Of a DNA stretch of 64,000 nt, positions 1 to 64,000 are shown piece after piece. The first letter of the stretch is position 1; every line of letters begins with the position of its first letter. This stretch comes from Amoebophrya sp. A120 (lineage: Eukaryota > Protista > Dinoflagellata): contig CAJINV010000002.1 of NCBI GenBank assembly GCA_905178155.1, positions 9,616,650 to 9,680,649 of the forward strand, read 5' to 3'. The notes beneath the pieces were generated by a model. The model had not been told where the DNA came from, did not search any database, and was given only the letters and a program-made list of their open reading frames with translations. Position numbers and translations under genes: made by a program.

Positions 1-3000
1 GCACCGGACTCGCTGACGTTGTTACCACCGCTGCGAATCAACCGTCACGTTTGAACTGGGAAGTGGTATCGGACGCCGGTTCCACCAAAGTGCCGGCGAC
101 CACTCGCGGCTTCAGTGTGAGCCCGGTCGGTTTGAATCCTTCCCTGGGTGGCGGGAAGGTTGGCTGTTACGTCAACGTCAAAAATGACGCCGTGTCCGGC
201 GAGGTTTTGAGCGCTGTCGCCACGCGCACCGCTTCCTACGCGAAGAACATGGACGCGAAAGCCCGGTCCGTCTGTCTGCGGAGCCAGGTCTGCAGTTCCG
301 GGACGTACGAAGTCTTACCGCCGGGACGCCAGTGCGCGTACGGGTTTGCAGCGAAGGTTTCGACAACAGGAGCGAATACGTTCGCGCACGTGGAAGCCGA
401 GATCTATTCGGACTGCTTAGTGTCGTTGGGGCCTATCGGCAGCGGGATGGATCTGCAGCGGCATGTGGACCCGTTGTCGACTGCGGGTGATGTGGTGATT
501 GACGCGCGAACCATGCAGGTGGCCGTGATCGCGACAGACGGGATACCCGGTTTGTACCAACACGCCGTGTGCCACCGCGTTCTGCCATGTGGCGACAAAA
601 ACGTGGAAGTGCTTCCCTACGGCTCACAGTGCGCGGTGGATTTCCTTACCAGCGCCGTCGCTTTGACCACGACCACGCTCACTGCCCTGGAAAGCGATAT
701 CAAAGGCTCCTGTTTCAAGCAGAGTAACTTTGTTAATTTTAATACGACATTTGATGCAAACTTGTTGGACACCGCCACTGGGACCGCCTTCTGGGCAGCT
801 CAGGCAGCCGGCCGACCTGGTCACGTGGCACTCCGACAGCAGGCAGCGGGTTCCATCGACACTATGACCCTGGACCAGCGCGTAGAGGATTATCCGATTT
901 GTCTCACCTCGCGGCAGTGTACGGATGCCACGGTCGCCGGTGCCACAGTGCCGGCGGAGATTCTTTCCCCGGGGCAGACGTCGTGCAAGTCCGGCGCCCA
1001 AGGCGGGTTCGAGTTGAATGCAGTAGAGTGTGCCGGTGTGCGTACGGCTTGCGGTGTGCTGGGCTCTGAGATGGAGGTGTTCCATCGGGATGACATGCCG
1101 CTCGGGTGCAGCGTGCTGGGGAATTTTGCCGCAGTGCAAACTGGCGACGAGGAAAGCACGGTGTTGGTTTACAATTATGGCGGTGCACTTTACAAGTCCA
1201 AGAAAATTTTGCCGCGTTTGATGGAAAACAAGCTGAAAACCCGCCGAGTGTGCCGCCGCGATTCGACGCCAGGGGCGACTTCCGCGCATACCTGTGCGCA
1301 CGACCTTGCCCGGCTCCTGCAGTACGCCCCGCAACCGGGAATGTCGGACCGCGCGAGCATGGTCGTGTCGAAGACAGTATTCCGTGTGAGAACGTTCGCC
1401 TCCCACATTCATATTTTCATATTTTCTCTTCACCAGTCCCAGTCGCTCGCTCGGAGTAAGAAAAAGAATAAAGTAGGGAGTACCTCCTGAGTGATATTTT
1501 CATTTTCCATGTAGGTCCGTCTCGGTAGCAGGAGCAGGAGCATGAAGGTGTGCGATGCGCGCACCCGAGAGAGGTACCTACTGTGTCGCACAGTGGCCTT
1601 GGAGTGCTCTTGCATTCAGCTTTTGTGTTTATTCATGCTCTAATCCTCGCAATCGTTCGGGATCAGAAAGTAGCTCTGAGATGCTGGCAAACTACTCGCT
1701 AATCGAGACGACTGCGCCTCTGCAGGCCGAAACTTGTCATTTAGAGCCTGCAGAGTTTGCTTGGGATGGGTTTTCGGTTTTTATTCCTTACATCCAAACT
1801 TAGACTTAGATCTTGATCGTGTCTATGTTAAGGGGGGACGTTTTCGCATAGGATAAGTTGCGGGCTCGCCCGCCGCCGAAGTGGGTGTTGCAAGTCAGTA
1901 CTATAAGACCGGCGGGACCAACACGCTCGTTCATTTCGTTCTTCTGGATCGCAACCCTCTTCCGGCGTACGAGGGGTGCATGGATGTCGTGAGCTTCGCC
2001 GTTGGAACAGCATCTTTGACAGATGTCGCCTTCACGGGTACGGCGACACCTCGCTCAGCATCTTACGTAGCCTCAGAAAAAGGCGTCTCTTCGATGTGTG
2101 GCAAGACTGAGCTTGTTCAACGTGTTGCATGTGACGTTCCGCACTCTTTTTTTCGATCTCTGAAGATGAAAAGTGCAAAGTTTCGTCGCAGTCGTGATTG
2201 TATGTGGCACGAGGAGAGTGATCCTAACCCACTTCGTGATATGGAAATGTGAGTGCCTGCGACGCAATAAAGAACTAGCGCCCATTAATATTTTGCCAAA
2301 CGAAAAGCAAATCAAAAGCAGCGCACGTCGTACAAAGCTCTGTCTTTGTCCCTAGACATTTTTTTTTCGTTTGATAATTAGTAAACACGCAAGCGAAAAC
2401 CTCTAACAACGGGTTCGCAGTTTACCGGCCCAACCTCGCTTATGACGCCACCGCGATGACTGGGACCGTCACCGCATCCCCTGTCGTTTTGTACTACAAG
2501 TTCGATGTAGCTACGAATGCATTGAAGACCGAACTTGCCGTCTTCACAAACAAGTGCGTGTCCATGGCGCATGTCACACTTGGGTTCAAATTTTTGAACG
2601 CTGCCAGTGGAACTGTTGTTGCTTACACCGTTTTGGATGACAAGTTCTACACTGTGCAGGCCCTGACAGGTTCGCAAGACACCCTGGTGATGACGTTCTA
2701 CACGGATAACCTGTGCGAGGTGCCATTCAGCGCGGCAGGGGCTCTTACGGGTGGCGTACGTCAATGACGATTGAAGCATCCAATTCAAAAGTGGCTTTCT
2801 GCATGTCGATGCTTTTTCTGCTGCAATTAATCGATAGATAAGGAAGTAGAAGGTGAGGGTCGTCTGTTGGTGCATAGCAAAATCCTTGTAGTGTTTGCCC
2901 TTGCGAAGTGATCATCAAGAGCTTTAGTGTAGTGGAATGTTGACGAGAGGGGCGCTCGAATATGCCGAATCAATTCACAAATTAGGAGAGATGCCACTTG

Positions 3001-6000
3001 CATCCTGAGCTTTTGAAGATAAACACAGACGTGTCTCTTGCTTGCTTCCGGTAGATGGTGGAAGCATCGATGTGTTACATGCAATTATTGCCAGTTTTGG
3101 ATGGACAAGATTTTTTGTTTGCAGAGATCACGGCTACGGATGTGCCGTCCTTCTCGGAGCAAGTTCCATCACAAGTGTACCGCATTGAAGATCGCCCGTA
3201 CGCTTGAACTCGAAAGCATTTGCATCGCAAAGCTTCCCAACGTAAACATTCAGTATCTTGTGCATGCTCGCAACACAAAAACAAATCCTCGCCACGAATG
3301 GAAGCAAAAACTTGTTGGAAAAAGACTCACCAAGATCGGGACTTGTTACCCAGGGGCAACAAGCTGTTTGCCTCACCTAGAATCTCAAGCCAAAAAGCCC
3401 CCCTAGCTGCATTTGTTGCGTCACTTTTTGTCTACCTTCACGCATACCACTACCCCGAGGGGTGATGGATCCCGAAAAAAATGCGAGACAAATGATGTGA
3501 GGATAATGGCGAAAAAAACTTCGGATTCGGGGCGCTCGAGGGTGTTGGTGGTGGCTTCGGTCGGCTCGACTGCGCGACCTGGAAGCCTGGCGGAAAGGGT
3601 TCCAAAGGGTTGCATTTGTAGTCGCGCTCGGGTCAGCAAGACAAAAGGTTTTCATTTGTGGTTATCTCACAGGTTGCGGTTGTGGTTGTGTGCGAATTAG
3701 CAAGACAGGAAGTTATTTCCGCTGGAAGCTTTGCATCAGAAACTTGTCGTAGTTCTGGGTGTCTGGGTGCGCTTTTTCTGTCCGATAAAGTCGAGTTCGC
3801 GGTCACTGGCTCGTTGATATCACGTAGAAAGAGCAGTGTCCGGCTCCCGTTGCCTACTTACAGCAATTCACAGGGAACACAGGAGATCCGTTCCATCTCT
3901 GTCTTTGAATGTGTATGCATGATGAAGACAACTTCGCGTGTTGCGTAGCGCTTGCGAGAAAGTACATTGCGTCCTTTCGGAACAAATGCATGATTTTGGA
4001 CGAAAGCGAAGCTCTTCTTCCGCGAAAGGCAGTGCCTCAGGCTGAATCTGGGCGTGGTAATCGGACACTCTCTTTTTTTGGCGATCGCTTGCTGCAAACG
4101 CTGGAATCAATTACGTTGACGAAAAATTCCAGACGAGACGTGTGGCCGTTTCGAAAACCAAAAACGTTTTTCAGGTACCGTTTCTCGCCACTCCAGCGGG
4201 TGTTACTTAGTGCTTTTGTTCGGATAACTCTGCTGGCTGTAGTGATCCTCTTGTACTATTGTTTGATTCTGCGGTGCCAGCGGAAAAAAAGCGATGCAAG
4301 TTGGTCTCTAGCAGCAGGTCTTTATATTGTGTCTATGCGCCGCAGATGCACATGCAATTGCAAAGCGAGCAAAAGCGATGCCTAACGAGCAAAATCCTGA
4401 GGGAGAAGGAGTACTTACCAAAAATCATTCGCCCCGACTCTTGATGTGCAAGATGTCCATGACGATGTCTGACAAGTGTATCCCGCCATACTCAAGGGGA
4501 CCGTGTCGTGTACTCATTACTCTTTCTTATGGAGATTCGCGGCAAAGAAGTTCTTCTATCCGCCCGCTCCTCTTTGAGTTCGTGTGGGCTGCGATCACCA
4601 TCGGGAGCTCACCAGCATGCGAACCTACTTGAAAACGTCGGGCTTTTGATAGCTCTGCATCACACGACCTATTTATTTTCTTTTTTAACTTATATAGAAA
4701 TGATTTGCTATTTATCCTCACTCTCTCACTTGAAATACTTATACGATTCACTGCACAATCAGGGAGCCTAGGAGGGCCACTGGAACTTAGTACAAGAAAA
4801 TAACATCCACAGGTCTTCAAGTACAGTACCAGCACTCCATGTACGACTGCCCTGGTACCATGCCGAAAAATGCGCGTCCGCCACAGTAAGTATCTATTTC
4901 TCTGTCATGCGTCTGTATAGAAGAAATTCAGTTCACCTTGTCGTCCCAAAGAAGATGCTGCGGCACAGCATGCGCGCACGACGCAAGCAGCCAAACCTTT
5001 GGAGCTTTCAGCTCGATGGGCGCTGGCCAGTCGCAATGATTTTGGCCCAGGTCTGCTTCCATGCCGTCGTTCGGCGGGTCGGGCTAAGGTGGCTTCCAAG
5101 GACCTCGCCCGAAGTGCGGCCCCATGGCGTGTTTCGTGTGGCGATTACTTACGTAGTTCGCGGATCTGACTACCCTGCCGAGGCCTCTCGGTGGCTACTT
5201 ATATATTTCGTAGAAAAATAGATACTGCGGCGGCTGCGCAAGCATTTTGCGGTCTGATACATTGATACGGCGGCGTCTGAAGTTTTTCAAATTGGCGACA
5301 AGTTTTCTGTCAAGTTGCCGGCGAGTCCGGTTTCCGCGGAAACTCCGGCGTTGGAGCAGCTGCCGCACTCCTGTTTTTCGCAAAACGTGTGGGACGCGAC
5401 GAACCAAAGCACCTGCAAGACCAACGCTTGCTACACCGCCGTCGCCAACTACATGACCAGCTGCGGCACAAGCGTGGAAATGCAGGCCCTTGCCGAGAAG
5501 AAGGCCACTTGCGTATGAAAATGAAAGGAATTCCTGCTTCCCGACACCCTCCAATGTTAAGCCTTTGTTCCGTGGCATGACACGGCAGCAGGAACGCACC
5601 TCAGAGTCACACGCCCTTGCTACTGCCCTGGTACGGCAGGGCGTGACTGACAGATCTTGTTGACAACGGCTCGTTACAGTACTCGAGGAGTTTTCAAAGA
5701 TGGCCGCTGCATGCGTGAAGGGCTTTGTTGATGTTGCATGAATAACTGTAGCTATAGCTACCTCGCTCGGTTGGAAGACGTTTGCTCCATCGCGGTCGTT
5801 TCGAGTGTACATGCATTTTTCGCGTATCTGCATCCGATCCTCTCCGACATGTCCTTACCCCTGAAGAACTATTAATTTATCACGCTTTCTCGGCCACATC
5901 TCCCCTGGATGATTGTTCGCACTATTTAGTTGCCTCGTCTGAAGAACAGAACTACCGATGAATGAGAGGGTGAACAATAGGGAAGCAGGGACGTCGACGT

Positions 6001-8538
6001 TTGTTTCATACTGCGACGCGTCCACGCCGGTTACTACGCCGGCCCCCCAAACTTGTTTCGCCAGCGATGGAAAGCTGCAGGTTTCCGGCACGTGCTACAC
6101 GTGCCAGACCTCGGCCGGGGGGGCTCTGGTGCCGTGCACCTGTCCGCCGGGTCAGTACCTGGCGCAACCCGCCACGGGCACCGTCGCTTCCTGTGCTCCG
6201 ATTCCGGCAGGGTATTACCAGCCGTCTGCGGGCATTCACTTTGGCATGGGAACCGCTGCCACCAGTGGGATCCCGTGTGCGAACGGCGAGTACCAGGACA
6301 TGACCGGCCAGACTTCGTGCAAGAAGTGCCCCGTTTATGCAATGTAAATTTCCTGTACATGTACAGAATGCATGACAGATTTCGCTAACTTGCTGTGTCC
6401 AACTTGTCATGCTACACTAGGATTGAAGGCAAGTTTTGTCATGGAGAGACTGCATTTGTACATGTACAGGAAATTTACTGTGGATACCGTTGTCGGATCC
6501 ACCACCAGCCCCGCGAGTGGCGCCACCGCCGCCACTGCGTGCGTCCCGCCGCCGACGACCGCCGCACCCACGGAAACGACCACCGCTAATCCGGTGTTTT
6601 CCGCTGTGGACCACACGCACTCGGTCACCGTGGAGGATTCCGGCGATGAGGAGCTGCGTACCTGGACGATCGTCGGGTTTGTCGTGCTGGGTTTGCTGGT
6701 GGTGGCCATGTTCGGGTGCATGCTCTCGCGCGGCCCGGGCGGCGGCGGCAACGCGGCCATGAGCGGGGCGCCCCAGCTGTCCCGTCAGGCGTCCGCGGGC
6801 CCCGGGATGCTGAAGGGCTCGATGATGATGAAGGGCAAGTCCTCGATGAAGGGCGCCGGCAAGTCGGGCATGATGTCGAAGGGCTACAAGTCGGGCATGA
6901 AGGGCCTCGAGTCCAGCGGCGAGGAGTCCGTGGAAATGGCCAACTGGAAGGGGGGGAAGCGCAGCGGCAGCGGCTCCACGCCCCGTGGCATATCAAATGC
7001 AAAAATGTCTGGGTCTGGAAACTTGTGATGCTGTGTGGCGTATCATGAGGAGGCGACAATTGCTGGCTCAGCATGACAAGTTTCTGAGCTCCTAGGTGTT
7101 GCCTATTCTGCATGACAAACTACGTTTCTGCATGACAGAATAACCCAACAAGGCAACACTGGAGCTCCACCTTGCTCGAGGGCTTGGATGGTAAATCAGG
7201 TCAGCCACATCTAGCGCCCACTGGCCGTACTCATGCGTAAGCAATCGCAAGCGGTTCGGCGGATGCGGTCGGGTGGTACCTGTAGGACGTGGAACGGGTG
7301 TCCACCTAGGGGTATTGGCAGAGGCTAAATCTGTTCTAACGCCACGGTATTGGCAGAGGCTAAATCTGTTCTAACGCCACCCTGACAGGAGTCAAATGTC
7401 AAAACAACAACAACATGCATGACAGAAAAGTGGGGCTCTTTGGTAATGTGCATGACAGATTTAAGAGTCATACCAGACAAGCATGACAAACTTGCATTCT
7501 TCCAGACCCAGACATTTTTACATTTGATACGGCAAGGGCAGCTACAAGAAGGGCGGCTCCAAGAAGAAGGGCGCCAGCATATCCTGACAAAAATGCCCGC
7601 CTCGTCCGAATCATTCAAAAGAAGAGTTCATCTAATATATGGATTTGCGCACGTTGTAAATTTGTCTTGCATACAGCGAAAGCTGCAATAAGAAGAGTTA
7701 GTACCCCCGGGAGGTGCATGAAGATTCATTCTGTGGGCGGTCTGTGTTCTTGCGTTTGTGCCTACAGCAGCGAGGTCACTAGTCTTGCTCGGCTGCTAGT
7801 ACACACCTGGTAAAAATGCCTCGTAAGCAACGCGACCATTGTGCTATACAGAACTGCTCTATGACGTACTTAATTTACACAAATGTGCGTCGCAAGTTTC
7901 CGACTTTAGTACGTCGGCGAGGGCGGTTTTTTCACTTTGATGCCGCATCTACTCCGAGGACGACGATGATGTGACGGCGTCCGACCGCTCAGAAACCCCG
8001 CGTTCGGGATATCAAATTGAAAAGCGCCCCGCCCTCGGAGGTTGCAATAAGTGACTCACCTGTAGTACTTTTTTTTGCATGAGGCTTTATCTGAATGCAA
8101 AATGACGCTGTTTCCACCATGCATGAGAGGACCGCCACACTACACAGCCAAGCTTGATGGTTGTCCAGCTTGTGCTAGGTGCGGTAAGCAGGAGCGTCGC
8201 TTTCCATGAGAAGCGCAGCTCTTGTCCCGGGCCTTGTTGCGATAGAGCTTTACAGTATCCACTCGCCCTTAAGATTTGTATGTGCTCTTGTTATAGTACA
8301 TGTGCAAAATGGCTGCAAATGCTTCAGGTTTGCGGTTCAAGATGAAAGACCCCCCATGGTGGGGTCGTGGGACGCTTTTCAATTTGATAGCGGCAGATCG
8401 GGCTCCAACTCGAGCCGCAAGGGCAAGAGCGGCAAGAAGGGGAAGGGCAAGTCGGGCAAGAAGCCGTCGGCGGATGCCCGCGCTGGCTCCGGGTCGCGCA
8501 GGAAGAAGGCGGGCAGCGGCAGTGGCCGGGACGACTAG
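1..8538 (+). CDS. Large multi-exon Cys-rich single-pass surface protein (GCC2/GCC3 / ephrin-receptor-like Cys repeat, TM helix, Lys/Gly/Ser-rich tail); 5' end probably outside window; exons between ~2760 and ~5950 unresolved
   Basis: ORFs 51-1490, 1881-2252, 2456-2767, 5958-6347 (CTCPPGQY..CAPIPAGYY..CANGEYQDMTGQTSCKKCP) and 6372-7028 (TM WTIVGFVVLGLLVVAMFGCML). Removing introners at 1378, 2068, 6336, 6991, 7580 and 8010 joins neighbouring exons in frame; the last exon ends ...GSGSGRDD* at 8538. Linkage across the unresolved middle is assumed. Confidence 0.6.
1378..1855. mobile_element. Decayed TIR introner (non-canonical intron 1377-1859)
   Basis: Left TATTCCGTGTGAGAACGTTC vs right GGACGTTTTCGCATAGGATA; removal gives in-frame KT|AGSPAAEVGVASQYY. 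Confidence 0.7.
2068..2376. mobile_element. Decayed TIR introner
   Basis: TAGCCTCAGAAAAAGGCGTCT / AGACATTTTTTTTTCGTTTGATA; removal joins SY|VNTQAK...AMTGTVT in frame with ORF 2456. Confidence 0.55.
6336..6486. mobile_element. TIR introner, perfect 5-bp TSD CCGTT
   Basis: TATGCAATGTAAATTTCCTGTACATGTACA / TGTACATGTACAGGAAATTTACTGTGGATA; joins CKKCPV|VGSTTS. Confidence 0.9.
6991..7529. mobile_element. Family A introner carrying a nested retroposon-like insert
   Basis: TIR TATCAAATGCAAAAATGTCTGGGTCTGGAA / TTCCAGACCCAGACATTTTTACATTTGATA; TSD TGGCA/CGGCA; joins TPRG|KGSYKKGG. Confidence 0.92.
7141..7415 (+). mobile_element. Short (5'-truncated) non-LTR retroposon-like insert inside introner
   Basis: Flanked by 12-bp direct repeat TGCATGACAGAA (7129-7140, 7416-7427), ends in (AAC)n; homologous to 17938-18210 including tandem GGTATTGGCAGAGGCTAAATCTGTTCTAACGCC x2. 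Confidence 0.8.
7580..7942. mobile_element. Decayed TIR introner
   Basis: TATCCTGACAAAAATGCCCGCCTCG / CGAGGGCGGTTTTTTCACTTTGATG; TSD CAGCA/CCGCA; joins KGAS|IYSEDDDD. Confidence 0.7.
8010..8389. mobile_element. TIR introner
   Basis: TATCAAATTGAAAAGCGCCCC / GGGACGCTTTTCAATTTGATA; joins ETPRSG|RSGSNSS in frame. Confidence 0.8.
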
Positions 8539-11500
8539 ATGAAGCTACGGGAGGTCGTCACTAGCCTGAGATTGTCTCGGGCTTTTTTTCTTACCGAAAT
8601 GTAGTTCATTTAGTATGTTTATGTACACACAATCTGAAGAAGATCACCGCGCATTAACACAAGTGGAAGTTGTTGACAATCAAACCAGATCTTTCTACTA
8701 GAGTACAGTAATTACTTATCAAAAATCCATCAATTTGTTTGAAAGAGAGAGCGCCATTCTGTTTGCAGCCTAAGTTAGAAGTGCGCGACTCCTCACAGAA
8801 CGACACAAACCGCCCCGTCCGCCCCGAAAAAAATGGGCGCACCGAAAGTAAGTATCCGGTTAAATTGCGCAAATGAACAGTACGACTTGCATTGACCACA
8901 GCAGAAGTACAATTTTGTAATGGGAGTTTCTATCGTTGTAAATTTTTAAACTCACCTAAGTTCGGCATTTGAATTTCTCGTCCCTCTCGATCATGATTTA
9001 TCGGCCTTTTTGACCACGTTTAGCATAACATACTTGTATCCATTTCAATTTATTTCTATTATTCCTTTCTTTCCGCGCTCGAAAAGCAAATCAAAATCGT
9101 ACTACATTTCAAGCACAACCTGCACCGACAAATTTCGACAGGACGGATAAGTAAAAACCTATTATAGCCGTTGCCGCGCACGTTGACCGACGGAACTACT
9201 ACGTGTATCGCCACCCAACGCATCGCATCTGCTGCAAAGAGGTGCAAATACGTATCCAGAGCGAAAAACCTACCCACGTCCGCTCCGTTATGCTGCATGC
9301 AGATTTGCGCTTTTAGCAGGAGCAATTGTATTGGGTTGCGTTATTTTGTATTTGTGGTTGGGATGGGGAACATGCTCCAATTTGTGTCATAAGGAAAGCC
9401 CGTGCTTGCTCATCCATGACACTTCTACACTAGTGACTGAGCTTGCTCATCGGCGCGGCTCTCTAGACGAAAACTTGTCATGATGCCCAACTCGCAACAG
9501 CTTTATAAAAATATATTGACTGCTCGTCCGGGGTCGTGGGTACGTTTGTCGTCGGGATAAGGAGTAAGTACATCGATAACAGGCGGAAAAACGTGGAGTT
9601 TCTTTAAAAGAACATTAACTACTTTTTGCGGCTTTTTGTTTTGACCTCATTCATCTTGCTCGTTATTTCCTTTGTACTTTTATTGTATCGTTATTTTTTC
9701 AATCGAAGAATCGCATGTCATTTAGCTCTACACTACGCATTTACGTTCTTGAGGTTTTCCCTATCTATCACCCGTTGACTAGAAGATGACGAACTAGTAT
9801 CGCTACCGGAGGACCATGTCGTGGCGGGCGCACACTACAATGCTTATGATCTAAGTAGAGCACCACCTGTTGTTGAGATCGTCAACTAACAACTTTCTTC
9901 CGCGCCCTCTCGGCCGGAAAAGGACAGGTGGAACAATGCTTATTATCGTAGATGCACCGGCAAATGTACAAAGCAGTACGCTCTTCATGTCACTATCACT
10001 CATGCAGTAGAAGAAGACTGTTGCACTTTCACTTACAGTGGGGGAGCAGCTGCTCAGAATAACTACCAACGGTGCCCGCGAGAAGTGATAGCGCTTGAAG
10101 TGTACTGTAGCTGTTAAATGAGTAACATGTCGGAAGTATTTTTGTAGTTTTGTGCCTCGTTGCAATTATAACGCCGATGCAGCTATTGTCGCTGCAGTCA
10201 CAAAATTAGTCACCCAACAGACTATTTCTCCGATGGTAAAGAAGCCTACGCAATCATCTCATGTCGAAAAAGAGTTCTTTTTTCACACAGCACGATGCGC
10301 CAGCTCTTTGTCTCACCCCGCGCTTCTAGTACAGCATTGCAGTAAGAATTACATAGATCTCACCTAGCAACTACGAGTACGACCCCGATTTGAAGCAGTA
10401 CCCCAAGGGTTCCGATCGCAGCAGAACAAATAGAGTTCGTTAAAAGTTGTACATGCTCCTGGAGGTGGCCGCAGATGCACAGGTACTTACTTCGAGTTGT
10501 ACCTATGTCCTGCTAGTGAAAGACCCACCAAGATAAAAGTATCGAACTGTGGTGCCGTCCTCTACTTTGCGCGAGTTGACTTTCGTCAACCGCCCTGGAG
10601 ACGAAGGATAAGTCTTGGAACCGTTTTTACACAACTACCATCTCTGGAAGCTTTTTTACTGTTGCGTCGGAGTCCGTGATATTAAGATTGTAAAAAAAGG
10701 CGACAGGCAGCATCAGCAACACACAAGGGAACCCCTCGAGGTGGTCCGGCCGATGAGCATTTCTTGAGAACTACAAGCGAAACAGGGCAGCGTCAAGCTG
10801 CACTGCCCAAGTCCAGGTCCTTGCGCATCCCGGGGCTGCGTGGTACGCGTCAAGCTTCCTGTTTTTCGAGCCACGCTATCCCGAATGCGGTAGGATCACT
10901 CGGACTAGGACGTAGGATTCGCATGAATGCATATTCGCGCACGGAAAACTTCTCCGTCCGTCCCGAAACTCATTTTTTTTTCACCCGTCGACTCCTGCTT
11001 ACTTTATTTTTTTCAGTCTTTGCGCTGCTTGCAGACCTTCTACTCGCACATTTACAGCGTGTCTTAATTGTTATTTTTAGCTCATTTTAAGAGTCAGTTC
11101 TACGTGTACCCACTCAATGAGGCCGAAGGAGTGGCGAAGGCTTCGTCAGGCGTGCTGGACTTCCTCGACTGACGAAACAAACATGAGTAGAAAAAAGTGC
11201 CTGGCTCCATGCAGCTTTTCATGCTATCCTGGCAAGTAGAAGAGAAGGCTCTGTGCTGCCTAAGGCTGCTTGTGCAGTACTTTCTTTGACTGACACCAAC
11301 ACTAACAATATGATAAAAAACGAAGAGAAATTATAGTAACAGGAGGCGACTTGTTGATCTTGATGCCAGATTAGGTAGTACTTTATTCACCTTCCTGGTG
11401 CCGCTTATTTCGATTTCCTAATCAAACTCGCTCGACGCCGCAGCATTGCGGCGGTCGCGCCAGAAAAAGTTAAGGGGCCACACGGATCGATGATATTGCA

Positions 11501-12789
11501 AACGTCTTGATGCTGCTCAATATATGTCGTTCAAAAAAGAAAAACGCGCCGAGTGTGTGGAAACGGGGCGCCTGCTCCTTGCCGAGAAGTGGGTAGAAGT
11601 TCGGCCAGTGTTCGTCTAAGAATCCACACGCAAGCTTCCCAGCAGTTCGCGAAGTGTTTGATGAAAGGTCGAGTACAGAATGTTTGTGTTTCTGCACTTA
11701 ATCGGTCATATTGAGGTAGTACTTTTAGCACAACTAGTTTGGACTAGTGTGGTCGCGCAACGAGAAGCGCGCCGCCGTTAGCTGTTTCTAGCACGGCGCG
11801 TCTAAGTCTATAATCTAAGGTCGCCACATAGCTAAAGTGCTAAAAGTCGTCAGGTCTATGTCTAATTGTGGGAAATAAAGTTAATCGCAATTCTTACTGT
11901 GCCTCACGCCGTTCCCCCGCCCCAGTGCCAGCTGTGCAGCCAGCCGGGCAGCTAGGAGAAGCAACTGGGGTGCAGTGTGCGGTGGAGTGGCTGTTGAACG
12001 CATATTCGAAATCGAATCATGATCATGTGAAATGGAATGCAAATCCAAAGCTAACGACATCAGCCCGCTTTTGGGTCTGCGGTTCTTTGGCGATAGGAAC
12101 TTTTGGTCAAGTCAAAAAGTAGTCAAAGTACATCAATATCAATACTTAGGTTGAACTTGAGTGCAGAATGACCGCCAAAGTGGTTGATTGAAGCTCGATC
12201 GCGCAAGATTATGTCGACGTAGCGTTTTCGCCAGGAACACGGCCGGCACCTGGCTTCACTGCCGCCTTGCTGTAGTTCAAGAAGTAAGTAGCCGGTTCGT
12301 GATGTAAATCAGGTACAACACGGGGGCAGATTCATCACCATGTTGTTGCGCGGTTGTAAGACCGCCCCTCAGTTCGCCTCATGGCCGGTTCCGTACGGCC
12401 CGCGCGACTGTCGTACGAGCCAACGGATTAGTATATCATGTGGAAAAATTGTACAATTTGTCAACTATCTCATGCTTTCGCGACGCGACGGACACAGATC
12501 ACGTCTCCTCAAGTACTAGCACGTTTCTCTAGTGAACGGAAAAGAGCCGTCGGCTGGCTTTGTCTTTGTTCCGAAGTCTATCATCAAAGGAGCATCTCCA
12601 TTACGGGGACTCATTTACATTTGCCGCCCGCATGTAAGAAAATTTAATCGAAGCGCTTGCCGAGGAGAAAAAGAAATACTGCGGCACTTCGTTGTCTGCC
12701 AGGTGCATTTGTTTCTCCCCTCGCGTCACGCCATCTGCGATGTGGGCAAAAAATGGGGCTAACTTTATTGTCGCGGTCTGTGTACTAGC

Positions 12790-15700
12790 ATGACAGCTGT
12801 GGCAGGTTCGTGCGGTTTTTCCGTCCGATGGGAGAGGGTTGGGGCTCTGTCATTTGGGTGCGCCGGCGGAGTTGTGCGACCCACGTGGTCCTGGTCGGAG
12901 AATCTCGCGTACAACGCCCGCGTGGCCGGGATACGCCATTTCCGCATAATGCCTGGGTTGTTACCAATGGCTGGCGTATCTGCTCTACGTCGGAAGAGCG
13001 AGGCTTGGACGTCGGAGAGGACGCGCAACAACGACTTTGTCGTGAAGCGACGGTTCTGCAGTGCGAGTTCCACCACGGTGGGTCCGGGAGCAAGTACTGT
13101 TAGTTCGGCTAGTTCGGCAAGCGGCGGGATGGCAACGGATCTCTCACGCTTTACCAAATAGAAAAATCCACCCGCCCCTGCATGCCGTTGACACAGCGTG
13201 ATTTGTGTATCCACGGGAAGAAGTTTTTCAGTTTGCAGGGACAGGGAAAGGGTCGATAGAGATCATTGTTCTGACCTTTCTTGCATGTCTACCAAGTACG
13301 ACAACCAGAGGCACCGGACGTCTCTATTTTTTTCAGGAGAAAACGATAGCCGGCTATGACAAAGTTAACGTTGTTGAAGCGTGAGCAATAAATTCGCTTT
13401 GAAAACAAGAACGGAGCGAGGCGGGTTCTGACGCTTTGATACTCCTGCGCAACGTTGCCATTATTGCGCACGTAGACCACGGCAAGACCACTTTGGTGGA
13501 TGAGATCTTGTCTCAATCCGGGATGGCATATGGATGTGGACAACTCGTCCCCGTTACCTTCATTTGTCAAACACCTAAAAAAGGGAAAAAAGCGGCAGAC
13601 GCAACTGCAAGCACAATGGAGGTTATTTGGCGTAGTCAATCCATACCGCCCATACCTGTTCGGCGTGGTGAACTTGTCATGTAGAAACGGCCAAGTACTA
13701 TCTAGCGGCAAAAATAGGATTTGGCTCTTTGCACGAAAAACGAGGGGGGGTTGTCCGCAATCATACGAGCGGCGACTGGCGGCGGGGGGCCAGGCACCTA
13801 GACAGCAATGCGCTGGAACAGGAGCGGGGGATTACCATCTTGAGCAAGGTCACCCGCATCAACGCCCCAAATCGTGGCGGGTACACCTTCAACATCGTGG
13901 ACACGCCCGGACACGCGGACTTCGGCGGCGAGGTGGAGTATCTTGAGTGAAAGCGTCCCAACCGTAGATTTGATATGCAAATCTGCATGCCTGAAATCAA
14001 ATGTGATGCGCGGGCGCGCCATGAGGAGCAATTTCTTATCGCATCTGAGAGTAGTTTGTCATGCTAGAGTCAGGAGTTGATGGCCGATTTTTTAGGATGT
14101 TGCTGCTGCATTAGCTAAAGAGGATTACGCCGCGAGCCCAAACCTCCTGGTGTGCGCAACAGCTAAAACTTCTTGGTTTATTGTGGAGCAAAATCCCCAT
14201 ATGATTGACACTGGGAGGGTGACGTTTTTCCACAGCATACGGAGCGGGTGTTATCCATGGTCGAGGGAGTGGTGCTTCTCGTCGACGCGGCTGAGGGTCC
14301 GAAGACGCAAACGCGGTTTGTGCTGCAAAAGGCGCTGCAGATGCGGCAGAGCGTTAGCGGCGCGGCGGGGGGGCCGGACGCAGCAGAGAAGACGCGCGTG
14401 ATCAAGCCGCTCGTGGTGATTAACAAGGTGGACAAGCCCACGCGGCGGGCGTACGGGGAGGTCGAAAACGACATCTTCGACCTGTTTGTCAGCCTAGACG
14501 CCACGGAGGAGCAGCTGGACTATCCCACCCTGTACGCCAGCGGGAAGGAAGGATGGTGCGTTGCCTCCTACGACGAAGCAATGCAGATCGTGGACGCTGG
14601 CGCAGGCCGTTCCGGCGCGGGGGCGGTCCCGTCCGAAAAGCGGAACCTAGATGCGCTGTTTGCTGCGATCGAGCAGCACGTGCCGCAGCCGCCGCATCCG
14701 TCGGTTCATCCCGGTCCTCACACGGCAGTCGATAGTACTGGGTCCAGCACAGCGGGGGGCAATAGTACTAGTAGCGCCAGCAAGCCGCCCCCGTTTGCGA
14801 TGCTGGTCTCGCAGTTGGATCAGCTGCCGCAGCTGGGAATGACCGTGACGGGGAAGATCAGTTCTGGCACCGTGCAGAAGGGCGACAAAATGGACGCGAA
14901 AAACGGTCGCAACGAGCTGGTTGGCCAGGGCGGAAAAGTGAAGGAGATCACGGTGGTGCGGGGCACGAAGAGGGAGAAGCTGGACCGCGCGAGCCAGGGT
15001 GACATTGTGTCCCTCTCCTTTGCGGGCGGCTCTTCGTTCGCGCCCGCCAGCGGGAGTGCTACAACTACTTCGGAGGCCGGGGGGGCGGGAGACAGCACCG
15101 CCGCTGGTGCTGGTGGGCCGTCTTCCTCGGGCGCCTTTCAGCCCCGCTGGACGCAGACCGTCTTCCACTCGGGGAGATCGAAAGAGGTGGAACCCATCCC
15201 CTGCACGGAGAGTATGGGGCTCTCAAACGTTACACTCTCAACTGTTACATGGATTTGTCACGCAAAATGAGCATCAACGTCCACACAGTGAAGCTGCCTC
15301 ACATGACAAATTTTGGAAGGGCTAAACAGCATGGGAATCTGTGCCGAATTTGTAATGCAAGAGTTGCAAGAAGATCCGGCCTTTCCCTGTTGCCATTCTT
15401 GCATCACAAATTCATGAAACAGTTGAGAATGTAACAGTTGAGAACGCCATAGAGATCGATCCGCCGGTGATCTGTGTGAAAGTGACAGTGAACGACGCCC
15501 CCGGCGTATGCAAGAAAAAAACTGTGTAAGTGTAAATCTGTGATGCAGAACATGCAACAGAGTTACAGCTGTCATGCCAGACAGCGATGCAGTTCTCTTT
15601 TCATGTGTGTTTTCCCTTACAAACCACGCATGACAGGTTTTCTCTGTCATGTAGAGCAAATTTGTGATGCTGTCAGCCAAAGAAAGTTACACTAACACAG

Positions 15701-18700
15701 TTTTTTTCTTGGATACGGCGCGGGCAAGGCGAAGTTCATCGCGTTGTACGACATCTACGCGCGCCTGCGGAAGGAGGCGCTCGTGAACGTAGCCATCGGC
15801 GTTGAGGAAAATGCGGACAAATCGGCGCTAAGGCTGAGCGGACGCGGGGAACTGCAGCTGGGGATTTTGATCGAGAACATGCGCCGGGAGGGCTACGAAA
15901 TGACGCTGTCACCGCCTCGCGTCGTGACCACTATAGATCCCAGCGACGGCGTCACGGAGTTGGAGCCCTGGGAAAGCGTGCAGGTGGACGTTCCCACGGA
16001 CCTTTCGGCCACCGTCATCGAACGTATCACACCAAAAAGTGTTAACGTTAACGGAATTTGGCATGCAGGAATGCGCGATAAATGATGCCCAAACGTGTAT
16101 TGCATAACATGCATGATAGCGAAAATTTGTCATGCATGACTGCAATGCCCCAAAACCGTTAACGTTAGCACTTTTTTGCTTGATAGAACGGCTTTCCAGT
16201 CGCGGAGGCGAGCTGAAGGAAATGGTATCAAATGTAAAAATGTCTGGGTCTGGAAACTTGTGATGCTGGGTGGCGTCTCATGATGAGGCCACAAATGCTG
16301 GCTTAGCATGACAAGTTTCTGAGCTTCTAGGTGTTGCCTATTCTGCATGACAAACTGCACACAGAGAGGGCAGGAAAGGAGAGTGGCGCTGCAAGCAGTC
16401 AAAGTAAAAGTAGCCGGGCAAATGTAGAAAGAAAGCAAGAAGAAAAAGGGGAAGAAAGAAGGGAAGGAGAGACACTTTCTGAAACTATACTGCGACTAAT
16501 CGAGAAAGAGAAGAAGAAAGCAGAGGAAGCCGGTGACGAGATGGCGCAGGGGGCATTCAGAATAATCCAAAAAGCGACGAAACTGTTGCAGGAGGTAGAG
16601 GAGGCGAATAAAGGAGACGATGGAAGAAAGTCAAACGAAAAAGAAAGGGGACGGGAGGAAGGAGACCAAGAAGAAGCGATCAGCGAAGACGGAGAAGAGG
16701 AAGAAAAAGAAAGCTTCTACGGGGCGCAAGAATATGAAGGCACTCGGAGAGGATACGTGCTCAAAAGAGGGGCGACGGGACAGGGATACTACATAGATCA
16801 GGGTCCAGAAGAGGCAGCGCGAGCATTTTTTCGGAATCTGGTGGCGTGGGGGGAGGATGAGAAAAGGGACGCGATTAATAAGGAGCGGGCGGAGGAAGGT
16901 CGAGATGAAAAAGAGGCGGACCAAGAGCAGCAAAAACGGAGAAAGGTGGAGAAACAAGACAAGAAAGCGAACCAAAACGGTGGAAACGAAGACGAAAAAA
17001 AGAAGCAAACGACGGAGGCCTCTAACTTCCCCACAGTCGAGAAATTAATGGAAGATGACCCCATGACATTGATGCAGAAAGAGAAAGAACAGCGGGAGAA
17101 GAGGAGGAGGAGGAGAAGAGGAGGAGGAGGCAGATGCAGTACGAAACTCCTATGCAGCGAGAACTAGCCCAAATGTATAGAGTCCTAGAAAAAGAAAACA
17201 GCGACGGAAAATGAATGAAGAAAGAGAAAATAGTGACTGCAGCGCGTTTCTTCTTTTTTGGATGAGATTGATGAATGGATAGCAAAGTAGAGGCAAGAAG
17301 AGGCCTCATACGTGAATGAAACAAACGAGCAAAGAAGACACAGACCGGGGCTCAAGGCGAAAAGGGCAAATGCGGGGCGTTCTGGCGGGTGCAGAGGGAA
17401 GAGCGTAGACACAAAACGCAACAGAAAAGAGCGATAAAAATGAGGTGACTGCGTATGGACCTTGTCTCGACACGTTCCCGCCAGCCCGGAGGGGTGCGGC
17501 GATGCTAATCATTTCGTTCCCGCCAGCCGTAAAGGCACGGCGCTGCTTTTCCTCTCCTTGCGCCGGCGGACCGCATGCACTGACGCGCTAGGAAACGAAA
17601 AGAAAAAGAAAGAGAAGAAAGAGAAACTATATAAAAGAAGTGGTGCCAGGGTTGCTAATTTAAAAGACTGCGCTAATGCAGCACCCCCCTTCCCCAAGGG
17701 GTCCCCCCGGGGCGGGCGCGATGGCGGCTCTGCGAATGCGGAGCTCCGCGGGCCGTTTCTATGGAAACGCATATAAAAGGGTGCGGGAAGAAGATCGGCA
17801 AAACGTGTCTGAAAGGGACACGCCGTTGGGTCGCCCGCCATCGTGATAGGATCACCGTGTCTGATCATTAGACCCCCTGTATACTTTTTAGCGCGCAACC
17901 GGCCACGCACGTAGTTCTTCGAGCAAGTTTGTAAGACTAACCCATCAAGGCAATACTGGAACTCCACCTTGCTCGCGGGCTTGGATGGTAAGGCAGGTCA
18001 GCCACACATAGCGCCCACTGGCTGTAGCCATGCGTAAGCAATCGATAGCGGTTTTGCAGGTGCAGCCGGGTGGTAGTTAGGATGTGGAACGCGTCTCCAC
18101 CTAGGGGTATCGGCAGAGGCTAAATCTGTTCTAACGCCCAGGTATTGGCAGAGGCTAAATCTGTCTAACGCCCACCCGCCAGGAGTTAAATGGTGCTACT
18201 ACTACTACTACTGCATCACAGAAAAATAGGGCTCTTGGATAACGTGCATTACAGATTTAAGACTCATGCCAGAAAAGCATGACAAATCTCGCAATCTTCC
18301 AGACCCAGACATTCTTGCATTTGATAAATGGACGCGAACAGCAAGAACCGGACCACGCTTCGGTTCGAGATCGCGTCGCGCAATTTTTTCGGTTTGCGCG
18401 CCTGGGTCACCGAGGCCACGGGGGGACAGGCCGCCGTCGCCTGCGAGATGATTCCGCCCCGCCCGCTCCCGCCCGCGGCCGAGTTGGAGGCCGAAAGCTC
18501 GCGGCCGCCCGTCTTCGTGTCCGCCAACTCGGGGGTGGTGTACCTCGGGGACCACCGCAAGGCAAGCATGAAGGGCAAGCTGTTTGTGAACGCCGGGGAC
18601 CACGTGTATGAGGGACAGATCGTGGGTATCCTGATTAAAAACGTCCCCACACCAGAGTCAAGATGGGAAATCTGCTAGACAAATCAACCAGCTTTGGGTG

Positions 18701-19173
18701 TTTGGCATGACAAGTTTGGCCCCGTATTGTAATCCTGTTTCGCTAGCTCCAGCAGCATCACTGGCCTAGCACATCATGCTGGTTCTAGCATCACAAATTC
18801 CAAAACACGACCAGAAAATGCTTCTCATGGGGCTCCGCATCAGAAACTTTTTTGGCATGCAGATTTGCATGACAACTCTGGGGTGGGGACGTTTTTACTC
18901 AGAATAGTGGGCGAGATCTCCTCCAACACGGGGTCGCAGGCCCTACACGTGGACGCCGAAATCAACCTGTGCCACAAACACGACGGCTACGCCAGCTGCC
19001 ACGGGGCGTCCGGAATCGGAACGCAACTGTCCCTGGAGGAGATGTTGGTGTATCTACAGGAGGACGAGTGCTTGGAGGTGAGGCCCGACCGGCTGGCAAT
19101 GCGGAAGTTGTTGCTCAGCGCCGTGCAGCGCAAAACCAGACTAAAGCAGAAGCTGAAGCAGGCACAGAACTAG
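12790..19173 (+). CDS. typA: TypA/BipA translational GTPase (likely organelle-targeted), 9 exons, all 8 introns are introners
   Basis: [146 protein letters not shown]; Arg/Ser-rich N-terminal extension; start codon uncertain. Confidence 0.93.
13152..13441. mobile_element. Decayed introner in typA
   Basis: TACCAAATAGAAAAATCCACCCGCC / GGCGGGTTCTGACGCTTTGATA; removal gives DLSR-L|RNVAII. Confidence 0.6.
13529..13765. mobile_element. Introner in typA, TSD decayed
   Basis: TATGGATGTGGACAAC / GTTGTCCGCAATCATA; removal keeps frame QSGMA|[13 protein letters not shown]. Confidence 0.75.
13939..14239. mobile_element. Diverged family B introner (reverse orientation) in typA
   Basis: TSD TGGAG/CGGAG; restores GGEVE|RVLSMV; left interior resembles 57154 copy. 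Confidence 0.85.
15213..15451. mobile_element. Family E introner in typA
   Basis: TATGGGGCTCTCAAACGTTACACTCTCAACTGTT / AACAGTTGAGAATGTAACAGTTGAGAACGCCATA; TSD GAGAG/GAGAT; restores PCTE|IDPPVI. Confidence 0.9.
15507..15715. mobile_element. Family D introner in typA
   Basis: TATGCAAGAAAAAAACTGTGTAAGTGTAA / TTACACTAACACAGTTTTTTTCTTGGATA; perfect TSD CGGCG. Confidence 0.92.
16025..16185. mobile_element. Introner in typA
   Basis: TATCACACCAAAAAGTGTTAACGTTAACGG / CCGTTAACGTTAGCACTTTTTTGCTTGATA; perfect TSD GAACG; restores VIER|LSSRGGEL. Confidence 0.92.
16226..18326. mobile_element. Family A introner expanded to 2.1 kb by a nested insert
   Basis: Family A TIRs, perfect TSD AATGG; removal restores GELKEM|[14 protein letters not shown]; flanks collinear with the 6991 copy. 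Confidence 0.93.
16366..18210 (+). mobile_element. 1.85-kb retroposon-like insert with Glu/Lys-rich ORF remnant, structured 3' region and (ACT)n tail
   Basis: Junctions CTGCA-CACAGA (left) and CTGCATCACAGA (right); last ~270 bp homologous to 7141-7415; ORF 16331-17167; no RT motifs seen. Confidence 0.75.
18627..18906. mobile_element. Family B introner in typA
   Basis: TATCCTGATTAAAAACGTCCCCACACCAGAGT / ACTCTGGGGTGGGGACGTTTTTACTCAGAATA; perfect TSD GTGGG; restores QIVG|EISS. Confidence 0.93.
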
Positions 19174-20188
19174 GGACAGCGCAAGGAAGCTGCTCGTCCG
19201 CCCGGAGAAGAGGCAATCATGCGTTTTTGGTTCCATTTTTAGCCCGCGATGAGTGTCGTTTCTATAAACGATTGACAGTAGTTCCTTGAATGGCGTCAGC
19301 TTCCCATGCCTGAATACTCATTACTGGTGACCAGAAATCAAAGAAGGCAAGAGTCAAAATAGCAAAAGTGACAATAGTGCCCAGTGGCGGGAAGAAGTTT
19401 TACTATACTGCGAAGCGACTCTACCGACCGTGGATACTTCCTCATATAGCGAGTACTTCTTTGTTCTTCTGTTGAATTTGGTGACGCACTTTTTCTTCTG
19501 CTCTGCAGAACAGTCGAGAACCTGTCGCTGAACCAGCATCCACGAAAAGAAATGGCTTTTGCAGGTTTCTTCTCCGATTTTGCTTGACCGGACGTGAAAC
19601 CAGATCTGATGAAAAAGGAGATCGATGGGCACACCGGGCGAAATGATCTCTACGTCTGGCCACTCGATCCCTTCTTGTCTAGCTGTACCATCGTAGATAA
19701 TTACATGCAGGGTGTACCACGTTCACGCAGCAGTTCTCCTAGGATTGCCTACCTCAGATCGGCGCTTTCTGTGCGAATTCGTGACCACCCTCCATGTTGT
19801 CGTGCTTCGCACCGCAAGCAGGCGGCTTTTCGCGAATCCAAGAAGGATCACTCGCGTTTTCTGGTGCGGCATAGGAACAGTGAACTTACCAGAATTTTTG
19901 CGTGACGAGCCACGCAATGCCAGTTCTTTTTTGAAAAGAAGAAGTGTCGCTCATAAACATGTATCGATACTTATTGCCTTGCTGCATTCTTGTATGCTGC
20001 AGTCGTCCACAGTGCCAGTACCAGTAGTAGTGAAGACCGTCTTGTTCTGGTGCTGGTGGTGCGACACTCTAAGTCGGTGATAGCCGAGTGTGTCTCCAAC
20101 TCCACAGCTAGAGAAGCGATCCTCATTAGTACACTACTTGTCACAGTCACGCTTACGCTTTTTATTTACAAAAACCCCATCAAAAGAT

Positions 20189-20706
20189 ATGATGTCTGGA
20201 GTAGCGTACGCGCGGACCGTGGAACGGCTGCGCAAGATTCATCACCGGGCGCAGCGGCTGCGGTATCCTGAGTAAAAACGTACCCACACCAGAGTCAGGA
20301 TGGTGATTTTGCAACACAAACCTAGGAGTTTTGTGAGTCACGCATGACAAGTTGCACTCCGCAGTGTAGTGCAGGTTAGCAAGTGCAGCCGCATCACAGA
20401 TTCATCTGCTCATCCTGTTCACAGCATCACAAATTCCAAAACCCGATTGGAAATGGCTCTCATGGGGATGCGCATTACAAATCTTCCTGTCTTTGCAAAT
20501 CTGCATTACAACTCTGGTGTGGGGACGTTTTTACTCAGGATATGCGGACAGTGATTGCTAGCCTGGAAGGGGCCGGGAGAAACACCGAAGCAGCGGGCGC
20601 GGCTGGTGGCACGGAGCAAGAGAAGCGTCGGTCGCGCGCCGTCCTGCCCGCCGGCTTACGCGCTGCGGACGTTCAGGCGTACCGTGTGCGTGTCGGAATG
20701 AGCTAG
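20189..20706 (+). CDS. Small basic hypothetical protein (~77 aa) split by one introner
   Basis: MMSGVAYARTVERLRKIHHRAQRLR|TVIASLEGAG...RVRVGMS* after removing 20264-20542; no recognised domain. Confidence 0.45.
20264..20542. mobile_element. Family B introner
   Basis: TATCCTGAGTAAAAACGTACCCACACCAGAGT / ACTCTGGTGTGGGGACGTTTTTACTCAGGATA; perfect TSD TGCGG. Confidence 0.93.
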
Positions 20707-22381
20707 CGACGATGCGGGGTAGTCTTTTGGGGCTCTCGGGGAAAACGAAAATTCCTGTTCACATGGGCGAAGCAGCCTACGCAACGTACTCAAGTAGTCC
20801 GGAGACCACTGAAATAGAGACGAAGCGGCTGGGTCGACTTACGGGCTGTGTGCGGTGTTTGTTTCGCCTTGTGGATGTATAGAGATTGCTAGTTGATGTG
20901 CTGCACCGGACGCTCGCTTTATCAACTAGATGTACGGAAAAATTGTCGCAGTGACTTGCTTATCTTCTGCTAGGCAACCTTTTTTGGATAGCGAACACTA
21001 TTCCTGCTGCTAGTGTTGAGACATAGCCGCATGCACCGGGTCGATGCTTCTGAGCAAGACATAAATTGCGCCTTGATTGTGCTATATTTCTACTCTTTGA
21101 GTCTGTTCAGCGAGTAGATTTCTAGCTGTGCAGCATGGAAAAACCCTCTGCCTTAGCCAGTGCAGCAATGGAAATCGCCTACAAAATACGTCGGAAGAAC
21201 CTTGCGGTTTTATAATATGCGTGAGACGGTCAACGTCAATTCGGTGGGATCCACTGTTTGGTCAAACTTTGACATGTGGTAGACTGTATGATCCTCTTCT
21301 TTCTGGTGAATTTATTCGGTTACGAAAGCGCCTGACTGCAAAAACAAAAGCACTTCTTTACGTCATTTATTGAAGTCGCGCGACGGGAAGGAGAACGGCG
21401 AGCTGGCGCCCATGAATCTCAACCAATGGTCACAATCAAGTGGCACATGCATGAAAATATCGAGGTACAGAATTCCCGTCGCTTTGGTCGGATCTATAAA
21501 ATCAACCTTGATATTAAACCAAGATATCGATTTTTTGCACTGAACAGTAGGCGCGGACCTCACGCTTGTAGCCGCTTCGTCCACAAAAGAGCGAGATGAT
21601 TGAAAGACGAAGGCCGCGGACTCCGTGAAAAGACATAAGCACGAATGTTAAGACCAAAGAATCGAAATACGTACAAGCAAAATCAAATTCATTGTGGCTC
21701 TATCGCTCAGAGCTGCTCAACAAAGGTATGCACTAGGCGCCGCCTGTCTAGCGTATACTTTGCTTCTAGCCTCTCTGGTGCCGCTCGGCCATGTTGATGC
21801 CCCATTGTGTGAGCGACTGTACCGAGCCGGCATTGGACAATCACTACGAAAACGAAAAAAGGTCGAAAAGATCAAGAGAGTGACGCGATCAACACCAGAG
21901 CCTTGGCCTTTGTAAGCTTGTGAAGACACTTTTTACGGGCGCGAGCGACGCTTTAGCTCAGCGCTGCTTGGCTTGCCTAAATAGTATTTACTCAAATTTT
22001 TATACTAATTGATGCCCCAGCAACGACTCACTACACCAGTAACAGTTTTTTCACACTACGGATCAGTACTCTAGGGAGGACAGTTTGCACTTTCAGGATT
22101 GTCGTAGCAGCAATAGAACTAATTCTTGTCAGCGACCTGAAGCTAATAAAGCACGTAGTTATTGCTTCGAGCCGAGCTTTTACTTGAGAAGGCAACTTTT
22201 TTAAACATTATTCGATTTTTCCTGCGGTTCGTTTGTGTCCGATTCCTGCGGCGGCGGTACATCAGGGAACAACGGCGCATGAGTAAGAAGCAAGTGGCCT
22301 GTTATATGAAGAATCGTTGGCGATTTTTGGAGACCGAACAAGAGAAATAGCAGGAAATACTCTACGCGGCGACGACAACGC

Positions 22382-22815
22382 TATCTCGAGGAAAAATTCC
22401 CACTGCCCGCCATCTTCGATCCAGTTTTATTGCGACTCTGTACTCACTTGTCGTCACCAATCGCAAGAAGCATGCGAGGTCGCAGCTGTGTTTTGCATTG
22501 TGAAGGTGCGGCCTCGTAGAGTAAGGAAGGGTGCTTTTGGCACTGCTTACCTGCTGGAAGCTTCTTCAAAGGTACTTGCAGCAATGAAGACATCACAGTG
22601 CAACATCCCATCGCCTGTCACTCAGAGGCCTCTTTCTACGGATAATTGCTGGTGTATTTCATGTACTGAGTGAGGCGTTTGTAATATCGCTTGTTCAGCT
22701 AGTGCAGCTGTCTCTGCTGCTAGCGTGACGACAGATGATGAGTTTGTAGTTGGAAAGAGTCATGTTGCTGCGTACTTAGTAGATGGCGGGAGCTTCAGCT
22801 TCTTCCAATTTGATA
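22382..22815. mobile_element. Decayed introner-like element just upstream of TFIIS ATG (possible 5' UTR intron)
   Basis: TAT...CCCGCCATCT / AGATGGCGGG...TTTGATA inverted match; TSD not retained. Confidence 0.4.
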
Positions 22816-22832
22816 CACTGACGGAAGTGGCC

Positions 22833-25792
22833 ATGGCGGGACAAACGGAGCAGGTGACCAGACTGCTGCAGGTGAAAGAAAAACTCGTCCAGATTTGCAA
22901 TGCCTCGGAGGACGGTATCCCTGCAAAAAAAGTAACATGTCTGGATCGGGAAGGCGCCAGGATGTGTAACCCGCGGGGTATTTTGAAACGTGAGCGCAGC
23001 GGCCATTCAAGAGTACAAGTACATGCTGCGGCAGAGCAGCGCTTCTTGACACGAGCTGCAAAGCGAAATAGTGCTATCAAGTGCCATGATGTACAAAGCG
23101 CCGCGGCACCGCATACTGTGTACGCGCGCAAAATAATGATCCAAAAATCTGTCCTCATGCACGTAGTTGCTTGCTGTTGCTCTAGAGCTACTTTCATTCT
23201 GCTCGCTTTGATTTGCATGAAAATAGCCTAGATCATAACTCTCTCGAGCTGGACATGGGTGTTTTTTTGCAGTGGATAGACGAGGCGGAAATTGCCGCGC
23301 AGCTGCCAGATCTGCTGGACGAGTTGGAGAAAGTGCACGTGACCCACAGCCTGCTGAAGGAAACCCTGCTGGGCAAGGCGGTTCGCGAAGTCTCCGTGAG
23401 CCCGAAAGTGCCGAAAGATCTCGCGGACAAGGCCTCGCAGTTGGTGCTAAAATGGAAGCGCGTCGTGCAGCTGGCAAACAACACCTCCTCCACCGGCTCG
23501 CAGTTGGGGTCCCAGGCGTCACTCGCGAAAATGAATCCGGGCGCGGCGCCGACGTCAAATCGCGAGCGGTCTCCTCGGCGCGCTGAGCCAACCACGGGTG
23601 CGGCAAGCTCCAGCAGCAGTGCCGAGCAAGGCACGTCTAGCCAACATCCTGAAGACAAAGAACGAAAGGAAGAACAACCCAATAGCCAGCAGGCGCAACA
23701 ACAACAAGGACAACATCCAAGAGCAAACAGCCAAGCACCGGCGGGGCAGGACGGCATCAAAAATCCATCACTGGTTCCTGCTCGAGGCAGTGCCTCCTTT
23801 CCATCCGTGCTGGGGGGAAGTACAGACGCCGGCGACAAAGCGAAATTGCTGAAGAGTGTGGCGACGATGGGCAGCCAACTGAGCAGTCAGATGAGTTTCA
23901 CCTCCGGGGACCCCCGAGTGGTCACGCGAACGAAACTTCACGCCGCACTGGTGTACGACGAAAGCGAAAATGAATACGGCATGCTGGTAAAGATAGTGTT
24001 GCTGTAAGATGTCGAAAAGTTGCAGATTTTCGACATTCGTGATTAGTATCTCGTCGGCGGACAGGAGATGAACAGCCTGTGTTTTTCTGCGTCTATTGCT
24101 TTGACAGGGGCTGCTCAGAAACAAATCACTCATCGCAAAATATTACTTATGTGGAATGCAGGAAAAATAAAGCGCCTATTTGTTATGTGAACAAAAGACT
24201 TGCGCTTTATCAATCTGCAGCATTGATCATATAGTTTTCCACACAAAATATAATCCAAATATATATATACAGGAAGAAGAAATTGCTAAGAAGAAGCTGC
24301 TACGAAATGCAACAATCTGCGTCACAATCATGCAAAGAATCAAAGCGCTTTAGATCCATATCTATGCAGAATTCTTGTATGATGTTGTGAGTATAAAAAC
24401 AAGCAGCACCAGCAGCATCTGCCCCGTGCTGAAGAATCGGCTATCGTGCGGGCCGTCATTCGAGTTTGTGATGGTGCGTGTTTCCTAGAGTACTTTTTAT
24501 ATACTGTCCTCCGCTCCCGTGGTGGTACTGCGTAAACTAGGAAAACATTTTTCTTGGTCACTTGAGTTGGTCGAATTCCATTTCCAATTCATGAAACTGG
24601 CAACATGCAATGAATTGGAAAGCGGCAAGAGGTTCATTCATTAGAACGGCTGTGACGCGCGGTTTGCGGTTGATGGTTCAAAAATTGCGACGACATAGCC
24701 GCGGAGATGGAGCAGTCACTTTTCAACGAGCTAAAAGGAAAGGAGTACTCCATCCAGGTGCGGTCAATTCTATCCAATTTGAAGGACAAGCGCAACAAGG
24801 ACTTCAAACTGCGTGTGCGGCTGGGCATGATCAACCTCGCCGACAGCTACAAGCTTACCCCGCACGACATGGCCTCGGACGACAAGCGGAAGGAGAGAGA
24901 AAAAATCATTCAGGAAGCCACGGAGGCAATGGACCTGGATTACGACAAAAAGAGGATGAAGGTAAGGAACCGCGGAGAATACTTTCTTGACAATGTTCTT
25001 TATCAAGTTCGTCTCACTTCAAAAACTCTATCTTGCATTTTTGGCCGCGACGGAAAGATCCGCGACGTCTTTTATGGCCAGATTATATGATGAAAAAAAC
25101 AAATCACACAGATTTCCTCCACCTTCACATGCAACAAGTGCAACACGAACCGCTGCACGTACTATGGAATGAAAATAATGATTCACTGATCCCGCTCCCG
25201 GCCGGTTTGATAGAAGTCATGCTCACCAGTATGAGAAGGAAAATTTGCATAAGCGTGTGACGACAAAATGCTTTTTTTTGTATACATAGATGAATACCTC
25301 AACATAGGAAGATAAATGTCTGCCAAGAGCAGGCGGAAAAGCCCTGTATTTGAGACCCCCGGGGCGGGGCAGGTTGTTTCCGGTCGATACCATTTACCAG
25401 CTCCAAACGCGGTCGAGCGACGAACCGATGACTACCTTCGTATCCGAATCGAAAGAACTTCTGCTTTACTCCCCACGGAAGAGAATATTTTCAATCCTCA
25501 AAGAGTTGAAGATGAACTGTTACGGCAGGTCCGTATACAACATGTGGACACGTTGATGACAAGCATGAGGATGAAGAAGACGAAGATCTCCCTTTGGTTT
25601 TAAGTAAATTAATGTTCTTTTGTCGGACGGCGCTTCTCACTGACTTCCACTTCTGCATTACTGCAAAGGGTTTTGCTTTTGCATGACAAGACGGGTCTTC
25701 TCTGCGCCCGTGGGGGCACGAAGGAGAAGATCCTTTCTGCCTGATACTCTGTCACGTGTCAGACCTGTGGCAACCGCTGGAAATTTTGTTGA
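22833..25792 (+). CDS. TFIIS: Transcription elongation factor TFIIS (N-terminal, central and Zn-ribbon domains)
   Basis: [96 protein letters not shown]; 4 introners plus GT-AG introns 23987-24272 and 24962-25111. Confidence 0.95.
22916..23278. mobile_element. Introner in TFIIS
   Basis: TATCCCTGCAAAAAAAGTAACATGTC / GACATGGGTGTTTTTTTGCAGTGGATA; TSD GACGG/GACGA. Confidence 0.88.
24301..24675. mobile_element. Decayed introner in TFIIS
   Basis: TAC...GCGTCACA / TGTGACGC...GATG; joins EEEIAKKKL|KNCDDIAAEMEQ. Confidence 0.65.
25163..25389. mobile_element. Decayed introner in TFIIS Zn ribbon
   Basis: TAT...ATA ends; removal restores [10 protein letters not shown]. Confidence 0.75.
25441..25746. 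mobile_element. Decayed introner in TFIIS Zn ribbon
   Basis: TATCCGAATCGAAAG / CTTTCTGCCTGATA; TSD CTTCG/CTCTG; restores [12 protein letters not shown]. Confidence 0.8.
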
Positions 25793-27311
25793 GGTGGAGA
25801 AAGTGTAAAAGCGTGGTGCCTCCTCGTGTTGTTCCCTACAACCCAGGAACGAACGACCTCTTCCTCTGCAGCCGTCGTCTCTAACATCCGGAGCGCCGTG
25901 TGCCGATGTGTACTAGCAGTTTTCGGCGCTGAACCGTGAATGCCACCCGCTGATCCGGGTGTTAATTCAATGGATCTACGCAGTTCAAATCCTGGTGATT
26001 TATTATAATTCCGTTTCCAGAAAACGAAAACGGTGTTTCGAGAGGATAGGTCATCTCGCACTGCCGACGCAGCCGATGTGAGAAGAAATACCCTTTTGCT
26101 GCGCACGATCGCCTTTGAGATGACTGCTTACGAAAAAAGGAATACGCAAACTGCCCCGGCCGAAGTTCGGTATCTCTCTGACGATGTTCATGTTCCACGG
26201 CCTCGCAGCAACAGGAGGCGTTTCTTCATTTGAATATCCGATTATCAGTGCTTTCCTGTGCATGTAGAGGAACAAGAACGCAAATCTTCCAGAAATCAGT
26301 TCTTCGAAACATAGGAACTGCCTTGGCGCGCACAAATTATATTCGACGACGGGGGAATCAATTTATAGGTTGCTGCTAGTTCTTCACTTGGAACAGCAAC
26401 AGACCGGAAGAGAACTCACATAGCAACTGGCTCCACCGCGCAAGACACACATCATGATTCTGGTTGCAAGAGTCAAGTAAAAACACTGCTACCTAGTACC
26501 CACCCTTTGATGGTACTGGTAGTGGCACTACTTCTTCGCTGCATGCGAAGGAGGAGAAACATTCAAAACTTGTTTCACGACGAGACAGGAGGAGTTGTTC
26601 CGCTCTTAGCTTTATTTCCTCTTGACGCACATCAGTGTGACTGTGAGTACACTAAAATCAGATGACTACGAATCGCCTGAGTAAGATGTCGCTGTATTCA
26701 GCACGACCTCAATAATGTCGTTCCGCACGGTTCAAGAAAGCAAACTTGTTGTAGAAGAAGACCACGACTAGAAGTCCTTCATGCAGGAAGAAACTCAAAG
26801 CCACACACTCACTGCGAAAAAGAAGATCCATTTCCTTGTCGCGAAACCGCGATCTTGTTTCTCTTAACATGCATACGGTGCTGTCTCTACCTCTAAGCGG
26901 AGTGTTTGTAGTGCCACATTCTGTATCTCTTTTACACATTCTGGCCCATGATGATGTGTGGCCGCGCCTTTGTAGTGCTTACTTGTTTCAACTACACGTT
27001 CATGTTGCCCTTTGTGGCCCAGGGGCGGCCGTAGTACGTACACTCCATTAATAGCTGCTGCTTTTTTGTGCTGCTCACACAATTTTGTTATCGTTTTTCT
27101 CAGCGACGCCACAACAAGTTTTACTGTGACATATTGTACCTAAAGTAGATCCGAGTTTACAAAGGGAAATGGTTTTTCGTAGGCACTCGACGTTTAAGCA
27201 GTAGAGGCACTAGATGATTAGAAGTAGAGTTCTTGTTATATCAGGACTGGCAATCTCCTCTTCTTGTTCTTGCTCACTGTACCGATAAAGTAGTTTTGAC
27301 GTAGTAAGTAG

Positions 27312-34880
<7,569 letters not shown>

Positions 34881-35911
34881 AATACAAAACACAACTACAG
34901 TTACATACAACATAAAGGTCTACTTGCTTGCAGTTCGCTGAATAGAAGCTGCTATTCGCACTGATTACGAGGTCAGCACCAGCGCGGATGCGGGCGGAAC
35001 GAATTTTTTAAACAAGCGCCATGAATCGTCGCCGTTGCAAGGACTTACGGTTGTACTTGTCTTCATCAAGACGACGCGAACGACGAATGTGATGTAGATC
35101 CTACGTACGGCATGCGACTTTTTCAACGAAGATAGCAGTCACCTAATGTCCGCGTCTTCCTGTTGGCGATCAGTTGTTGTGGCCATGGAGGCACAGGCTG
35201 GCACGAATGTGGACTTTCACTAGTTTACGAAAGTGAAGATGCATCATCCCGTGCTCGTCACGGGAAAGATGATTCATTCCGCGACACCTGGTTGAATTGT
35301 TAGCCAACTACACGACGAAGTAACGAAATCAGCAGAAAAGATTTAATTTTACTCCGGTGGTCTTCACCAAAAAGGGAACTGATGGAAGCGCATGTTCCTG
35401 AGAACAACCGCCGTGTAGTTTCTTTTTCAACATAAGCAGCTTCTTCTTTGGCGTTATATATCGCGTCCTTTTTTATGCTTATGTACTTCTTAGTACAGGG
35501 TCGATAGAAGTGCTGCTGAGAGGGAGGATGCTAGCAGATCTTGATAGAAGAGAGAGCGGCAAATAGGGTTTCATCGCTTCTTGCAAATGAGAGAGCGGAG
35601 GTATGATCGATAGGAGTTTCCCTGTTCTTTTTTTTCGAGCGACATATCTCACGGCACATCAGAAGAAAACCGAAAACCGGCATCAGGGCCTTTTCATTCA
35701 AGGGGAAAAGTGATGAAATGCGGAAGATACGCTCACTAAATTTGTAGAAGGTCCTTCGGCAGGGCGCTTTGTTTCTTTTTTTCTTTCGACGCTAACATCA
35801 ATGTGAGGATGATACAGGAGAGGGCGAAGGGAGCTTGATTGGACAAAGAATTGTCCACCGAAATATTGGCAAAGGAGGACAACTCTGGACAGCAGCACGA
35901 CGTCATATCAG

Positions 35912-38900
35912 ATGAAGCAGCGGGTGGCGTTTCGCATGCTGAGGCAGTTGGGCTTCGTTCCCAACGCCGAGGGCAGCATTGTGATTCGTGAGGAGGAGCA
36001 CGCCGAGCTTTACGAGTCGCTGCTTTCCTTGGGTTTGCTGCCTCTCCGGCCCGCCTCCGCGGTTCGGAACGAAGGCGGCGGCGGAAATAGTCGCCAACCA
36101 GTATTGCAGTGAAAAATGCCCCCCATCCCTAAATTGCAAAAGTTTGTGATGCGAAGTTTCCAAATGAAAACTTTTTGTCATGCATGAAAGGAGTATGGAT
36201 CTTTCTGATGCAGAATGTAGGCGTGTATCGCATCGCTTGCATGACAAGTGCCGCTCTTGCTAGGGTCTCGTGCAATCCAAATTTTTGCTATTCACTATTG
36301 AAAACCTGTGATGCTGATAGATGCAAGAGGGCGAGTGTTTCATTTGGAAAGGTTTGCAATACAAATGCTCCCAAGTTCGGGGGTGGGGGCAGTTTTCATT
36401 GTAATAACCAGGCGTGATCCGGGTTCGGGAAGATGGCAGCGCGGACTATCAAATGCAAAAATGTCTGGGTCTGGAAGGTTGAAACTTGTGATGCGCATTT
36501 CAGAACACAGAAAAATCTCTCATGCATAGGCAGCAAAAGTTGCCCATTTTGTGTCACCAAAGTCAGAGATCTGTCATGCGGATTCTGCATTGCGAACGCT
36601 TCTCGAAACCTGTGATGCTAGAGCTTCCATGCCAGACCTTCTGTGTCATGCAAAAGCAGCATGATTCTTCCAGACCCAGACATTTTTACATTTGATACGG
36701 ACCGGTTTCTCGCGAAACATTTTCCAGGTCCTGGAGGAGTAGATCCCGAACTGCAAGGCGGCAGGGGTACTAGCTTTGGGTCCAAGAAGATGCAGTTTCC
36801 GTTTCTGGCAAAGTTGCTGGAAGCAGACAATGAGGAAGGTGCGCAGGAGCCATCCGATCTTCCCAACGGTTGTGCAAGAGTGAGGTCTGCGACGGCTTCC
36901 CTGACGCAGGCGGCGAAAGAGGCGGTGCTGCGACACAGAATCGCCCAGCACGCGGCTGCAAATGTAGTTGAAATTATGGGAACTACTTCTTCTACGCCAG
37001 AGGACGAGCACGTCGACGGGGTTGGAGGGTCATCTGCCTGTGCGGAACTACAAGGAGCAAGAAGACGACTTCAGCACGAGAGGTTTGACCTGAGCAAGGC
37101 GGAACCGCACGAGATCTACAATGAGAATTACCACGTCACCATTTGCCACGACGAGCTCGAGGACGAGGCGTTCGTGGACGCCTTTTTCACCGAGCAGTTG
37201 CTTCCCGAGTTCCCCGGTGGCAATCACGATCATCTCCGTCCGATGTATTCGTCGGAAGACCAACATCCGTGCTCGCCTTCCTCTTTCTTTGCGGGGAAAA
37301 GAAACGCAGCCAGTGGCGGGAGCGGATTTATGGCTGGCAGGAAGGTCGACAGAACTACGAAAGAATTTTCACAGGGGCGGGTGAACAACCTTTTTCTGAA
37401 GCAGAAGAAGACTTCTAGAGGAGATGCGGCCACCAGGGATCATCGCCCCAACAGGCAAGGCAGAGACCAGGGCGAGAAGGAGATGAGAGACAAGGGAGGT
37501 GCAGCAGTGGCAGAAACGCCGCTTTCTGCACGGGCGAAAAACCGTCTGGGCATTCTTCCGCCCGAAGAACATGACTCCGAGGTCACCTCCGAAAGGAGCG
37601 GCAAAGCGACCCGCCCGGGGTCGGGACGAGGCACCGCTTTTAAGGCGGGATCCTCATCAGCGGGGAGTAGTGCTGCGTCTGGTGCGGCCGCGCACGGCCA
37701 CGGCTCGTTTCCGGTGGCAGGCGGGCGAGGTGGACCTGTGTTATTCAGTGCAAATTGTTCATCTGAAATTCCAAAAGTACGGCGGACGCGGAAGTTCGTT
37801 ACTTTAGCTTGGCATCAAAAGCGATGTGATGCTGCCTTATATTTGCAGAAGAGTTTCTGTTTAGTCCACCATAGGGGGTGAGTTGCTGATGTCAGTATCA
37901 CTTCCGAAAACCACCTACATCGCGTTAAGCTTTTAGACGGGAGAACGCAGAAGAAGAAGTCCTTGGTCAGATGATGTGCAGCCGTGTTGAGTCATGATAG
38001 ATTAGTAATTTGCACTGTATGCTATCCCAGCACGGCGTATACGGAGGCCAATTTCCAATACGAGTTGCAGCACCAGAGGATCCACTCCTCTCCGTCGGCC
38101 CGGAGGAGGCGGCGGTTGCAAAGCTTCGAGAAGAAAATCAACGCGCCGCCAAAAAAATCTTCCGCCGCTGCGAATGCGGAGGCAGTCGAGGACGTTGCTG
38201 AGAATTCGGGTACTAGTTCGGGCAAGCAAAGGAAGCCGTCCATGAATACCATCACCAACACGTTTTGGCACGGTAAGCCGCCACGAGAAAAACCGGACCC
38301 CGAGGTCGTGGCGGCTCGGCAGGCGGTGCGTGCCATGTTCGATCGCCTCGCGGAGCCGAGGCAGATCCCCTCTAAGGAGGACGACAAATTCAGTACTTTC
38401 CGTAATGCTGATCGACGTCTTGCGAAGAGCTACAGATAAAACCAAAACACAGTCGCGAGCGCTGAAATAAAGTACGTACTAAACGTGAGCTGCAGCTGCA
38501 TGAAGGTAAAATGCTATTTTTCACAAACGCTGTTGCAGAAAAATTCGAATTGCTTCATGAAATTCTATGACAGAAAACCAAGTCGTCGCCAAGCGGACAG
38601 CGGAGGAGCAGCGACTCGCGTGCGAACGGCTGATGCAGAAAAAGGAAAGCAGCGCGTCCCACGCAGGTCCGTCCTTGCAAGAGGATGTGGTCGTGGCTGA
38701 CAGGACTGCAGAAGAGTCGTCGGAGAACATCAAGCGGGGTAGCAGTCAGAAAGCTGCTCCTTCCGCCGGGCCGGTGCGCTCGGCCGCGCAGCAACCGCAA
38801 ACTTTTACGGTCGGTGCCGCGTATCGTGCCAAAATCTTGCCGGACAAGAGGAAAGGAGCCAAGGCAGCACACGCTAATTTGGGAGGGGGCGTCGTGCTGC

Positions 38901-41436
38901 GCGGGCCGCCGGCGAACAGGCATACGAACGCGGTGAAGAGTAAACCTAGTGCGCGCTTCGAGTGGCTGTTCAGCAAAATTGCAGCCGACAGCCAAGTTCT
39001 GGTACTTTTTTTTTGGCATCTTCCGTTTTGTCTCTGTGTGAAAGCTCTACGTGTTTCGCGTCCGCCTCCCAAAAGACGAGTTTTTCATTTTCCTGCTCTG
39101 GAGGAGCTTGTGTGTTGTGAGAGTGACAGATATAGGGACCTCTAAGACTGTGGAACGAAACGTCGCTGGCAAAATGGAAGCACTATTACACAACAACCGA
39201 CTTGTTCGACGCCAGGAGCTGCTGGCATTTACCCAAACGGAAGATTTGTGTGTTCGCTCCACGAAATAATGCAAAAAAAAAATAGGTGAACTTCACAAAC
39301 CTGCGGGGGAACGACGCACGCGAGCTCTTGGAGGAGTGCCTGTGGACGGCAATCATGCTATCTTGAGGAAAAATTCGTCCTTCTCTCCGTACTATGTGAA
39401 AGGAGATTTCATCTGATGTTGCACTTGCATACACTACAAGAAATCCACTACGTCTTACATGTGGGGGAAACAAGAGCAACCGGGCACATTCTTTCTCATA
39501 TTGTAGTTGCGTTATGGCCTACAGCAGAGTAGATGTGAAGAGCGTGTTTAGCTGCTCGGCTCCTGCCGCGCACCTTCTAAACGCGCCTGCTAGGACCACA
39601 GGCCGACGACTTGTACACTCAAAGCGGCATTGCAAATGTCCCCTTGATGCAGTATTTTCGGGAGGGAGGATTTTTCGTTCTGACACAAGGTACAGACACA
39701 GAGCGACGACGGCAGCAAGTTGAACCTGAGCCAGGCGATGCTGGCGCAGATCCCGAACTTGCCCCAGCTGTGCCTGTGGCTGTGGCAGCAGGGCGAGATG
39801 TATTGAGAGGAAAAATCCCCCCTCCCCATATCGAAAAGGTATGTTTCCGAAAAATTGTCTTGCTGATTTGAGACCACAAATCACGTCTGTCTTGCAAGAA
39901 GACAACTAAACAGGCTCTGCCGCATTATGCAGGCGGTTTGTGATGCTGTTGGGCCTACAGCATAGACGTTGCTCATGCTAAGCGCCTGGCCAAAACCTCT
40001 CTACTCAGGCTTGGCAGGAGCCTGCAGCCCCCTACTGCAAGACAAACCTGATTTGTATACGCAAATCCAGCGTCAGAAGCTTCCTGTTGATATGGGGAGG
40101 GGGAATTTTTCCTTGTGATAAGATGCTGAGTTCCTGGGCGTTTGGAAAAATTGAAACCGAATTGCCTTTACTATTCAACGCCATATTCCACGTTCGGGAC
40201 GACAACGCCCACGAGCGCAGCATGCCGCCGAGCGAACTGCAAGCTTTGCTCTTGGGCGGGCACCGCGACCGGGGTGACGAAGAGTTGAGAAGTGGAGCTT
40301 CTTCTTCATCTACAGGTAGCATGTCGAGTCACCGGGTGTACCCGTTTTCAAAGGACACACGGTCGGAGGTCATTCTCGAAAAGCAAGCGGAGTGCCACCG
40401 CATCGTACAGGAAATGCAGAAGACCAAAGACCTGCACAGCTTGATCTCTTTGGAGGAGCTCCGGTTGCTGCGTGACTGGCTGCTGGAACTCGCCGCCGTC
40501 GGGATTGGCGTTCAGCAGCAATTTGTGCAGGAGGGGGACGAAGGAGAGAAAAGTTCTTCCATCGAGCAAGATCATACGCTGACAAGAACCGGAGAAGTAT
40601 CACGAAAAGTAGAGTTGTCCGGCGGTGCAGCTGGCGGACCAGAGGAGCCTGCTTGCACAGTAGAAAAGAAGATGACTGGGGAGGCGGTGGAGCCGGGCCA
40701 GGAGAGCGAGGAAGCCGCGGGTATCAAGACTGTGAAGACCACCTTCGGGTTCCCTACTACAGGTCTTACTTCAGGTAGAAGCGTCAGCACGGGATCCGCG
40801 GTTGTAATAAAAAAAGCAAAAGAGAACGTCAAACAAGATGAATTCACTTTCGAGGAGGAACCCGAGGAAAGCACGAGCGCGGAAGACCCGAGCACGAGTG
40901 TGGGCGAGGAAGGGCAGCATTTGCTTCCTGGAGCGTCGTCCTCGTGCAGTTCGTCTTTGGAAGAGCTGGAGGCCACGACTCTGGAGGAGGTTGCCGCATC
41001 CGCCTCTACGACACTAACCACAACCGCGACCACGACCGGGCCGGGTGCGCACAGTGGAGCGCAAGAAGGGATCGAGAGACCACGACCTGGTGCTTCTGCT
41101 GCTGCTGGTGTGCTGGGCGGGAGAGGACCGGGACAGGAAACCGACGGAGGTCATGAGACAAAAGCGTTTGCGACTTCTTTGTCTTTCCCCCCCTTGTGTA
41201 ATCCAAAGAGCACGTCGGTACCGGAGCAAGCTTCTTCTACCTCCTTGTCAGCGTGCGTCGACCGCTGCGACGAAGAGGAGCGGAGCAAGGGTGCCGCAGG
41301 TGCAGATCCAAAGATAAAAGTCCACGTCGGTCAAGAAGAGGTATCAGGAGCTGCGAGCTGCGCAGAGCCGGCTCTGGTGGCAAAGAAAAAGCGATTGTCG
41401 AAGTTGAGTTTTTGGACGAAAGACTCGTTTGTGTGA
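35912..41436 (+). CDS. Large multi-exon hypothetical protein, mostly low complexity; start and some middle junctions uncertain
   Basis: ORFs 35912, 36643 and 37984 join in frame across introners at 36102, 36447 and 37742; short exons join ORF 40087 across 39359 and 39801; junctions around ORF 38567 unresolved. Confidence 0.6.
36102..36406. mobile_element. Family C-like introner
   Basis: TATTGCAGTGAAAAATGCCCCC / GGGGGCAGTTTTCATTGTAATA; perfect TSD ACCAG. Confidence 0.9.
36447..36697. mobile_element. Family A introner
   Basis: Family A TIRs; perfect TSD CGGAC. Confidence 0.93.
37742..38021. mobile_element. Decayed introner
   Basis: TATTCAGTGCAAATT / AATTTGCACTGTATG; joins GGPV|PSTAY. Confidence 0.7.
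39359..39685. mobile_element. Decayed introner
   Basis: TATCTTGAGGAAAAATTCGTCC / GGAGGATTTTTCGTTCTGACA; TSD CATGC/CAAGG; joins WTAIM|VQTQSDD. Confidence 0.65.
39801..40120. mobile_element. Family C introner
   Basis: TATTGAGAGGAAAAATCCCC..CTCCCCATATC / GATATGGGGAGGGGGAATTTTTCCTTGTGATA; perfect TSD AGATG. Confidence 0.93.
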
Positions 41437-42414
41437 CGATTATTTGTCGTGAGGAGCAGGTGGACTCCCGCAGGTTGTGCGTCCTGCAATCTGGACTTAG
41501 AAACGCAGGTAGCATCAAGCCGAATTCATCGAGCGCGGCAGTGCAGAAGGAAGTACTTAGAACACTACTGTATTGGAAGTGACAGTGGACTTGGAGTTCT
41601 CAGCCTCTGCAAGTAAAGGACGCATAAGACTTCAGGAAGCAGATTATGATGCAACAAGCAGTCCGAGGTTCGTAATCCCTGAAGATGTCGGTTCTTGCAG
41701 TTTCTTATCTACAACTAGATGTCCACGAACCTCTTCGACACTCCTCGCATCCGCATTCGTGCCAGATCTCGAGGACCTTACCGTTATTTCGGTGCGAATT
41801 TCAAACGTATCGATTAACAGAACCGAACGTTTACGGCTCATCTGTATAATGTAGTGCAGAAACTGGCTGTCGTGTTGCATCGGTGCGTTGTGTGAACTGT
41901 TTGTGTCGGTTATGAACATACTAGTCGTGAAGAAACTATCGCAATCGTAAGAAATGAATTCTTGTCAGTGGTCGTTATAGTAATTCTGCTATCGGTTTTC
42001 GTCGAACTTGTAGAACTAAAACTGTGTCAGTGCCCGTAATAAACGCTATAGTGTTTTCCACGTTACTGCTTCCTCATCCGAGATTTTCTGCAGGCTATCA
42101 TAGCTTGTTGTATTCGCGCTTGTCGTCTGTTATAATCTTTTTGAAAGAGACAGTTTCCAAAAAGTATATACTTTTTAGTTTCCCTCTTGTCTTCTCCCCT
42201 TAGTTTGTAGGTTCCCCTATCAGAATCAGATCGATGCAGACCGGCTAGGGTCGACCGCCGCCTCGGATTTCATGAGTTTTAAGCGCCTCGCTCTACCGCT
42301 CCTTGCGGCGTCCATGCCGAGTATCGGCAAGTGACCCAAGAGCTGCAACTAGAGGCGGCGAGTAGAAAATCGCTCCAAGATGAAGTATAGTAGATCTTCA
42401 CTATATTCATCACA

Positions 42415-45400
42415 GTGCCAGGAGTCGGAGTACCAAACGAAAGCGACCGAATGCCGCGGCAGAGTGTGCAGCCCGATGCCCGAACGGCCAGTGATGTGCA
42501 CAAGGCGAGCCGGTGCCGCGTGGCGCAGCACGACTTGCTTTCCGTTTCCCACGTACTGGATCGGGACCACCATCACGGATCTCCACCACCGGGTCGAGAC
42601 CACGAGGAAGCAGACCTAGAAAACGAGCCGCATTCCACCCACGACTTTGCGCGCGACCTGGCGGAGGGACTCACGCGCAAGTCCCACTTCCACGCGCTCG
42701 CCCGCGTCGCCAACAATTCCAAGCTGAAGGAGACGGGTATCCCGCGGAAGCGGTATTTGTTTCCGTCCCTGATCCGCATGACTTGCATCGCGGGGGTGTG
42801 TCTGGCCCACTACGTCGAGAAACAGTGCAGCGAGATGGCGCACGGGAGCGTGTGGAAGAGAGTGAGGGACGTCAGCTACGCGGACCCTGTGCGGAGCTAC
42901 AAGAAGGCGGCGCTGGAGCAAGAGTTCGTCCAGCGCGGAGACTATTTTGCGTCCTACGGGGCGTCCACGGCGCACCTGGTTTTGCCGTGGCTGATGGCGC
43001 TGAGCGGCACGTTGGAAGGCCTCAGCTCCTCCCCCCTGTGGTCGCGCGTCTTGTGGTGCGGCGTGGTGCTGGGGCTCGGCTTGCTTTCGAACTACCTGAA
43101 CATGGTGCTCGGGGACGAGGATCCGCGCTTTTCGAAAGAGGACGACTTCGCCTTCAATCTCGTGTACCAGATGGGTTTCATGGTGGTGCTTATCGCATTT
43201 ACAGTGCTCGTGCGGCCGCTGAAGGTCTATCTAAACGGCGGGAGCGGAATTTCGGTACTACAAGTAATGGGGGGCGGGGAGAGAAGGCGGGAGCGCGACG
43301 AGTCTACTGAAGGCGCACGAAAGGGTGGAACGACTTCTGCTTCTACTACGCCCAGTCATGCATTGGGGCAGGTTGGGATCGAAGGAGCGCGCCAAGCCGC
43401 AGCCGGTGCTGCTTTCCCCGCCGGATCCGACGCGAAGTCGAATGTTGTGCCTAAGGTTCTTATTTCCCAGGAGACCGTGACCACTGCCAACAGTCCCGAC
43501 ACCAGTGACAGAAGAAGTCTTGCTGTAGTGCAACAGTCACATCAGGGCAGCTCCAGGAAAAAAAGCGCACTGCTGACGAGCGTGCTGGCCCCCTACATGG
43601 CGCTTTCCCTCTCGGCCGTTATTGTCGTCAGTGTCGTGGCCGATCTGCCGTATTTTGGTCTTGTCACCAGCCTGTTCCTCCTCGCCGTTTTTCTCCAAGT
43701 CACCGCTGGCGTCGTCTCGCTCGCGGCGTTTGCCATCGCAACAATCCTTCTGCAGCTGCTCCCGCACTTTGTCCTGTCGCTCGAGCGCGGCTGGCCGTAC
43801 GAGAAACCAAACGCAGGCCTCCCCTACCTGAGCTACCAGTGGGCGAAGTTGGCGTATATTTTTTTCCTCGGCTTCACCTTCGGAGGCGTTGTGATGAAGT
43901 TCCACGCGAGCCCCGAGGCAATCTCTCGCGCGAAGACCATCCGCGAGAAGCATCTGGAGTCGGCTTTGGAGCAGAGCGGAAACACCGAACAGGACGTTTT
44001 TGTTGAAAAAGGAACAGAACACCTGGCACCGGAAGACGTGCACATTTCCGAAGATCCCACGCTTGATGGAACAGAAATGAATGGCGTCGATAAAGAGAAA
44101 ACTTCTACCCGCCCATCAGCTTCCGAGGAAAATAATGTCGACGAAGCTAGGGTTCGGACCCCGGCGTCGCCAGACTCAAGTGGTCCCAGTGGTTCTTGCG
44201 TGTTCCAGGGTGTTTTCCAGGAGACGGTCTTCCCTTGCGTTTTCGCGCTTCTGTTTCCCGTGTTCGGTATTTTCGCGGTGGACAGCATCCCCTACGCGCG
44301 GCCAGATCTGGAGTCCCCGGGTAACCAGCTTGATGAGTACGAGTTCTTCAAAACACACCCGCGGTTGAATCTGGATCCGACCACGTGGCCTTGGGATCAC
44401 GTCTACGATTCGGTTCTGGCGGGGTTGGGGGGGATTCGCGCGACTTCCGCGGCATGCGCGGCTGCAACAACTGCTGGCGGTGCAACGGGACAACCCCCAT
44501 CCGGACTCGGTTCGACCACTACGGAGGTCTGTTACACCGGCGTGCGGACCGATTACTCGAACCGCACGTCGTTGCTCGGCCAGGCCCTCGAGTCCCTTTT
44601 TTTAGACCCGACGGTCGTTTACTTACCGGCCGAGGCGCCCAACCCCCGCGACGAGCTGGAGAAACGACGGTCTCTGCGCGCCACGATGCTGCTGCGCGAC
44701 TGCGTCCTCTTTCTGACGTTCTTCGCACTGGTGGCGAACAAGACGGAGGACCGGTACGGAATTACGCCGCCGATGGACTACTGGAGTCTGCTCGCGTACG
44801 TGTTTCACCCGGTAGTCCTGAAGGGGCGGTGGGTGGAGGACGGAAGCCCGCTCGCGTTCTTAGGCTTTCTACTTTCGACCTTGACCCTTACGATGGCGGT
44901 GCACTTTCTTCTGGTGCTGCTGTTGAAGGGGCGGGTGGCCAAGCGGCTGCAGGAACGACATGATCTTCACGCGGCTGGCGTGAAGAAACAGGCAAGTAGT
45001 GCAACTTCCGTTTTTGAAGAAACAGCCACCGGACCGAGCGACGAAGTGTCCGCGGTGAGCCACGAGGAGACCATGGGAACAGGTCCCGAGAACTCGTGTG
45101 TGGGGCCTGAAGTAGCAAAGGTGATGTTGCGTCCACGTGCGCGTCTGGAGGCTCATATGATTTCCTCGAAGACGTCCGGGGCCACCGTCGACGGACCAGC
45201 GCCTGGAAGAACTGCTACTCCAGAAGCTGAGGAAACAAGCCTAACGTTCGCGCAGCGCCTCGACTTTGCTTTGTTGGAAAAGGCGAAAACGCAACACCCA
45301 GTGACAACGGCGGCCGAAGTTGCGATTCAAACTTTTGTGCCAGGCGGTGGAAGATCTTCGGGTAGGGAGAGCGTGCGCGAACAGGTGGCGCATGCCGTGC

Positions 45401-45468
45401 GGACGGCTGCAAACTCGGAGCTGCGCCGCGAGCTGCAGGATGCGTACTTAAACAGCGAGCGGGCCTGA
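42415..45468 (+). CDS. Intronless ~1000-aa polytopic membrane protein, possibly acyltransferase-3-like
   Basis: Long uninterrupted ORF with many hydrophobic helices separated by low-complexity loops; RYLFPSLIRMTCIAGVCLAH and VLPWLMALSG loosely resemble AT3 N-terminal motifs; first ATG at 42451. Confidence 0.65.
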   Translation: MPGVGVPNESDRMPRQSVQPDARTASDVHKASRCRVAQHDLLSVSHVLDRDHHHGSPPPGRDHEEADLENEPHSTHDFARDLAEGLTRKSHFHALARVANNSKLKETGIPRKRYLFPSLIRMTCIAGVCLAHYVEKQCSEMAHGSVWKRVRDVSYADPVRSYKKAALEQEFVQRGDYFASYGASTAHLVLPWLMALSGTLEGLSSSPLWSRVLWCGVVLGLGLLSNYLNMVLGDEDPRFSKEDDFAFNLVYQMGFMVVLIAFTVLVRPLKVYLNGGSGISVLQVMGGGERRRERDESTEGARKGGTTSASTTPSHALGQVGIEGARQAAAGAAFPAGSDAKSNVVPKVLISQETVTTANSPDTSDRRSLAVVQQSHQGSSRKKSALLTSVLAPYMALSLSAVIVVSVVADLPYFGLVTSLFLLAVFLQVTAGVVSLAAFAIATILLQLLPHFVLSLERGWPYEKPNAGLPYLSYQWAKLAYIFFLGFTFGGVVMKFHASPEAISRAKTIREKHLESALEQSGNTEQDVFVEKGTEHLAPEDVHISEDPTLDGTEMNGVDKEKTSTRPSASEENNVDEARVRTPASPDSSGPSGSCVFQGVFQETVFPCVFALLFPVFGIFAVDSIPYARPDLESPGNQLDEYEFFKTHPRLNLDPTTWPWDHVYDSVLAGLGGIRATSAACAAATTAGGATGQPPSGLGSTTTEVCYTGVRTDYSNRTSLLGQALESLFLDPTVVYLPAEAPNPRDELEKRRSLRATMLLRDCVLFLTFFALVANKTEDRYGITPPMDYWSLLAYVFHPVVLKGRWVEDGSPLAFLGFLLSTLTLTMAVHFLLVLLLKGRVAKRLQERHDLHAAGVKKQASSATSVFEETATGPSDEVSAVSHEETMGTGPENSCVGPEVAKVMLRPRARLEAHMISSKTSGATVDGPAPGRTATPEAEETSLTFAQRLDFALLEKAKTQHPVTTAAEVAIQTFVPGGGRSSGRESVREQVAHAVRTAANSELRRELQDAYLNSERA

Positions 45469-46411
45469 GTAGAGCACTTATAATGGTTATGCAGGAGGAG
45501 CCCCTTGTCCTCATGTGCTGTGAATGATAAAAAAATCGAAGGTCGTAGGAATCGAACGTGACTACTGGCAACCAAATCATATGAATATGTGCTACTTTTT
45601 CGACGCACCTCCGAGTAGACAGTGTAGTTTGTGTAGGAGGTGGTAACAGCTCCATCCGAGAGGAAAACAGTACTAGAAATCAGTAGACAAAAAGACCGGA
45701 GCAGGAGGAAACAATTGAAAAACTGAATTGGGTACTTTCTGGTTCTGTTCTCGTCTAGCTGGATTCCAATTCTCGCAGCTCAAAAAAGAAATTTTCTGTT
45801 TGATTTTGCGGGTTGAATCGGAAAATCCACCGAAACAAACAGTTTAAAGAAAAAGACTAAGTCCGACTCTTGGAATGAATAGGATTTGAATGAGTCGCGC
45901 AACTCTTCCTCTGAACGATCTGCAGGGTTTATTTTTGCCTTTTGCTCATGCTCTGAACTTCTTCAACTTATTGTTTTCAGCAATAAAGAATGATCAGCAA
46001 TCAGCTGCAAGGATCCTCTGCGTTTCCACCTCTCTCTTCATTTTTGATCAAACATGCAGTAAGGAGCCTCTAATGCTGTCAGAAACCGTAACCTCTTTCG
46101 TGATCTTGTCGGCGGTTTGTCATAATGGTCTTGCTTGCTCCGTATGCGTATCGGTTAAGTTCGTGGTAAAAAATATTATTTGGATATTCATCCCGACATT
46201 CATTTGCAGCAAAGTGCTTCTTCAATTCCTTTTACTACAAGCAGACAGACAGAAGGGCAGTGTAAAAGTAGTTTCTCCAGATCCAAAAAAGAGCTGCCCT
46301 AGCGACTGCGACCAGCGCGATTGTTCGCTGCAAGCTAGTTGTTTTGCTTGGCCCACGGAGTGCCAGCTTCATCTTGCTAGCTTCATCTTGCTGCATATAG
46401 ACGCGACGAGG

Positions 46412-49242
46412 ATGCGGACCACTTTGAGCAGGCTGCTGCTGTTTGGCTCCTTGGTGGCACTGCAGCAAGCAACTGTTGTGCGCGGTGGTGGCCACGCCAC
46501 GGTAGAGGACGCAGACGAGGCCCCACTCTTCGCGACAGGTTTGGAGTGACAAAGATATATATTTGCTTTTCTCGCCGTGCATAGGTTTTTAGTATTTTTT
46601 CTACTGGCTGCTTCTGCTAGTAACCAAAACAAAGTGCTACCTTTAGTGACATGTCGGAGGGAAATTAAACCTCGAAAAACAGACGACGCCGCTTCCAAAC
46701 CCGCCGGCGCGGATACCGGCGGAGGTGCGGATGGGAAGAAGTTCTCCGAGGTGGGGGACCTCCAGTCTGGGGACGCTTCTAGTACGACGGGGAGTTCCAC
46801 CGCCAGTGGCTCCGGCGACAGCACCAATGCGGGCTTGCCCGCCTGGGCGCTCCTGTTCCAGAGCGTGCGGCATCCGCTCATTTTGGTGTTTCTTGTCTTC
46901 TTCGGGTGGCGACACGTGGGAAGATGGCGTAACAGCAGAATAGCGCAGTCCGTGTTCGTATGGATCAAGTAAATGTAGCTTCGTCATGCAGGAGCGCGGA
47001 GGCGGAAAGATTTTTTTACCACTTTGATATGGGTTATACGCAGTCGGATTTTGTGTCTATAGCTATTCGGCTATCTGTATCAAGAGTATGGCTCTACTTC
47101 GGCTGCCATTTTTGTCAGTGCGATTCTCTTTGTATATTAGTCTCGTCTGTGCAGAACTTCTCTTTGCGTGCGCGTACTGTACACATGATGCTTGTTTTGC
47201 GTTCGATAAGACGGCCCGCTGTCTGGTCCGGAGTTTTGGAAAGCCGCAAAAATAGCGAAAATGACAGAGATGGAGGAAAAAGAGTACATTGGATATGTTT
47301 TTTTGTCCCACTGAGTAGCAACCTAATGGTAATAGAATGAAATCCAAGGTGATATTATGCTAGTATGCCAAGGTAGAGATGATCCAGCCACGAAGATTTT
47401 TCGGCGCAAGAGAGTGATTGTTGTGATTTGGTTTTGCGGCCGCATGAAAGAGTACTTAAAACTTCAAATTTTGATTTCAGCGGTACAACCCGCTCAGGCG
47501 TTACAATCTCAAACGTTACAATAGAATCTGAGATTTGTCTTGCGTGATAAGCATGATCTAGCCAACTCCCATGTGATTGCGCATGAGAAATTCCGGAGCT
47601 CCAAACCCCACTACAATGTGGGGAAATTTGTATTGCAAAAGGTGGCACGCTGCGCGAGTCTGTCATGCCGATCATGCAACAGAAATTCCAGATTCTATTG
47701 TAACGTTTGAGATTGTAACGTTTGAGCAAGTCATAAGCGGCCATATCTTCGAAGCGGTTGGGCTGACGGAAAGGAACGCCGGGTTCTGCATGATGGTCCA
47801 GACGCAGCGCCGAGTATCGTGAGAAAAAAGTGTTACTACAGTTGCACACTCAGATGCAAGACCAGCAAGACAGACAACCTCTGTCATGCAGGAAATGCTT
47901 CTCAGTCCCATTTCATAGGTGTTTTCCCTTAGAGCTACGCTATGCGGACCAACTTTGTGATGCTGTAATTGCAACAAGTGTGTAAGTAACTGTAGCACTT
48001 TTTTCCTGTGATACCGAGAGGATAGTTTTTACTGCATGTTGTATCCACAGTTTTCTCACGTTCAACGCAATCGAGCTCTGCAAAAAATTCCTGGCTGGCA
48101 ATTCTGTAGTATCGACAAAATGCATTTATTCTGCCAACGATGAAGCGTAAAAGTATTCACAATCTCTAGAGCACCCTGATCACTGCGAGAGCTATCCCTT
48201 TCCTCGCGCAGCCAGTGTGCGACCGCCTCTGGCGCTTTGCTCGATGCCTGTTGATAGAACTTTTCCATTTGCACACATTTTCTGGATGGATATGGCCCGA
48301 CACGGATCGCCTGATTTTGGAGATTGAGCTCCGTATCTTAACTTTTGTGGTGTTTGGTCTGATATGGATATCGCTTTCCGTTATGAAACTGTGTGTGCGT
48401 CGAGTAGGCACTACATAAAAATTGACAAATATCAAAAACGAACAACAGCCGACCTGGACCCCTACTCAATCGCCATTCTGCGCAAGGGCACCAGCCACCG
48501 CACGGAGCATCGCAACCTGAAGGAGAGCAAACCGCGGCTGAAAGTGCAGTACGTGGACGCTGGCGAGTACCTTGTCGTGGCCGATCAAACGGAGCCGTTG
48601 ACGCAATTAGTTGAGACGAATTGCATTGAAGACTCCCTGCTGCTGAAAATTTTGAACACGCCCCGCTGCAGCAGTGCATCAGAGCAAAAAGGAAGCAAGC
48701 CCGACCCGACGAACGCGGATACAAAGCTAGTGGAGTGCGTGCACATCTCGTACAAGTACCAGCGGCATTACTTCGGCGTGTTGGCGCAGCGGTTTCCGCC
48801 GATGCCGATTTTGTCCGTGACGCTCCGGGTCGACGAGGGTGTAGTGGAGACGGCGCGGAAGATTTTGCCCTTGATGGCAAAACTCGCGGACCAGGCGGTG
48901 AGCAAAGTGAAGCTGCCCGAGTCGCTGAAGAAAAAGATCGCGCTGGCTGCAAACAGTGCGGGGACGACCAGCGGCGGACCTGGTGGTTTGGGTAGCAAGG
49001 CGGGCGACGGTGCCAGTAGTGCAGCGGATCAAGCGAATTTTGAATCCAACTACCAGCGGCAAAAGCACTTGGAACGGCAGGCTCACGAGCGGAAGCTCGC
49101 GAAGAAGAAAGAGGAGCGTGCAAAGGTGCTGGAAATGACACCGGAGCAGCAAATGAAGTACGAGGAAAAGGAGCGGCAGCGAGAGCTAAAAAAGCGCATG
49201 ACGGGGGGAGGAAAAATCAAGCGCATGTCAGTGGCCGCGTAG
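46412..49242 (+). CDS. CCDC47: CCDC47 / PAT complex subunit (DUF1682)-like ER membrane protein; middle exons unresolved
   Basis: Signal peptide MRTTLSRLLLFGSLVALQ; TM followed by GRWRNSRIAQSV; PDTDRLILEIEL; C-terminal coiled coil AKKKEERAKVLEMTPEQQMKYEEKERQRELKKRM. Confidence 0.75.
47484..47735. mobile_element. Family E introner
   Basis: CGTTACAATCTCAAACGTTACAATAGAATCTG / CAGATTCTATTGTAACGTTTGAGATTGTAACG; perfect TSD AGCGG. Confidence 0.9.
47815..48013. mobile_element. Family D-like introner
   Basis: TATCGTGAGAAAAAAGTG / CACTTTTTTCCTGTGATA; perfect TSD CCGAG. Confidence 0.9.
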
Positions 49243-49890
49243 AAGTGTCGCTCCCGGTGGAAATACGACCGCCTGAAGCTTTGTAATTGTGCTGTTAAGG
49301 TGGAGTGCTGCAGCACCATTGTAGAAAACTTGTACAAATGACGTGAATTATCGTAGCTGCTCTAGCGGGCTCGACGCCCGACGCGGACGAGCCAGAAAGA
49401 CTCTACTTCCTCGCAGGGCGGCCAGAAATTCTGCAAGCCGCGTAATCACTGTGTCCATTTTTTACATCATTTTCAAATCGCGACGTTTGATTGATGTCAG
49501 TAAACCACGTGGTAGACTGCACGTAAGCCGTTGTCATTTGATCCGGTGATGATACAACTTTATGCGGTGTAATTCTCACGGCTATTCTGTTTTCAATTTG
49601 TTTTTGTTCCCGAGTTGCGGTACGAGCGTCCTCCCTCCGAGTGTTGACTTCCTCACTGCTGGTTTTTCAAATGTTTTTGTACTTGTACTCTTCCGGCTGA
49701 ATTCCCGTACGCGAAGAAAAGACTAAAATAGAGGGCGGCGCGAGTGAAAACTGGGGTGCGGCCACATACGTAGTGGGTCTGTGACACTTAGTCGTACTTG
49801 CATTGTTTTATTATTCCTCCGTGCTAAACAACATCAATAAGCAGAAGCACCACGAAGGCGAATTTGCAAAAGTCCTTGTCTGCTAGGAAG

Positions 49891-52800
49891 ATGTCGGCCG
49901 CTGCTGCGTCCAGTCATCAACCAGCTCAGACGGTCGTAACCGTGCTGAGCAACAACCAAAGCACTCACACTTCCCCACCCTTGCCGCCATACTTGGGCGG
50001 GGCCGCGCAGGGAAACGTGCGCATCTCGGTGTTTGAGCCGAAGGAGTTTCCGGCAAATCCGAAGGTGGAATGTTGGGAGGTAACGATCAAGCGGGTGCGA
50101 GAGCAGCTGGTGCTGTGGAAGGAGACGGTGCGGGACCTGCGCTTCACGGTGGACATCCCCACCACGACTGGTTCTTCGCATAGGACCCCGGGCACGTCTC
50201 ACAGCAACAGCGTCTCGCCGCTGAACGCAGCACCCAGCAGCCTCGGGCTGAGCACCCCGTCGCAACGGTTCCAGCAGAATAGTGCCAACAACACCAGCCA
50301 CCGCAGCCGCACGCCGTCCGGCGAAAACCCTGCTTGGGGCGGTGGCAACAATAAAGCCACGACGGTTCTATTAGACGAAAAGGATGCGATCGTGCTCGAG
50401 TTTTTGCCCCAATACGACCCCGCGTGGGTGACGTTTCTGACCGAGAACGGCCTGAGCGCCAACGCGGGCGGGTCCGCCTCCGCCGCGGACAATATGTACC
50501 ACTTGAATATCCCCCTGACGGCGATCGCGCTGGACAAGTTTCCTTCCTGGTCCGGGACCAGCGCGCTGTACCCGCGGCTGCAGTACCCCGCGGTAGACCA
50601 ACCTTTCTACTTCCAGAACGCCGTCTCCCTGGGGCAAAAGGTGCGGAAAAACAACTCGCCGAACGTGAAATTGGCCTTCCAGTTTCTGCCGACAGCGATG
50701 AGGAGTTGTGAGGCGCAACTTCCGGACGAGAAAATTGCAGCCGGAATCGGAGGACCGCAAACTTTGCTCCTGCCGCTTTCATCTCGGGACGGGCAGTTTC
50801 AGCAAGATCAGCGATTACCCCCACTCGGGGGGAGTGCGATGAATCACAATCAACAACAAGAGATATTAAATGCTGCTTCGGCACTAGCTGCAGCAACAGC
50901 TGCGCAAGTGGAGGTTGACTCAGGCAATGCGTCTGCGTTAGATTTGCATCGCTTGCGTGGCTCGGTCGCCTACGCACGGCTGCTGCATCTCCAGACACTG
51001 CCTGTGATTCTACCCGCGGAGATAAACTGATGAATTGGAATTGAAGATGAATTGCTTCGCCGTCTTTCTATTTGTAGTACAACAGCTAGTTGCGGCAACT
51101 GGCGGTTGCGCCAGCTCTCGAAAATGATACTCGTCTGTTCGATGAGACGCACGGCAGCACAAAGGCAGCACTGTGCTTTCTACAGACACCTGACTCACCT
51201 ATTTTCGCCGGTCGTTTGCTGTTCTGCATGGTTCGTTCTGTTGACGGCGTTTTTTCGTCCTGACGGCGTTTTCTTTTGACGTCCTTTTTGCTAATTTTGC
51301 AATGATCTAACGCTTGCTTCTATCTTTGCTTTCACTTCTCGTTTCCGTTCTTTCGTTTGTCCTGTTTGAAATTTTTGGTTCTTTGCTCGATCGGATCTGA
51401 ACAAAAATGTCGGGGATAAAGGCACTGACATATCGCGTTGCTGCAAAGAAGATAGGTGAAATACAGCAAAGTTCCTGAAAGGTATAGTCGGAGCTAGGTG
51501 TAGAGAGGGTAAGTGGCCGAAAATACGGATTGTCTAGCCTAGTGGGGACGCGAACGCCAGAGAAAATTACGGACACAGGCACGAAGAAGCACAAAGTTCT
51601 TCTGTCGGCGAAATAGCAGGAGAAACGGCAGGGTCCCGGCTTGGAGGAGCAAGTGGCGCATTGTCAACCTATCTGCGACCACACTGACCACCCTGGAGCT
51701 GGAGAAGTTGGAGTGTGAGTACTTGCACTTACCTCCAGATGCGCACTTCGCACGCGGTTGTGATGTCTTCCGTGCCGGAGGAGGAGGAGTTGCCGGGGTC
51801 CGAAATGAGTCGCAACAAGGTGAATGATAGCAGTATCTCGTCCTCCTATGTCGGGGAGGAGGATGCGGTTTCCGTTTCCTCCAACGAAGACGCTTTGTCC
51901 GTGTCGGCGAAGCGATATCACACAGCAAAAAGTGATGCTTGTAAATGCAAAAGATAAAGGCTCGATACAACGACACAAGCATTAATAAACGCTGCTGCGT
52001 GTTGCTTATTACCCATTACAGATCAATACCATTTTGTTTTTGCCATTTCCGCATCTTTTTTTTCTGTGTGATGATTGGCGCACAAAGGTGTCCGAATCCC
52101 ACAGTTCCGGGCTGCACTTGTCCCCGACGGCCGGTGGTGCTGGTGGCACTGCGGCCGGGGCCAGTTCTACTTCCTCGTCTTGCGGGATCAACAATTATCT
52201 CACGGAGACAAACCTGAACAGAAACTCTGGCACCAATCAATACCACACGACTACCGAGACGCACAGCAGTTTTCATCTCCGCGGCCGATCGTCCGACGAG
52301 CATTCCTCCAAAGGTCGGTCGTCCCTGCAGGAACAGTTTGGAGGCGAGCTGCAACCAGGCCCCGCGGAGGGGACGACCTTCTGCATTCCCTCCTTCGTGC
52401 AACACAGCCGGCAAAGTCTGCAGGACGGTTTCAACGCGCTCAGCGGCGGAGGAAGTGGAACAAATTTTACAATCACGTCATCCAGCTACGCCCCCGGGAC
52501 GGTCAAAAAAGAAGCCGGAACGGCGGAGCACCAGGGTGCGTACGATGGAAACAAGCAGAAGAACAAGGGTAAGCAGCTGTTCACGGCGACGTGCTTGCTG
52601 ATGCTGCTGTTGCTGTCCGTGATCCTGTGCCTCCTGTGCATCGCCGTTTACAATCACGTGTTGACCAACCAGTACAACGGAAACTACATCCGTCGCTCCT
52701 TTTTTTCCACGCTGAACGCGCACAAGAAGAGCGACGAGCACCAGAAGCAGGGCGCCGACGCCTTCCGCCACGCCGGGTCTTCGAGCAGTGTAGACAGTGA

Positions 52801-55800
52801 CGTGTCGTCGTCGAGGGACGACGATGGGGAGCTGCTGCAAGCTGGGCGTAGTGACGGACTATCATCTGCAAGTTCCTCTTTGTTCGGAAGTAGCAGGAGC
52901 CTAGGTTCAAGATCATCACCTTCGCAAAGATCTGCCTCGTCCCCTACCGCCGAATCGACGCTCGGGGGAGCCAATTTTGCGACAAATAGTAATGTGGAAG
53001 AACAGGAACATCAACTTATGGCAGAGGGAGAACCGTTAGAGGGTGGGAGACGTCGTCCCCAGGAGGTCGACATTACGGCATCCAGATCGAGCCGCGATTC
53101 GTCGTCCCACTCCCTTGATCTGTCTATCTAATGAAAAATTAATACCTTGAATCGACTGGGAAGTGTTGGTTTGCTTTCTCTGGGCCTTCTGATGAGGATA
53201 ATTCCACAGTACTCCAGTACGTACGCACATCCGTTTTATTTGTCTGACTCCAGGTACTAGTTTTCGTACGATGCAGTCGGTGAGTGATTTAAGCGCTTTC
53301 TCGAAAAGCGCGACGCCGTCTGGAACTCGTGGTACGAATGGCGTGGGGATGAGCGGCAGCAGCGCTTTTGCGTCCAGCCCGCTAAAGCGCAGTCCGAGTA
53401 CGCAATCGACGACGTCTTGGTAGTAGGCACGGCAAGTAGGAGTGTTTCCTCGTACAATGTATTGATTTATCTGCTCGACTAATTTCCATTCTTAAAAGGA
53501 ACGCCACAACTACAACCACGTGGACGTGTCATGCATTTTGTACGCACAGTAATTACTTTAACTTTTACAACTTTTGTAGTACAGCGTGGAGATACAACAA
53601 CTTTTTCCTTGCATAGGCACAGCTTGGAGGGAAGTCAGAGTTCCTCGTCTCTACCTCTGGCTGCGTTGTCCGAGGCAGAACAGAAGGAGTTGCGGACCAG
53701 CAGCGGCGCTACAGCAGGAATTGCCAGCGACGCAAGTCTCCGCACGGGCCATTCGACATCCTCTGTCTCAGGAAGTTCTTCCAAAGTACCCGGTTCTGCT
53801 CCAAGCAGTGCACGAGCTGCGTCAAGAACACCGGATGTTGAACCAGGCATCGCAAGAACAACTCTCACGGAAGAAAAGCTTCTGCAAGTTCCGGAACTGC
53901 AGCTGGGGAAAAATGAGTTTGAAGTTGGCGACAAGAAGCGGAACAACAACGACGAAGTCCTGTTCACCGGTGTGCGCCATCAGTCGAAAATAGTACCATT
54001 CTCTGCGATGTTGAACAAGAACGGAAAGGACCTCGACGCTCGTCTTGGCCCTGGTACGACTCCGTCCGCCTCGTCAACAAACCTTCCGCAACTGACCACC
54101 CGCGACCACGAATCGCCGTCTTCGGATGCGGCGACGGCGACCTACTACGTGGATGAGTACAACCGCGGGCCTGGTGGCGGTCTGCAGGTAGACAACACGA
54201 TTTTGCTAACGTCGGATTCCGCCTCGGATTTGCTCAAGTTGTCCGACGCGCAAATTTTGGAACAGATCGAGGAGGAGGACGAGGAAGGAGGTGCCGCCGC
54301 AGAGACCACTGCGGCCAACCAGAGGATCCACAGGGTGCACAAATACAACGGCGGCGAGCGGACTGGTGTTGAAGAGGGGCAGCTTTTGTCTTCTGCAACG
54401 GGCTCATCATCTTCCAGTTTTCCATCACCGACGGAAGACGTTACAACAATTCCCGAGCGACAACAAAAAGACGGCTCAGGGGACGATGCAGAAGATTCCT
54501 CTACCGAGCCGGAGATCAAATCTCGGGAGATCCACTTCAAAGTTCCCGCGGACCACACGCACGATCGAGAATCACTGGGTTCCTATCCGAAATCACCGCG
54601 AGGACACGCGAAAGACTCAGGTGCGGCGCAAAGTGTTGCGGGAGGTCTCGAGGAAGGGGAGAAAAATGGGGGGTCGCTAGGCGTCGCTTATGAAGAGGGT
54701 GGTCGTGAAGGAGCAGAGGAGAAAGAAGAAACTACTGAGACCAGCACCTACAAAGAACCGCCCCGCGGTGGGGGACTGGCCGCGCCGGCGGACCAAGACA
54801 CGGAGGTCGCAGGCGATGAGGAACTGCGTGTCGGTCGCACAGAGGAAAAATTACAAGCGGGCTCGGAAGAACAAAATTTGCTCACGAAGACTCCAGACGA
54901 CGACCGTAGGATGGTCGAGATGTACTTCAAGCAGCAAAAGCGAAACCAGGAAGCGGCTGAATTAAGTTTACCGAACCAGAATCGTCGCGAAGGCCGGTCG
55001 CGGACGCCGTCGACCCTCGGGACCTACCCGAAAAGCCCACGCAGACGGTCCATTTCCACTGACAAAATCCTGATGCCGAGGTCGGCAGAGCAGACATTTC
55101 CGAGCAGAGAAACGACTGCAGCCTCCGACACTGGTAAGCGGGAACGTCGCGCACAAGACGCCCAGAACGTGTTCAAGAGCGATCTGTTTTTTTCCGTTTT
55201 GAAATTTCCGCTCGACGACGCGACGGAGTTGCGGGACGATGGTGCGGAGATGGGCGGTCGAAAAGCCAGCCGCCTGCGGTACCGACTCCCCGAGTTGGAT
55301 CTGGAGGAGGCTCTGAACATGGTAAAAGCAGCTTCTTCCAGTAACACCGCGGCTGCAGTAGACGCCGATGTTGGAGCAAGAACGATCTTTCAATCGGCGG
55401 TGCTGAGCTACAGTCCCTCTACGCAACTGTCCGCCGTCGCGCTCGCACCGCCAATGCCGGTGGTCAGTACAACCAGCAAAATATTGCAGAATGTCGTCGT
55501 CGAACTGCCGCCGCCGGTAGAAGAGAACGAGACCGATACTGCGCAAAAAAGTGATGTTCATTCTGGTCAGCACGAGCGAGTCGCAACCACCTTGCAGCCG
55601 GATACGGTCTTCATTCTGTGTTGGTATTTGGTGAAACACGAACAGCCAGAAGAAGGAGAAGATCTTCAAGGAGCGGAGGAAAGAACTACAAGCACGAGTA
55701 CTTCTCATTTTCCAAAAGACCATGCATTGGATTCGCAGCGCGAAAAACTTCCTTACATGCTGATTGAGAACGCGGGGAAGGTGTACAGTGCGCTGCAGAA

Positions 55801-58800
55801 CGAAGTTTTGCTGGACGCCATCGAAACCTCGGAGGACGCCTACCCTAGTACATTGGCGAAGCTGAGTACAACTACAGAAGGATTCGATAGCGAAGGTAGC
55901 CAGTTATTCAGGTCGGAGGTTTTTAAAAGCGGGGAAGATCATGAAGCAGTTACCCGCCCGCAACAGGCGCTCAACACCGCGGTGGACAACCAGGACTACA
56001 GCGGGGACCTCCCTGCCATTGCACCAAAGACCGTCCTTCCGGAGCCAGAGGAAATTTTCTATTCCGCCAGCTCACAGCTCCCATTCGAGTCCGTCAAAAG
56101 TAGTGCTTCTAATCCGATTACAACACCTTTCTCGACTAGAGGAGGAATTGGGGCCACCACAGGCTCGGACATTAGTGAGAACGACTACCAGCAGCTTATT
56201 GAGTCGTCAGAGTCGCTGGCGAGTGGGCGCAAGGACCAAGGAAGTGCTGTTGCTACTGTTCCGCCGGTGCAATTAGGGGGTCCACAACATCTCGGCTCGC
56301 AGCAAGAGCAGGACGTGCCCCCGCAGATGACACAGTTTTTGGGGAACGTCGTGCGCAAACTGCTCCAGGACGTGAAGCAAGCTGTAAAGAGCGAGCGCAA
56401 CTGGCAGAGCTTTGATCTGACGCATGCCGCGACGCGGCCGGCGCGCCTGAAGCAACTCTACGCAGTGTTCAGCTTGCTTCCCCGAGGGAAGTATGATTTG
56501 CGCTTGCATTTTGACTCCTTCGATAAGGAGCCTAGTAGTGAAGAAACAAGTAATGGTTTATTCGGGGCACCACAAGTGGGCACCGAAGGTGAGGGTCGCC
56601 GTGAAGGAGTGTTGTCCCTGCAACGTGGACGAGGGGACGATCATGCGGCTCCCAGTGGCACGACATCAGCGGTGACCACTTCAAGTGCGTCGAATGGTGC
56701 CCTCGACGTGCCGTCAACTACTGCGGAAGAAGTTCATCAATCTTTTCGTGCCGCGAAGTACCTGGACGTGTCCTTCGAAAAGTCCGCCGCTGGGGCGCTC
56801 TCACCTTCCGGGCGGAACCAGCAGACCGCTGGGTCCACGTTCCTATGGATTGCAAAAATGTCTGGGTCTGGAAGATTGCAACTTGTCGTGCTGTCTTTGG
56901 AGTCTAAAAATATCTGTATTGCGTGACCAGCAACAGGAGTCCAGTTTGTGTTACGCGGAGAGGGAATTTCTCATGCGGAAGAGTCATCAGGAAGCACTCT
57001 AAAAATCCGTGATGCTAGATCATGCATTACATGCATCATGGATCATACAAAATATGCATCACAAACCCCGGAATCTTCCAGACCCAGACACTTTTGCAAT
57101 CCATAGTTCCAGCTGTTGCACCATCCCGCGATCGAAGACGACCGCAAGCACCCTATCCTATTTAAAAACGTCAGCACCCCATAGTTGTAATGCAAATCTA
57201 CATGCTGAAAATGTTTTTCATGCGGAGCCCCATGAGAAGCAGTTTCTAGTCGTGTTTTGCAATTTGTCATGCTCCAATCAGCATAGTATGCTAGGTCTGC
57301 GATGCTGCTGAGCTAGCTCAAACAGCACTACACTACGAGTCCAAATTTGTGATGCAAAACAGCCAAAACTTGGGGATTTGTCTAGCCGATTCCCCATCTT
57401 GACTATGGTGTGGGGACATTTTTACTCAGGATACACCCGGGGTCGCTCCTGCTGGGCTTCAGCTTTGCAAAATTTCTCAAGATCAACCGGGAGTTGTCGC
57501 ACATGCGCTTCGTTCGACCGGGCTCCGAGGGCGCGGGCCTGTGGAAAATCATTCAGGCAGAGTTTTTTGGAGCTGCGCGCGGCGGCGACCAACTCCTAAA
57601 CGGTGGAGCGAACAATCAGGTGAACAGAGCAGGGGCAGCATCGTCGATTACGGCTACGAATTCGAATTATTTATCTAGCGGGACCACGAGCGCAACAAGA
57701 GACGGCGACTCTGGTGCGCTGAGCAGTTCTGCATTCGGATTAGCAGGGGCAAGCCACCTGAGCAAGATCATGCAGCCGACCTCGCAGCACCCCTTCCAGC
57801 ACGCCAGCCGGGGATCGTTGTTTGCGAACCCGTGGCACGACGACGACGAGGAAGTAGACCATTACGGTGCCTCCACCGGCGCACCGGCTTTCGAGCAGCA
57901 CGACGAGGACCAGAGCTACTTCCATCGCTCGGGACCTTCTTCTACTCCCTCGCCTGCCAGCAGCGCAACGACCCCCTTGGTCAGCAAGGTGGAGATCTTG
58001 CGGAAGCACCACGAGAGAGCGACGTCGAACAACATCAAACATTTCGATAACTTTGAGATATTTGTGATGGCGGACAACGGATCCAACGGCTCCGTGGACA
58101 CCTACCTCGGGACACAAATTCTGGAGACGTACATCCAGAGGAACATTCCGCTCTACGAGCGCCTGCACAAGCTCCCGGCCCTACAGTTTCCGGAGGTTTT
58201 GCCCCCCGACGGTGCTTGCTTCGGCATCGTGCTGGCCTTCCTGCTCACGTCGATTCGCAACTACGCGTTCGGAGCGCAGCAGCCGTCACCGCAGCTCGCG
58301 GGCACGAACGACATAGAAGGAAAAAGTACTCAAACTACCAAGAAGCTATCAACTTCGTCGTCGCTGTTCTCGCCGGAGGCTTTGAACCGGTTTCAGTCGC
58401 CGAATATGCTGCACCGAACGCTGCAGGCGGTGTTCGAGTCCGTGATTTACTTCGACCGTGCGCGCGAAAAGAAGATCGGAAGCCATTACGGGCGCATCAT
58501 CAACGGGCTCAGTTCGTTGTTCGGGTTCGAGATTGGCGCCCCGAAGACCTATTTTCTGGCGGAAGACCCCGAACTGCTACAGCCGCAAGTAGGTGGGAGC
58601 ACAAGCAGCGAGGATGCGAGCGAGCGGAGGACCCCCGAGAGGACAAAAAGAACCTCGATTTTGCAGCAGGTGTTCACCGATGACATCCAAGATGGTCTCT
58701 ACGTGTTTACCATCGGCAAGGACGGGGACCAGCACGCCACCGCGATTGCGAAGGTGGACAATCAGATTTTGTGGCTGGAACCGAACCAGGGGCTCATCTT

Positions 58801-58972
58801 CTTCGAAACCTCGGCCGCTGACAAGCTGAAGCCCTACATCCAGGTCTACGAGAACCTCGCGTCCAAGGACGGCTTCCAGCGCCACAGGGGAAAATTGTAC
58901 CCGGTGCGGGGCATCGCGGAGCCCGACCTGAACCTGCTGCAGCTCGCTGAGCGGGCTAATGAACGGCCGTGA
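49891..58972 (+). CDS. Giant single-pass membrane protein with long low-complexity stalk and C-terminal YopT/C58-like cysteine-protease domain; link between ~51000 and ~51700 uncertain
   Basis: ORFs 51715, 52034 (TM CLLMLLLLSVILCLLCIAVY), 53531 and 57410 join in frame through introners at 51916, 53125, 56844, 57154 and one GT-AG intron ending at 53616. Confidence 0.65.
51916..52073. mobile_element. Introner
   Basis: TATCACACAGCAAAAAGTGATGC / GCATCTTTTTTTTCTGTGTGATG; joins SAKR|RTKVSE. Confidence 0.8.
53125..53273. mobile_element. Decayed introner
   Basis: TATCTAATGAAAAATTAATACC / GGTACTAGTTTTCGTACGATG; TSD CTGTC/CAGTC. Confidence 0.7.
56844..57105. mobile_element. Family A variant introner
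   Basis: TATGGATTGCAAAAATGTCTGGGTCTGGAAGATT / AATCTTCCAGACCCAGACACTTTTGCAATCCATA; perfect TSD GTTCC. Confidence 0.93.
57154..57433. mobile_element. Family B introner, reverse orientation
   Basis: Perfect TSD CACCC; closely matches the reverse complement of the 62961 and 18627 copies. Confidence 0.93.
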
Positions 58973-59510
58973 CATGGTCTACTTGGGGGCCGGAGCAGAG
59001 TCAGGATATCTGGCAGTCCTGGAGGCTGATGCAGTACCTAAATTAAACAAGACAGCATATTGAGGATGATGCAATATTAGAGTACAATCAGTTGTCGCCC
59101 CTTGGCTAGGAACAATTGTCGATGACAATAAAACTGTAGTAATCTTCCGCCACCTGTAGGATTATATGCAAGCACGACTCGGCCACCTGTATTTCTCTTT
59201 CGTACTATTCACTATGATGTTTCCTCATTCGTTTCGATTCTTGGCACGTAAATGAATCTTGTCTCGCCATATTTGATGGGCAAGAGTAGCACTTGATAGC
59301 GTGTGCTTTATGAATGTAGTTTTGTCTGCTAAACGAAAAATGAAAGATTAGTTCTCCTTCAATCAAAATAGATGCCGCTCCGTGTATGTGATGGAAAGTC
59401 ATAGTTAGTAGTCGCAGAAACTATGATTTGCGAGACGAACCGTCCTAATTGTCCTGACTATCTTCGGCGCGGAGGCGCAAGTCGCGTAACTTCTTGAAGT
59501 AAACACTTTT

Positions 59511-60059
59511 CCCCGTCATCTCAATTCCCCCTTAACTTGCCGCCTTACTCTTCACGGACATGGGGGATGACATCAGCGCGTAGAACGGTTTGAACCAGAC
59601 TCGGGCTACAAGGCCACAGGTAAACTATCCCAGTGTCTTCCGGCCGGCCTTGACGCAATCTGACTACTAAAAACCTCGCGGTAGCTGGGGGGCGTTCTAG
59701 TCTTCGGTCTAGTTCGTCGCCCTCTACCAGGCCTGTACTACCTGAAAGCAGAACTTCGGCTAGGGCAACAAGATCACATCAAGCAGCATCCGCGAGCAGC
59801 ATCCGAACCGAGAGTAGTCAGCCGGGCCATTTCTGAAGGCGCTGCGAGGTGGGCGGAGAGGCATCACGCTAGCAGTTGGACGGGAGCAAGGCCAGCGTTC
59901 TTCTGTGTGATGTTCGTCGTTTTGCGTGCGGGTTTGGCCCTCTTCTACCCCCCGAAAAAAGGGGAGTCTCCAGACCCTTATGGTCGTCCCTGCCGCCGGT
60001 GGTAGCGTGCGCGTCGCCACTCTGATCTGATCTGACTATGTAGGTTATCTCTCTCTCTC
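59511..60059 (+). mobile_element. ~550-bp intergenic non-LTR retroposon/SINE-like insertion
   Basis: 19-bp direct repeat TCTTGAAGTAAACACTTTT at 59492-59510 and 60060-60078; (TC)n tail at the 3' junction. Confidence 0.8.
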
Positions 60060-60636
60060 TCTTGAAGTAAACACTTTTGCCAATAGAATGTAAATTTACG
60101 ACCTTGCTTTCAGCATTCGTGTTTTATGTTTCGTTCTGCCCGCACTTTCTTTTTGCATTTGGAAATTTTCATTGTTGTCTGCAAAACGCACAGATGATTC
60201 TGCACTGTCTGCAAAACACAAAGGAGTGAATATCTTGGCGATGATGTTGCTACGGAAACGGATGCAAATTTTGCATTCCTTTGCACTGAGCATTGGGCTC
60301 TTCCTTCTAGTCGTGCAAAGCCTTTGCGTATGATATCAGTCGTTTCTTGCCTTCTGTGCGATTTTTTCAAAAGAGGCGACAGCATTCCATTCATGTTTTT
60401 CGCCAGTCGTTTTGATTTCATTTTGCTTTGCTCTCGTGCGGTCGCCTTTTGGTGCATATTAACACGCAAGAGAGATGAATTTTAAAAGTTAAGACGCCGA
60501 CGACATTTTATCACCTTCTGTTCTTTGTTTTTGTTTTTCTGAAATTTTTTTGGGAACCAGCAGACAGTTTGTGAGTTCGGTCTTCCGGTTCCAAGTACTA
60601 GTACTCATGTAAGAAACAAGCCACACCGCCGGCACC

Positions 60637-63626
60637 ATGGGGCAGTGTTGCGTAAGCGGTGGGCAGAGCCATGCTGCAAGTGAGCTGGAGTACGACCCCC
60701 GGCACACACAAATACGCCCGATCGACAACACAATCGAGGAAGAGGCGGCGGTGGTGAAAACGATTTCCTCAACCGAGGAGGCGGAGAAAATTTTTGCTGC
60801 GCAGAGCAAGGGCAAAAGGGGAGGGGTAAAATAAGACTCGTGTTGAAAAAAGCCCGTGAAGCAGATAAGCATTTAGAGTTGAAGTTCGCGGCTCTATTTT
60901 TAGTGTCTCGCCATCATCCTTTTCCTTTGCTTTATTTTCAACAGTTGCGTCACCGCTTCATCTGTAAATTTGTAGCGATGCTCGAAGGCGGAATAAGTAG
61001 CACTACCCTGCTGGTATAAACAATTAATACAATTGCAGGTTTCCGCGACGCCTCTGACAGAACAGCAAATCAAGAATTTCAAACCGCCCGTTTACCCAAA
61101 AACTGCGGAGGAGAAGCAGCTGTTGACAAAAATCGTCCGTGAGAACCAGAAGCTGCAGGTGCATTTCGGCCACCTGGAGGCGGGAAGCTTAGAGGCCGCC
61201 GTGGATGCGATGCGGAAAGTAGAGGTGGAGAGCGGCGAGACCATTATCACCCAGGGCGAACTCGGCGACGCCTTTTACATCGTGGAGACCGGGGCGTTCA
61301 GCATTTACGTCTCCCGAAACAACAATTTTCTGGACGCTGGTCCTCCGCCGGTTCTACTTTTAGGTGGCGATACTACGAAAAGCAGTCACGACAAAAGCAG
61401 CACAACGGGTGGAGGGACCTCGACCATCTCGACCTCCGCCACGAAAGTTGCCGAGGTCGGGCCGGGCTCCTGCTTTGGCGAATTGGCTCTGATGTACGAC
61501 GCACCGCGGGCCGCGACAGTGGTATGCACGACGGCAACTTCGAGTGCGCTCGGTGGAGCAGAGCAACCTAGTACAATTGCAGCGGATTCTACATCTCCAG
61601 AACTGTTTGAAAAAAATCGAGAGAACAAAACTGGCGGAATCCTGTGGGCACTCGACAGAGATCCATTTCGGATGCTCCTGGTGTCGGCCCAATCCGTATC
61701 AAAGTGAAAAAAGCCCGCACCCCACATCGGAAACGGAAGATGCGCGAATTTGTGATGCTGTATTTGAGTACACAAATCAACGTGTATTGCTAGAAGGCCA
61801 AGAGACGAAGCTGCGGCCTAAATTGCAGGCAATCTGTCATGCTGTTTCCCACTTCCAGTTGCCTCCTGTCATCCTAGAGCTGCAAGGCTTTCCCACGCTA
61901 GACAGCACTACAGTCCTCATCTTTTGCCTTCTAGCATCACAAAGCTGATTTGTGGCCACAAATCTGCATCACAGATTTCCGTTTTGATATGGGGAGGGGG
62001 CATTTTTGATTGTAATAATCCGCCAAAGTGCACCTTTACGAGGGCTTCCTGTCCGATGTCGTTCTCTTCAAGGACTTGAACAGGTATTTACAGATGTAAA
62101 ATCAATGTTTCGTTTTGAATTATATGAGCAGTTTCTTCAAGAAAAATAAGAATAACATGCAAACTGCCCATGCTATGGATGTTGAACCATGGTGAATCTG
62201 CTTTATGAGGTACGAGTTGGGCATGCTCTCAGACCTACTGGTCACCGAGGTGTTCGAGACCAGCGAGACCATCGTGCGGCAGGGCGAGCACGGGGACACG
62301 ATGTACATTTTGGAACACGGGGAGTGCAAGGCCTACCTGGAGGGGGACCAGGGTGAGGTGGAGGTGAAGCACTATACCACGCAAGGCGAGTACTTCGGCG
62401 AGATCTCACTGATTAAAGAGTGTCCGCGCCGGGCCACCGTGCGGGCCAGCGGCAGCGGTTGTAGTGTGCTGGTGCTCAAGAATATCCAAGAAAAAAAAGA
62501 TTGTAGGTGTAAATTTCTTGGAGGAATAGCATGACAGAGATAGCAAAAACCTGTCATGCTGAGATTGTAAGTACGTGAACACGCCGACGCCCTTGAATGG
62601 ACCCTACAGTGTAGGCATAGCATGACAGGCGCAATCGATTTGCATTTTGCGCATCACAAGTTTACACTAACAATGTTTTTTTCTTTGATAAAGAAGGCGG
62701 ATTTCGACCGCGTCATCGGGCCGATCGTGGACACTTTAACAGGTTGAAAAATGTAGTTGCCCCGCTCTCATGATACGCAGAAGATGAATAAGGATTTGTA
62801 CAAGGGAACTACCTGAATAATTTTTGCTACTTCTAAGTACTTCCATTGGAGAAGACGCAAAGGTTCTTTCTTGCATTGATGGCCTTTTTTGCATCACAAT
62901 TTTTTTTCTTTTCTGGGAGCGGGGCACTTGTTTTCCGGTTGATGCACTTTGCTCGGCCTTTATCCTGAGTAAAAACGTACCCACACCAGAGTCAAGATGG
63001 GGAATCGGCTAGACAAATCCACAAGTTTTGGCTGTTTTGCATGACAAATTTGGACTCGTAGCGTAGTGCTGTTTGAGCTAGCTCAGCAGCATCACAGATC
63101 TAGCATACCATGCTGATTGGAGCTTGACAAATTGCAAAACATGACTAGAAAATGCTTCTCATGGAGCTCCGCATGAGAAACATTTTCAGCATGCAGATTT
63201 GCATTACAACTCTGGTGTGGGTACGTTTTTACTCAGGATAGCCTTCTGGACGCGTACCCACAGTACCGGGCGTTCTTTCCGTATCAAAAGGAAAAACTCC
63301 CCCTCCCCATATCGAAAACGAAATTTGTGATGCTGGATTTGAGTAAACAAATCAGATCTGTCTTGCTGAAGAGGACTGCAGGCCCACATCAGGACTGAGT
63401 CGAGAGGTTTTGGCCTAGGCGCTTAGCATGAGAAACGTCTGCGCTGTAGGCCAAACAGCATCACAAACCGCCTTCATAATGCGGCGGAGCCTGTGGAGTT
63501 GCCTTCTTGCAGGACAGAGATGATTTGTGGTCGCAAATCAGCATTACAAATTTTCTGCTACGTACCTTTTCGATATGGGCAGGGGGGATTTTTCCGCACA
63601 ATATTCCGAGTAAGGAAAAGGCTTGA
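60637..63626 (+). CDS. PKAR: cAMP-dependent protein kinase regulatory subunit (two cNMP-binding domains)
   Basis: MGQCC acylation motif; KRGGVSA pseudosubstrate; PPVYPKTAEEK; IITQGELGDAFYIVETG; FGELALMYDAPRAATV; YFGEISLIKECPRRATV; DFDRVIGPIVDTLLGLLDAYPQY...EKA*; 5 introners and 2 GT-AG introns. Confidence 0.93.
61697..62017. mobile_element. Family C-like introner
   Basis: Perfect TSD ATCCG; restores SAQS|AKVHLYEGFL. Confidence 0.9.
62483..62690. mobile_element. Family D introner
   Basis: TATCCAAGAAAAAAAAGATTGTAGGTGTAAA / TTTACACTAACAATGTTTTTTTCTTTGATA; perfect TSD AAGAA. Confidence 0.92.
62737..62944. mobile_element. Decayed introner
   Basis: TAACAGGTTGAAAAA..GCCCGCTC / GAGCGGGGC..TTTTCCGGTTGATG; perfect TSD CACTT. 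Confidence 0.75.
62961..63240. mobile_element. Family B introner
   Basis: Perfect 32-bp TIR TATCCTGAGTAAAAACGTACCCACACCAGAGT; perfect TSD GCCTT. Confidence 0.95.
63282..63603. mobile_element. Family C introner, opposite orientation to the 39801 copy
   Basis: Perfect TSD TTCCG; its right end closely matches the reverse complement of the 39801 left end. Confidence 0.93.
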
Positions 63627-64000
63627 ATGGGCGTTCATTTCGAGCATGGAGAAAGAAGGCTTGAAAGAGGTCCTGGACCTGGTTGGTCGCGCAGACAATT
63701 ACCTCCCAGAGCGGCAACACCACCTGTGTTTGAGTTACGGACCGAAGTAGTCATGATAAATTTCTACGGAAAAGTATATAGAATTACCACCAATTCGCCG
63801 AAGCAGCAATGTGTGAATATCATCGTGAAGATCAAAATCATTTTTCGTTTTCGCTAGCTTGTACGATTCCCGACTGTAATATCTCAGAGCAAAAGAATCG
63901 TAGGAAATACGACTTTTGCTCGAAGTTGAAGTTGTATAGAGCACGGGCTTACATGTATACATACATTTCCATTGTCGCAGTTGAAATTCAAAGTGAACAG

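Follow-up and report, generated by a model that had tools for sequence, protein, structure and literature searches.

A retroposon that very probably targets a conserved motif inside introners of Amoebophrya sp. A120

Two introners with inserts in the window

The window, a stretch of 64,000 nucleotides of Amoebophrya sp. A120 DNA, contains two family-A introners that each carry an insert, the longer one within the gene for the GTPase TypA/BipA, as well as uninterrupted copies of the same introner family. The features are listed by position in the window.

6991..7529, plus strand: family-A introner, subfamily A', with the short insert; 5-bp duplication TGGCA (6986-6990) / CGGCA (7530-7534)
7101..7119, plus strand: conserved upstream target motif GCCTATTCTGCATGACAAA; insert 3' junction 9 nt downstream
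7129..7140, plus strand: left copy of the 12-bp target site duplication (TSD); its final 4 nt are microhomology shared with the element
7141..7415, plus strand: short insert, subfamily alpha, 5'-truncated, with an (AAC)n tail to 7415
7311-7380, plus strand: two 35-bp repeats in the short insert
7383-7401, plus strand: predicted terminal hairpin in the short insert
7416..7529, plus strand: host right arm, 114 nt, including the right TSD copy 7416-7427
13800..19173, plus strand: TypA/BipA GTPase gene (part checked); a single 683-aa frame once six introners, the long composite included, are removed
16226..18326, plus strand: family-A introner, subfamily A', with the long insert; duplication AATGG (16221-16225) / AATGG (18327-18331)
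16336..16354, plus strand: upstream target motif in the long host
16359..18211, plus strand: long insert, subfamily beta, likely 5'-truncated, with a (TAC)n tail at about 18196-18211
16361..17214, plus strand: E/K-rich ORF, open at the 5' edge of the insert; frameshift at a (GAG)n run near 17105
17473..17560, plus strand: two ~43-nt tandem repeats, also in alpha copies
17640..18195, plus strand: non-coding 3' region; alpha-beta identity 83%
18106-18174, plus strand: 35-bp repeats in the 3' region of the long insert
18177-18195, plus strand: predicted terminal hairpin of the long insert, with stem changes on both sides
18212..18326, plus strand: long-copy host right arm, 115 nt
29487..29748, minus strand: empty family-A introner, same subfamily as the L009 host; target motif on the minus strand
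36447..36697, minus strand: empty family-A introner; target motif on the minus strand
56844..57105, minus strand: empty family-A introner, same subfamily as seven filled hosts among the loci; target motif on the minus strand

Both hosts have the termini TATCAAATG...CATTTGATA, with terminal inverted repeats and 5-bp duplications. A plus-strand reading frame is broken by the host at 6991-7529 and is restored when the host is removed together with one copy of its duplication. For A120 introners, the accessible parts of PMC7789003 and PMC12130899 describe inverted repeats of TAT, seven bases and AAA, direct repeats of 3-5 nt and non-canonical borders, and our hosts share both the TAT-N7-AAA ends and direct repeats in this range; a nested, targeted insert is not described in those parts. 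Intergenic DNA is plentiful in the window (e.g. 8.6-13.3 kb).

A sequence-only reading of the window had proposed that the two introners are interrupted at the same internal position, that hosts of ~245-252 bp are left when the inserts are subtracted, that the match of the short insert to the long one is confined to the final ~270 bp of the latter, and that the short insert has an (AAC)n tail and a perfect 12-bp TSD, and all of these points were borne out. Both hosts belong to subfamily A' of family A and measure 252 and 248 bp without their inserts, next to 251-262 bp for the uninterrupted copies in the window, and 226/254 aligned bases are identical between the short insert and the corresponding end of the long one. 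The right arms of the two hosts are identical at 100/114 positions. Perfect copies of TGCATGACAGAA flank the short insert at 7129-7140 and 7416-7427, and the empty host site has this sequence once.

The near-perfect TSD claimed for the long insert was not upheld. This insert ends at 18211 and starts somewhere from 16359 to 16366; the left arm of its host ends at 16358, and ~5 host bases (GTTYC) of the empty copies are missing. A clean TSD is doubtful here because the left arm stops early and a second copy of the insert in run X1 matches from 16359 onward. The sequence TGCACACAGA at this copy is either an eroded ~11-bp TSD plus microhomology or the trace of a small target deletion. Empty host copies exist in the sequencing run that contains this stretch: loose ends past 16358 continue as GTTTCTGCATGACAGAAAA (43 contigs in run X1, 66 in run X7), and the rows that join left arm to right arm skip 1852-1856 nt in 4/4 cases. 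No X1 contig spans the 5' junction of the long window copy itself, a type of link that contigs drop. As expected under 5' truncation, the summed contig depth, which gives no copy number, is ~67 across the ORF and climbs into the hundreds or thousands at the 3' end.

Copies in the assembly share one site

A scan with one exact 20-mer from the 3' end of the insert alone, flanks ignored, returned 13 hits in one fragmented assembly, in which diverged copies elsewhere could escape such a search. L001 and L010, with only 24-25 nt in common with the insert, were discarded as chance matches, so that 11 outside copies and the two window copies make 13 loci; five of these are truncated by contig starts and eight show both ends. 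Rather than lying at unrelated sites, 12/13 copies occupy the family-A site at a single base, in three host subfamilies, and the 13th (L008) sits in a different introner family at a look-alike motif. Thus 13/13 copies are located in introners and 0/13 outside them, and the 12/13 flanks in one repeat exceed the threshold of over 20% used for target specificity in PMC4494074. By simple arithmetic (5 family-A copies per 64 kb, a 3-nt site, one strand), the chance per random insertion is ~1e-4. A family-A copy in L012 contains a 131-bp insert of an unrelated kind, which has a duplication of 14 bp.

The 3' junction is fixed 9 nt downstream of the conserved motif GCCTATTCYGCATKASAAA in 12/13 copies. 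Right arms measure 113-115 nt in 10/12 family-A hosts, the remaining two being shortened by internal deletions. When a profile was built from five sites with L008 left out, the L008 site scored within the best 19 of the 127,944 positions in the window. The bases at and after the cut vary among targets. Of the single target site proposed from the window, the fixed position stands; the probable target itself is the motif upstream and not the downstream sequence TGCAT(G/C)ACAGAAAA, which varies from target to target. Sequence comparison thus supports, as the likely target, an upstream motif common to several host subfamilies and a second introner family. The orientation of the insert is that of host gene sense in 12/12 copies, compared with 3/12 empty hosts (p 3.4e-4), a bias that motif targeting alone does not predict.

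Each copy is a separate insertion

The eight two-ended copies (70, 106, 114, ~260, 275, 373, 839 and ~1853 nt) have eight different 5' ends and a shared 3' end. Duplications of 5-18 bp accompany 6/8 of them (12, 17, 16, 5, 7 and, in L006, 18 bp), each TSD duplicating the sequence of its own host. L013 has a TSD of at most 2 bp and a 14-nt host duplication, and the 5' junction of L004 combines a jumped piece of the element with a copied piece of host. Microhomology of 1-4 nt was seen at the 5' junction of 5/7 copies, the short window copy having 4 nt. Simple-repeat tails, (AAC)n, (TAC)n, (ACGAT)n or (ACGAA)n, are present in 13/13 copies and differ even between near-identical ones; terminal repeats were seen in none. 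The copies thus combine 5' truncation, TSDs of variable length and a simple-repeat tail, all hallmarks of target-primed reverse transcription.

Inserts and hosts have different histories. The short window copy and L003 share an insert identity of 1.00 with a host identity of 0.61, and L002 and L009 share 1.00 and 0.62, respectively. Host and insert distances are uncorrelated (Mantel rho -0.05, p 0.65), and in host trees the filled hosts are intermixed with empty ones; the hosts of alpha or of beta as a clade are rejected (AU p 4e-74 and 1e-36). With its own 5' end, its host-specific duplication and the mismatch of insert and host identities and trees, every copy is shown to be a separate insertion. 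The two window inserts, a short alpha form with its own TSD and a long beta form, are likewise independent, as had been suggested from the window.

The ORF and the 3' region

The E/K-rich ORF shares 31-35% identity with an intact ORF of 332 aa in L003 and contains an FxGxRxGYVxKxGxxGxGYY motif. The ORF that terminates the longest copies is helical and charge-rich, with a poor fold model (pTM 0.21; predicted helices and one hairpin), and likely encodes an ORF1-like or accessory protein. Pfam returned nothing above cut-off, and no homolog, full-length or fused, was found at 435-2000, 136-581 or 582-2000 aa; an ORF search gave 17 weak matches, nearly all confined to one ~45-aa motif, an Atlas search gave one match of 0.76 and its repeat none, and a viral collection gave 0 matches. 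No copy (longest 1.85 kb; both long copies open at the 5' side) contains a reverse transcriptase (RT) or endonuclease.

In the terminal hairpin, 2/5 pairs are changed on both sides, a putative covariation drawn from two lineages only. Global folding of the 3' region was no better than that of shuffled sequences (z -0.09 and -0.02), and CTAA-type words are ~2-4x enriched in this region. Rfam gave nothing at gathering score, including an snRNA-derived head, for copies that lie 3' of the element's true 5' end. A descriptor of an HDV-like ribozyme matched 2/5 copies, both alpha and with weak stems, and was rejected; a hammerhead core is absent from five long copies.

Proposed mechanism and alternative explanations

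A non-LTR-type retroposon very probably recognises the conserved family-A motif and uses target-primed reverse transcription to insert there; splicing of the introner from the host mRNA would remove the element along with it. The proposal of a sequence-specific retroelement thus finds its hallmarks at the junctions, and the term is drawn from these hallmarks because the walk 5' found no RT or endonuclease within 1.85 kb. An RT plus APE or RLE ORF, the feature of an autonomous LINE, is absent from the available 1.85 kb with its open 5' side. A SINE is not indicated, given the conserved ORF in the longest copies and the lack of an Rfam head at gathering score. In the proposed sequence of events, a sense copy would be co-transcribed with its host gene, and an RT-endonuclease, whether the product of a more 5' part of full-length copies or of a partner LINE, would bind the 3' stem-loops and the upstream motif and nick the bottom strand. 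The short repeats would be where reverse transcription begins, with slippage of the kind described for UnaL2, and this may explain the differing tails. Synthesis would mostly halt early and the second strand be cut at a variable distance, so that truncation, microhomology and variable TSDs could result. The introner ends would be left intact, and the enlarged intron could thus still be removed.

Targeting might be mimicked if a retroposon had little insertion preference and only sense copies at a tolerated spot survived selection in a haploid, gene-dense genome. The strict sense orientation resembles such a filter, and the unrelated insert in L012 was indeed kept; this same insert, however, shows that other introner positions tolerate inserts, 0/13 copies lie in the plentiful intergenic DNA, and neither single-base precision nor the motif match of L008 is expected from selection, which makes this explanation very unlikely. 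Homing from filled to empty introners, through homology-driven repair or RNA-templated conversion and without a sequence-specific cut of the element's own, would find homology in thousands of similar hosts and predicts a fixed 3' junction, and read-through RNA would include the host right arm. Such conversion should nevertheless transfer donor flanks and a single junction, whereas the TSDs copy their own hosts, identical inserts sit in hosts that are 61-62% alike, all 5' ends differ and L008 belongs to a different introner family; we consider it most unlikely, and read-through RNA may still aid priming. Descent of the copies from a single composite introner, which DNA transposition dispersed and internal deletion shortened, would account for the similar divergence of insert (226/254) and right arm (100/114) in the window and for the 4-nt microhomology at the 5' junction of the short copy. 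Against it stand the empty copies, the host-specific TSDs and the incongruent identities and trees; because ~100% alike inserts occupy 61-62% alike hosts and host trees reject common descent, such hitch-hiking is refuted and its probability negligible.

A change of class with the targeting conclusion intact would follow if the element, instead of being a LINE or the partner of one, belonged to the Penelope-like elements or to some other unplaced RT lineage, which we hold to be very improbable. Its 3'-most ORF is predicted to be helical and non-enzymatic. Typical LINE 3' ends are unlike such an ORF. Penelope-like elements also show variable TSDs and can be site-specific, according to the accessible text of 10.1101/2021.04.23.441226, in which Naiad and most Chlamys elements lack hammerheads; yet the copies examined showed no pseudo-LTR, head-to-tail tandem, inverted 5' copy or hammerhead core, and a stem-loop with a short-repeat tail fits UnaL2-type LINEs (PMC1636434, accessible part). 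A more far-reaching idea, which we regard as rather unlikely, is an unplaced lineage of obligate introner hyperparasites, promoterless, carried along inside the introner when this is transcribed and spliced out, and targeted in a transcription-coupled manner, so that sense introners only are hit. The 3' coiled-coil-like protein and the conserved 560-nt RNA end would then serve targeting, and the element would report directly on the recognition and splicing of non-GT-AG introners.

Comparison with known systems

R2 in 28S rDNA has a fixed first nick and variable 5' ends. The present element resembles it in both respects and in a likely dependence on host transcription; unlike in R2, the target is a dispersed selfish repeat with variable cut bases, and no R2-type ORF or ribozyme was found. 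Co-transcription of R2 with its host is mentioned in the accessible part of PMC4494074.

Retroelements aimed at DNA transposons are known, so the novelty suggested from the window narrows to the introner as target: the literature searched, with supplements in part, contained no retroelement aimed at a spliced introner. In Xenopus laevis, Tx1L inserts into Tx1D, a non-autonomous piggyBac family interpreted as a low-harm niche (PMC4494074, PMC6719617, accessible parts), whereas the present target breaks coding exons and acts as an intron in an alveolate host, and neither an RT nor an endonuclease of Tx1 type was found in copies of up to 1.85 kb. In crocodilians, Tx1-Mar LINEs and SINEU-3 target Mariner-N4_AMi, with 313/347 SINEU-3 copies in one MITE family, a concentration like that seen here; independence from hitch-hiking was argued from truncated copies, and targets with a TSD, truncated or unaltered all occur (accessible part of PMC4494074). 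Here, in contrast, the motif is found across several host subfamilies and in a second family, co-orientation with host genes is strict, and the element has a protein-coding part and no snRNA-derived head (Rfam). With the stringent LINEs UnaL2 and ZfL2 it shares a 3' stem-loop with a loop starting GGA, followed by short terminal repeats with slippage; site specificity is not described in the accessible part of PMC1636434, and the structure here is predicted, with tails that vary between near-identical copies. A supplementary table of PMC12130899 lists four A120 families as non-LTR, without sequences to compare with the present element.

Implications and splicing of the enlarged introner

Introns that are selfish DNA transposons in their own right would be a new kind of safe niche for site-specific retroelements, which could thereby live within the coding regions of ordinary genes, TypA among them. 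The strand bias bears on transcription- or replication-coupled targeting as opposed to selection, and builders of site-specific insertion tools would be interested in an endonuclease guided by an upstream motif and tolerant of varied bases at the cut. The enlarged composite introner would be removed from host mRNA together with its insert. If a 250-bp introner is still removed at 2.1 kb, its non-canonical splicing signals must lie in the ends, and filled and empty introners form a natural series for testing such signals. In the raw-read RNA run X10, 81 reads matched introner ends only and 0 fell on TypA exons. In a 2392-nt X6 contig, whose RNA status is guessed, the match begins at 18326 and 1538 nt more lie 5' of it, close to the 1496 nt of TypA upstream exons checked; the contig, likely RNA, would fit TypA with the long composite spliced out or an introner-free allele.

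Related inserts in two introners of the window

Two family-A introners (small transposons acting as introns) of the window carry related inserts:

6991-7529 (+): short host, with the short insert at 7141-7415
16226-18326 (+): long host, with the long insert at 16359-18211

Both hosts start with TATCAAATG, finish with CATTTGATA and lie between 5-bp duplications, and by sequence they fit the A120-type Amoebophrya introners that PMC7789003 describes as TAT, seven bases and at least three A, with 3-5 nt direct repeats. By this fit, the source is likely an Amoebophrya. The short host interrupts a reading frame that is restored on removing the introner and one duplication copy, and the long host is located within the TypA/BipA gene, whose frame comprises 683 aa after removal of six introners, each with one duplication copy. 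At least six TAT...ATA introners, drawn from several families and bordered by 5-bp duplications, lie in this gene (13400-19173), along with one earlier interruption near 13525-13800. Elsewhere in the window, a 158-bp tandem repeat of ~2.5 copies (29085-29477) adjoins an empty family-A introner, that is, one lacking the insert, and a very GC-rich short-period repeat occupies 30727-31056.

As a sequence-only reading had described, the short insert has a perfect 12-bp target-site duplication (TSD) and an (AAC)n tail and aligns to the final ~270 bp of the long insert, with 226 of 254 bases the same. The empty host copies for which that reading had proposed a search were found in the public sequencing run X1, which contains 72% of the sampled words from 13400-19300: in its contigs the two host arms are joined directly across 4-8 bases, and the duplicated sequence is present once. 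Compared with these, some 5 host bases are missing from the long copy. Another insert copy in X1 matches from 16359 on, with 62 further bases giving no listed joint to the host arm. This casts doubt on the near-perfect TSD claimed for the long copy, which is itself probably truncated.

A shared target site

A scan of a metagenome collection with one 20-mer from the 3′ end of the insert yielded 13 loci, two of which were dropped because they share only 24-25 nt with the insert. The remaining 11, on contigs named JACKZZ01, carry the element at loci distinct from those of the window, giving 13 copies in two subfamilies whose final 260 nt are about 87% alike:

alpha: window short insert, L003, L004, L005, L007, L008, L012
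beta: window long insert, L002, L006, L009, L011, L013

All 13 copies lie inside introners, and 12 of them occupy the same aligned position of a family-A host, 9 nt past the motif GCCTATTCYGCATKASAAA (uncertain by 2 nt in L013), which extends the single position noticed in the two window introners. The motif is present in every family-A copy examined, 118-141 nt from the left end, and none of the 13 inserts uses the weaker copies of it that occur at other places in family A. The bases following the junction vary among targets (TGCATGAC, TGCATCAC, CGCGTAGC, CGCGGAGC, GATTAGGT, CACGTAGC). The L008 copy sits in a different introner family, close to its right end; a profile of five sites built without L008 gives its upstream 28 nt a score that places them among the 19 best of 127,944 window positions. 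A high score at such a site favours targeting by motif recognition over a fixed distance from the introner ends, in line with the sequence-specific targeting proposed earlier. The window holds three empty copies of the L008 host family:

39801-40120: empty copy
61693-62018: empty copy
63282-63603: empty copy, in which a site near 63315 matches the L008 site and scores highly on the target profile

Independence of the insertions

Both ends are visible in eight copies, with lengths of 70, 106, 114, about 260, 275, 373, 839 and about 1853 nt. TSDs were found in six of these (5, 7, 12, 16, 17 and 18 bp), each duplicating the sequence of its own host, and 1-4 nt of 5′ microhomology occur in five of seven copies. 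The 5′ junction of L004 combines a jumped element piece with a copied host piece, and L013 shows a motif duplication of 14 nt. Alpha inserts finish in (AAC)n, (ACGAT)n or (ACGAA)n tails, beta inserts in (TAC)n. All four (ACGAT)n-tailed copies (L004, L005, L007, L012) reside in the host subfamily whose target starts with CGCG, where the next two bases of the tail would match the target, hinting at pairing between tail and primer.

Taken alone, the two window composites (left arms 124/133, inserts 226/254, right arms 100/114 alike) are compatible with the spread of one composite introner. Against this, inserts that are 100% alike occur in hosts only 61-62% alike, and across the 12 family-A copies insert and host identities are uncorrelated (rho -0.05, p 0.65). 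Moreover, a tree built from the right arms of 12 filled and 11 empty hosts (23 in all, without one empty copy that carries an unrelated insert) intermixes filled hosts with empty ones, and the AU test rejects a single clade for alpha hosts or beta hosts (p 4e-74 and 1e-36). Given these uncorrelated identities, the mixed tree and the AU rejections, spread of one composite is refuted and retains a vanishing probability; the independent insertions suggested from the window pair are thus upheld.

Orientation and possible removal from RNA

Gene direction was called with a codon model, for which 11 window ORFs served as training set. At the junctions of the family-A copies it equals the insert direction in 10 of 12 (two of these weak); for L007 and L011, where the score was ambiguous or opposite, the direction was taken from nearby exons of the same contig. 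Among 12 empty copies the target is sense in three and antisense in nine, with three weak calls. The resulting 12/0 filled versus 3/9 empty differ significantly (Fisher p 3.4e-4), as do the firm calls only (8/0 versus 3/6, p about 0.007). Transcription-coupled targeting, replication-direction bias in a genome of one-way gene clusters, or selection could each account for this bias.

In runs X3-X6, guessed to be RNA, word coverage of the TypA stretch is 38-39%, about its exon share. A 2392-nt X6 contig matches 18326-18500 and runs 1538 nt further upstream with no match to the right arm of the long host; the upstream TypA exons, from 13800, sum to 1496 nt. These lengths are consistent with removal of the 2.1-kb composite introner from TypA RNA, provided that X6 is RNA as guessed; the contig may also derive from an allele without the composite.

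Structure of the element

In L003 as in the long window copy, the element ends with an E/K-rich ORF and a further ~1 kb that is non-coding. Conserved blocks are shared by the two ORFs, which have 31-35% identity; a stop-free ORF arose in none of 20,000 shuffles. The L003 ORF (332 aa) is intact and runs open into the start of its contig. X1 contains a colinear 1724-nt relative that extends further 5′. A Pfam search of the ORF gave no family above cut-off and homolog searches no full-length relative; a short motif is held in common with 17 unrelated-looking proteins, and a low-confidence structure model is helical. The motif FxGxRxGYVxKxGxxGxGYY (window 16715-16800, L003 430-520; no Pfam family matched) recurs in unrelated proteins, often in tandem, one of them with PIH1 domains. 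No reverse transcriptase (RT) was found in the available element sequence (window long copy and outside loci).

Alpha and beta are 83% alike over the last 560 nt, well above the ORF identity. Two 35-bp repeats close the 3′ end, together with a predicted hairpin (loop GGAGUYAAA) in which two of five pairs are altered on both sides; the global fold of the 3′ region was not above chance. Within 17430-18192, branch-point-like CTAA and CTRAY words are ~2-4x enriched versus shuffles, often in predicted loops.

Mechanism and known systems

The sequences show that the element inserted at one site repeatedly and independently, and its junctions bear the marks of target-primed reverse transcription; introner-targeted retroposition is well supported as a real case. 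As a whole, a site-specific, introner-targeting retroposon using target-primed reverse transcription is very probably the best explanation. An RT-endonuclease would be supplied in cis or by a partner LINE, and would bind the motif and nick the DNA downstream of it; the tail may undergo slippage, as described for UnaL2 in the available part of PMC1636434. The element would be co-transcribed with host genes and removed together with the introner. That selection alone produced the site pattern is improbable, and equally so that the element belongs to another RT class; homing of the insert by repair appears slightly less probable still.

Retroelements aimed at non-autonomous DNA transposons are described, in the text available, for Tx1L in Tx1D (PMC6719617, PMC4494074) and for Tx1-Mar and SINEU in Mariner-N4 (PMC4494074); the window element works alike in mode. 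No description of a retroelement aimed at introners was found in the literature searched, mostly by listings and with subscription journals thinly covered, nor in the accessible parts of PMC7789003, PMC12130899 and PMC12235515, and three motifs were absent from 12 of the 14 supplement files of PMC12130899. A supplementary table of the latter labels four A120 families as non-LTR, without giving sequences. The mode is known, and the introner target, the strand bias and the unplaced element are what is added. L012 also contains, at 8955-9361 of the locus, a 407-bp family-A introner with an unrelated 131-bp insert, whose 14-bp duplication ends inside a secondary GCATGACAAA motif; this insert may be another element directed at motifs within introners.
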